In this document: piece by piece, positions 1 through 28,168 of the stretch
Layout of the letters: each line of letters starts with the position of its first letter
Numbering within the stretch: the stretch's first letter is position 1
Source of the DNA: Candidatus Auribacterota bacterium
Lineage (GTDB): Bacteria > Auribacterota > UBA6266
DNA length: 28,168 nt
Assembly: GCA_023136205.1 (NCBI GenBank)
Contig: JAGLRQ010000051.1
Span: 1-28,168 of the forward strand
Reading direction: 5' to 3'
The notes under the pieces: model-generated
What the model saw: only the letters and a program-made list of their open reading frames with translations
The model's database searches: none
Told to the model about the DNA's origin: nothing
Position numbers and translations under genes: made by a program

Positions 1-114
1 GTTACCTAATTAGTGAGCATGTACAACAGCGACTATTTTATTGACAGTTTTCTTGATAAATATTGAAAAAATAGGAAAAAATAGGCACAGACACCTATTA
101 AATTTCTCGACGAC

Positions 115-166
115 AAAGAAAAAAGGGACAGTCCACCCGCTCACTGCGCTCGCTTGGGACTTTCCC
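115..166 (-). terminator. Putative Rho-independent terminator downstream of tRNA-Ala (possibly bidirectional)
   Basis: On the minus strand, GGGAAAGTCC (166-157) and GGACTGTCCC (134-125) form a 10-bp stem with one A:G mismatch around a 22-nt loop. The stem is followed directly by TTTTTTCTTT (124-115) and begins about 50 nt past the tRNA 3' end. On the + strand the same stem is followed by CATTTTCTT. Confidence 0.5.
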
Positions 167-218
167 CATTTTCTTAAAGCTTCTGGGGTGAAAGATCCGA
201 TTCCAAACGAAGGCGGAA

Positions 219-294
219 TGGTGGAGCCGATGGGAGTCGAACCCACGACCTGATGATTGCGAACCATCCGCTCTGCCAACTGAGCTACGGCCCC
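219..294 (-). tRNA. tRNA-Ala (anticodon CGC), CCA encoded
   Basis: The reverse complement of 219-294 is GGGGCCGTAGCTCAGTTGGCAGAGCGGATGGTTCGCAATCATCAGGTCGTGGGTTCGACTCCCATCGGCTCCACCA (76 nt). It has a 7-bp acceptor stem with the G3:U70 wobble pair (the alanine identity element) and a D arm GCTC/GAGC. The anticodon stem is GATGG/TCATC with loop TTCGCAA (anticodon CGC). The T arm is GTGGG-TTCGACT-CCCAT, followed by a terminal CCA. Confidence 0.93.
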
Positions 295-417
295 ATAACC
301 TGATAGATACAGAGTTTTCTGATTCAATAAAATAATATAATTAAGAGCCTAATACAAGGATAAAAGGGCAATAATAGCTTTCTTTTTTAAACTTCATGAG
401 GTATCATTCTTCTTATT

Positions 418-2103
418 ATGAATAAGCTGGGTATAGTCCTTACATTTTTTGTGTTGTCCTGTTCCCTTAACTCTGTTTTATACGCGGAAAAAATTGTTTA
501 TATAGTGCCTGATGAAGAAACCTTCCTTTATTATATTGGTGAGTGGTCTGCTCAAAACAGATTTCCTGTGTTTATAGATGAGACACAGTACTATAAGAAA
601 TTTGTCAGGGCTTATGCTCCGGATTCGGTGAAAAAAGTTGAGAGCAAAAAAATTGGCGGTGTAACCATAGATAGTATATTCAGATCACTGGCGGCATCTT
701 TTTTAGATAAGGGGATTGAAGATATCCCTCTGGGAGAAGGATTTAAAAACTTTTCAAAACTTATAAGCCTCAATTCCATGCCGGATGGGATTGTTATTAT
801 GAAAGAGGGGGCTAAAGAAATTTTTGCGGGAGTGGCATTAGCGGCTTATTACACTCAGGACGTTTTTTTCTATGAATCGGGGGTTTTTCTGACAGACGCT
901 ATAACCAGGAAAGATATGAATGATATCAGAAATGCTGTTATTGGTTTTATGAAGGACAAAGGATATTCTTATAAAGGGAGGAGTGGAGTAGAGTACATTA
1001 CAATCGCGCAAGGTATGCCTTTTGTTTATAACCCCGGAATGAGTGTGGATGATGCCCTTGTGCGGGAAACATTAACAAGCGATGATGCCTATGCCTATGT
1101 TGGAAGGTTGATGGAAGTTGAAGAAGGGGCTGCGGTTTATCAGGCAATGTGCTCTTTATTTCTTGAGACCGACAGAGCGCTTTTTTTTGATACATGGGAT
1201 ATTGCGTGGGGATTTCAGACGGGATATGCCGCATGGCAGTTTTTCGATAAAGTTCCGGCTTTAAATATTGCCCTGCCTGAAGCAAATATTAGTTATTGGA
1301 GGAAATTTTTTAAAAGTAATCTGGATGCCTCCTTTATCTGGATTAATACAAGCGGAGGCCCCAGAGACTGGGGTGGTAGCGGGAGTGCGTCGGATATTCC
1401 GTCATGCAGTCCATGTTGTGTGTATTTCGCGCATAGCAATTCTGCCAGGAATCCGGATGACCCTGATACGATCTGTGGACGCTGGCTCCGGAATGGCGCG
1501 TATTATTACGTTGGAGCTATTAAGGAGCCTTATGCTCAGTCTTTTCAGAAGCCGTTTAATGCGGTGAAAGGCCTTCTTGCCGGCGAAACTTTTGGAGAGG
1601 CATTCCAGGCAAAACAGTTTTTGCCCGGCAGGTTCAGGATTCCATGGAAGCAAATTTACATCGGGAACCCAAGGGCAAAATTAAGGTTTAAAAAAAATAA
1701 TTCAGAAGAATTTGACAGGTTTAAAGAGGTTTTTATACAGATAAAAAATAGAAACTTCAATATGTCTATAAAACTGATGGAAGATTACGTGCAGGATTTT
1801 AAAGATTTTTATCTTTCAATGCAGATGTGGCAGTTTTTGAAGGAGTTATATTTTTTAGATTTTTATCAATCTCGTTATCCCGATAAAAGATTTCTTCGTG
1901 AAGAAACATTTATAAGAGACTGGGTTTTAAACCTGACGCCTTCTGTCATTCAAGAGAAAAACTCCAGTTTGAGCAAAGAAGGGAATATGTATATTTTTTA
2001 TTTAAAAAATAGATATTTTATGGCTGAGGACAAGAAAAGGCTTAAATCTTTAATTGGGGAGGAAATATTCAGGGTTGAAGGCTGTCTTGCGCCGGCGATA
2101 TGA
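418..2103 (+). CDS. Hypothetical exported protein / possible lipoprotein (561 aa), family not recognised
   Basis: Long uninterrupted ORF. The N-terminus MNKLGIVLTFFVLSC-SLNSVLYA looks like a signal peptide with a possible lipobox (VLSC). There is a mid-protein Cys-rich patch, DIPSCSPCCVYFAH. The C-terminal third is K/E/F/Y-rich and probably helical. No confident family call by eye. Confidence 0.7.
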   Translation: MNKLGIVLTFFVLSCSLNSVLYAEKIVYIVPDEETFLYYIGEWSAQNRFPVFIDETQYYKKFVRAYAPDSVKKVESKKIGGVTIDSIFRSLAASFLDKGIEDIPLGEGFKNFSKLISLNSMPDGIVIMKEGAKEIFAGVALAAYYTQDVFFYESGVFLTDAITRKDMNDIRNAVIGFMKDKGYSYKGRSGVEYITIAQGMPFVYNPGMSVDDALVRETLTSDDAYAYVGRLMEVEEGAAVYQAMCSLFLETDRALFFDTWDIAWGFQTGYAAWQFFDKVPALNIALPEANISYWRKFFKSNLDASFIWINTSGGPRDWGGSGSASDIPSCSPCCVYFAHSNSARNPDDPDTICGRWLRNGAYYYVGAIKEPYAQSFQKPFNAVKGLLAGETFGEAFQAKQFLPGRFRIPWKQIYIGNPRAKLRFKKNNSEEFDRFKEVFIQIKNRNFNMSIKLMEDYVQDFKDFYLSMQMWQFLKELYFLDFYQSRYPDKRFLREETFIRDWVLNLTPSVIQEKNSSLSKEGNMYIFYLKNRYFMAEDKKRLKSLIGEEIFRVEGCLAPAI

Positions 2104-2166
2104 TATTTACAGGGAGGAGTAAATTAGTTTTTGATATATTAACCTTATAAAAGAGAGAGTGGAAGT

Positions 2167-3141
2167 ATGAAATACTTAATAACAGGCGGTGCGGGGTTTG
2201 TGGGGTCTCATCTTGCGGAAATATTATTGGCGGGGGGGCATGAGGTTTTTGTGATTGATAATCTTTCAACAGGTTCTCTTAAGAATATTGAACATTTAAA
2301 GGAGAACAAGAAATTTCACTGTGTTATAGATACGGTTATGAATGGGTCGGTTGTAGGTGATCTTACATATAAGTGTGATGTGATTTTTCATCTTGCGGCT
2401 GCTGTGGGGGTAAGGAAAATAATTGACAGCCCTGTTGAAACGATTGAGACAAATGTTCATGGTACGGAGACAGTTTTGAAAGCGGCGGAAAAAGAAAAAA
2501 AGATTGTATTAATAGCGTCAACCTCAGAGGTTTATGGGAAAAGTACAAAAGATGTTTTTAACGAGAAGGATGATTCTATTATGGGGAGTACGACAAAGAG
2601 CAGGTGGAGTTATGCCTGTTCAAAAGCCATTGATGAATTTCTGGCCCTGGCTTACCTCAAAGAAAAAGGCCTTCCTGTTATAATTACCCGCCTGTTTAAT
2701 ACCGTGGGGCCGCGTCAAACAGGTATGTATGGCATGGTTATCCCAAATTTTGTCAGGCAGGCTCTTGAAGGAAAGCCGATTACAGTATTTGGTGACGGCA
2801 GCCAAACAAGGTGTTTTACGTATGTTACAGATGTTGTAAAAGCCCTGATAAGGTTATCCGAACTTAAACCGTCGATAGGCCAGGTTTTTAATATAGGGGC
2901 AAAAGAGCAGGTGACTATAACCGAACTTGCTAAGATAATAAAAGAAAAGACTTCAAGCAAATCTGAAATAGTTTATGTGCCATATGATGAAGCCTATGAA
3001 ACAGGTTTTGAGGATATGCTAAGACGCATGCCGGATATATCAAAGCTGGAAAAACATATTGGATATAAACCGGAATACAATCTCGGAAGAACGCTTGATC
3101 TAATCATTGAATATTTCAGAAAAAATAAGGATTTTGAATAA
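2167..3141 (+). CDS. NAD-dependent nucleotide-sugar epimerase/dehydratase (extended SDR; UDP-sugar 4-epimerase / UDP-glucuronate decarboxylase-like)
   Basis: Carries the Rossmann motif TGGAGFVGSH at the N-terminus, plus ASTSEVYG and the catalytic YACSK (YxxxK). The C-terminal ...RRMPDISKLEKHIGYKP resembles the UXS / ArnA C-domain tail. Substrate cannot be assigned by eye. Confidence 0.85.
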   Translation: MKYLITGGAGFVGSHLAEILLAGGHEVFVIDNLSTGSLKNIEHLKENKKFHCVIDTVMNGSVVGDLTYKCDVIFHLAAAVGVRKIIDSPVETIETNVHGTETVLKAAEKEKKIVLIASTSEVYGKSTKDVFNEKDDSIMGSTTKSRWSYACSKAIDEFLALAYLKEKGLPVIITRLFNTVGPRQTGMYGMVIPNFVRQALEGKPITVFGDGSQTRCFTYVTDVVKALIRLSELKPSIGQVFNIGAKEQVTITELAKIIKEKTSSKSEIVYVPYDEAYETGFEDMLRRMPDISKLEKHIGYKPEYNLGRTLDLIIEYFRKNKDFE

Positions 3142-3171
3142 AAAGAGGGGACTACATACGGCTTTTAAATT

Positions 3172-4479
3172 ATGCTGATTGTCTATAATATTTTTTTTCA
3201 TATCGGGTTTCTCTTTATGCTGCCCGTATTTCTTTTTAAGATGATTTCTCTTAAGAAGTACCGGGCCGGCCTTTTCCAAAGATTAGGATTATATCCCCCA
3301 GGGGTAGCTGAAAAACTAAAGGGTAGTGAAAACGTTTGGATTCATGGTGTTTCGGTCGGAGAAATAATAGCAGCTCAGCCGCTTATAGCACTTTTAAAAT
3401 CAAAATATCCCCAATTTAAATTTATTATCAGTACCACCACTAATACCGGTAATGCTGTTGCCGAAAAGTACGCGGGGAAAGACGATATTGTTATATATTA
3501 CCCTCTTGATTTTCCATGGGTAACAAACAGAGTAATTGATTTTATAAACCCGGCGTTTTTTGTTATGCTTGAAACAGAGTTATGGCCTAATCTTATATGT
3601 GGCCTTGGAAAGAAAGATATACCCGTTTTTCTTGTTAACGGCAGGGTTTCCGATCGCTCTTTTAAAGGTTATATGAAAATAAGAGCAGTGCTCAAAATTG
3701 TTTTTAAATACGTTTCCGCTCTTCTTATGCAGACAGAGCCTGACGCTGAAAAGATGGAGCGGATGGGTGCTCCCCGGGAAAAAGTTTCATACGCGGGCAG
3801 TCTAAAGTTTGAAAGCGCGATGAGTGATGAGCCCGATACAGCCGAACTTATGAAAATTGCTTCAGAAATGGGGATTGAAAGCACAAATACTGTTATAATA
3901 GGCGGAAGTACACATAATAGGGAGGAAGAACTTCTCCTTGGTATATTTAAAAGATTAAGGCCGCATTGTCCGGGCGCAAAACTGATAATCGCGCCCAGGC
4001 ATCCGGAAAGATTTGGCGCGGTTATAAACGTGGTAAAAAAATCCGGGTTTCCTTTTTCAACCAGGAAGCGTATAAAAGGGTTTAATACACAGGGAAGAAG
4101 GGAAAAGGAGATTATAGTTTTAGATACTATTGGTGAATTAAAAAAAATATATAATTTTGGTTCTGTGGTTTTTGTGGGGAAAAGCATGTACGCGAAAGGA
4201 GGACAGAATATACTTGAGCCCGCGGCAGCGGGTAAAGCTATTATTGTTGGGCCCCATATGGAAAATTTCAGGGATATTGTTAAACAGTTTGTAGATGCTG
4301 ATTCCTGTTTAATGGTAAATAATGAGATAGAGCTTGAAGAGGAGATCACAAGACTTGCCATGGATAAAAAGGCAAGCCGGGAACTTGGCCGCAGGGCAAA
4401 AAATCTTGTAATCGCGAATTGCGGCGCGGTTTCAAGGATAGCGGAAAAGATAATTGAAAATGTTAACAAGAGGATTTGA
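3172..4479 (+). CDS. waaA: 3-deoxy-D-manno-octulosonic acid (Kdo) transferase
   Basis: N-terminal membrane anchor followed by YRAGLFQRLGLYP...VWIHGVSVGE, the hallmark WaaA/KdtA N-terminal motif. The length (435 aa) and the C-terminal GT-B half (GGQNILEPAAAGKAIIVGPHMENF) are typical. Confidence 0.9.
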   Translation: MLIVYNIFFHIGFLFMLPVFLFKMISLKKYRAGLFQRLGLYPPGVAEKLKGSENVWIHGVSVGEIIAAQPLIALLKSKYPQFKFIISTTTNTGNAVAEKYAGKDDIVIYYPLDFPWVTNRVIDFINPAFFVMLETELWPNLICGLGKKDIPVFLVNGRVSDRSFKGYMKIRAVLKIVFKYVSALLMQTEPDAEKMERMGAPREKVSYAGSLKFESAMSDEPDTAELMKIASEMGIESTNTVIIGGSTHNREEELLLGIFKRLRPHCPGAKLIIAPRHPERFGAVINVVKKSGFPFSTRKRIKGFNTQGRREKEIIVLDTIGELKKIYNFGSVVFVGKSMYAKGGQNILEPAAAGKAIIVGPHMENFRDIVKQFVDADSCLMVNNEIELEEEITRLAMDKKASRELGRRAKNLVIANCGAVSRIAEKIIENVNKRI

Positions 4480-4518
4480 AGATTCCTTTTTTGTGGGGAA
4501 TAATAAAAGGAGTTAGAC

Positions 4519-5424
4519 ATGCTGTTTTCAAGCATTATCAACAAAAAATTGATTAATATTGATTTAAAATCAAAGACTAGGGAGGATGCTCTCAGGGAAC
4601 TTATCTTGCCGCTTAAGGATTTAGGTTATGATGCTGATATTGAGAAAATGTTTAAGATGGTAATGGCGCGGGAAGCGGTAGCTACTACCTATACCGGCAA
4701 AGGCGTTGCCATACCGCATGCAAGGATTGAAGGGCTTAAGGATTTTTATGTTTTAATCGGCAGGTCTGCCGAAGGTGTTAATTATGTGGAAGAAACCGCG
4801 GAAAAAGCGAATCTTATTTTTATGGTTTTATCCGAAAAAACAAAAAACAGAATAATGCTCCAGGCTCTCTCGTCAATCGCGAAATTGATGAAGAATGACA
4901 AAGTTAAGAAAGATATCCTGTCGGTTCGCACGGCTGCCGGAATGATAGAGATAATAGAAAAGACAGATATAAAATTAAAAGAAGCCCTTACCAATTCGGA
5001 TATTATGGAGCCTCCATCTATAACATTATCGCCTGATATGACAATTAAAGAGGCGGTAATAGTTTTTTTTAAACACAATGTGATGTGTCTGCCGGTAGTT
5101 GATAGCGATAATAACCTTCTGGGTGAAATCCATGAATCGGACATTGTTGGAATAGGCCTTCCAAAATACATGAATTTACTGAGCAACCTTTCTTTTTTAA
5201 AGGATTTTGAACCGTTTGAGGAATTTTTCAAAAAAGAAGATGTGATTAAAGTGGGAAATGTTTTTAGTAAAAAATCCCATGCTGTAGCGCCTGATTCATC
5301 TATTGTCGAAGCAGCTTTTATTCTCGCGGCGAAAAAAACTGAAAGAGTATTTGTTGTGGATAGCGGTAAATTGCTGGGTTCTATAACCGCTAGAGATATT
5401 ATTATAAAGATTTTACAAATTTAG
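4519..5424 (+). CDS. PTS EIIA type-2 (EIIA-Ntr-like) domain fused to a CBS-pair domain
   Basis: Residues ~1-150 match the EIIA-2 layout with the phospho-His loop GKGVAIPHARIEG (His67, codon 4717-4719). Residues ~165-300 contain two CBS repeats (IMEPPSITLSPDMTIKEAV...LPVVDSDNNLLGEIHESDIV and VGNVFSKKSHAVAPDSSIVEAA...VFVVDSGKLLGSITARDII). An AAGGAG RBS lies upstream. Confidence 0.85.
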   Translation: MLFSSIINKKLINIDLKSKTREDALRELILPLKDLGYDADIEKMFKMVMAREAVATTYTGKGVAIPHARIEGLKDFYVLIGRSAEGVNYVEETAEKANLIFMVLSEKTKNRIMLQALSSIAKLMKNDKVKKDILSVRTAAGMIEIIEKTDIKLKEALTNSDIMEPPSITLSPDMTIKEAVIVFFKHNVMCLPVVDSDNNLLGEIHESDIVGIGLPKYMNLLSNLSFLKDFEPFEEFFKKEDVIKVGNVFSKKSHAVAPDSSIVEAAFILAAKKTERVFVVDSGKLLGSITARDIIIKILQI

Positions 5425-5443
5425 TACCAGAGGTGATGGAGCA

Positions 5444-6700
5444 ATGTGGGTTGCAATAATTATTTTTTTCGTGACATTGGTCGCGATAGCAACTGAAAAA
5501 GTTGATAAGACACTTGCCGTTCTTGTGGGTGCCTCTTTAATGCTTATTTTAAAAGTGGTTCCGCAGGGAATTGCTTTCGGGTTAATAGATTTGAATGTTA
5601 TCCTGCTTCTTATAAGTATGATGATAATAGTAGGTATATTTTCCAGGACGGGAATATTTGAGTGGATAGCAATCAAAGTGGCAAAATCGGCAAAAGGAAG
5701 GCCTCTTATTATACTTCTTTTTCTTTCACTGGTTACGGCTGTGCTTTCAGCTTTTCTGGATAATGTAACCACTGTTTTGCTGATGGCACCGATAACGTTT
5801 CTTATAACCCAGCAGCTGGGTTTAAATCCTGTTCCTTTTTTGATTATAGAGGTTATGGCATCTAATATTGGAGGGACCGCGACCCTTATCGGTGATCCTC
5901 CAAATATATTGATTGGGAGCGCGGCTAATCTTGGTTTCAATGATTTTCTTCTGAATCTTGCGCCGGTAATATTGGTTATTATGTTTGTTTTTGTGGTTAC
6001 GGTGATCCTTATGATGCGCGAAAAAATGAGGGTTTCAAATGAAGTAAAAGCGAAAATCATGGCTCTTGATGACACAAGGGCTATAAGAGATAAAAAACTT
6101 CTTATAAAATGTTTATTTGTTTTGGGGTTGACCCTCTTTGCTTTTTTGATTCATGAGAGCCTGGGCCTGGGGCCTGCTTCGGTCGCGCTTGCCGGAGCAA
6201 CTGTTCTTATCGCGATTACGGGGGATGATATTGAAAAACTTTTCAAGACAGTGGAGTGGCCAACCATTTTTTTTCTTATAGGCCTTTTTATTATTGTCGC
6301 GGGAGTTATCCAGGTGGGGGCAGTTAATCTCGCGGCGGAGAAGTCTATGGATTTTACGGATGGAAACGTAAAACTTACAACATTTATCATCTTATGGATT
6401 TCAGCGGTATTGTCTTCTGTAATTGGAAGTGTGTCCAATGCTGTTGCTCTTATACCGGTGGTTAAAAGCATCGCGGTACATTTCGCGGACGCGAAGCCTT
6501 TATGGTGGGCGCTTGCAATGGGTACATGCCTGGGTGGAAATGGAACGATTATTGGAGCGCCGGCCAATATTATTATAGCAGGGCTTGCCGCAAAGAACGG
6601 CAGCCCGATTTCTTTTAAAGAATTTTTAAAATACGGTTTTATATTTGTTCTGGAGTCAATGATTATATGTACGATTTATATTTACTGGCGGTATTTATAG
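5444..6700 (+). CDS. ArsB/NhaD/CitMHS-superfamily ion/anion permease
   Basis: 418-aa polytopic membrane protein. The N-terminus WVAIIIFFVTLVAIATEKVDKTLAVLVGASLMLIL and the motifs FLSAFLDNVTTVLLMAPI and IGGTATLIGDPPNILI are typical of this transporter superfamily. Substrate unknown. Confidence 0.82.
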   Translation: MWVAIIIFFVTLVAIATEKVDKTLAVLVGASLMLILKVVPQGIAFGLIDLNVILLLISMMIIVGIFSRTGIFEWIAIKVAKSAKGRPLIILLFLSLVTAVLSAFLDNVTTVLLMAPITFLITQQLGLNPVPFLIIEVMASNIGGTATLIGDPPNILIGSAANLGFNDFLLNLAPVILVIMFVFVVTVILMMREKMRVSNEVKAKIMALDDTRAIRDKKLLIKCLFVLGLTLFAFLIHESLGLGPASVALAGATVLIAITGDDIEKLFKTVEWPTIFFLIGLFIIVAGVIQVGAVNLAAEKSMDFTDGNVKLTTFIILWISAVLSSVIGSVSNAVALIPVVKSIAVHFADAKPLWWALAMGTCLGGNGTIIGAPANIIIAGLAAKNGSPISFKEFLKYGFIFVLESMIICTIYIYWRYL

Positions 6701-6716
6701 GGATACAGGTGATGGG

Positions 6717-7181
6717 ATGACAATGAAAACAAACAAGATTTTAAAAGAAGATTCATTACTCCTTAATCTTCAGGTTAACGACAGGGATGACGCTATACGG
6801 AAAGTATCAAAGTTTTTGTCGTCCCGTGTAAAAGGTGTGAACAGGGATTTCCTGGCCAGGGAACTTATAAAAAGGGAAAATGAAGGCCCGCCGATTGCTA
6901 CTAGAAAGGGTTTTACAATTCTGCATCTCAGGATGAAAAGGCTGGATGGGATTTATGGTGTAGCAGTCCGCCTGACAAAGGGAGTTGATTTTGGAGAACC
7001 TAATGGTAATCTTACGAGGCTTGTTTTTATGTTCGTAAATCCTTTGGAAAGGAATGAAGATTATCTGAGGCTTCTTTCCAGGATTAACAGGCTGCTTTCC
7101 AAAGATAAGGTCAATGAAAAATTGTTCGATGCCCGGACAAAACAAGAATTTTTAAACGCTCTTGCCGAGTATGATGTTTAA
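6717..7181 (+). CDS. Stand-alone PTS EIIA type-2 (EIIA-Ntr-like) domain protein
   Basis: 154 aa, the EIIA-2 domain length. The loop RKGFTILHLRM retains the His (His70). The downstream VFMFVNPLERNEDYLRLLSRINRLL resembles the conserved EIIA-2 C-terminal helix region. It is a paralogue of the N-terminal domain of 4519-5424. Confidence 0.75.
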   Translation: MTMKTNKILKEDSLLLNLQVNDRDDAIRKVSKFLSSRVKGVNRDFLARELIKRENEGPPIATRKGFTILHLRMKRLDGIYGVAVRLTKGVDFGEPNGNLTRLVFMFVNPLERNEDYLRLLSRINRLLSKDKVNEKLFDARTKQEFLNALAEYDV

Positions 7182-7226
7182 TCTAATTCTGAATTTTCGG
7201 GTGACTATAACCAATTAGTTAATACT

Positions 7227-8399
7227 ATGATTACTTTACTCATAAACATCAGGGAAAAGACCGAGAAATATGTTCTTTCAGTTATTTTATATGAAAGGAA
7301 AGATTTTGGAGCCAGGTGTCTTCTAAACGTATTAGGTGGTTTATCAAGGATCTTCCGCCTGATTGTTCAAAGCAGGCTGTGGTTATATAAACACGGTATT
7401 TTCAGAAGAAAAACGCTTGGCTGTATGACGATTAGCATTGGTAATTTAACTGTGGGCGGCACAGGTAAAACCCCTATTGTTGAAATGTTTGCCAGGGCTC
7501 TGGAAAAAGAGGGGAGAAAGGTAGCAATTTTGTCCCGTGGTTACAGAAGTGTTAGCAAACCGTTTTTAGTCAGGGGCCTTGATTTTGTTTTCAAGCATAG
7601 GATGAAGTATGAGCCTAAGATAGTTTCAGATGGCAGAGCCACTCTTCTCGATTCCCTTCATGCCGGAGATGAACCCTACATGCTGGCGAAAAATGTGAAA
7701 TCCGCCATAGTTTTGGTTGATAAAAACAGGGTTAAATCAGGGGCATACGCGATTAAAAATTATGCTGTAGATACTCTTCTCCTGGACGATGGGTTTCAAT
7801 ATTTACATTTGGACAGGAGGTTTGATGTGGTTCTTATAGATGCTACTTCACCCTTTGGTAATGAAAAATTGCTGCCAAGAGGCGAGTTAAGGGAAAAAGT
7901 CAACAATCTTAGGAGAGCAAATATAGTTTTCATTACGAAAGCGGGGGATAGGAATATTTCACCTCTTAAAAACAGGATAAGGGCGATTAACCCCAAGGCA
8001 GAGATAATACTATGTGTCCACGATCCTCTTTATTTTGAAGAAGTCTATGGCGGCACGAAAGAAAACCTGGAGTTTATAAAGGGTAAAAAGATTCTTTCTC
8101 TTTCTGCTATAGCAAAACCTAAAGGTTTTGAATATGCTCTTGAAGAACTTGGCGCGTCAATAGTTTCTGCCCACAGGTTTACAGATCACCACAGGTTTAG
8201 CCAGCAGGAAATAATAGACATAATTAATGTTGCTCTTGATAAAGAGGTGGACGCGATTATTACTACTGAGAAAGATTCAGTAAGGTTTCCTTATGTTTCA
8301 AAAACAGAGGTGCCTATATATTTTCTCAGGGTAAGAATCGAAATAACAGAAGGTGCGAAAGATTTTAATGATTGCGTATCTCGTATATGTTTTAGTTAG
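7227..8399 (+). CDS. lpxK: Tetraacyldisaccharide 4'-kinase
   Basis: P-loop in the LpxK context: ISIGNLTVGGTGKTPIVEMFARAL...VAILSRGY, then AGDEPYMLA and LLLDDGFQY motifs. About 20 extra residues (SKPFLVRGLDFVFKHRMKYE) follow SRGY, compared with my recollection of E. coli and Aquifex LpxK. Confidence 0.88.
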   Translation: MITLLINIREKTEKYVLSVILYERKDFGARCLLNVLGGLSRIFRLIVQSRLWLYKHGIFRRKTLGCMTISIGNLTVGGTGKTPIVEMFARALEKEGRKVAILSRGYRSVSKPFLVRGLDFVFKHRMKYEPKIVSDGRATLLDSLHAGDEPYMLAKNVKSAIVLVDKNRVKSGAYAIKNYAVDTLLLDDGFQYLHLDRRFDVVLIDATSPFGNEKLLPRGELREKVNNLRRANIVFITKAGDRNISPLKNRIRAINPKAEIILCVHDPLYFEEVYGGTKENLEFIKGKKILSLSAIAKPKGFEYALEELGASIVSAHRFTDHHRFSQQEIIDIINVALDKEVDAIITTEKDSVRFPYVSKTEVPIYFLRVRIEITEGAKDFNDCVSRICFS

Positions 8400-9282
8400 G
8401 GCATTTATTTTTCTGTTAGGCATATTGCCTGAAAATATCTCCTATAGTGTGGGTAGAATGCTTGGGAATATCGGATACCTGTGTGATTTTAGACACAGAA
8501 AAGTTTCCATTGATAATATTAAAACCGCTTTTCCTTCCAAGCGCGGTTTTGAAGTAAAACAACTCGCGAGAAAATCTTTTACGCATTTTGGGATGAGTCT
8601 TGTAGATTTTAGCAAGCTTTCGAGATATGGCATTGATTGGTTTTATTCCAGATCTGAAATGTTAAATTCCGGACCTACATATGAGTATGTTAAGAAAATG
8701 GACAAAGGCGCGTTACTGTTGCTGTCCCATTTTGGGGTATGGGAGGTCCTTGGAACTTTAGGTAAAAAGGAAAAAGTCGAGATTAACGCAATTGCTCGGC
8801 CTCTTTCAAATAAATATCTGAATAATCACATAAAAAGTTTAAGAGAAAAGTTTCCCGTGAAAATAATTGATAAAATGGGCGCGGTTTCCATTGCCAGTGA
8901 ACTGCTTAACAAAAAGAAGCTTGTAGGTATATTAGCTGATCAGAGAGCCGGGGGAAGAGGAGTTTTTGTCGATTTTTTTGGCACAAAAGCGTCTACAGTA
9001 GCAACACCGGCTGTCCTGGCGATTAAAACGGGAACGTTAATGTATCCGATTTTTGGGATAAGGGTTAGTCCAGGCAGGTTTAGGTTATATGTAAAGGACA
9101 GGATCAAAGTTGAGAGTGTAACCGGTGAGTTTGATGAAAGGGTTTTTAAAATAACACAGTTATACGCGTCTATTGTTGAAGAAGAAGTAAAAAAACATCC
9201 TGAGCAGTATTTCTGGATGCACAGGCGTTGGAAGTCCGTACCGAGAAAAGGGGCATTGATGAAGGAAGGAAGGGTAAAGTAG
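8353..9282 (+). CDS. lpxL: Lipid A biosynthesis late (lauroyl/myristoyl-type) acyltransferase, LpxL/HtrB family
   Basis: N-terminal TM segment, then NIKTAFP and the LPLAT catalytic box LLLSHFGVWEV (HxxxxE/D), ILADQRAG, and the C-terminal EQYFWMHRRWK typical of LpxL/LpxM. The GTG start at 8353 overlaps the lpxK end by 47 nt. An in-frame ATG at 8368 is an alternative start. Confidence 0.78.
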   Translation: MRKILMIAYLVYVLVRAFIFLLGILPENISYSVGRMLGNIGYLCDFRHRKVSIDNIKTAFPSKRGFEVKQLARKSFTHFGMSLVDFSKLSRYGIDWFYSRSEMLNSGPTYEYVKKMDKGALLLLSHFGVWEVLGTLGKKEKVEINAIARPLSNKYLNNHIKSLREKFPVKIIDKMGAVSIASELLNKKKLVGILADQRAGGRGVFVDFFGTKASTVATPAVLAIKTGTLMYPIFGIRVSPGRFRLYVKDRIKVESVTGEFDERVFKITQLYASIVEEEVKKHPEQYFWMHRRWKSVPRKGALMKEGRVK

Positions 9283-9308
9283 GGTCTATATACTAAATAC
9301 TAACCAAA

Positions 9309-10346
9309 ATGGCAGATTCAAAAAATAAAATTTTAATCCGCGCGGTAAATTGGATCGGTGACGCGGTAATGTCTATCCCGGCTATAAAGGCAATCAGGCT
9401 TTTATACCCTGAATCTCATATTACTGTTCTTGGAAAACCTTCAGTGCTTGATGTCCTTTCTCTAATCGAAGATATCGATGATTTTATTCTTTATGAAATT
9501 AGTTCAGGAGATTGGGGGTTTGTAAAAAGGGTTTGCCTTGGCAAACTCATAAAGGAAAAATGTTTTGACAAATGCTTTATTTTTCCTAATTCATTTGATT
9601 CCGCGATTGTTCCTTTTGTCGCGGGGATTCCGGAGAGGATAGGGTTTCAGGGGTGCTTTAGGGCACCTCTTCTTACATTAAAAGTGAAAAGGCCTCTGCC
9701 GGAAATGCATCAAGCTGAAAAATATTTTGAACTTGTTAAGGCAGACGGGTTTTCAGGTAATATGCCCGGGTTCAAACTTAAGCCGGGCTTAGATTCTCTC
9801 AAATGGTCTGATGATTTTATGAAATTCCACATTAGGTCCAAGGAGAAGATTGTAGTTGGAGTAAGCCCCGGGGCTGAATACGGGCCTGCTAAGAGGTGGT
9901 TTCCCGACAGGTTTGCCGGCCTTATTAACAGACTTAAAAATGTTTATGACGCGGAAGTAGTTCTGGTGGGAAGTGAGAATGACAGGGATGTTTGCGGTTC
10001 TGTCAATCGTCAGGTTTCCGGAAATATAATAGACATGAGTGGAAAAACAACTATAAAACAGCTTATTGCGCTTCTAAAAAAAATGGATCTTTTAATTACC
10101 AATGATACCGGAACAATGCACCTCGCTTCTGCTCTTGGTATTCCTGTTATAGCGGTGTTTGGTTCTACCGATAACAGAGCCACATCTCCTGTAACCGGAA
10201 AAGTTAAAATTGTAAAAAATGATGTAAGCTGCAGCCCGTGCCTAAAGAGAATTTGTGTAAAAAACACATATGAATGTTTTTCTAAAATCAGTGTTAAAGA
10301 AGTTTTTAACGAAGTTAAGAATATTTTGGATAAACGGAAGGGTTGA
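9309..10346 (+). CDS. waaF: ADP-heptose:LPS heptosyltransferase (GT9), WaaF-like
   Basis: N-terminus KILIRAVNWIGDAVMSIPAIKAIRLLYPESHITVL is the GT9 signature. Also SPGAEYGPAKRWFPDRF and LITNDTGTMHLASALGIPVIAVFG. Whether it is HepI or HepII transferase cannot be told by eye. Confidence 0.75.
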   Translation: MADSKNKILIRAVNWIGDAVMSIPAIKAIRLLYPESHITVLGKPSVLDVLSLIEDIDDFILYEISSGDWGFVKRVCLGKLIKEKCFDKCFIFPNSFDSAIVPFVAGIPERIGFQGCFRAPLLTLKVKRPLPEMHQAEKYFELVKADGFSGNMPGFKLKPGLDSLKWSDDFMKFHIRSKEKIVVGVSPGAEYGPAKRWFPDRFAGLINRLKNVYDAEVVLVGSENDRDVCGSVNRQVSGNIIDMSGKTTIKQLIALLKKMDLLITNDTGTMHLASALGIPVIAVFGSTDNRATSPVTGKVKIVKNDVSCSPCLKRICVKNTYECFSKISVKEVFNEVKNILDKRKG

Positions 10347-10352
10347 TTTATA

Positions 10353-12197
10353 TTGAATAACGGTAAAAATAGTAAATCAGTTTGGATTTTGGGAATTTCC
10401 TGTTTTTATCATGACTCTGCTGCCAGCATTGTTAAAGATGGAGAAATAATCGCTGCTGCCCAGGAAGAAAGATTTACCCGCAAAAAACATGATTTTGATT
10501 TTCCCAAAGAAGCAGTAAATTATTGTCTTAAGGCGGCAAATATCGGGATAAAGGATATAAGTTATGTTGCCTTTTATGATAAACCTTTTATAAAGTTCGA
10601 AAGAATTCTGGAGACTTATCTTTCTTTCCCCCCCGCGGGAATAAAATCTTTTCTGAGTGCTATTCCGCTGTGGATTAAGCAGAAACTGTTTATGAAAGCC
10701 CTGATAAGAGAATATTTAGGATACGAGGGGGAAATTCTTTTTCCCGAACACCATGAATCGCATGCCGCGTCCGCGTTTTATCCTTCGCCATTTAAAGAAT
10801 CCGCTATTTTGACTATTGATGGAGTTGGAGAATGGACTACTACAAGTTATGGTATAGGCAAAGGTAATGATTTTGAACTCCTCGCGGAAACCAGATTTCC
10901 CCATTCATTGGGGTTGCTTTACGCGGCGTTTACTTCTTATACGGGTTTTAGGGTTAATTCCGGTGAATATAAGGTGATGGGCCTTGCTCCCTATGGTGAA
11001 CCGAAATATGTAGATTTAATAAAAAAACATCTTGTTCACATTAATGAAGATGGTTCATTTAAGCTAAATCTTGATTATTTTAATTACTGTGTCGGCTTAA
11101 CTATGACAAACAAGAAATTTGCGCGCCTTTTTGGAGGCCCTCCAAGGAAACGTGAGACACTTGTTGCACAAAAGGAAATGGATATCGCGAAATCCATTCA
11201 GGTAGTTACCGAAGAGATAATGATAAAAATGGCCAGGCACATTAGGAAGGTTACGGGGATGAAGAACTTGTGTATGGCGGGTGGGGTTGCTTTAAATTGT
11301 GTGGCAAATGGGAAAGTATTATCGGAAAAGATATTTGATGATATTTGGATACAGCCTGCCGCGGGTGATGCCGGGGGAGCTCTCGGAGCGGCATTATTGG
11401 CTTGGTATAAGGTTCTTAAAAATGAGCGGCATGCTGATGGAATTAATGATTGCCAGAAAGGTTCATATTTAGGGCCTTTTTTTAATGCTGGTGAGGTAAC
11501 TTCCCGCCTCGACAGGCTGCATGCTGTATATGAAAAAATGGAATATGAGGGAATTCCTGTTCGTGTGGCTGAACTGATAGAAAACGCGAATGTTGTCGGC
11601 TGGTTCCAGGGGCGCATGGAGTTTGGCCCCCGGGCACTCGGAGCCAGAAGTATAATTGGGGATGCCCGGAACAAAGAAATGCAAACGAGAATGAACCTTA
11701 AAATTAAATTTAGAGAATCATTCAGGCCTTTTGCTCCATCTATTTTGAGAGAAAAAGTGAGCGAATGGTTTGAAATGGATTATAATAGCCCTTACATGCT
11801 TTTTGTAACCCCTGTGAAAAGTACCAGGAGAAAAGGGGTAACTGAGGAACAGAAAAATCTTTTCGGAATTAATAAACTTAAAGTTTGCCGTTCGGAGATA
11901 CCGGCAGTTACACATGTTGATTACTCAGCCAGGGTTCAGTCGGTTGATGGAAAGCATAACAAGCTTTATTATGATCTGATAAAATCTTTTGAAGAAAAAA
12001 CGGGATGCCCGGTAATAATTAACACATCATTTAATGTCAGGGGAGAACCGATTGTGTGTACCCCCGAGGAAGCATATATGTGTTTTATGAGAACTAACAT
12101 GGATTATCTTGTTATAGAAAATGTAATTTTCGATAAAAAGAAACAGCCTCCAATTAAAGATAATGCGGATTGGAAGAAAGAATTTGAATTGGATTAA
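10353..12197 (+). CDS. NodU/CmcH-family O-carbamoyltransferase (SxtI-like size and layout)
   Basis: ILGISCFYHDSAASIVKDGEIIAAAQEERFTRKKHD at the N-terminus is the ASKHA/Kae1-like domain of NodU/CmcH carbamoyltransferases. The C-terminal YrdC-like half contains VGWFQGRMEFGPRALGARSI and INTSFNVRGEPIV. TTG start, 6 nt after the waaF stop. Confidence 0.9.
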   Translation: MNNGKNSKSVWILGISCFYHDSAASIVKDGEIIAAAQEERFTRKKHDFDFPKEAVNYCLKAANIGIKDISYVAFYDKPFIKFERILETYLSFPPAGIKSFLSAIPLWIKQKLFMKALIREYLGYEGEILFPEHHESHAASAFYPSPFKESAILTIDGVGEWTTTSYGIGKGNDFELLAETRFPHSLGLLYAAFTSYTGFRVNSGEYKVMGLAPYGEPKYVDLIKKHLVHINEDGSFKLNLDYFNYCVGLTMTNKKFARLFGGPPRKRETLVAQKEMDIAKSIQVVTEEIMIKMARHIRKVTGMKNLCMAGGVALNCVANGKVLSEKIFDDIWIQPAAGDAGGALGAALLAWYKVLKNERHADGINDCQKGSYLGPFFNAGEVTSRLDRLHAVYEKMEYEGIPVRVAELIENANVVGWFQGRMEFGPRALGARSIIGDARNKEMQTRMNLKIKFRESFRPFAPSILREKVSEWFEMDYNSPYMLFVTPVKSTRRKGVTEEQKNLFGINKLKVCRSEIPAVTHVDYSARVQSVDGKHNKLYYDLIKSFEEKTGCPVIINTSFNVRGEPIVCTPEEAYMCFMRTNMDYLVIENVIFDKKKQPPIKDNADWKKEFELD

Positions 12198-12200
12198 ATA

Positions 12201-12596
12201 ATGGAAAAGCAATTAAAAGAGTTGAAAAATTTCGGGCTGGGGTTTGGAAGCGTTATGCTTCTTGTGGGAATAATCCGATTGTACTTTAAAGGGGCTCCTT
12301 CCTCATGGATATTTATTTGTGTTGGAATATACGCTCTTTTTTTAGGGCTTCTGTTCCCAAAACTTCTGTTGCCCCTGCATTTTTTGTTAAAGAAAATCCT
12401 TGGGCTTATTATGTACATTTTTACAATTGTTTTTCTCAGTGTTCTATTTTATTTAGTCTTTACTCCAATAGCTTTAATTTTAAAATTAAAAAGACAAGAT
12501 TTTATGGGCAGGAAGATAGACAAAAAAGAAAGTTCTTGCTGGGTGAAAAGGGAACCGTCCGGAACTCTAAAAGAAGACTATTTGAAGCAGTATTAG
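12201..12596 (+). CDS. SxtJ-family small membrane protein
   Basis: 131 aa with 3-4 TM helices. The N-terminal LKELKNFGLGFGSVMLL and C-terminal ...KRQDFMGRKIDKKESSCWVKRE resemble SxtJ-family proteins as I recall them. It starts 3 nt after the carbamoyltransferase stop, the conserved position for SxtJ homologues. Confidence 0.7.
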   Translation: MEKQLKELKNFGLGFGSVMLLVGIIRLYFKGAPSSWIFICVGIYALFLGLLFPKLLLPLHFLLKKILGLIMYIFTIVFLSVLFYLVFTPIALILKLKRQDFMGRKIDKKESSCWVKREPSGTLKEDYLKQY

Positions 12597-12680
12597 TTTT
12601 TAGGCCTGTAAAAATCTGGTGATGTTATATATAATGTATTGTCTGAATGTGTTGTGAAAAGTTTTTGAAGGAGATTATGT

Positions 12681-12839
12681 ATGTCAAAAATAGCGATTCT
12701 TAAAGAACTATGGGAATTTTTAAAGGTAAGGAAAAAATGGTGGCTGCTGCCCATTGTAATAATGCTTGTGTTGTTCTGCGGGGTAATAGTTCTGTCGCAA
12801 AGTGCCGCGATACAAACAGTTATTTACACCTTGTTTTAA
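12681..12839 (+). CDS. DUF5989 / SxtK-like 52-aa single-pass membrane protein (not in supplied ORF track)
   Basis: My own translation is MSKIAILKELWEFLKVRKKWWLLPIVIMLVLFCGVIVLSQSAAIQTVIYTLF*. The RBS GAAGGAG (12667-12673) lies 7 nt before the ATG. The motif ILKELWEFLKVRKKWWL...P...YTLF matches my recollection of the DUF5989 family, which routinely follows carbamoyltransferase-SxtJ pairs. Confidence 0.7.
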   Translation: MSKIAILKELWEFLKVRKKWWLLPIVIMLVLFCGVIVLSQSAAIQTVIYTLF

Positions 12840-12855
12840 ATACTAATAAAGTTAA

Positions 12856-12909
12856 ACGATGTTTTTACGATTCACGATCCACGAAATACGACGTAAGGAG
12901 TCAAAAAAA
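12856..12909 (+). promoter_or_regulatory. ACGA heptad repeat leader plus A8 spacer upstream of the first GT4 gene
   Basis: ACGAT at 12856, then ACGATtc ACGATcc ACGAAat ACGACgt at 12867, 12874, 12881 and 12888 (exact 7-nt spacing). These run straight into the RBS AAGGAG (12895-12900) and an A8 tract (12903-12910) whose last A is the A of the ATG at 12910. Confidence 0.3.
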
Positions 12910-14097
12910 ATGGAAAACATAAGAGTAGCTTTTGTAATAGAGAGTTTTTCCCCTGATACAGGGGGTGGAGAGAATTCCGCGAGGGTGCTTGCGGATAAAT
13001 TGACCGAAAAGGGGTGTAATATTTCTGTTATTTCGAAAAGGTTTGATTCAAAAAATCCCGCCTTAAATCATATAAAAGTTGTCAGTTGTGGTTTTTCAAG
13101 ATTACTTGACAGGATACTGTTTGCTTTGCACACTGCCTGGATAGTCCGGAGCAAGCAAATCAATATTATTTTTTCTTTCGGGAAAAATTTTAGCATGGAT
13201 ATTTACCGGCCGGGAGGTGGTGTGCACGCCGCGTACAAAGCATATAACCGGAGGTCATATCATAGAAAGATTTATAGAATGTGCCAGGCGTTCCGGGACA
13301 TTATTTCTCCCGAACAGTGGTTTCTTTCCTGGCTTGAAAACAAACAATACAGTTCGCGAAGATTGAAAATAGTAATTGCTGTCTCTAACATGGTAAAAAG
13401 GCATATAAGAAAATGGTATAAAATAGACGGTAGAAAAATTGAAGTAATCCATAACGGCGTTGATATAGAAAGGTTTTCTCCGAATAAAAAGGAGAATACA
13501 GGAGCGGTTGTTCGGAGAGAACTGCATCTTTTGGACGAGATAATAATACTTTTTGTCGCGAATAACTTCAGGCTTAAAGGCCTGAGAACTCTCTTGCTGG
13601 CGCTGGCTTCCCTGGAAGCAAGTGTCCGTGAGCCTGTCAGATTGCTTGTGGTTGGAAAGGGCAAGCTAAAGAGATGGAAGCAGTTGGCATTGATATTAGG
13701 TGTGGAGAAGAATGTACTTTTCCTCGGTATGCAGAAAAACATTGAAAGTATTTATAGTGCTTCAGACATTTTTGTACTGCCTTCTTTTTACGATCCCTGC
13801 GCGAATGTATGTCTTGAGGCTCTCGCGTCCGGCCTGCCGGTTATATCCAGTTCTTCTAACGGTTCAAGTGAAATAATAGAAGAGGGTAAACAGGGGTATG
13901 TTATTAAAGATTCCTCTGATTACCTCTCCTTTGCTTCTAAAATGAACTTTTTAATAAAGAACAAACAGACAAGGATTGAAATGGGGGCAAAAGCGAGGGA
14001 GCTTGCCGAAAAATATTCAATAGAAAGCCGGGTAGATATAATAACAAGCTTGATTAAATTTGTGGCCAGCAGTAATGAAGATAATATACCCCGTTAA
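12910..14097 (+). CDS. Glycosyltransferase family 4 (GT-B, RfaG/WaaG-like)
   Basis: The ORF opens at 12859, but ATG 12910 follows the AAGGAG RBS and gives the typical GT4 N-terminus MENIRVAFVIESFSPDTGGGE. The C-terminal half has FVLPSFYDPCANVCLEALASGLPVISS...SEIIEEGKQGYVI (EX7E region). Confidence 0.85.
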   Translation: MENIRVAFVIESFSPDTGGGENSARVLADKLTEKGCNISVISKRFDSKNPALNHIKVVSCGFSRLLDRILFALHTAWIVRSKQINIIFSFGKNFSMDIYRPGGGVHAAYKAYNRRSYHRKIYRMCQAFRDIISPEQWFLSWLENKQYSSRRLKIVIAVSNMVKRHIRKWYKIDGRKIEVIHNGVDIERFSPNKKENTGAVVRRELHLLDEIIILFVANNFRLKGLRTLLLALASLEASVREPVRLLVVGKGKLKRWKQLALILGVEKNVLFLGMQKNIESIYSASDIFVLPSFYDPCANVCLEALASGLPVISSSSNGSSEIIEEGKQGYVIKDSSDYLSFASKMNFLIKNKQTRIEMGAKARELAEKYSIESRVDIITSLIKFVASSNEDNIPR

Positions 14098-15241
14098 TAA
14101 AAGATTTGCCATACAGAGAGCTCATGATGTCCTTGTTATTAAAACATGCCATGCGCTTGCCTCGGCGGGGCATGAAGTAACTCTTATAATGGGCAAAACA
14201 TGTTCTGTAGAGAAACTCCTTTCTCATTATGGCCTTAAACCTGTTCAAAACTTAAAGATAGTTCAGCTCCCGATTTTAAGGAAAAAGTCGGGTTTCGGAG
14301 TCTCGTGGCATTTCATTTTCAACTTTTTTTGTTTAAAGGCTATTAAAGATATTCTAAAGAAGGAAAACCCGGATTTCCTGTACCTTTCCGAACTTAAAAT
14401 GGCACAGTTCCTTTTGAAGAAGAAAAGTGAGATTGATATGCCTTTCGTTTATGAAGTACATGGTTTATATTCCTCTTATCCTTTGGGTGAAAACTATCCC
14501 CGCGCGAATGAAAAAGAAGGCAATGTATTTAATGGTGTGAATGGGATTATAACAACTACGGAGGGTATAAAAAATATAATCAGGGCAACATATGGCATTA
14601 AAAAAGAAATTCAGGTTGTTCCCCTTGCGGCGGATAGCGCGTTCCCTTTAGGGGAAAAAACGAGTGGAAAATTTAAAATTTATTATATCGGACAGCTTTA
14701 TTATGAGCAGGGAGTAGATTTTTTACTTAATGCCGCTCTAAAGCTCGAAAATGCTGAGTTTCATGTCATAGGCGGTAAACCGGATGAGGTGTCTGGATTT
14801 AAGGATAAGGCGCGGAACAATAAACTGGGGGATAAGATTTTTTTCCATGGATTTATTAAACCTTCCAGGATTGATCAGACGGTTAAGGATGCTGACTGTT
14901 TCGTAATTCCATCCAGGAGTACAGGTAAAATGGGTTATGTGGCCCATACTAAATCTTATGAATACCTGCGGTATGGTAAACCTATAATATCATTTGATCT
15001 TCCTTCAATTAGAGAAGTTCTTAGTAACGGATATAATGCTGTTCTGGTTGCTAAAAATGATCCTGAAGCACTTGCCGACGGTATAAAGAAGATTATGACT
15101 GACAGGAGCCTGTATGATAGACTCTCTCAAAATGCTCTTAAAACATTAAAGGGTCATACATGGGAGATGAGAGCTGAAAGATTGGAGAAAGTGTTTAATT
15201 ATATATTGGAAACAAGAAAAAATGGAAATGTTTGTAAATAA
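14075..15241 (+). CDS. Glycosyltransferase family 4-like (GT-B)
   Basis: The ORF opens with TTG at 14060. ATG 14075 gives MKIIYPVNKRFAIQRAHDVLVIKTCHALASAGHEVTLI. The C-terminal half has FHGFIKPSRIDQTVKDADCFVIPSR...SYEYLRYGKPIISFDLPSIREVLSNGYNAVLV, typical of GT4. It overlaps the preceding gene by 23 nt. Confidence 0.78.
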   Translation: MKIIYPVNKRFAIQRAHDVLVIKTCHALASAGHEVTLIMGKTCSVEKLLSHYGLKPVQNLKIVQLPILRKKSGFGVSWHFIFNFFCLKAIKDILKKENPDFLYLSELKMAQFLLKKKSEIDMPFVYEVHGLYSSYPLGENYPRANEKEGNVFNGVNGIITTTEGIKNIIRATYGIKKEIQVVPLAADSAFPLGEKTSGKFKIYYIGQLYYEQGVDFLLNAALKLENAEFHVIGGKPDEVSGFKDKARNNKLGDKIFFHGFIKPSRIDQTVKDADCFVIPSRSTGKMGYVAHTKSYEYLRYGKPIISFDLPSIREVLSNGYNAVLVAKNDPEALADGIKKIMTDRSLYDRLSQNALKTLKGHTWEMRAERLEKVFNYILETRKNGNVCK

Positions 15242-16763
15242 TAAACAGAAAAATATAGGTTGGGATATAGCCCGTTTATTCACACTGGCATTTATTACGA
15301 GAGTTGTAATGCGTCTCTTATTTTTTGTGCCGGCAAAGGATGGGCTAACATTTATTGAAATAGCTAAGCTGTTTAGATCCGGCAATTTTGATAGTGCCCT
15401 TAACTATGAATATCATCCCCTTTATCCATGGCTGATCAGTATTTTTTCGCGGTTTACCGGTGATTTTATAAGTGCCGGCCTTTTGGTTTCAATGGTGTTC
15501 GCGACATTGCTGGTTATTCCGGTTTATATGGTAACTTTCAGGCTTTTCGGGAGAAAAGCGGCAGTACTGGCTTCAATATTCTGTATTTTTCAGCCGTATT
15601 TTTTAAGGTATTCGTCTAATATTCTTTCAGAGTCACTGTATCTTTTCAGTATCACGATGATTTTATGGATGGGGGTTGAGGGGATATTTAGAAAGAGAGC
15701 AAAATACTTTGTTTTATCGTCCCTCTTTGCGCTGTTGGCCTATCTTACCAGGCCGGAAGGACTGGGTGTTTTACTGGTGTTATGTACATTTTTAATCCTT
15801 GTTCCATTAAAAACAATGAGTTTTTTAAAGAGGGCTTCTTATGTTGTGCTGCTGCTGCTGGTTTTTTCTTTACTCGCACTGCCCTATCTTCTTGTAATAA
15901 AAGAAAACCAGGGAGAGTGGCGTTTTACCCAGAAAAGGAGAATTAGCTCTCTTGTGGGCACAAAGATACCATTGCCTGTCTTTGTAAAACCCTCTCCTGA
16001 AAAAGAGGAGGTAGAGAAGGTAAAGGAATATGATGAATATCCTCTCAAAGCTGCTCCTGAAAGGCCTGAGGGAATAACGCTTGTTCTTTACGGCCTGAAA
16101 GATGTTATGAAGAAATTGCTCAAAGGCCTTAGTATACCGCTGGTTATTTTTTCTTTAATAGGTATTTTCCTGCGTAAATCAGTAAAAAGAACGAAAATGG
16201 AGCTAATTCTGGGGTTTTCATTTATCCTTTATTTTCTGGTACTTGTGATGCTTGCAATGCGTTCGTATATTAGCAGCAGGCACATGGCGTCGATAATGAT
16301 TATGGGGTGTATATATTCAGGTGTAGGGGTAGCGGAACTTCCCCGGTTTATGGTTAAGTTTAAAGAAAAATATGTATTGTGGATGGTAATGATCCTTTGC
16401 GTCATTGGCCTTTCAGTAAAAGGGTTTAAACCCATAGGGAAAGATAAACATTCAAGAAAAGTTGTTGGAATATGGATAAAACGTCATTATCCCAGCGAAC
16501 TTATTATGAGTTCAAGGATGTCAAGGATTCCTTTCTATGCTGACGTTGAGCATTTTGATTACACGGATTATAAGAAAAAATATATTCTTATGGAAGCAGG
16601 CAGCAGAAATGTTACGGTAGCGGTTATAAATTTACGGGATAAATCTGAGGCTGATAATGATTTATTAAGTCTTTTAAGTGAGAAAAATTCTAAAGAAGTT
16701 TATCATAAAGAGTTTAATCCTAAGGAAGAAATAGTGGTTTACCAATTGAGGTTAAATGAGTGA
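15222..16763 (+). CDS. GT-C fold membrane glycosyltransferase (family 39/83, ArnT/PMT-like) no. 1
   Basis: 513 aa with about 10+ TM helices. The N-terminal region AKDGLTFIEIAKLF...YEYHPLYPWLISIF is the first periplasmic loop motif of ArnT/PMT_2-type enzymes. There is a soluble C-terminal domain. It overlaps the upstream gene by 20 nt. Confidence 0.75.
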   Translation: MEMFVNNKQKNIGWDIARLFTLAFITRVVMRLLFFVPAKDGLTFIEIAKLFRSGNFDSALNYEYHPLYPWLISIFSRFTGDFISAGLLVSMVFATLLVIPVYMVTFRLFGRKAAVLASIFCIFQPYFLRYSSNILSESLYLFSITMILWMGVEGIFRKRAKYFVLSSLFALLAYLTRPEGLGVLLVLCTFLILVPLKTMSFLKRASYVVLLLLVFSLLALPYLLVIKENQGEWRFTQKRRISSLVGTKIPLPVFVKPSPEKEEVEKVKEYDEYPLKAAPERPEGITLVLYGLKDVMKKLLKGLSIPLVIFSLIGIFLRKSVKRTKMELILGFSFILYFLVLVMLAMRSYISSRHMASIMIMGCIYSGVGVAELPRFMVKFKEKYVLWMVMILCVIGLSVKGFKPIGKDKHSRKVVGIWIKRHYPSELIMSSRMSRIPFYADVEHFDYTDYKKKYILMEAGSRNVTVAVINLRDKSEADNDLLSLLSEKNSKEVYHKEFNPKEEIVVYQLRLNE

Positions 16764-17641
16764 ATATTGTTCTATCTGACAGAAGAACCTGTCCTTATTG
16801 CGGTTCAGGCAGGTGGACTGTTAATTATAGCTTCAGGTATTATAAAGTGTGTGCCTGCAATTCCTGTTCGGGAGTTTTTCATAACCCGTATTTTTCAGAG
16901 AAAGAAGCGGTGAGATTTTTTTCTGATTCGGCCGGGGTTATCAATCCCAATGCCGAATCATATTATGACAGGAGTTTTGTGGAAAAACATGCCGGACATA
17001 CATTTAAAGTTTTTGACTGGCTGTTGGATTACCTGGAATCTCAAAGTGAAGGCAGAAGATTTTTAGACGTCGGTTTTGGCATGGGGTTTTTACTTGAAAA
17101 GGCGGGAAAAAGAGGATGGGACACTCTGGGTATAGATTTTTCGGATGAATACTATGATTACGCGAAAAACAAGTTGAATCTAAATGTACTAAAGACAGAT
17201 TTAGAAAATTTCGAATCTTTCGATAAAGAATTTGATGTAATTGTAATGTGGGATATAATAGAACATCTTGATGCTCCCGCGGACTCGGTAAAAAAAATAT
17301 ACGCGATGTTAAAGAAAGGCGGCCTTTTGGCGGTTGCTACTCCCAATGAGAAAAGCCTTATTGCCGATATGGCAAAGTTTATTTATAAAATTACTTTTGG
17401 GAAAATAAAAGAACCTTTAAAGTCTGTTTATGTTTTAGAACACCCTCTTTTCTTTGATGCGTTGTCCCTTGGCAGATTACTTGAAAAATGTGGTTTTAAT
17501 GTGATACTTTCTAAAAAGGATGAAACCGACCTGTGCAGGCTTAATTTGCGCGGGTTGAAGAATGTTACCGTGCGCCTTATTTTTAAGATTGCGCGTTTTA
17601 TAGGCAGGCAGAACAGAATAATTATGCTGGCAAGGAAATGA
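16760..17641 (+). CDS. Class I SAM-dependent methyltransferase with N-terminal 4-Cys zinc ribbon
   Basis: CPYCGS...x...CNSCSG at the N-terminus. SAM motif I is FLDVGFGMGFLLE, followed by post-I GIDFS and motif II VIVMWDIIEHL. The GTG start shares GTGA with the upstream stop (16760-16763). Confidence 0.85.
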   Translation: MNIVLSDRRTCPYCGSGRWTVNYSFRYYKVCACNSCSGVFHNPYFSEKEAVRFFSDSAGVINPNAESYYDRSFVEKHAGHTFKVFDWLLDYLESQSEGRRFLDVGFGMGFLLEKAGKRGWDTLGIDFSDEYYDYAKNKLNLNVLKTDLENFESFDKEFDVIVMWDIIEHLDAPADSVKKIYAMLKKGGLLAVATPNEKSLIADMAKFIYKITFGKIKEPLKSVYVLEHPLFFDALSLGRLLEKCGFNVILSKKDETDLCRLNLRGLKNVTVRLIFKIARFIGRQNRIIMLARK

Positions 17642-19149
17642 AGAATAAAAAGATAATTATTTTATTGGTTATATTGCTTGTAGGGTTTTTCGCCAGAATT
17701 GGACCGGTGAACAAACCGCTTCTTGGTAATTTTTCTTCATACCAGGCCGCTACCGCGATTATTGGGCGATTTATTGCCCGGGAAGGGCCTGAGGCTTTGC
17801 TGTATCCAAAAACAAATTTTCTTATATACGGACAACCGGCACTGCATATGCTTTATGTTCCGGGCGCGGCTTTTGCGGGGGGTATGCTCTGGAAAGTATT
17901 TAGTTTCTCTCTTGATTTTTGGGGAAGGTTTCAGGCTTCGTTTTTTACGATGCTTTCAGCTCTTTTGATTTATCTTATTATCCGCGGGTACTACGGTGAA
18001 AAAACAGGGCTTTTAAGCTGTTTTATTTTTAATGTTTTTCCGCTTTCTTTTGTTTATGGACAGAGTTTTATGAATGAGGCCTTCGCGTTTTTCTGTGTTA
18101 TCTGCTCGTTCTGGATATTATCCAATTTTAAGATAACTATGCGGTCTATTCTCTTTTCCGGGATTTTTGCGGCCGCATCGTTTTTGATGAGGATTCATTT
18201 TCTATGTGTTCTTCCCGCGCTGGTTTTCGTTTTGTGGCAGAGATCCGGGAAAAACAAGTTTTCAAATACGGCCGTTTTTATTATAGCCGTTTTTATTCCC
18301 GTTATATCCTGGTATTTACACACCTATAATGTTGCTTCTTCGATGGACAGCAATATCACAAGTATTTTCGCGCAAAAAGGGAAGCACTACGGTTCCTTTC
18401 CGCACCCTTTGCTTTTGAATATTGAGTTTTATAAATATGTAATTGATAGTTTGGGTGGCATATGTTTAAATCCGGCAGGTTTTGTTTTTATGATTATCGG
18501 GTTAGCCATTTTCAGGCCTGAAAATAAAATAGAATGGTTTATAATACTCTGGCTTTTGGGTTCTTTGGGTATAGTAGTACTTCTTCCACAGAAAATTTAT
18601 GACCACAACTTTTATTTTTATCCCATACTTTTTCCCGCGGCTTTGTTGATTTCAAATGTTGCTATTAAAATATTAAAAGGCAAGGGAACCGCGGTTAAGG
18701 TATTTCTTGGAGTCGTTTTTATCGCGATTTCCGCGAGGTATTTTATCAATCCGGCATTTAGTTATCCTGCCGAAATGTCTACGGTTCTTGACGCGGGCCG
18801 CTTTATCAGGGAAAACACTCCTGCCGATGCCAGGATAATCGTTTCTCCTGATGTTTACGATCAGCTTTATTACTGTGACAGGTATGGGTGGACATTCGAC
18901 GTTAAAGATGACAGCAGAAGCGGAAACTATTTTGATGTTGAATGGCTGAAATTGCTTATTAACTGCAGAATTAGAGATGGCGCTGATTTTTATGTGAGCG
19001 CTGATTTAAGGTCAATTAATAATTTGCCGGAATTTGTGGAATATCTGGATAAAAATTATGAAAATATATCTCCTGATGAAAGATTTGTTGTATATGTGCT
19101 GACAGAACCTGCCTGTTCGGCAGGCAGGAAGGAGAAACTGAATGAATAA
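17638..19149 (+). CDS. GT-C fold membrane glycosyltransferase (ArnT-like) no. 2
   Basis: 503-aa polytopic protein with about 11 TM helices and a soluble C-terminal domain, the architecture of ArnT/PMT_2-type enzymes. Sequence motifs are weaker than in no. 1. ATGA start/stop overlap at 17638-17641. The C-terminal tail EPACSAGRKEKLNE is encoded by the 21-nt palindrome. Confidence 0.65.
   Translation: MKNKKIIILLVILLVGFFARIGPVNKPLLGNFSSYQAATAIIGRFIAREGPEALLYPKTNFLIYGQPALHMLYVPGAAFAGGMLWKVFSFSLDFWGRFQASFFTMLSALLIYLIIRGYYGEKTGLLSCFIFNVFPLSFVYGQSFMNEAFAFFCVICSFWILSNFKITMRSILFSGIFAAASFLMRIHFLCVLPALVFVLWQRSGKNKFSNTAVFIIAVFIPVISWYLHTYNVASSMDSNITSIFAQKGKHYGSFPHPLLLNIEFYKYVIDSLGGICLNPAGFVFMIIGLAIFRPENKIEWFIILWLLGSLGIVVLLPQKIYDHNFYFYPILFPAALLISNVAIKILKGKGTAVKVFLGVVFIAISARYFINPAFSYPAEMSTVLDAGRFIRENTPADARIIVSPDVYDQLYYCDRYGWTFDVKDDSRSGNYFDVEWLKLLINCRIRDGADFYVSADLRSINNLPEFVEYLDKNYENISPDERFVVYVLTEPACSAGRKEKLNE
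19108..19128. repeat. GC-rich perfect palindrome CCTGCCTG-TTCGG-CAGGCAGG (copy 1)
   Basis: An 8-bp perfect stem with a 5-nt loop, inside the last codons of the GT-C gene and abutting the RBS AAGGAG (19129-19134) of the next gene. It is strikingly GC-rich against the AT-rich background. Confidence 0.9.
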
Positions 19150-19891
19150 AGCTCTTGTTGTAATTCCAACGTATAATGAAAAGAAAAACATAGTTAAGGT
19201 TTGTGAAAAAATTATGGCTCTTGAAACCTGCCTGTTCCTGCCCGTCCGGCAGGCGGGCGGCAGGCAGGCAGGATTTGATGTTTTGATTGTGGATGACAAT
19301 TCCCCTGATGGGACAGGTGAAATAGCTGATAATCTTTCTTCGTTGCATCCGGGAATACATGTTTTACATAGAAAGGAAAAAGGCGGTATAGGAAGCGCCT
19401 ACATTGAGGGATTTAAATGGGCTCTTGCTAAAGGGTACGATTACTTTTTTGAAATGGATGCTGACCTTTCACACAATCCTGACGACTTGGTTCGTTTGTT
19501 AAATGAGATGGATAGTTGTGATTTGTGCATTGGTTCGAGGTATATAGAGGGAGGCGGCGTTTTAAATTGGCCCATCTGGCGTATGTTGCTCAGCAAATTT
19601 GCCGCGAGATATTACACCAGAATTATTACGCGCATGCCTGTTCATGACGCGACAGCGGGTTTCAAGTGCTTTCGGAGAAGTGTTCTTGAATCTATTAACC
19701 TGGATGAAATACATTCAGAAGGATATTCCTTTCAGATTGAAATGCATTACAGGGCCTGGAAAAAGGGTTTTAAGATAAAGGAAATGCCAATAGTATTTAC
19801 TGACCGTCAGCATGGGCTTTCAAAGATGTCAAAGAAAGTGATATTCGAGGCGATTTTTATGGTCTGGAAAATAAAGTTTACTGTTAAATGA
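19142..19891 (+). CDS. Polyprenol-phosphate hexosyltransferase (GT2; Ppm1/DPM1/ArnC-like)
   Basis: VVIPTYNEKKNI ... VLIVDDNSPDGTGEI ... EMDADLSHNPDDL ... GSRYIEGGG ... DATAGFKCFRR ... GYSFQIEM are the canonical DPM1/Ppm1 motifs. It carries an extra ~15 aa (TCLFLPVRQAGGRQAG) between TYNE and VDD, encoded by the nested palindrome. Confidence 0.9.
   Translation: MNKALVVIPTYNEKKNIVKVCEKIMALETCLFLPVRQAGGRQAGFDVLIVDDNSPDGTGEIADNLSSLHPGIHVLHRKEKGGIGSAYIEGFKWALAKGYDYFFEMDADLSHNPDDLVRLLNEMDSCDLCIGSRYIEGGGVLNWPIWRMLLSKFAARYYTRIITRMPVHDATAGFKCFRRSVLESINLDEIHSEGYSFQIEMHYRAWKKGFKIKEMPIVFTDRQHGLSKMSKKVIFEAIFMVWKIKFTVK
19227..19272. repeat. Nested double copy of the same palindrome (copy 2 with a variant copy inserted at its centre)
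   Basis: The sequence reads CCTGCCTGTT [CCTGCCCGTC CGGCAGGCGGG] CGGCAGGCAGG CAGG. The outer halves equal the two halves of copy 1. The bracketed 21 nt differ from copy 1 at 3 positions. The whole element lies in frame inside the GT2 gene. Confidence 0.85.
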
Positions 19892-21387
19892 AAATCAAGA
19901 AAGCATTTCTTCTTTTTCCACCTTGCCCGATTCCCAAAATGTTTCCCAAAAGGGTTCAAATGCCCCTTGGGATAGCTTACCTTACATCAGTTCTCTTGAG
20001 CAAAAATATCGAAGTTGAAGTTCTTGACAGTCTTATTGAAGGATGGGATGAGGTTGTTGAAATTGATGAGCATAATGTTCAATTCGGGCTTAGGCCTGTT
20101 GAAATAGCTGAAAGGGTAAAAACCTTTTTGCCTGATATTATAGGTATATCCTGCATGTTCAGCATACAGGCAAAGGTTGTTTCTGAGATTGCGAAAGAAA
20201 TTAAAAAGAAACTTCCCTCTGTTAAGATTTTTGTTGGCGGCGCTCATCCTTCTTCAATGCCTGAAGACGCTGTTAGTGATGATAATATAGACTTCGCCAT
20301 TATTGGGGAAGGGGAAGAGACGGTTATTAGTCTTATTAGATGTTTGGGCGAGAACAAATCTCCCAGCGACATTGACGGGATTTGTTATAGGGAAGAAAAT
20401 GGTTCAATCGTTTTGAATCCAAAAACGCGTTATATCGGAAATCTGGATAATCTTTCGTTTCCCAACTGGGATTTTTTGCCGGTAGAAAAGTATTTTAGAT
20501 TGAACAGGCCCCACGGGACTATTACGAGAAACAACAGGATAATTCCTGTAGTTACGTCAAGAGGTTGTCCCGCAAAATGTGTTTTTTGTTCGATTCATCC
20601 AATATGGGGACGGAAATATCGGGCGCGCTCGCCTGAAAATGTTGTTAACGAAATTGAGGAGCTTGTTAAAAAGTACAACGTTCAGGAAATTCATATTGAA
20701 GATGACAATATGACGCTTGATAAAAGAAGAGCGGAGAAAATATGCGATCTTTTAATTGCGCGGCAAATTAAAGTTTCTTTTACTGCTCCGAACGGCCTTG
20801 CGGTCTGGGCTCTGGATGATGGACTTTTAAGAAAGCTCAAAAATGCGGGGTTTTACAGGCTTACGCTCGCGGTCGAGTCGGGAAGCCAAAGCACCTTGAC
20901 TAAGATAATCCATAAGCCCTTGAAGCTCGAAAAAGTTTTTGAGGTTATTGATTCTGCCAATAAAATTGGTTTTGACATAGATGTATTTTTTGTCGTTGGA
21001 TTTCCGGGAGAAACACCTGAAGAGATGCAAAAGACTTTTGACCTTGGGAAAAAGCTTGATGTATCAAGCGTAAAATATTTTGTAGCTACTCCGTATCCGG
21101 GCAGCGAGCTTTTGGATATTGCCCGAAAGGAAAAACTGATACCCGATAATTTTGACCCCAGGGATATAGGCATAAATGCGGTTAAGGGAAACATTACAAC
21201 TGAGTATTTTACACCGGAAGGACTTGAGAAAAAGGTACTCAAAGAAACAATGGCAACGCAGATTGCCCTTCTGAAGAAACATCCGTTAAAATACACATTT
21301 AACATTTTCAGAAATTATGTCCTTAAAGATCCCGGTGCTACGTTATCTTTTGCCTGTAAGACGCTGAAGAGCAAGTTTTTACGGTAA
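19888..21387 (+). CDS. B12-binding (class B) radical SAM enzyme
   Basis: The N-terminal cobalamin-binding Rossmann-like domain has MPLGIAYLTSVLL...PDIIGISCMFS...KIFVGGAHPS. It is followed by the radical SAM cluster motif TSRGCPAKCVFCS (CxxxCxxC, codons 20566-20589). ATGA overlap with the GT2 gene. Confidence 0.88.
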   Translation: MKIKKAFLLFPPCPIPKMFPKRVQMPLGIAYLTSVLLSKNIEVEVLDSLIEGWDEVVEIDEHNVQFGLRPVEIAERVKTFLPDIIGISCMFSIQAKVVSEIAKEIKKKLPSVKIFVGGAHPSSMPEDAVSDDNIDFAIIGEGEETVISLIRCLGENKSPSDIDGICYREENGSIVLNPKTRYIGNLDNLSFPNWDFLPVEKYFRLNRPHGTITRNNRIIPVVTSRGCPAKCVFCSIHPIWGRKYRARSPENVVNEIEELVKKYNVQEIHIEDDNMTLDKRRAEKICDLLIARQIKVSFTAPNGLAVWALDDGLLRKLKNAGFYRLTLAVESGSQSTLTKIIHKPLKLEKVFEVIDSANKIGFDIDVFFVVGFPGETPEEMQKTFDLGKKLDVSSVKYFVATPYPGSELLDIARKEKLIPDNFDPRDIGINAVKGNITTEYFTPEGLEKKVLKETMATQIALLKKHPLKYTFNIFRNYVLKDPGATLSFACKTLKSKFLR

Positions 21388-21463
21388 AATATTTTTTAAT
21401 CCAAAACTTCAAGTGCAACACGAAAAAGTAAGGGCATTTTTCAAAGGCAAAACTAAAAAATTT

Positions 21464-21520
21464 GCTTGACTTTTTGATATATTCTGACTATCGTTGACTA
21501 TTGTTGATAAGATATGATGT
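21464..21520 (+). promoter_or_regulatory. Putative promoter/operator with 10-bp-phased TTGAY repeats
   Basis: TTGACT 21466, TTGATA 21474, cTGACT 21484, TTGACT 21494, TTGATA 21504; the last four are exactly 10 bp apart. TGACTATCGT and TGACTATTGT are a tandem 10-mer. Candidate hexamer pairs are TTGACT(21466)-17 bp-TATCGT and CTGACT(21484)-18 bp-TAAGAT(21508). The true -35/-10 pair is ambiguous. The site lies in the largest intergenic gap between + strand genes (168 bp). Confidence 0.4.
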
Positions 21521-21555
21521 CTAATGAGTATTAGCGCTCAAATGGAGAAATCGTA

Positions 21556-21840
21556 ATGGAAATTAGGGAAAATGAGGTCTATACTGCTGAGGAAGCCCAA
21601 AAACTTCTGAAAGTCAGTTCCAGCACACTTATGAGAATGATTAAAAAAGGCTTGCTGAGAACTGGACGTGCGGGGAAGCAATACCGCATTTTGGGCAAAG
21701 AAATATTAAGAACTGTTTCACCAAAGCTTGAAGACAGGGTTGGTATTCTTTACAATAGGGGGCGGCATTGGGTTCATGAGGGAATTGATAAATCGCGGAA
21801 AAACCAGGAAACGAGAGGTGAAGAAGATGTTAAGAAATGA
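21556..21840 (+). CDS. Excisionase-family (MerR-superfamily) helix-turn-helix DNA-binding protein
   Basis: YTAEEAQKLLKVSSSTLMRMIKKGLLRTGRAGKQYRILGKEIL matches the 'DNA binding domain, excisionase family' pattern (HTH followed by ...YRI...). RBS GGAGA lies 7 nt upstream. The 3' end overlaps the pseB start by 14 nt. Confidence 0.78.
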   Translation: MEIRENEVYTAEEAQKLLKVSSSTLMRMIKKGLLRTGRAGKQYRILGKEILRTVSPKLEDRVGILYNRGRHWVHEGIDKSRKNQETRGEEDVKK

Positions 21841-22819
21841 TCTTTTCAAAAATAAGAGTGTTCTTGTAACAGGGGGAACGGGTTCGTTCGGCAAGAAAAT
21901 CACGGCGAAACTGCTTAAGGAACACAGCCCGAAAAAGGTAATAATCTATTCGAGAGATGAGCTTAAGCAGTTTGAAATGAGGCATATGCCCGAATTTAAA
22001 GACGTTGAAAGGCTTAGATATTTTATTGGAGATGTCCGTGATTATCCAAGGCTTAAAATGGCATTTCACGGGGTCGATTATGTGATTCACGCGGCCGCGT
22101 TAAAACAGGTTCCCGCGTGCGAGTATAACCCTTTCGAAGCGGTAAAAACCAATGTTTTAGGCGCGGAAAATATTATTACTGCCGCTATAGAAAATAATGT
22201 TAAAAAGGTAATAGCTCTCAGTACCGATAAAGCGGCAAATCCCGTAAATCTTTATGGCGCTACGAAGCTTTGTTCGGACAAACTTTTTATTTCGGGGAAT
22301 GCCTATGCCGCGGGTGAAACCACTCGGTTTAGTGTTGTTAGATACGGGAATGTGGTCGGTTCCCGGGGGAGTGTAATACCGCTGTTTAAGAAATTAAAAA
22401 ACACAGGGGCACTGCCTATTACGGATGAGAGGATGACGAGGTTTTGGATAACTCTGGACCAGACGGCGGACTTTGTTATTAAGTGTTTTGACAGAATGTG
22501 CGGAGGGGAATTGTTTGTTCCCAAAATTCCCAGCATGAAAATTGTAGACCTCGCGAAAGCTATTGTTCCCGGATGCGAATTTGAGTACATTGGAATCCGC
22601 CCGGGCGAGAAACTTCATGAAATCCTGATAACAAGGGATGATGCGAGGAGAACAGTTGACACTGAAGATATGTATGTTGTGGAACCCGATTTTGAATGGT
22701 GGGGAAATATAGAAAGCCATGTCCGGGGAAAAAAGGTTTCCGAAGATTTTGTTTACAGCAGCGATACCAATCCTGAATGGCTTACGGTTAAAGAACTAAA
22801 AAGCATGGTAGAAGAATGA
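21827..22819 (+). CDS. pseB: UDP-N-acetylglucosamine 4,6-dehydratase (inverting), PseB/FlaA1
   Basis: From ATG 21827 (RBS GAGGTG upstream) the protein reads MLRNDLFKNKSVLVTGGTGSFGKK...IIYSRDELKQFEM...FIGDVRD...IHAAALKQVPACEYNPFEAVKTNVLGA...ALSTDKAANPVNLYGATKLCSDKLF...FSVVRYGNVVGSRGSVIPLF...ITDERMTRFWITLD...GGELFVPKIPSMKIVDLAKA. This is near-colinear with H. pylori/C. jejuni PseB as I recall them. The ORF-track start at 21728 is an upstream in-frame extension. Confidence 0.9.
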   Translation: MLRNDLFKNKSVLVTGGTGSFGKKITAKLLKEHSPKKVIIYSRDELKQFEMRHMPEFKDVERLRYFIGDVRDYPRLKMAFHGVDYVIHAAALKQVPACEYNPFEAVKTNVLGAENIITAAIENNVKKVIALSTDKAANPVNLYGATKLCSDKLFISGNAYAAGETTRFSVVRYGNVVGSRGSVIPLFKKLKNTGALPITDERMTRFWITLDQTADFVIKCFDRMCGGELFVPKIPSMKIVDLAKAIVPGCEFEYIGIRPGEKLHEILITRDDARRTVDTEDMYVVEPDFEWWGNIESHVRGKKVSEDFVYSSDTNPEWLTVKELKSMVEE

Positions 22820-23979
22820 AGATTATTCCTTACGGCAAACAGGATATTGATAAGAGCGACATTGCTGAAGTAGTAAAAATACTTAAGTCTGATTTTATTA
22901 CACAGGGCACTGCCGTAAAGAAGTTTGAGGAGAAACTCGCGGGTTATTGCGGGGCTAAACATGCGGTAGCTGTGTCAAATGGAACTGCGGCTCTGCATAT
23001 TGCCTGTCTTGCTGCCGGCCTGACAAGATCGGATGAAGCCATAACAACACCTGTAACATTTCTATCCACGGCAAATTCTGTTTTATATACGGGCGCAAGG
23101 CCGGTTTTTGCGGATATAGATTACGAAACATTGAATATTAAACCGGAAGAAGTAAAAAAGAGAATCACAAAAAAAACAAAGGTGATTTTGCCTGTTCATT
23201 TCGCGGGGCTGCCCTGTGATATGAGAGAAATCTTTAAAATAGCGAAAGACAGAAATATAAGTGTTATAGAAGATGGCTGTCATTCTCTGGGTGCCGAATA
23301 TAAAGACAGGGGGAAATGGATTAAGGTTGGCAGCTGCGGGCATTCGGATATGACAGTGTTCAGTTTTCATCCTGTAAAACATATTACTACGGGTGAAGGC
23401 GGTGCAATTACCACGAATAACAAGAAATTATATGAAAAATTGATGGCATTAAGAACCCATGGTGTTTATAAAACTTCCTCTATGATGAAGAAGCATGGAT
23501 TATGGTATTACGAAATGAGAGAATTGGGTTTTAACTACAGGATAACTGATTTTCAGTGCGCGTTAGGCCTTTCTCAGCTTAAAAAATTAGAAGATTTCCT
23601 TAAAAAGAGAAGGATAATAGCAAATATATATAATGAAGCTTTTAAGAATATTGACGGTATTGACATTACTCCGGTGGATAAAAATAAAGGACACGCGTAC
23701 CATTTGTATATACTTAAAATAGATTTTAAAAAGTTTAAAACTACCAGGCAGAATTTTGTTTTAAAACTAAAAAAAGAAGGTATTTTAACGCAGGTGCATT
23801 ATATTCCCATTTATCGCCAGCCCTATTACGCGAAAAGGTATCCTCGTAAAGTTGAAAATTTTCCTATGGCTGAAAAATATTATAAAAAAGCGGTATCCAT
23901 ACCGATGTATTCCGGGATGAGCGGTAAGGAAATTAAAAAAGTGGTTGCCGTGATTAAGAATTTATTGTTAGGCAGTTAA
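22816..23979 (+). CDS. pseC: UDP-4-amino-4,6-dideoxy-N-acetyl-beta-L-altrosamine transaminase (DegT family), PseC
   Basis: IPYGKQDIDKSDIAEVVKILKSDFITQG at the N-terminus and the PLP-lysine motif SFHPVKHITTGEGG are characteristic of PseC. ATGA overlap with pseB. Confidence 0.85.
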   Translation: MKIIPYGKQDIDKSDIAEVVKILKSDFITQGTAVKKFEEKLAGYCGAKHAVAVSNGTAALHIACLAAGLTRSDEAITTPVTFLSTANSVLYTGARPVFADIDYETLNIKPEEVKKRITKKTKVILPVHFAGLPCDMREIFKIAKDRNISVIEDGCHSLGAEYKDRGKWIKVGSCGHSDMTVFSFHPVKHITTGEGGAITTNNKKLYEKLMALRTHGVYKTSSMMKKHGLWYYEMRELGFNYRITDFQCALGLSQLKKLEDFLKKRRIIANIYNEAFKNIDGIDITPVDKNKGHAYHLYILKIDFKKFKTTRQNFVLKLKKEGILTQVHYIPIYRQPYYAKRYPRKVENFPMAEKYYKKAVSIPMYSGMSGKEIKKVVAVIKNLLLGS

Positions 23980-24762
23980 ATGACCGGTCTCAAGGACATT
24001 AAAATAGTAGCAGCAATTCAGGCACGGATGAATTCAAAAAGGCTTCCGGGAAAGCCTTTAATGAAGATATGCGCGAAGAGTATGCTGGAGCATATTCTTG
24101 AAAGGTTATTAAAAAGCCGGTTTATCGGAACTGTATGTGTGGCTACATCTGATAATCCGAGAGATGATGAATTGGCCCGGTATCTGGAAAGCAAAGAGAT
24201 CCCATATTTCAGGGGGCCGGAAGAGGATATTGTCGGGAGGTTATATGGAACTGCTGAAAAGTTTAACGCGGAAACACTTGTAAGGGTATGGGGAGACTGT
24301 CCTCTGATTGACGTTTCAGTTATAGACAAGATGCTTGATGAATATTTCAAAAAGCAAGCTGATTACGCGACTAACAGTAGTCCTTCTTCGTATCCTTTTG
24401 GAATGAACGCGGAGGTTTACGGTTTTAAGGCATTGGAAGAAATTTTTTATGGGACAAAAGACTCTTTTTACAGAGAATTTCCGATAGAGTATATAAAAAA
24501 TAGCAAAAAACTTAAGATGATAAATGTTTTATATGAAAAAGATATTTCCGATATCAAATTAACAGTGGATTACCCGCAGGACGTAGAAGTTATTTCGAAA
24601 ATAATAAATCATTTTTTATCCACAGGAGAAAATTTAAATCTCGATAACATAATAAAATTTTATAAAAAAAACAGAGAAATATTCCGGGCGGCCGGGGATC
24701 TTCCAAGAAATGTGGAATATAAAGAGAACCTTCGTTTACGGAGTGATGAAAAAAACTTATAA
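23980..24762 (+). CDS. SpsF-type cytidylyltransferase (CTP_transf_3); candidate CMP-pseudaminic acid synthetase
   Basis: AAIQARMNSKRLPGKPL N-terminal motif and DYPQD motif of the SpsF/acylneuraminate cytidylyltransferase-like family. Its position directly after pseC is consistent with a PseF role, but the sequence type is SpsF-like rather than NeuA-like. Confidence 0.65.
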   Translation: MTGLKDIKIVAAIQARMNSKRLPGKPLMKICAKSMLEHILERLLKSRFIGTVCVATSDNPRDDELARYLESKEIPYFRGPEEDIVGRLYGTAEKFNAETLVRVWGDCPLIDVSVIDKMLDEYFKKQADYATNSSPSSYPFGMNAEVYGFKALEEIFYGTKDSFYREFPIEYIKNSKKLKMINVLYEKDISDIKLTVDYPQDVEVISKIINHFLSTGENLNLDNIIKFYKKNREIFRAAGDLPRNVEYKENLRLRSDEKNL

Positions 24763-24777
24763 AGAGGAGGCAGATAT

Positions 24778-25326
24778 ATGAAAACACCTTTTATCGTCGG
24801 AGATAAATTGTATTTAAGAGGCCTTGAGAAAGAAGATTTACTCGGCAACATGTTTAACTGGGCAAATGACTCGGAAGTTACACTTTATATGTATATGGGC
24901 CTTAAGCCGAATTCAAAAGAGCTTATGGCGCAGGAATACGACCGGATAATACACAGTGAAAAGGATATTGCTTTCGCGATTGTTGATAAAAAAACTGACG
25001 CGCATATTGGAAATATCGGACTGTATGTTATTAACTGGCTCTATCGGTCGGCGGAATATCGTATTGTTATAGGTGAAAAGGATTTTTGGAAAAAAGGTTA
25101 TGGGGCAGAAGCCGCGAAACTGGTGATAGATTACGGCTTTAATAAATTAAATCTTAATAAAATCTGGCTGGGCGTGAATTCCGAGAATAAAGCCGCGGTT
25201 AAGTCATATAAGGCCGCGGGTTTTGTTGAAGAGGGAGTTTTAAGGCAGGAAATTTATCGTAACGGCAGGTATTATGACGCGATCCGGATGAGTATTTTGA
25301 GAGAGGAATTCTATGCGAAAAAATAA
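24778..25326 (+). CDS. GNAT N-acetyltransferase (RimJ/RimL-like); candidate PseH
   Basis: 182 aa. LYLRGLEKEDLLGNMFNWANDSEV at the N-terminus, and the acetyl-CoA binding region RIVIGEKDFWKKGYGAEAAKLVIDYGF...LNKIWLGVNSENKAAVKSYKAAGF. The role (PseH versus acetylating the product of the next two genes) cannot be decided by eye. Confidence 0.65.
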   Translation: MKTPFIVGDKLYLRGLEKEDLLGNMFNWANDSEVTLYMYMGLKPNSKELMAQEYDRIIHSEKDIAFAIVDKKTDAHIGNIGLYVINWLYRSAEYRIVIGEKDFWKKGYGAEAAKLVIDYGFNKLNLNKIWLGVNSENKAAVKSYKAAGFVEEGVLRQEIYRNGRYYDAIRMSILREEFYAKK

Positions 25327-26323
25327 ATACAGGGCCGCGGTTATAGGGTGCGGGCGGATAGGTTCCGAATTTGATAGTGACCCGAAAAGAAAATATGTTT
25401 CGACACACGCGGGAGCATACAGCACGATTCCTGAGGCAGGCTTAGTGGCGGTTTGCGATGTTGATAAGGGAAAATCCGCTAAATGTGCTGAGAGATGGAA
25501 AGTACCTGCGGTATATACAGATGTAAAAAAGATGCTGAAAAAAGAAAACCTGGATGTTGTAAGTATTTGTACTCCGCCGAAAACACATTACCAGGTGTTA
25601 AAAGAAATTGTAAAGTGGCCTGTTAAAGCAGTTTTTTGTGAAAAACCGCTTGCAGGCAGTCTTGAAGAAGCTGAGAAAATGATTGCCCTGTGCAAGAAGA
25701 AACGCGTCATTCTTCAGGTTGACCACCAGCGCAGGTTTGACAGCCTTCACCAGGAGCTTAAAAAGTTTATAGATAAGAGAAAGTTTGGCGATATTCAACA
25801 GGTGAACTTTTATTATACGGCGGGTATCGGCAATACAGGTTCTCACATGTTTGATCTTTTGAGGATGTTTTTTGGCGATGTTAAATGGATAGAGGCATTT
25901 GACAGTAAAAATAAATCGCCGAACAGCAAAGACCCTAATCTGGATGGTATGATTAAGTTTAAAAGCGGTGTCCTTGGTACTTTTCAGGCGTGTGATGTTA
26001 AAAAATACCTGATGTTTGAAATGAATTGCCTGTTTGAAAAAGGAAAGGTCGTTCTAAAAAACAGCGGTTTTGATATAGAGTTCTTTGTTGTAAAAGACAG
26101 TAAATATTTTTCAGGATATAAAGAGCTTTTTAAAGGGGAAAAAACTTTTAAAACCGGATACAAAAGGAATTTTATGGTAAACGCGGTTAAGCATTTGCTT
26201 GTATGCGTAAAAAGAAAAACAGATTCAGTTTCATCCGGGTATGATGGATTTAAAGCGCAGGAACTTATCGAGAAAAGTCTTGTTTCGGCGAAGAACAGCG
26301 GAAAAAGAATATTTTTAAAATAA
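25313..26323 (+). CDS. Gfo/Idh/MocA-family NAD(P)-dependent oxidoreductase
   Basis: N-terminal Rossmann YRAAVIGCGRIGSEF, and the EKP motif (VFCEKPLAGSLEEAEKM) characteristic of the family. It overlaps the GNAT gene by 14 nt. Confidence 0.85.
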   Translation: MRKNKYRAAVIGCGRIGSEFDSDPKRKYVSTHAGAYSTIPEAGLVAVCDVDKGKSAKCAERWKVPAVYTDVKKMLKKENLDVVSICTPPKTHYQVLKEIVKWPVKAVFCEKPLAGSLEEAEKMIALCKKKRVILQVDHQRRFDSLHQELKKFIDKRKFGDIQQVNFYYTAGIGNTGSHMFDLLRMFFGDVKWIEAFDSKNKSPNSKDPNLDGMIKFKSGVLGTFQACDVKKYLMFEMNCLFEKGKVVLKNSGFDIEFFVVKDSKYFSGYKELFKGEKTFKTGYKRNFMVNAVKHLLVCVKRKTDSVSSGYDGFKAQELIEKSLVSAKNSGKRIFLK

Positions 26324-26335
26324 CAGGAGAAAGAA

Positions 26336-27622
26336 ATGGGGAAACTTGCGATAAGCGGTGGCAGCAAAGTCAGAGAAAGGCCGTTTGTGTCACACGCGAT
26401 TATAGAGGAAGAAGAAAGAAAAAGGGTTAATGAGGTTCTGGACAGTGGGATGCTTTCGGGGTTCATTGCCAATGCCGGGGAGCATTTTCTGGGAGGGAAG
26501 CAGGTAAAAGAATTTGAAACCCTTGCAAAAGATTATTTTAAAACGAAATTTGCTGTTGCCGTAAATTCAGCTACCGCGGGGCTTCATGCCGCTCTTGGGG
26601 CATGCGGAGTGGGCCCTGGTGACGAAGTTATAGTAACACCATATACAATGAGCGCTTCAGCAACCGCCATTATAATGATGAACGCTGTTCCTGTATTTGC
26701 GGATGTAGAGGAAGAGACATTTTGCCTTGAACCTCAAAAGGTGAAAGAAAAGATAACTCCAAAGACTAAAGCGATAGTTATTGTTCATCTTTTCGGCCAT
26801 GCTGCAAATATGGATGCTATTATGAAAATCGCGGAAGAACACAAGCTTTCTGTCATTGAAGACTGTGCCCAATCACCGGGAGCAGCCTATAAAGGAAAAC
26901 TTGTTGGAACAATAGGAGATATAGGGGTTTTTAGCTTAAACCAGCATAAAACTATCACTTCAGGTGAAGGCGGTTTTGCCATTACCAATGATGAAAAACT
27001 GGGCCTAAAGATGCAGCTTATAAGAAATCATGGGGAGGTTATTGTTGATAACATGGAAGTTGAAAATATAGACGGCATTGTAGGATTCAATTACAGAATG
27101 ACCGAATTGGAAGCCGCGGTAAGTATAGGCCAGTTTAGGCGCCTGGATTCTTTAAATGATCATAGAATAAAACTTGCAGAGTACCTTACTGAAAAGTTGT
27201 CTAATTTTGAAGGCCTGATTTTACCGAAAAAAAGCAATGTAGATAAGCATGTTTATTTTGTGTATCCCATAAGATTTAAAGAAGATGTCATTGGGGTGGA
27301 CCGGAATACTTTTGTGAATGCTTTAAAAGCCGAAGGCATACCTTTCGGCGCAGGGTATGTAAGGCCCATATATCTTGAACCCATGTATCAGAGGAAAACA
27401 GCTTATGGCATAAATGGCTGTCCGTTTACCTGCGGTTATTATGGCGGAGAGGCGAATTACTCTAAAGGGATTTGCCCTGTTTGTGAAAGGATGCATGAGA
27501 AAGAACTCATGTTAACAGGTGTTTGTAAGTCTCCTCATACAAAAGAAGATATTGATGATGTGGTTAAAGCTTTTGAAAAGGTGTTTCAGAACATAGATGA
27601 ATTGAAAAGTATAGAAAAATGA
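26336..27622 (+). CDS. DegT/DnrJ/EryC1/StrS-family PLP aminotransferase (second copy, 428 aa)
   Basis: KEFETLAKDYFKTKFAVAVNSATAGLHAAL, VIEDCAQSPGA, and the PLP-lysine motif SLNQHKTITSGEGG. An extra C-terminal Cys cluster is present: GCPFTCGYYGG...GICPVCE. RBS AGGAG upstream. Confidence 0.85.
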   Translation: MGKLAISGGSKVRERPFVSHAIIEEEERKRVNEVLDSGMLSGFIANAGEHFLGGKQVKEFETLAKDYFKTKFAVAVNSATAGLHAALGACGVGPGDEVIVTPYTMSASATAIIMMNAVPVFADVEEETFCLEPQKVKEKITPKTKAIVIVHLFGHAANMDAIMKIAEEHKLSVIEDCAQSPGAAYKGKLVGTIGDIGVFSLNQHKTITSGEGGFAITNDEKLGLKMQLIRNHGEVIVDNMEVENIDGIVGFNYRMTELEAAVSIGQFRRLDSLNDHRIKLAEYLTEKLSNFEGLILPKKSNVDKHVYFVYPIRFKEDVIGVDRNTFVNALKAEGIPFGAGYVRPIYLEPMYQRKTAYGINGCPFTCGYYGGEANYSKGICPVCERMHEKELMLTGVCKSPHTKEDIDDVVKAFEKVFQNIDELKSIEK

Positions 27623-28168
27623 AAACCTTGTTTCTGACTGAAGGCGGTAAAAAGATTGGTTTTGGGCATATAACCAGATGTAAAGCTCTTTCTCAGGCAC
27701 TTAATAAATTGAAACCGGGCGCGGAAATACAGTTTATCATACAGGGTAATGGATATGCCGGTGAATTCTTTAAATCCTCGAACGTATCAGTTTTTAACTG
27801 GTGTGAACAAAAGGGAAGAACTCTTAACCTTGTGAAGAATAGTGATGTTACCGTGATAGATTCGTATCTGGCGGAAAAATCTCTATATGATTTTATTTCT
27901 GAGGCGGTTTCCGGGCGATTACTTATGATAGATGATTATAACCGTATTGAATATCCCCGGGGGATAGTGGTTAACCCTTCTGTTGGCGGGGATGAGTTGG
28001 ATTATCCGAAGGAAGAGTCAACCAGCTATCTTTTAGGTAAAGATTATATAATTCTCAGAGAAGAATTCCGGGATATTCCCGAAAAAAAGATAAATACAGA
28101 AATAAAAAGGGTTTTGGTCACTTTTGGAGGTTCTGAACATGGCAAAGATTTGCAGGGTAAAGTTGTTA
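27619..28168 (+). CDS. pseG: UDP-2,4-diacetamido-2,4,6-trideoxy-beta-L-altropyranose hydrolase (PseG), 5' part only; runs off the window
   Basis: My own translation has no stop through 28168: MKTLFLTEGGKKIGFGHITRCKALSQAL...IKRVLVTFGGSEHG... The IGFGH-x-x-RC N-terminal motif and the FGGS(D/E) motif are PseG hallmarks. ATGA overlap with the upstream stop. It is absent from the ORF track because it is open-ended. Confidence 0.72.
   Translation, partial: MKTLFLTEGGKKIGFGHITRCKALSQALNKLKPGAEIQFIIQGNGYAGEFFKSSNVSVFNWCEQKGRTLNLVKNSDVTVIDSYLAEKSLYDFISEAVSGRLLMIDDYNRIEYPRGIVVNPSVGGDELDYPKEESTSYLLGKDYIILREEFRDIPEKKINTEIKRVLVTFGGSEHGKDLQGKVV

What the first reader, a model, noticed from the sequence alone, without database searches (positions are those of the whole stretch)
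15222..21387. Non-canonical polyprenyl-phosphate-sugar module: GT-C / Zn-ribbon methyltransferase / GT-C / Ppm1-ArnC-like GT2 / B12-radical SAM, all translationally coupled
Seen in sequence: five genes are joined by start/stop overlaps (GTGA at 16760-16763, ATGA at 17638-17641, 8 nt at 19142-19149, ATGA at 19888-19891). They are themselves overlapped with two upstream GT4 genes (14075/14097, 15222/15241). Established knowledge: a DPM1/ArnC-type GT2 loads a sugar on polyprenyl phosphate at the cytoplasmic face, and GT-C enzymes transfer it at the periplasmic face. Known pairings decorate lipid A (ArnC/ArnT with L-Ara4N, Bordetella LgmA/LgmB with GlcN, Francisella FlmF/FlmK with GalN) or proteins (actinobacterial Ppm1/Pmt). 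Here the composition differs in several ways. There are two dissimilar GT-C paralogues sharing one lipid-sugar synthase. A SAM methyltransferase is sandwiched between them and a cobalamin radical SAM enzyme sits at the end. No deformylase/deacetylase or small flippase subunits are visible. Inference: this is a periplasmic, lipid-carrier-dependent glycosylation system, on lipid A/core or on envelope proteins, that adds O/N-methylation and possibly C-methylation. The adjacency to waaA, lpxK, lpxL and waaF favours an LPS target. I cannot match the architecture to a described system.
Basis: partly seen in the sequence, partly recalled or inferred. Interest (0 to 1): 0.7.

Follow-up and report, generated by a model that had tools for sequence, protein, structure and literature searches.

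The report
Lipid-linked sugar module with methylation enzymes
An uncultivated bacterium's LPS gene cluster holds a familiar kit for adding a lipid-carried sugar to the cell surface from outside the membrane, extended by two methylation-type enzymes (one a vitamin-B12 radical enzyme) that have not been described in such kits and probably modify the sugar while it is still on its lipid carrier.

Summary
Five co-directional genes (15222-21387) overlap by 4, 4, 8 and 4 nt and are coupled to two upstream GT4 genes. They encode GT-C / Zn-ribbon SAM methyltransferase (MT) / GT-C / GT2 / B12-radical SAM (rSAM), in an LPS-core operon of a Candidatus Aureabacteria MAG.

The GT2 is a transmembrane-less dolichol-phosphate-mannose-synthase (DPMS) type enzyme (5mlz E 2.7e-34; ArnC about 1e-4). 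Both GT-Cs model confidently as GT-C folds but belong to no characterised clade.

The gene set is conserved. A 58%-identity relative has the same order. A third lineage deleted the rSAM and left a 5' stub. The components reassort in Omnitrophota and unclassified MAGs.

Two links are new. Every rSAM ortholog at 48% identity or more, in six lineages, has a DPMS-like GT2 immediately upstream; about 75 more distant homologs have none. One Omnitrophota locus fuses GT2, a GtrA/DPMS membrane domain and the MT into one protein, followed by the rSAM.

Best reading: a three-component-type periplasmic glycosylation system for LPS whose polyprenyl-P-hexose donor is methylated before export. This is inferred, not shown. 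Two GT-Cs sharing one synthase is not new (Rgt system). GT-C2 lacks the canonical catalytic Asp. It is a new variant of a known kind, of moderate interest.

The parts
12910..14097 (+). GT4 glycosyltransferase (cytoplasmic, nucleotide-sugar dependent); first gene of the overlapping gene string
   Evidence: Pfam Glycos_transf_1 E 2.4e-34 and Glyco_transf_4. Start 12910 has a TAAGGAG Shine-Dalgarno sequence and matches the independent gene call. It overlaps the next gene by 23 nt.
14075..15241 (+). Second GT4 glycosyltransferase, overlapping GT-C1 by 20 nt
   Evidence: Pfam Glycos_transf_1 E 4.9e-30. Conserved upstream of GT-C1 in L006 and L007.
15222..16763 (+). GT-C1: polytopic GT-C-fold glycosyltransferase with the canonical first-loop Asp (D40), E137, invariant R177/E179, and a C-terminal soluble domain inferred to be periplasmic
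   Evidence: PMT_2 E 2.3e-10. AF2 pLDDT 85, pTM 0.85. Foldseek hits to STT3, ArnT, ALG12 and PglB at E 4e-9 to 1e-5, with ArnT 5f15 TM 0.63/0.60. D40 conserved in 28 of 29 sequences and aligned to the ArnT 'DE' motif. No NCBIfam hit.
16760..17641 (+). Soluble class I SAM methyltransferase with an N-terminal 4-Cys Zn-ribbon
   Evidence: Methyltransf_23 E 1.5e-21. No TM segment. Cysteines conserved in orthologs. Homologous domain fused to GT2 plus GtrA_DPMS_TM in L094.
17638..19149 (+). GT-C2: GT-C-fold membrane protein of a distinct family (138 representatives at E<=1e-30) that lacks the canonical first-loop Asp (Y35-Q36 instead) but keeps E147, R97, K319, Y326 and the YYxxRxGW motif
   Evidence: PMT_2 E 4.3e-11. 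AF2 pLDDT 90, pTM 0.90. Foldseek hits to STT3, ArnT and ALG12. hhalign to the GT-C1 family 99.8%, E 2e-27. Residue census. Family size.
19142..19891 (+). DPMS/Ppm1-type GT2 without transmembrane helices: predicted polyprenyl-phosphate hexose (probably mannose) synthase. Carries a genome-specific 14-aa insertion (residues ~31-44).
   Evidence: PDB best hit P. furiosus DPMS 5mlz, E 2.7e-34 over residues 3-244; ArnC about 1e-4. EMDADLSHNP motif. No TM segment. Orthologs 59-71% identical sit next to the rSAM in L009 and L092.
19888..21387 (+). Class B (cobalamin-binding) radical SAM enzyme, cytoplasmic; an orthologous subgroup that is always paired with the DPMS-like GT2
   Evidence: B12-binding E 3.5e-20 and Radical_SAM E 1.1e-26. 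C227/C231/C234 invariant. Best NCBIfam NF038361 at 277 bits, cut-off 575. Best PDB hit 9ccb, a glutamine C-methyltransferase, E 4e-18. Synteny threshold.

Best explanation
This is a three-component-type, lipid-carrier-dependent periplasmic glycosylation module embedded in an LPS core operon. Its novelty is that the lipid-linked donor is probably methylated before use. Proposed steps: (1) the TM-less DPMS-type GT2 transfers a hexose, most likely mannose from GDP-Man, to polyprenyl phosphate at the cytoplasmic face. The homology is shown; the sugar identity is inferred. (2) While the sugar is still on the lipid and facing the cytoplasm, the Zn-ribbon class I methyltransferase O-methylates it. 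The B12-radical SAM enzyme, where present, modifies an unactivated carbon, most likely by C-methylation. This step is inferred from gene fusion and strict synteny. (3) The modified polyprenyl-P-sugar is flipped by an unidentified component. (4) GT-C1, which has a canonical catalytic Asp, transfers the sugar to the acceptor on the periplasmic side. GT-C2 either transfers it to a second site or acts as a partner. The acceptor is most likely the lipid A/inner-core region built by the adjacent WaaA, WaaF and GT4 enzymes. The rSAM step is an optional decoration, because one lineage has deleted it.
For: GT2 is DPMS-like: 5mlz E 2.7e-34 across the whole catalytic domain, DADLSH motif, ArnC only 23% identity. 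Both GT-Cs have the GT-C fold in high-confidence models. GT-C1 has a conserved first-loop Asp aligned to that of ArnT. LPS context: waaA, lpxK, lpxL, heptosyltransferase II above cut-off and two GT4s in one overlapping gene string, conserved in L006. In Omnitrophota L094 the module sits beside GT9 x2, Wzy_C, ManC and the same carbamoyltransferase-SxtJ set. GT2-MT link: the L094 601-aa protein is GT2 (6-169) + GtrA_DPMS_TM (244-364) + methyltransferase (404-555), and its parts match the window's GT2 (E 4e-32) and MT (E 5.5e-6). GT2 followed by MT is also seen next to GT-C2 homologs in L089 and L090. GT2-rSAM link: all six lineages whose rSAM scores at least about 530 bits (the window's own locus L001-L004, L006, L092, L093, L094, L009) have a DPMS-like GT2 within 124 nt upstream. 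None of about 75 loci below 490 bits has one. The MT and rSAM have no TM segments, so they are inferred to be cytoplasmic. Precedent for cytoplasmic remodelling of a polyprenyl-P-monosaccharide before export: the ORF13 epimerase and DprE1/E2 (PMC11127046). rSAM dispensability: a deletion stub in L007.
Against: There is no biochemical evidence, and every organism involved is uncultivated. No flippase (GtrA, SMR, MATE) is encoded in the window. The sugar specificity of GT2 cannot be read from homology, and SDR epimerase/dehydratase genes near several loci allow other sugars. The wider rSAM family (35-45% identity) lies in glycan clusters without DPMS-like GT2, so the family as a whole does not need a lipid-linked substrate. 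The nearest named relatives of the rSAM include non-methylases (BchE, HpnJ, AprD4). GT-C2 lacks the canonical catalytic Asp, so 'two transferases for two sites' may be wrong. Fusion and synteny show functional association, not the substrate. The acceptor (lipid A, core, O-chain or protein) is not determined. No LpxE/LpxF-type phosphatase lies in the window.
Confidence: 0.45

Rival explanations
1. Same lipid-carrier glycosylation module, but the MT and rSAM do not touch the lipid-linked donor. They modify a nucleotide sugar upstream of GT2, or the nascent core oligosaccharide on the cytoplasmic face, or the neighbouring pseudaminic-acid pathway. They are only co-transcribed with the GT2/GT-C genes.
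For: Homologs of the rSAM at 35-45% identity sit in glycan clusters with GT4s, SDR epimerases and PseC-like aminotransferases and without a DPMS-like GT2. Methyltransf_23-type MTs are common in polysaccharide clusters. A PseB/PseC/CMP-transferase cluster lies just downstream in the window, L006, L089 and L090.
Against: The sharp synteny threshold: a GT2 is immediately upstream of every rSAM ortholog at 48% identity or more, usually with overlapping start/stop codons. The GT2-GtrA_TM-MT single-polypeptide fusion places the MT at the membrane beside the synthase active site. The Pse cluster is a separate unit behind a 168-nt gap and its own HTH gene.
Confidence: 0.25
2. The rSAM is not a methyltransferase. 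It carries out a different radical reaction on the sugar, such as ring contraction (as HpnJ and OxsB do), dehydration or deoxygenation (as AprD4 does), or epimerisation. The class I MT would then be the only methylating enzyme.
For: NCBIfam relatives include BchE (170 bits) and HpnJ (169 bits). PDB relatives include AprD4 (E 1e-14) and OxsB. No named family cut-off is reached.
Against: The best NCBIfam hit (a P-methyltransferase family, 277 bits) and the best PDB hit (glutamine C-methyltransferase 9ccb, E 4e-18) are both methylases. From established knowledge, most characterised class B enzymes are methylases.
Confidence: 0.25
3. GT-C2 is not a transferase. It would be a non-catalytic GT-C-fold partner: a membrane anchor for the TM-less GT2 (as DPM3 is for DPM1, or the membrane domain of Ppm1), a donor-handling or flipping subunit, or the inactive half of a heteromer with GT-C1 (compare Pmt1-Pmt2).
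For: The canonical first-loop Asp is replaced by Tyr/Lys/Arg in 144 of 144 family members. The GT-C2 gene directly precedes and overlaps the GT2 gene in the window, L006, L007, L089 and L090. No flippase or GT2 anchor is encoded. GT-C2 homologs almost always co-occur with another GT-C.
Against: There is strong conservation of residues in the membrane domain and the C-terminal soluble domain: E/D147 in 144 of 144, plus R97, K319, Y326, Y412 and R415. E147 aligns with an acidic position shared with GT-C1 and ArnT, which fits an active site using a different base. An orphan homolog exists without partners (L091).
Confidence: 0.2
4. The acceptor is not LPS. It could be envelope proteins (bacterial Pmt-like O-mannosylation) or another envelope polymer.
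For: Both GT-Cs hit only the PMT_2 Pfam family. The synthase is DPMS/Ppm1-like, as in the actinobacterial Ppm1/Pmt pairing. Distant GT-C1/GT-C2 relatives occur in generic polysaccharide clusters.
Against: There is no PF02366 PMT hit and no MIR domain in the window proteins. The profile match to yeast Pmt1 is only E 0.15. The genes overlap in one string with the core GT4 genes, which lie downstream of waaF, lpxL and lpxK on the same strand; this is conserved in L006 and mirrored in L094 by GT9/Wzy_C.
Confidence: 0.15

Closest known systems
Three-component periplasmic glycosylation systems (GtrA/GtrB/Gtr*; Citrobacter ORF15/ORF14/ORF12 with auxiliary epimerase ORF13; PMC11127046)
   Same: A polyprenyl-P-monosaccharide synthase plus GT-C transferase(s) decorating an LPS glycan from the periplasmic side. 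Auxiliary cytoplasmic enzymes can remodel the lipid-linked donor before export. Elaborate versions with several GT-Cs exist.
   Different: No GtrA, SMR or MATE flippase gene here. The synthase is DPMS-type without a TM domain, unlike GtrB or a PRPP-dependent synthase. The auxiliary enzymes are a SAM methyltransferase and a B12-radical SAM enzyme, where the known systems use epimerases. The GT-Cs are not GT136 or Gtr* members.
Rhizobial/Aquifex Rgt system (RgtE bactoprenyl-P-GalA synthase with RgtD, RgtF and RgtA-C GT-C transferases; PMC7663294)
   Same: One GT2 lipid-sugar synthase feeds several dissimilar PMT_2-type GT-C enzymes that act on lipid A or inner core. The genes can be clustered with lipid A genes.
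   Different: The synthase here resembles DPMS, which suggests mannose, and no UDP-GalA pathway is evident. No LpxE/LpxF phosphatases lie in the window. Rgt has no methyltransferase or radical SAM partner. Sequence membership in Rgt clades was not tested.
ArnC/ArnT (with ArnA, B, D, E, F) L-Ara4N lipid A modification
   Same: GT2 plus GT-C logic. The donor is modified on the lipid (ArnD deformylation). The target is LPS. ArnT is the best size-matched structural neighbour of both GT-Cs (TM about 0.6).
   Different: GT2 is 23% identical to ArnC and scores 32 bits against a cut-off of 529. The GT-C profiles match E. coli ArnT only marginally (E 1e-3 and 6e-5, N-terminal third). No ArnA, B, D, E or F equivalents are present.
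DPMS / actinobacterial Ppm1 with Pmt or PimE-type GT-C mannosyltransferases
   Same: The catalytic domain and DADLSH motif of the synthase. A TM-less synthase needs a membrane partner, as with human DPM1-DPM3 and mycobacterial Ppm1 D2-D1 (own knowledge). GT-C enzymes consume polyprenyl-P-Man.
   Different: Gram-negative LPS-core context. The GT-Cs lack the PMT/MIR architecture. Methylation enzymes are added.
Class B radical SAM sugar C-methyltransferases (GenK, GenD1, MoeK5) and the Haloferax AglP methyltransferase acting on a dolichol-phosphate-linked glycan (all from my own knowledge, not tested here)
   Same: B12-rSAM methylation of unactivated sugar carbons. MoeK5 and AglP act on lipid-linked saccharides.
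   Different: Those are antibiotic-pathway or archaeal N-glycan enzymes. No significant specific similarity was shown here. None is paired with a DPMS-type synthase and GT-C in LPS biosynthesis.

Membership tests
Three-component periplasmic glycosylation system | Polyprenyl-phosphate monosaccharide synthase | tested here: met
   GT2 matches DPMS 5mlz at E 2.7e-34 over the full catalytic domain. The best NCBIfam hits are all polyprenyl-P glycosyltransferases (PpgS, AglJ, ArnC), though below their cut-offs.
Three-component periplasmic glycosylation system | Dedicated flippase (GtrA, SMR or MATE family) | tested here: not met
   No such Pfam domain in any window ORF. A GtrA_DPMS_TM domain is present only in the L094 fusion protein. 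The 4-TM SxtJ-like protein at 12201-12596 travels with the carbamoyltransferase.
Three-component periplasmic glycosylation system | GT-C fold transferase | tested here: met
   AF2 models at pLDDT 85-90. Foldseek hits to STT3, PglB, ArnT, ALG12 and AftA at E 1e-9 to 1e-4.
GT-C glycosyltransferases (catalytic competence) | Conserved Asp/Glu at the start of the first extracytoplasmic loop | tested here: met
   GT-C1: D40 in 28 of 29 homologs, aligned to the ArnT 'DE' motif.
GT-C glycosyltransferases (catalytic competence), GT-C2 | Conserved Asp/Glu at the start of the first extracytoplasmic loop | tested here: not met
   GT-C2: the equivalent position is Y35 (Y82/K37/R16 of 144, never D or E), followed by Q36. 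A second acidic site, E147, is conserved in 144 of 144.
ArnC/ArnT pathway | Orthology to ArnT and ArnC, and presence of ArnA/B/D/E/F | tested here: not met
   No NCBIfam ArnT hit for either GT-C. ArnC model scores 32 bits against a cut-off of 529. hhalign to E. coli ArnT gives probability 21% and 66%. BLASTP to ArnC gives 23% identity. No Arn accessory genes are present.
DPMS/Ppm1 polyprenyl-phosphate mannose synthases | GT2 catalytic domain with DAD metal site and interface helices | tested here: met
   Alignment to 5mlz residues 24-246 includes the MDADL(Q/S)H motif.
DPMS/Ppm1 polyprenyl-phosphate mannose synthases | GDP-mannose specificity | not testable with these tools
   Only indirect evidence: DPMS is by far the closest characterised relative, and a ManC gene lies in the related locus L094.
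Rgt lipid A/core GalA system | One bactoprenyl-P-sugar synthase serving several GT-C transferases | tested here: met
   One GT2 and two GT-Cs in one operon. This is an architectural resemblance only.
Rgt lipid A/core GalA system | Sequence membership in the RgtA-F/RgtE clades and a GalA donor | not tested
The GT2 is closest to DPMS.
Protein O-mannosyltransferases (GT39 PMT) | PF02366 PMT domain with luminal MIR domain | tested here: not met
   Only PMT_2 is hit and no MIR domain is found. The GT-C1 profile against yeast Pmt1 gives E 0.15.
Class B (cobalamin-dependent) radical SAM enzymes | N-terminal B12-binding domain plus a CxxxCxxC radical SAM core | tested here: met
   PF02310 at 72.5 bits (cut-off 32.1) and PF04055 at 94.4 bits. 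C227, C231 and C234 are invariant in 22 homologs.
Named B12-rSAM subfamilies (Sden_1168 P-methylase, BchE, HpnJ, HpnR, QCMT and others) | Score above the NCBIfam equivalog cut-off | tested here: not met
   Best is NF038361 at 277 bits against 575; BchE 170 against 481; HpnJ 169 against 578.

The most novel reading that the evidence does not exclude
The class I methyltransferase and a dedicated B12-radical SAM subfamily act directly on polyprenyl-phosphate-hexose at the cytoplasmic face, producing an O- and C-methylated lipid-linked donor. This would be the first radical SAM chemistry, and the first methylation, described on a polyprenyl-P-monosaccharide. GT-C2, a family of a few hundred clusters that has lost the universal GT-C catalytic Asp, would act as the synthase's membrane partner or donor-handling subunit and not as a conventional transferase.
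Probability: 0.25. Interest if true: 0.7.

Novelty: new variant of a known kind. Interest (0 to 1): 0.45.

Why it matters
If the inference holds, lipid-linked monosaccharide donors can be chemically diversified by methylation, including radical C-methylation, before export. That would extend the recently recognised idea that auxiliary enzymes remodel such donors, for which only epimerases, deformylases and deacetylases are known. It would assign a first function to part of a large, unnamed B12-radical SAM family (more than 2000 hits) found in surface-glycan clusters of Omnitrophota, Planctomycetota, Elusimicrobia, CPR bacteria and DPANN and other archaea. It would also flag a GT-C family without the canonical catalytic Asp, which bears on how GT-C enzymes catalyse transfer. 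In practical terms it offers parts for glycoengineering methylated sugars onto LPS. The case is limited because all carriers are uncultivated and every family involved is individually well known.

Tried and rejected
(1) ArnC/ArnT identity: rejected.

(2) P-methyltransferase or phosphonate chemistry, suggested by the best NCBIfam hit (Sden_1168 family): the score is below cut-off, no PEP-mutase or phosphonate gene lies in the window, and no literature exists on the family.

(3) A relocated rSAM ortholog in L007's nonulosonic-acid cluster: rejected. It is only 27% identical, and a deletion stub of the true ortholog remains next to the GT2.

(4) The whole rSAM family being GT2/GT-C-linked: rejected. 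Only orthologs at about 48% identity or more are.

(5) A lipid-linked nonulosonic acid donor, suggested by the Pse/NulO cluster adjacency in the window, L006, L089 and L090: not pursued. The GT2 is DPMS-like, and the Pse genes form a separate unit behind an HTH gene. Co-location may simply reflect the same surface glycan.

(6) Sequence searches of GT-C1 and GT-C2 against the PDB, single sequence and profile: nothing useful (E >= 0.003).

(7) Promoter and terminator scans: no enrichment over shuffles, uninformative.

(8) L010, the only high-scoring rSAM without an upstream GT2: the contig ends 46 nt after the gene, so it is uninformative.

(9) Distant GT-C1 homologs (L095, L096) and a Rhodopirellula GT-C2 homolog (L091): no DPMS-like partner, so the pairing is not universal for these GT-C families.

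(10) Literature searches for B12-rSAM with polyprenyl, O-antigen or LPS: no relevant paper in the held library.

(11) Model coordinates could not be inspected, so active-site geometry was inferred only from alignments and secondary-structure order.

Full report
OBSERVATION. The window is a single-strand gene string from a Candidatus Aureabacteria (Auribacterota) metagenome-assembled genome. The GT-C2 protein is found identically on ENA, Logan and NCBI contigs, including GCA_030639325.1, and NCBI names it 'MAG: glycosyltransferase family 39 protein [Candidatus Aureabacteria bacterium]'. The two upstream GT4 genes overlap by 23 and 20 nt (starts 12910 or 12859, and 14075). Pfam confirms every domain call above gathering thresholds. 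The left flank holds waaA, a PTS-EIIA/CitMHS insert, lpxK, lpxL, heptosyltransferase II (230 bits against a cut-off of 135), a carbamoyltransferase, an SxtJ-like protein and a DUF5989 protein. The right flank, after a 168-nt gap and an HTH_17 gene, holds PseB and PseC (both above equivalog cut-offs), a cytidylyltransferase, a GNAT, and so on. No deacetylase/deformylase and no GtrA, SMR or MATE flippase domain is present.

THE PARTS.
- GT2 (249 aa) has no transmembrane segment. Its closest solved relative by far is Pyrococcus dolichol-phosphate mannose synthase (5mlz, E 2.7e-34). The alignment covers the catalytic domain and interface helices and stops where the DPMS four-helix membrane domain begins. 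It carries the DPM1-type EMDADLSHNP motif. ArnC is distant: PDB E about 1e-4, 23% identity to E. coli ArnC, and an NCBIfam ArnC score of 32 bits against a cut-off of 529. So it is 'DPMS/Ppm1-like', not 'ArnC-like'.
- GT-C1 and GT-C2 hit only PMT_2 in Pfam and nothing in NCBIfam or, by sequence, the PDB. AlphaFold models built on 29- and 25-sequence alignments are confident (pLDDT 85 and 90, pTM 0.85 and 0.90). Foldseek returns only GT-C enzymes: STT3, AglB, PglB, ArnT, ALG12, ALG9, DPY19, AftA and Pmt4, at E 1e-9 to 1e-4. ArnT is the best size-matched hit (TM about 0.6).
- The two GT-C families are homologous to each other over their full length (hhalign 99.8%, E 2e-27), although the two proteins share only 26% identity over 118 residues by BLAST. 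They match E. coli ArnT only marginally.
- GT-C1 keeps the canonical first-loop Asp (D40, 28 of 29), aligned to the ArnT 'DE', plus E137 and an invariant R177/E179.
- GT-C2 does not keep it. Both hhalign mappings put ArnT D-E and GT-C1 D40-G41 onto GT-C2 Y35-Q36. In 144 representatives of the GT-C2 family this position is Tyr/Lys/Arg and never acidic. E/D147 (144 of 144), R97, K319, Y326, Y412 and R415 are nearly invariant. An exhaustive search finds 138 representatives of this family at E<=1e-30.
- The MT is a generic soluble class I enzyme with a conserved 4-Cys N-terminal ribbon.
- The last gene is a class B radical SAM enzyme: a B12-binding domain plus an invariant C227-x3-C231-x2-C234. 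It reaches no named subfamily cut-off. The best is the 'Sden_1168 P-methyltransferase' model at 277 bits against 575, with BchE and HpnJ at about 170 bits. The closest structure is the glutamine C-methyltransferase QCMT/MgmA (9ccb, E 4e-18), followed by AprD4.

CONSERVATION.
- L006, an Aureabacteria relative with GT-C2 58% and rSAM 71% identical, has the same five-gene order and the same flanks from the CitMHS transporter to the Pse genes.
- L007 (54% identical) has GT4-GT4-GT-C1-MT-GT-C2-GT2 but no rSAM. The about 45 nt after the GT2 stop still encode MKNRKVFLLFSCAPI, a stub of the rSAM N-terminus in the same ATGA overlap, and then diverge. The B12-rSAM 8 kb downstream in that locus is a 27%-identical paralog. 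So the five-gene state is ancestral in this clade and the rSAM is dispensable.
- Outside the phylum the components reassort. Omnitrophica L008 has PMT-type GT-C, GT2, rSAM, a GT-C2 homolog, a YfhO-like protein, MT and GT2. L089 and L090 have GT-C, a YfhO-like protein, a GT-C2 homolog, GT2 (244 aa) and MT, followed by a NeuB/PseB-type nonulosonic-acid cluster. L009 has a polytopic membrane protein, GT2 (59% identical), rSAM (49%) and MT. L092 has GT2 (71%), rSAM (69%), a second rSAM and a PMT_2 GT-C. L093 has GT2 (63%), rSAM (51%) and a PMT GT-C.

TWO NEW LINKS.
First, I scanned one genome per species with an rSAM family profile and fetched 80 loci, then scored all ORFs against the window proteins and my GT-C profiles. 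Together with the loci fetched by exact protein look-up, every lineage whose rSAM scores at least about 530 bits (48% identity or more) has a DPMS-like GT2 within 124 nt upstream. There are six independent lineages, and the only exception is L010, a 4.7-kb contig that ends right after the gene. None of about 75 loci below 490 bits has such a GT2. Those more distant homologs lie in generic glycan clusters in Omnitrophota, Planctomycetota, Desulfobacterota, Chloroflexota, CPR and DPANN, Bathyarchaeia and Methanoperedens archaea, with epimerases, GT4s, aminotransferases, carbamoyltransferases and tandem B12-rSAM paralogs. The family is large (2077 hits at E<=1e-20) and unnamed.

Second, in Omnitrophota locus L094 the gene directly upstream of the rSAM (48% identical) encodes a single 601-aa protein. 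It comprises GT2 (residues 6-169), a GtrA/DPMS transmembrane domain (244-364) and a methyltransferase (404-555). The ends match the window's GT2 (E 4e-32) and MT (E 5.5e-6). That locus also holds carbamoyltransferase-SxtJ, DUF2079, two GT9 heptosyltransferases, Wzy_C and ManC, so it has an LPS-core context with a GDP-mannose supply. If the fused membrane domain has four helices like the DPMS domain it matches, the MT would sit on the cytoplasmic side next to the synthase.

INTERPRETATION. Shown: the domain and fold identities, the operon structure, the conservation pattern, the fusion, and the absence of the catalytic Asp in GT-C2. Inferred: (i) GT2 makes polyprenyl-P-hexose, probably mannose. 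(ii) The MT and the rSAM act on that lipid-linked sugar before export, the rSAM most likely as a C-methylase. (iii) GT-C1, and perhaps GT-C2, transfer the sugar periplasmically to lipid A/inner core. The general scheme is the known 'three-component' logic, in which auxiliary cytoplasmic enzymes remodel the lipid-linked donor. Examples are ORF13 acting on undP-Ribf and DprE1/E2 (PMC11127046), and ArnD and NaxD from my own knowledge. Several GT-Cs sharing one synthase is the Rgt paradigm, with rgtD, rgtF and rgtE (PMC7663294). The parts not described are the methyltransferase and the B12-radical SAM as the auxiliary enzymes, and a GT-C partner without the canonical Asp. Searches of the held literature found no paper linking B12-rSAM enzymes with polyprenyl-linked sugars, O-antigen or LPS. 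A 2026 review of B12-rSAM enzymes mentions no glycan substrates.

RIVALS. The MT and rSAM could act on a nucleotide sugar or on the core itself. The wider family context allows this, but the synteny threshold and the fusion argue against it. The rSAM could do non-methylating chemistry, given its HpnJ, BchE and AprD4 relatives. GT-C2 could be a non-catalytic anchor or partner for the TM-less GT2, or one half of a heteromer with GT-C1. The acceptor could be protein instead of LPS. None of these can be settled computationally.

VERDICT. This is a new variant of a known kind: a lipid-carrier periplasmic glycosylation module with methylation-type auxiliary enzymes. It is conserved in Aureabacteria, and its components are linked across several candidate phyla. 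Interest is moderate (0.45). It offers concrete, testable and previously undescribed enzyme associations, but every family is individually ordinary, the chemistry is inferred, and all carriers are uncultivated.

Noticed in passing
window 19108-19128 and 19227-19272: GC-rich palindromes (CCTGCC...GGCAGG) lie inside coding DNA: 3 pattern matches against 0.03 expected. The second is a 42-nt in-frame insertion adding 14 residues (LFLPVRQAGGRQAG-like) to the GT2, and it is absent from the orthologs in L006, L007 and L009. The first lies at the 3' end of GT-C2, just before the GT2 start. It may be a small mobile hairpin element or a regulatory hairpin around the GT-C2/GT2 junction.
   Followed up: partly
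window 17638-19149 (GT-C2); family P0200-P0346: A GT-C family (138 cluster representatives at E<=1e-30) in which the otherwise universal first-loop catalytic Asp is replaced by Tyr/Lys/Arg, while a second acidic residue (E147) is invariant. Members almost always sit beside another GT-C gene.
   Followed up: partly
L007 6582-6731: A deletion remnant of the rSAM gene: the first ~15 codons are retained in the same ATGA overlap with the GT2 stop, and the rest is lost. The lineage keeps the other four genes.
   Followed up: yes
L094 6179-7984: A single 601-aa protein fusing a DPMS-like GT2, a GtrA/DPMS transmembrane domain and a class I methyltransferase, directly upstream of an rSAM ortholog.
   Followed up: yes
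window 10353-12839; L094 1232-3629; L054: A carbamoyltransferase (NodU/CmcH type), a 4-TM SxtJ-like protein and a ~52-aa DUF5989 protein travel together next to LPS-core/glycan genes in three phyla. This suggests a membrane-tethered O-carbamoylation step on the same glycan. The function of the two small membrane proteins is unknown.
   Followed up: no
window 21556-21840; L006, L007, L093: A small HTH_17 (excisionase/MerR-like) gene is conserved between the module and the PseB gene, which it overlaps by 14 nt. It is preceded by a 168-nt intergenic region, the only sizeable gap after the 262-nt one at 12597-12858. It is likely a dedicated regulator of the pseudaminic-acid cluster.
   Followed up: no
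window 4519-7181; L006 1-2061: PTS-EIIA-CBS, CitMHS-family transporter and a second PTS-EIIA gene are inserted between waaA and lpxK in the same orientation, and this is conserved in the 58%-identity relative. It is an odd set of companions for lipid A genes.
   Followed up: no
L015, L029, L065, L082, L011, L092: Tandem arrays of two to six B12-radical SAM paralogs occur inside glycan clusters of Planctomycetota, Omnitrophota and other MAGs. This points to extensive uncharacterised radical chemistry on surface sugars.
   Followed up: no
L008 8125-11049; L092 865-4183 (minus strand): A recurring trio of Zn-ribbon methyltransferase, GT2 and a flavin amine-oxidase-like protein lies near the GT-C/rSAM genes. 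It may be another donor-modifying sub-module.
   Followed up: no
window 21827-27622 and beyond (L001 to 21512): The pseudaminic-acid cluster contains extra enzymes: a GFO/IDH/MocA oxidoreductase, a second DegT-type aminotransferase and, further on, a formyltransferase. These suggest a modified nonulosonic acid, not plain Pse5Ac7Ac.
   Followed up: no
window 418-2103: A 561-aa protein with an N-terminal hydrophobic segment and no Pfam domain, with only a weak sub-threshold TIGR03790 match (27.7 bits against 67). Function unknown.
   Followed up: no

Follow-up and report, generated by a model that had tools for sequence, protein, structure and literature searches.

A 21-nucleotide hairpin-forming sequence inserted in frame, and nested at its own centre, in adjacent glycosyltransferase genes of a Candidatus Auribacterota bacterium

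Introduction

Two adjacent glycosyltransferase genes of a Candidatus Auribacterota bacterium each carry, in frame, a G+C-rich 21-nt palindromic sequence, and the copy in the second gene has a further copy lodged at its centre. What kind of sequence is this, and how did it come to be there? An initial annotation of the window (the whole stretch of 28,168 nucleotides analysed here, contig JAGLRQ010000051.1) had offered two answers: a mobile or hairpin-propagated element that targets its own centre, or a selected RNA structure at the junction of the two genes. Here we weigh these and other explanations against relatives of the locus and against occurrences of the 21-mer in genomes, metagenomes and phages.

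Results

Both host genes lie on the forward strand and overlap by 8 nt; the first (17638..19149) encodes a PMT_2/GT-C glycosyltransferase and the second (19142..19891, with its start codon at 19142) a polyprenol-phosphate mannose synthase-like GT2. Copy 1, a single element of the form that we call type B, occupies 19108..19128 (+), reads CCTGCCTGTTCGGCAGGCAGG with the loop TTCGG in place of the canonical TCCGG, and is followed directly by the Shine-Dalgarno sequence of the GT2 gene, AAGGAG (19129..19134, +), which adjoins its 3' end and is not part of the element. It contributes seven codons, PACSAGR, close to the C-terminus of the GT-C protein (in the frame ...EPACSAGRKEKLNE*). The second site, also on the forward strand, is a nested pair in the GT2 gene: the left half of an outer type-B copy (CCTGCCTGTT, 19227..19236) is followed by an inner type-A copy at its exact centre (CCTGCCCGTCCGGCAGGCGGG, 19237..19257) and then by the right half (CGGCAGGCAGG, 19258..19268). 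In other words, positions 19227-19268 hold the 21-mer CCTGCCTGTTCGGCAGGCAGG interrupted at TT|CG by CCTGCCCGTCCGGCAGGCGGG, a variant that differs from it at 3 positions, and they are read in GT2 as ...ETCLFLPVRQAGGRQAGFD....

The window holds three copies in all, one in the GT-C tail and an A-in-B pair in GT2; a search for the 21-mer at up to 3 mismatches gave exactly 2 matches in the window, as against 0 in 100 shuffles, and no further G+C-rich hairpin with a stem of at least 7 bp was found across the whole window. On all these points (the position of copy 1 and its end directly before AAGGAG, the parse of 19227-19272 into two halves around an inner variant and then CAGG, both reading frames, the three differences from copy 1 and the absence of other copies in the window) the initial annotation agrees with our analysis. 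Its description of copy 1 as a perfect palindrome does not hold, as the sequence consists of 8-bp arms around the asymmetric 5-nt loop TTCGG and forms as RNA a 9-bp stem that includes a G-U pair.

Palindromes readily provoke template switching, hairpins may mislead assembly software, and the locus might on these grounds be ascribed to local replication slippage, palindrome expansion or an assembly artefact, with no dispersed element at all. The sequence of the locus is identical in three assemblies (ENA, Logan and NCBI), and a 99%-identical strain from a different sample (L198) keeps both inserts with one substitution within the element (GTC for GTT); the left half of its outer copy reads CCTGCCTGTC. 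This agreement across three assemblies and a second sample excludes the assembly artefact against which the initial annotation had cautioned. The inner and outer copies moreover differ at 3 positions, and identical copies occur in many genomes, including isolates and long-read assemblies, so that slippage or artefact is already refuted as an explanation and is barely conceivable.

In two relatives that keep the gene order (L199 and L200), neither the 21-nt nor the 42-nt insert is present in the DNA. Alignment with them delimits the GT2 insert as exactly 42 nt, a 42-column gap flanked by GAAA and CAGG, and the reading before insertion would have been ...GAA ACA GGA TTT...; the CAGG at 19269..19272 (+), which had been taken for an extra part of the element, belongs to this native GT2 sequence and lies outside the element. 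The proposed lengthening of GT2 without loss of frame is borne out, at 14 residues by protein alignment and not the suggested 15 or so, and these 14 residues are missing in 16 of 16 more distant orthologues (57-77% identity) as well as in both syntenic relatives. Judged from these alignments, both sites in the window are clean lineage-specific insertions. In an AF2 model of GT2, the structural check suggested by the initial annotation, the insert is predicted to be a disordered loop; this low-confidence segment (residues ~30-43, with pLDDT <50 over residues 30-40) connects helix 17-26 to strand 45-51.

The position of copy 1 lends some colour to the second of the original answers, that a locus-specific RNA structure (a coupling device, RNase site or attenuator) has been selected at the GT-C/GT2 junction, with the GT2 copy as a second module: copy 1 stops exactly at the GT2 Shine-Dalgarno sequence, the host genes overlap by 8 nt, and as RNA copy 1 has a stable predicted fold of -15 kcal/mol (-8.8 kcal/mol as DNA). 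The hairpin is, however, missing in syntenic relatives whose gene pair overlaps equally, the identical 21-mer recurs across phyla and in phages, both between genes and within many unrelated ones, and the second site lies within a coding loop where no regulatory role is evident. The element matches no Rfam family; a scan of 18800-19600 at E values up to 10 returned chance-level hits only, such as CRISPR-DR4 at E = 1.8. This explanation is thus largely refuted already, and we regard it as very improbable. The location of copy 1 beside the ribosome-binding site looks incidental; the copies in the window are most likely passengers, and at most copy 1 happens to couple the translation of GT2 more tightly to that of the gene before it.

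A wider search bore out the expectation that copies exist outside the window, in many genomes, metagenome stretches and phage contigs. The scan of genomes for the 21-mer returned at least 120 stretches, and by record title the matches listed include about 70 from Bacteroidota, 17 from CPR, 5 from Omnitrophota, 4 from Nitrospirota and 3 from Planctomycetota, together with a single archaeon, a Woesearchaeote; no cyanobacterium is among them. Cultured isolates are represented among the matches listed (for instance Aequorivita vladivostokensis KMM 3516, Flavivirga sp. 57AJ16, Maribacter sp., Mucilaginibacter sp. PPCGB 2223 and Flavobacterium soyangense), as are long-read assemblies. A scan of viral sequences gave 29 stretches and places the element in phage contigs. 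The element reaches about one copy per kb in prophage contigs of a single termite-gut MAG, where it lies in large ORFs such as that for the tail sheath, and in one of the loci studied (L151) 10 of the 13 copies are sequence-perfect. A blastn search of the 42-nt composite against annotated phages and plasmids gave merely chance-level matches to G+C-rich replicons; Microvirus mar1 shares a 16-nt core that may be a chance match, and the match in MT839420 is an unrelated coding sequence. Searches of the literature with DNA strings, six encoded peptides and keywords found no description of this 21-nt element. For one and the same 21-mer to be present in different phyla, either horizontal transfer would have to be frequent or the sequence would have to be strongly constrained.

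The consensus of the G+C-rich, 21-nt element is CCTGCC[C/T]GTCCGGCAGGC[G/A]GG, and it exists in two discrete forms, type A (...CCCG...GCGGG) and type B (...CCTG...GCAGG); the exact copies among the genome matches listed (n at least 127) comprise 59 of type A, 56 of type B and 12 others. Type B has a stem of 8 bp and type A one of 6 bp, with DNA folding energies of -8.8 and -5.8 kcal/mol, respectively. Type A alone is a poor hairpin, and positions 7 and 19 covary without pairing, features that a simple hairpin model leaves unexplained. The element spans seven codons and has no stop in any of the six frames, and would thus be read through as a short loop rich in Pro, Ala, Gly and Arg; predicted peptides include PPAGRAG and RLPDGQ in other carriers and, besides PACSAGR, LPVRQAG in the window. 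Copies lie in ORFs of at least 150 codons in 68% of cases, compared with 82% for random positions, and the frames that encode Cys are under-represented. Decayed copies carry non-compensatory changes. All the copies studied come from exact-match searches, which biases estimates of conservation upward.

At least 7 filled/empty pairs show clean insertions of 21 nt, without target duplication. Related phages each have a copy that is missing in the other (L130 compared with L132/L150), and prophage paralogues in L148/L151 likewise provide clean pairs differing by 21 nt. Direct repeats flanking the element are at chance level except in 9 of 231 units, which are surrounded by heptamer or octamer tandem arrays; a target-site duplication is ruled out except for copies within such arrays. 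Some tandem arrays (L009, L031, L115 and L163) include a 28-nt period made up of the element and a heptamer. The insertion point is biased towards A/C before and C/T after the element, with no fixed target oligonucleotide; the lack of a fixed target of the Y1 transposase kind, with merely this junction bias, is an observation that speaks against a Y1-type mechanism. Loops of other hairpins are the target in 4% of ordinary cases by strict count, against 1% in controls, and the notion that insertion into the loop of an older flanking hairpin accounts for the majority of copies was rejected in favour of a minority pattern.

These insertions bear on a further explanation, in which a host-useful genome-wide motif (protein-binding, nucleoid-organising or similar to an uptake signal) is kept by selection or biased recombination and does not transpose. 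Such a motif might be expected from how densely the copies lie in one genome (about one per kb, similar to DUS/USS), from an identical sequence across phyla, from the many perfect copies (as in L151), and from three orthologous copies (L060, L169 and L171) that are identical at 21 of 21 positions despite flanks that differ by about 20-30%. The copies nevertheless arise as insertions of 21 nt, whereas motifs of the uptake type build up by substitution; nesting at the centre disrupts the outer copy, which then no longer forms a simple motif, exact-match searching makes conservation look higher than it is, and the changes in decayed copies are not compensatory. To our knowledge, no receptor is common to Bacteroidota, CPR, archaea and phages. 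We therefore consider a selected motif unlikely.

The nested arrangement of the window recurs widely. The exact 42-nt nested pattern is found in 45 metagenome stretches with nearly all flanks different, although a few of these are one locus in related contigs, and triple nests also occur in metagenome stretches. The commonest form, 27 of 46, is a type-A copy within a type-B copy, as in the window; across the nested units the outer copy is of type B in 37 and type A in 9, and the inner copy of type A in 35 and type B in 11. The nesting step itself can be seen in two comparisons. A locus that holds a single type-B copy (L060) has relatives in which the same copy contains a type-A copy (L169, L171 and L174), with about 115 other homologues empty at this insertion site; in the second, a type-A copy (L043) corresponds to A within A (L182). 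The centre of the element, GTC|CGG, is a strongly preferred target, and the usual target of nesting is type B, the more stable hairpin. As the inner and outer copies are usually of different type, nesting is not a local duplication. The lineage-specific inserts, the dispersal and the recurrent nesting at the centre lend strong support to the first of the original answers, a mobile or hairpin-propagated element that targets its own centre.

No recurrent gene was found beside the copies by all-vs-all BLAST of 2,595 ORFs from the loci (windows of up to 8 kb), and a Pfam scan of 40 ORFs on the densest contigs identified no transposase family in any of them, with phage structural and packaging genes only; together, these scans speak against a cis-encoded transposase near the copies. 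An element without a protein encoded in cis, with two discrete alleles and very few intermediates across phyla, and with tandem arrays that include the 28-nt period, could also have been written from a template borne by an enzyme system (a reverse transcriptase paired with a non-coding RNA, or templated synthesis of some other kind). Any genome that took up such a system would be given these 21 nt, the tandem and nested arrays included. This proposal is purely inferential: neither a reverse transcriptase nor a non-coding RNA was seen beside any copy, and the mismatch of type between nested copies is equally explained by ordinary copy-and-paste. We regard it as improbable.

Discussion

Our analysis of two inserts in adjacent glycosyltransferase genes suggests that they probably belong to a trans-mobilised, 21-nt, hairpin-forming dispersed insertion element that is placed into single-stranded hairpin loops; at this length, it may rank among the smallest mobile DNAs known. 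Since the element encodes nothing, a factor acting in trans must presumably copy it, and the lack of target duplication, the use of loops as targets and the preference for the stabler type-B hairpin together point to insertion into the single-stranded DNA of extruded hairpin loops. Replication forks are one place where such DNA lies exposed. Several observations weigh against this reading: no mobilising enzyme was found near the copies in the ORFs scanned, a fixed target oligonucleotide is lacking, loops of other hairpins make up a minority of ordinary targets, type A folds poorly, and the shared 21-mer would need frequent transfer or strong constraint. The leading candidate for the enzyme would be a structure-specific cut-and-join activity of the HUH/Y1 type, like those of IS200/IS605 and REP/RAYT, and selection would then retain only copies whose peptide falls in tolerant surface loops or at gene ends. 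If this dispersed insertion element is the correct reading, what it has added to the tail of GT-C and to the loop of GT2 is parasitic and not a functional enzyme motif.

A stronger proposal, which we hold only tentatively and at somewhat less than even chances, is that the 21-nt hairpin is a complete mobile unit, the smallest known, that is moved by a conserved structure-specific enzyme or a template-carrying system into single-stranded hairpin loops, its own included, and travels horizontally, possibly via phages. It would in this way have spread through Bacteroidota, CPR, Omnitrophota, other phyla and archaea, whose proteins would have gained loops of seven residues, possibly a great many of them. 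If true, the lower size limit of autonomously recognisable mobile DNA would be about two helical turns, one 21-mer would be common base for base to distant bacterial phyla, an archaeon and phages, and a widespread undescribed enzyme, or a general property of replication, would be implied as the means by which a hairpin is copied into hairpin loops. The element would be a natural generator of 7- and 14-residue loop insertions in proteins, a so far unrecognised cause of artefacts when MAG-derived proteins are annotated or aligned, and a marker of horizontal contact between lineages. The preference for its own centre would also make it a simple trap with which to catch the insertion reaction.

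A comparison with known systems places the element apart from several familiar classes. DUS/USS motifs are born by substitution and leave gene length unchanged, whereas copies of the element lengthen orthologues by 21 nt. Classical MITEs (~50-500 bp) have terminal inverted repeats and a fixed-length duplication, unlike an element of 21 nt with no duplication in at least 7 pairs. IS200/IS605 elements measure at least 100 nt, carry two subterminal hairpins that differ from each other, and enter 3' of a fixed target of 4-5 nt. The element resembles these and PATE ('peel and paste') in the absence of target-site duplication, in its dependence on DNA hairpins and in having single-stranded DNA as a plausible substrate; it differs from the IS200/IS605-derived PATE in having no fixed target, with only the A/C|C/T bias at its junctions.

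The closest known kinds are REPs inside ORFs, mitochondrial GC clusters and the small dispersed repeats (SDRs) of cyanobacteria. Some REP families occur in frame in ORFs and within small palindromes, and one end of each REP unit carries a conserved tetranucleotide, GTAG or CGTC (Di Nocera et al. 2013, PMC3733652); REP/REPIN elements are mobilised by RAYT (Y1 HUH) transposases (Di Nocera et al. 2013, PMC3733652; Bertels & Rainey 2011, PMC3116915). The element falls in the same 20-40-nt class of short palindromic non-coding units and presumably also depends on an enzyme acting in trans. It lacks the terminal GTAG/CGTC tag, however, with ends of CCTG... and ...RGG, and CGTC appears nowhere but in the interior, where it forms part of the type-A loop and type B has TGTC. 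While REP/REPIN lie mainly outside genes and each family keeps to one species or genus, most copies of the element are intragenic (the 68% in ORFs of at least 150 codons) and its sequence is the same across phyla; it acts as a single unit and not as a doublet, and no RAYT gene was seen in windows of up to 8 kb around the copies.

Rickettsia palindromic elements (RPE), to which the initial annotation compared the sequence, are a fitting analogy in behaviour, both being palindromic selfish DNA found in frame in coding genes and translated as extra surface segments. Membership does not follow, since size, sequence and hosts differ: RPE are reportedly ~100-150 bp, confined to Rickettsia and without self-nesting, while the element is 21 nt long and occurs in many phyla. 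The mobile G+C clusters of fungal mitochondria, double-hairpin elements and 'byps' are ~30-60 nt or longer with short AG/TAG-type target features, and byps are bypassed by the ribosome. Like the mitochondrial clusters, the element forms G+C-rich hairpin islands that spread through A+T-rich genomes, coding regions included, singly or in arrays; unlike byps, it is stop-free, 3n long and presumably translated.

SDR4-6 of filamentous cyanobacteria are reportedly non-coding elements of 21-27 nt that are identical in many taxa, lie inside other repeats and inside one another, and accompany tandem repeats of a heptamer. By this description the likeness is close, as our element is also 21 nt long, non-coding and identical across taxa, nests within itself and lies in tandem heptamer or octamer arrays in the 9 of 231 units described above. 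It departs from the SDRs in its hosts, which among the matches listed are Bacteroidota, CPR, Omnitrophota, other phyla and phages and not cyanobacteria, and in that its copies lie mostly inside protein-coding genes.

A 21-nt insertion in two neighbouring genes

Our analysis supports a finding that reaches far beyond the window: a widespread, self-nesting 21-nt insertion element. In the window, copy 1 (19108-19128, + strand, reading CCTGCCTGTTCGGCAGGCAGG) lies near the C-terminal end of the PMT_2 (GT-C) gene (17638-19149, + strand), is translated as ...TE-PACSAGR-KEKLNE* and ends 1 nt before the AAGGAG of the next gene, which encodes a polyprenol-phosphate mannose synthase-like GT2 (19142-19891, + strand). 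This gene carries site 2 (19227-19272, + strand), which reads CCTGCCTGTT / CCTGCCCGTCCGGCAGGCGGG / CGGCAGGCAGG / CAGG and is translated as ET-CLFLPVRQAGGRQA-GFD. Rereading returned the sequences and frames of the initial annotation at both sites; the perfect palindrome described there proved instead to be a hairpin of 8-bp arms flanking an asymmetric 5-nt loop (copy 1: -8.8 kcal/mol as DNA, -15 as RNA). Exactly these two matches occur in the window at three or fewer mismatches, as had been claimed, and 100 shuffles gave none; across all 28 kb (about 39% G+C), G+C-rich hairpins with a stem of at least 7 bp are confined to these sites. The site sequence is identical in three assemblies (an ENA scaffold of 291 kb, a Logan assembly and NCBI GCA_030639325.1), and both inserts recur in a 99%-identical strain from another sample, whose element differs once (GTC in place of GTT in the outer loop); an assembly artefact is therefore excluded.

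Comparison with relatives identifies both sites as insertions. Among 17 aligned GT2 homologues the segment CLFLPVRQAGGRQA is present only in the 99%-identical strain variant and missing from all 16 others (57-77% identity), so that the proposed lineage-specific insertion stands, with a length of 14 residues rather than about 15. At the DNA level, two loci with the window's gene order (PMT_2 - methyltransferase - PMT_2 - GT2 - (radical SAM) - HTH), L199 from a Candidatus Aureabacteria MAG and L200, are shorter by about 21 nt at site 1 and by exactly 42 nt at site 2. The latter segment falls between GAAA and CAGG; the CAGG, previously counted as part of the element, is thus native GT2 sequence (originally ...CTT GAA ACA GGA TTT...), and a target duplication there could measure 1 nt at most.

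In the window the element is most probably a passenger. Copy 1 lengthens the variable C-terminal tail of the PMT_2 protein by seven residues, and the nested pair is predicted to form an extra disordered surface loop in GT2: an AlphaFold2 model (mean pLDDT 84) places the insert, as a low-confidence loop (pLDDT below 50 at residues 30-40), between helix 17-26 and strand 45-51, which are joined at the surface of the Rossmann-like fold, in keeping with the surface position raised earlier. With its stable hairpin immediately 5' of the GT2 Shine-Dalgarno sequence, copy 1 could tie GT2 initiation more closely to ribosomes that come from the upstream gene; relatives have the same gene pair without this hairpin.

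The window is a cell-envelope glycan locus, encoding a lipid A acyltransferase, GT9, a carbamoyltransferase, GT4s, two PMT_2 GT-C proteins, a methyltransferase, GT2 and a radical-SAM protein, together with a nonulosonic-acid-type pathway (NeuB, CMP-transferase-like and DegT aminotransferase genes); its best-named relatives are Candidatus Aureabacteria and Omnitrophota. The 99%-identical strain (L198:3750-5570) has no called gene opposite the window's B12-binding radical-SAM gene (19888-21387), which may reflect a frameshift or pseudogene, or a gene-calling gap. Seven further half-site-like 8-mers (CCTGCCTG, three of CAGGCAGG, two of CCGGCAGG, and CCTGCCGG) lie at 1272, 1625, 2754, 9071, 13833, 16806 and 18472; they could be remnants of former copies or mere k-mer bias, and CCTGCCNG has 1.5 expected matches over the whole window.

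Distribution and allelic forms

When one genome per GTDB species was scanned with the query CCTGCCYGTYCGGCAGGCRGG, at least 120 stretches matched. By our own tally of record titles, those listed include about 70 from Bacteroidota (with Ignavibacteria and Chlorobi), 17 from CPR/Patescibacteria, five from Omnitrophota, four from Nitrospirota, three from Planctomycetota and a few each from other groups, one Woesearchaeote included. Cultured carriers among the matches listed are Aequorivita vladivostokensis, Flavivirga sp., Aureibaculum sp., Psychroserpens sp., Maribacter sp., Mucilaginibacter sp. and Flavobacterium soyangense. Most matches listed are in genomes of 30-47% G+C; with 16 G/C and 5 A/T positions, the query should by our arithmetic occur well under once by chance over all A+T-rich genomes.

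The 127 exact copies among the stretches listed fall into two discrete forms common to several phyla, type A (CCTGCCCGTCCGGCAGGCGGG, 59 copies) and type B (CCTGCCTGTCCGGCAGGCAGG, 56); the other 12 are eight A/B hybrids and four with a TTCGG loop, the rare type-B variant seen in the window. Positions 7 and 19 vary together without being paired to one another in the hairpin, a pattern that suggests a few propagated master sequences and not independent evolution. The element is active in phages as well as in bacterial chromosomes: 29 IMG/VR stretches contain it, and in several prophage contigs of one termite-gut MAG it reaches a density of about one per kb. These copies, exclusively type A, occur in either orientation and lie within large ORFs such as tail-sheath genes; genes for terminases, portal and capsid proteins are present on the same contigs. 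Phages that form one related family (66-69% G+C) have copies at differing sites. The copy-rich prophage contigs suggest one possible vehicle across phyla.

A perfectly symmetric 20-nt form without the loop T, CCTGCC[TC]GCCGGCAGGC[AG]GG, occurs 14 times in the fetched loci (for example L027:186, L043:2790, L151:247 and 9126), in some cases within a long ORF, whose frame an insert of 20 nt would be expected to shift. The ssDNA microvirus Microvirus mar1 (L202, MZ089747.1) holds the 16-nt type-A core CTGCCCGTCCGGCAGG in an intergenic hairpin after its replication-initiator gene (2492-2535); about one such match is expected in that database by our arithmetic, and it could be due to chance.

The element is found in genes and in spacers with a mild excess in the latter, since 68% of copies lie within stop-free frames of at least 150 codons, against 82% of random positions (loci below 50% G+C). 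At 21 nt it spans seven codons and, read from the sequence, has no stop in any of six frames, so every insertion preserves the host ORF; the in-frame reading reported at both window sites is real, and is by itself no evidence of selection. The encoded peptides are PPAGRAG (26 copies), RLPDGQ (19), PA[CR][SP]AG[RG] (12), PACRTGR (8), LPVRQAG (4) and C[PL][SF]GR.. (2), a skew in frame usage that fits purifying selection on the encoded peptide.

Precise insertion and self-nesting

Several homologous filled/empty pairs besides the window sites show a net gain of 21 nt and no duplication. Related phages (88-90% identity) supply two: a copy in L130 faces an empty site in L132 and L150 (GCCG^TCGGC), and one in L132 faces an empty site in L130 (CCGA^CCGGGG). 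Three more come from prophage paralogues in L148 and L151. Over 231 units, flanking direct-repeat lengths equal random expectation except in nine, whose 7-8-nt repeats (0.03 expected) all lie within tandem heptamer or octamer arrays. Primary-sequence targeting is weak, with a slight bias to A/C 5' of the insertion point and to C/T, hardly ever A, 3' of it.

Copies in such arrays (L011:1283, L163:1789 and 10854, L173, L195, L105, L153, L162) are flanked on either side by the same 7-8 nt because they lie within the array, with units such as CATAACT, CGTTGCC, CAAATCAC and CACGTCAC. Three heptamers equal the element's length of 21 nt; L163 has an array in which element plus heptamer recurs with a 28-nt period, and the entire L195 block seems, on visual inspection of the translated flanks, to sit inside a pheT-like ORF. 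Other small G+C-rich hairpin modules adjoin copies in unrelated genomes (L045, L077, L133, L038; L017, L112, L123; L099), namely TCTCCCC(N4)GGGGAGA and, on both sides, CCGCC(N3)GGCGG; in L099, which has two copies, the copy occupies the GAAA loop of CCCGC-GAAA-GCGGG. These modules suggest a broader set of mini-hairpin repeats.

The nesting at the exact centre described for site 2 (19227-19268) is confirmed and recurs. The 42-nt arrangement of two left halves followed by two right halves is present in 45 metagenome stretches with nearly all flanks different (a few are related contigs of one locus, such as L171/L174 and L170/L187); triple nests also occur there, and about six more nested arrangements, some with degenerate outer halves, were found in the genome and viral sets. 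Two orthologous comparisons capture the step itself: a single B in L060 corresponds to A inside B at the same codon in L169, L171 and L174 (flanks about 70-77% identical), a site that is empty in about 115 other homologues, some at 80-82% identity, and a single A in L043 corresponds to A inside A in L182. The insertion point is GTC|CGG, with a one-C ambiguity. In the first comparison the orthologous outer B copy is identical at 21 of 21 positions in three species, against about 20-30% divergence in the flanks, which hints at homogenisation or constraint, although these loci all come from exact-match searches and ascertainment bias is possible.

Nested pairs (outer/inner) comprise 27 B/A, 10 B/B, eight A/A and one A/B. 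Local duplication is ruled out as their origin, since inner and outer copies are usually of different type. The target is B in 37 of 46 and the insert A in 35 of 46; B is the more stable hairpin as DNA (-8.8 versus -5.8 kcal/mol for A), and the loop of the stabler copy is strongly favoured as a target. The A-in-B composite, the commonest and the one in the window's GT2, folds as one long hairpin (-16.9 as DNA, -30.7 as RNA) because the CGGG tail of A and the outer CGG pair with A's CTGCCCG.

Model of mobilization

The mobile-element reading of the initial annotation is supported by the filled/empty pairs, wide dispersal and self-nesting. The element has no coding capacity and inserts precisely without duplication; a search for a cis-linked gene near copies found none. 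We propose that it is mobilized in trans and would enter DNA that is single-stranded at the tips of hairpins. Of the enzymes working on DNA hairpins without duplication, the HUH/Y1 transposases (IS200/IS605, RAYT) are the best known, and such an enzyme is a candidate mobilizer; neither a fixed target oligonucleotide nor an HUH/Y1 gene was seen at the loci examined, and we therefore offer this enzymatic step only as a hypothesis. Alternatively, a template-carrying, reverse-transcriptase-like writer could make the copies, or the motif could have spread through biased recombination.

Comparison with known repeats

No published description of the element turned up in searches with its exact sequence, its encoded peptides or keywords. 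Its behaviour resembles that of the small dispersed repeats of filamentous cyanobacteria, which reportedly (Elhai et al. 2008) are 21-27 nt long, identical across taxa, nested and linked to heptamer repeats. It also behaves like mitochondrial G+C clusters and like the Rickettsia RPEs, differing from the latter in size and host. REPs likewise occur inside ORFs and inside small palindromes (PMC3733652); unlike a REP, the element lacks a terminal GTAG or CGTC and is neither extragenic nor species-specific. Its insertions lack the duplication of a MITE, and unlike uptake sequences it arrives by insertion rather than by substitution. We rate the very small palindromic dispersed repeats as its nearest kind, among which its tiny size, base-for-base identity across phyla and clean, loop-targeted insertion are the points of note.
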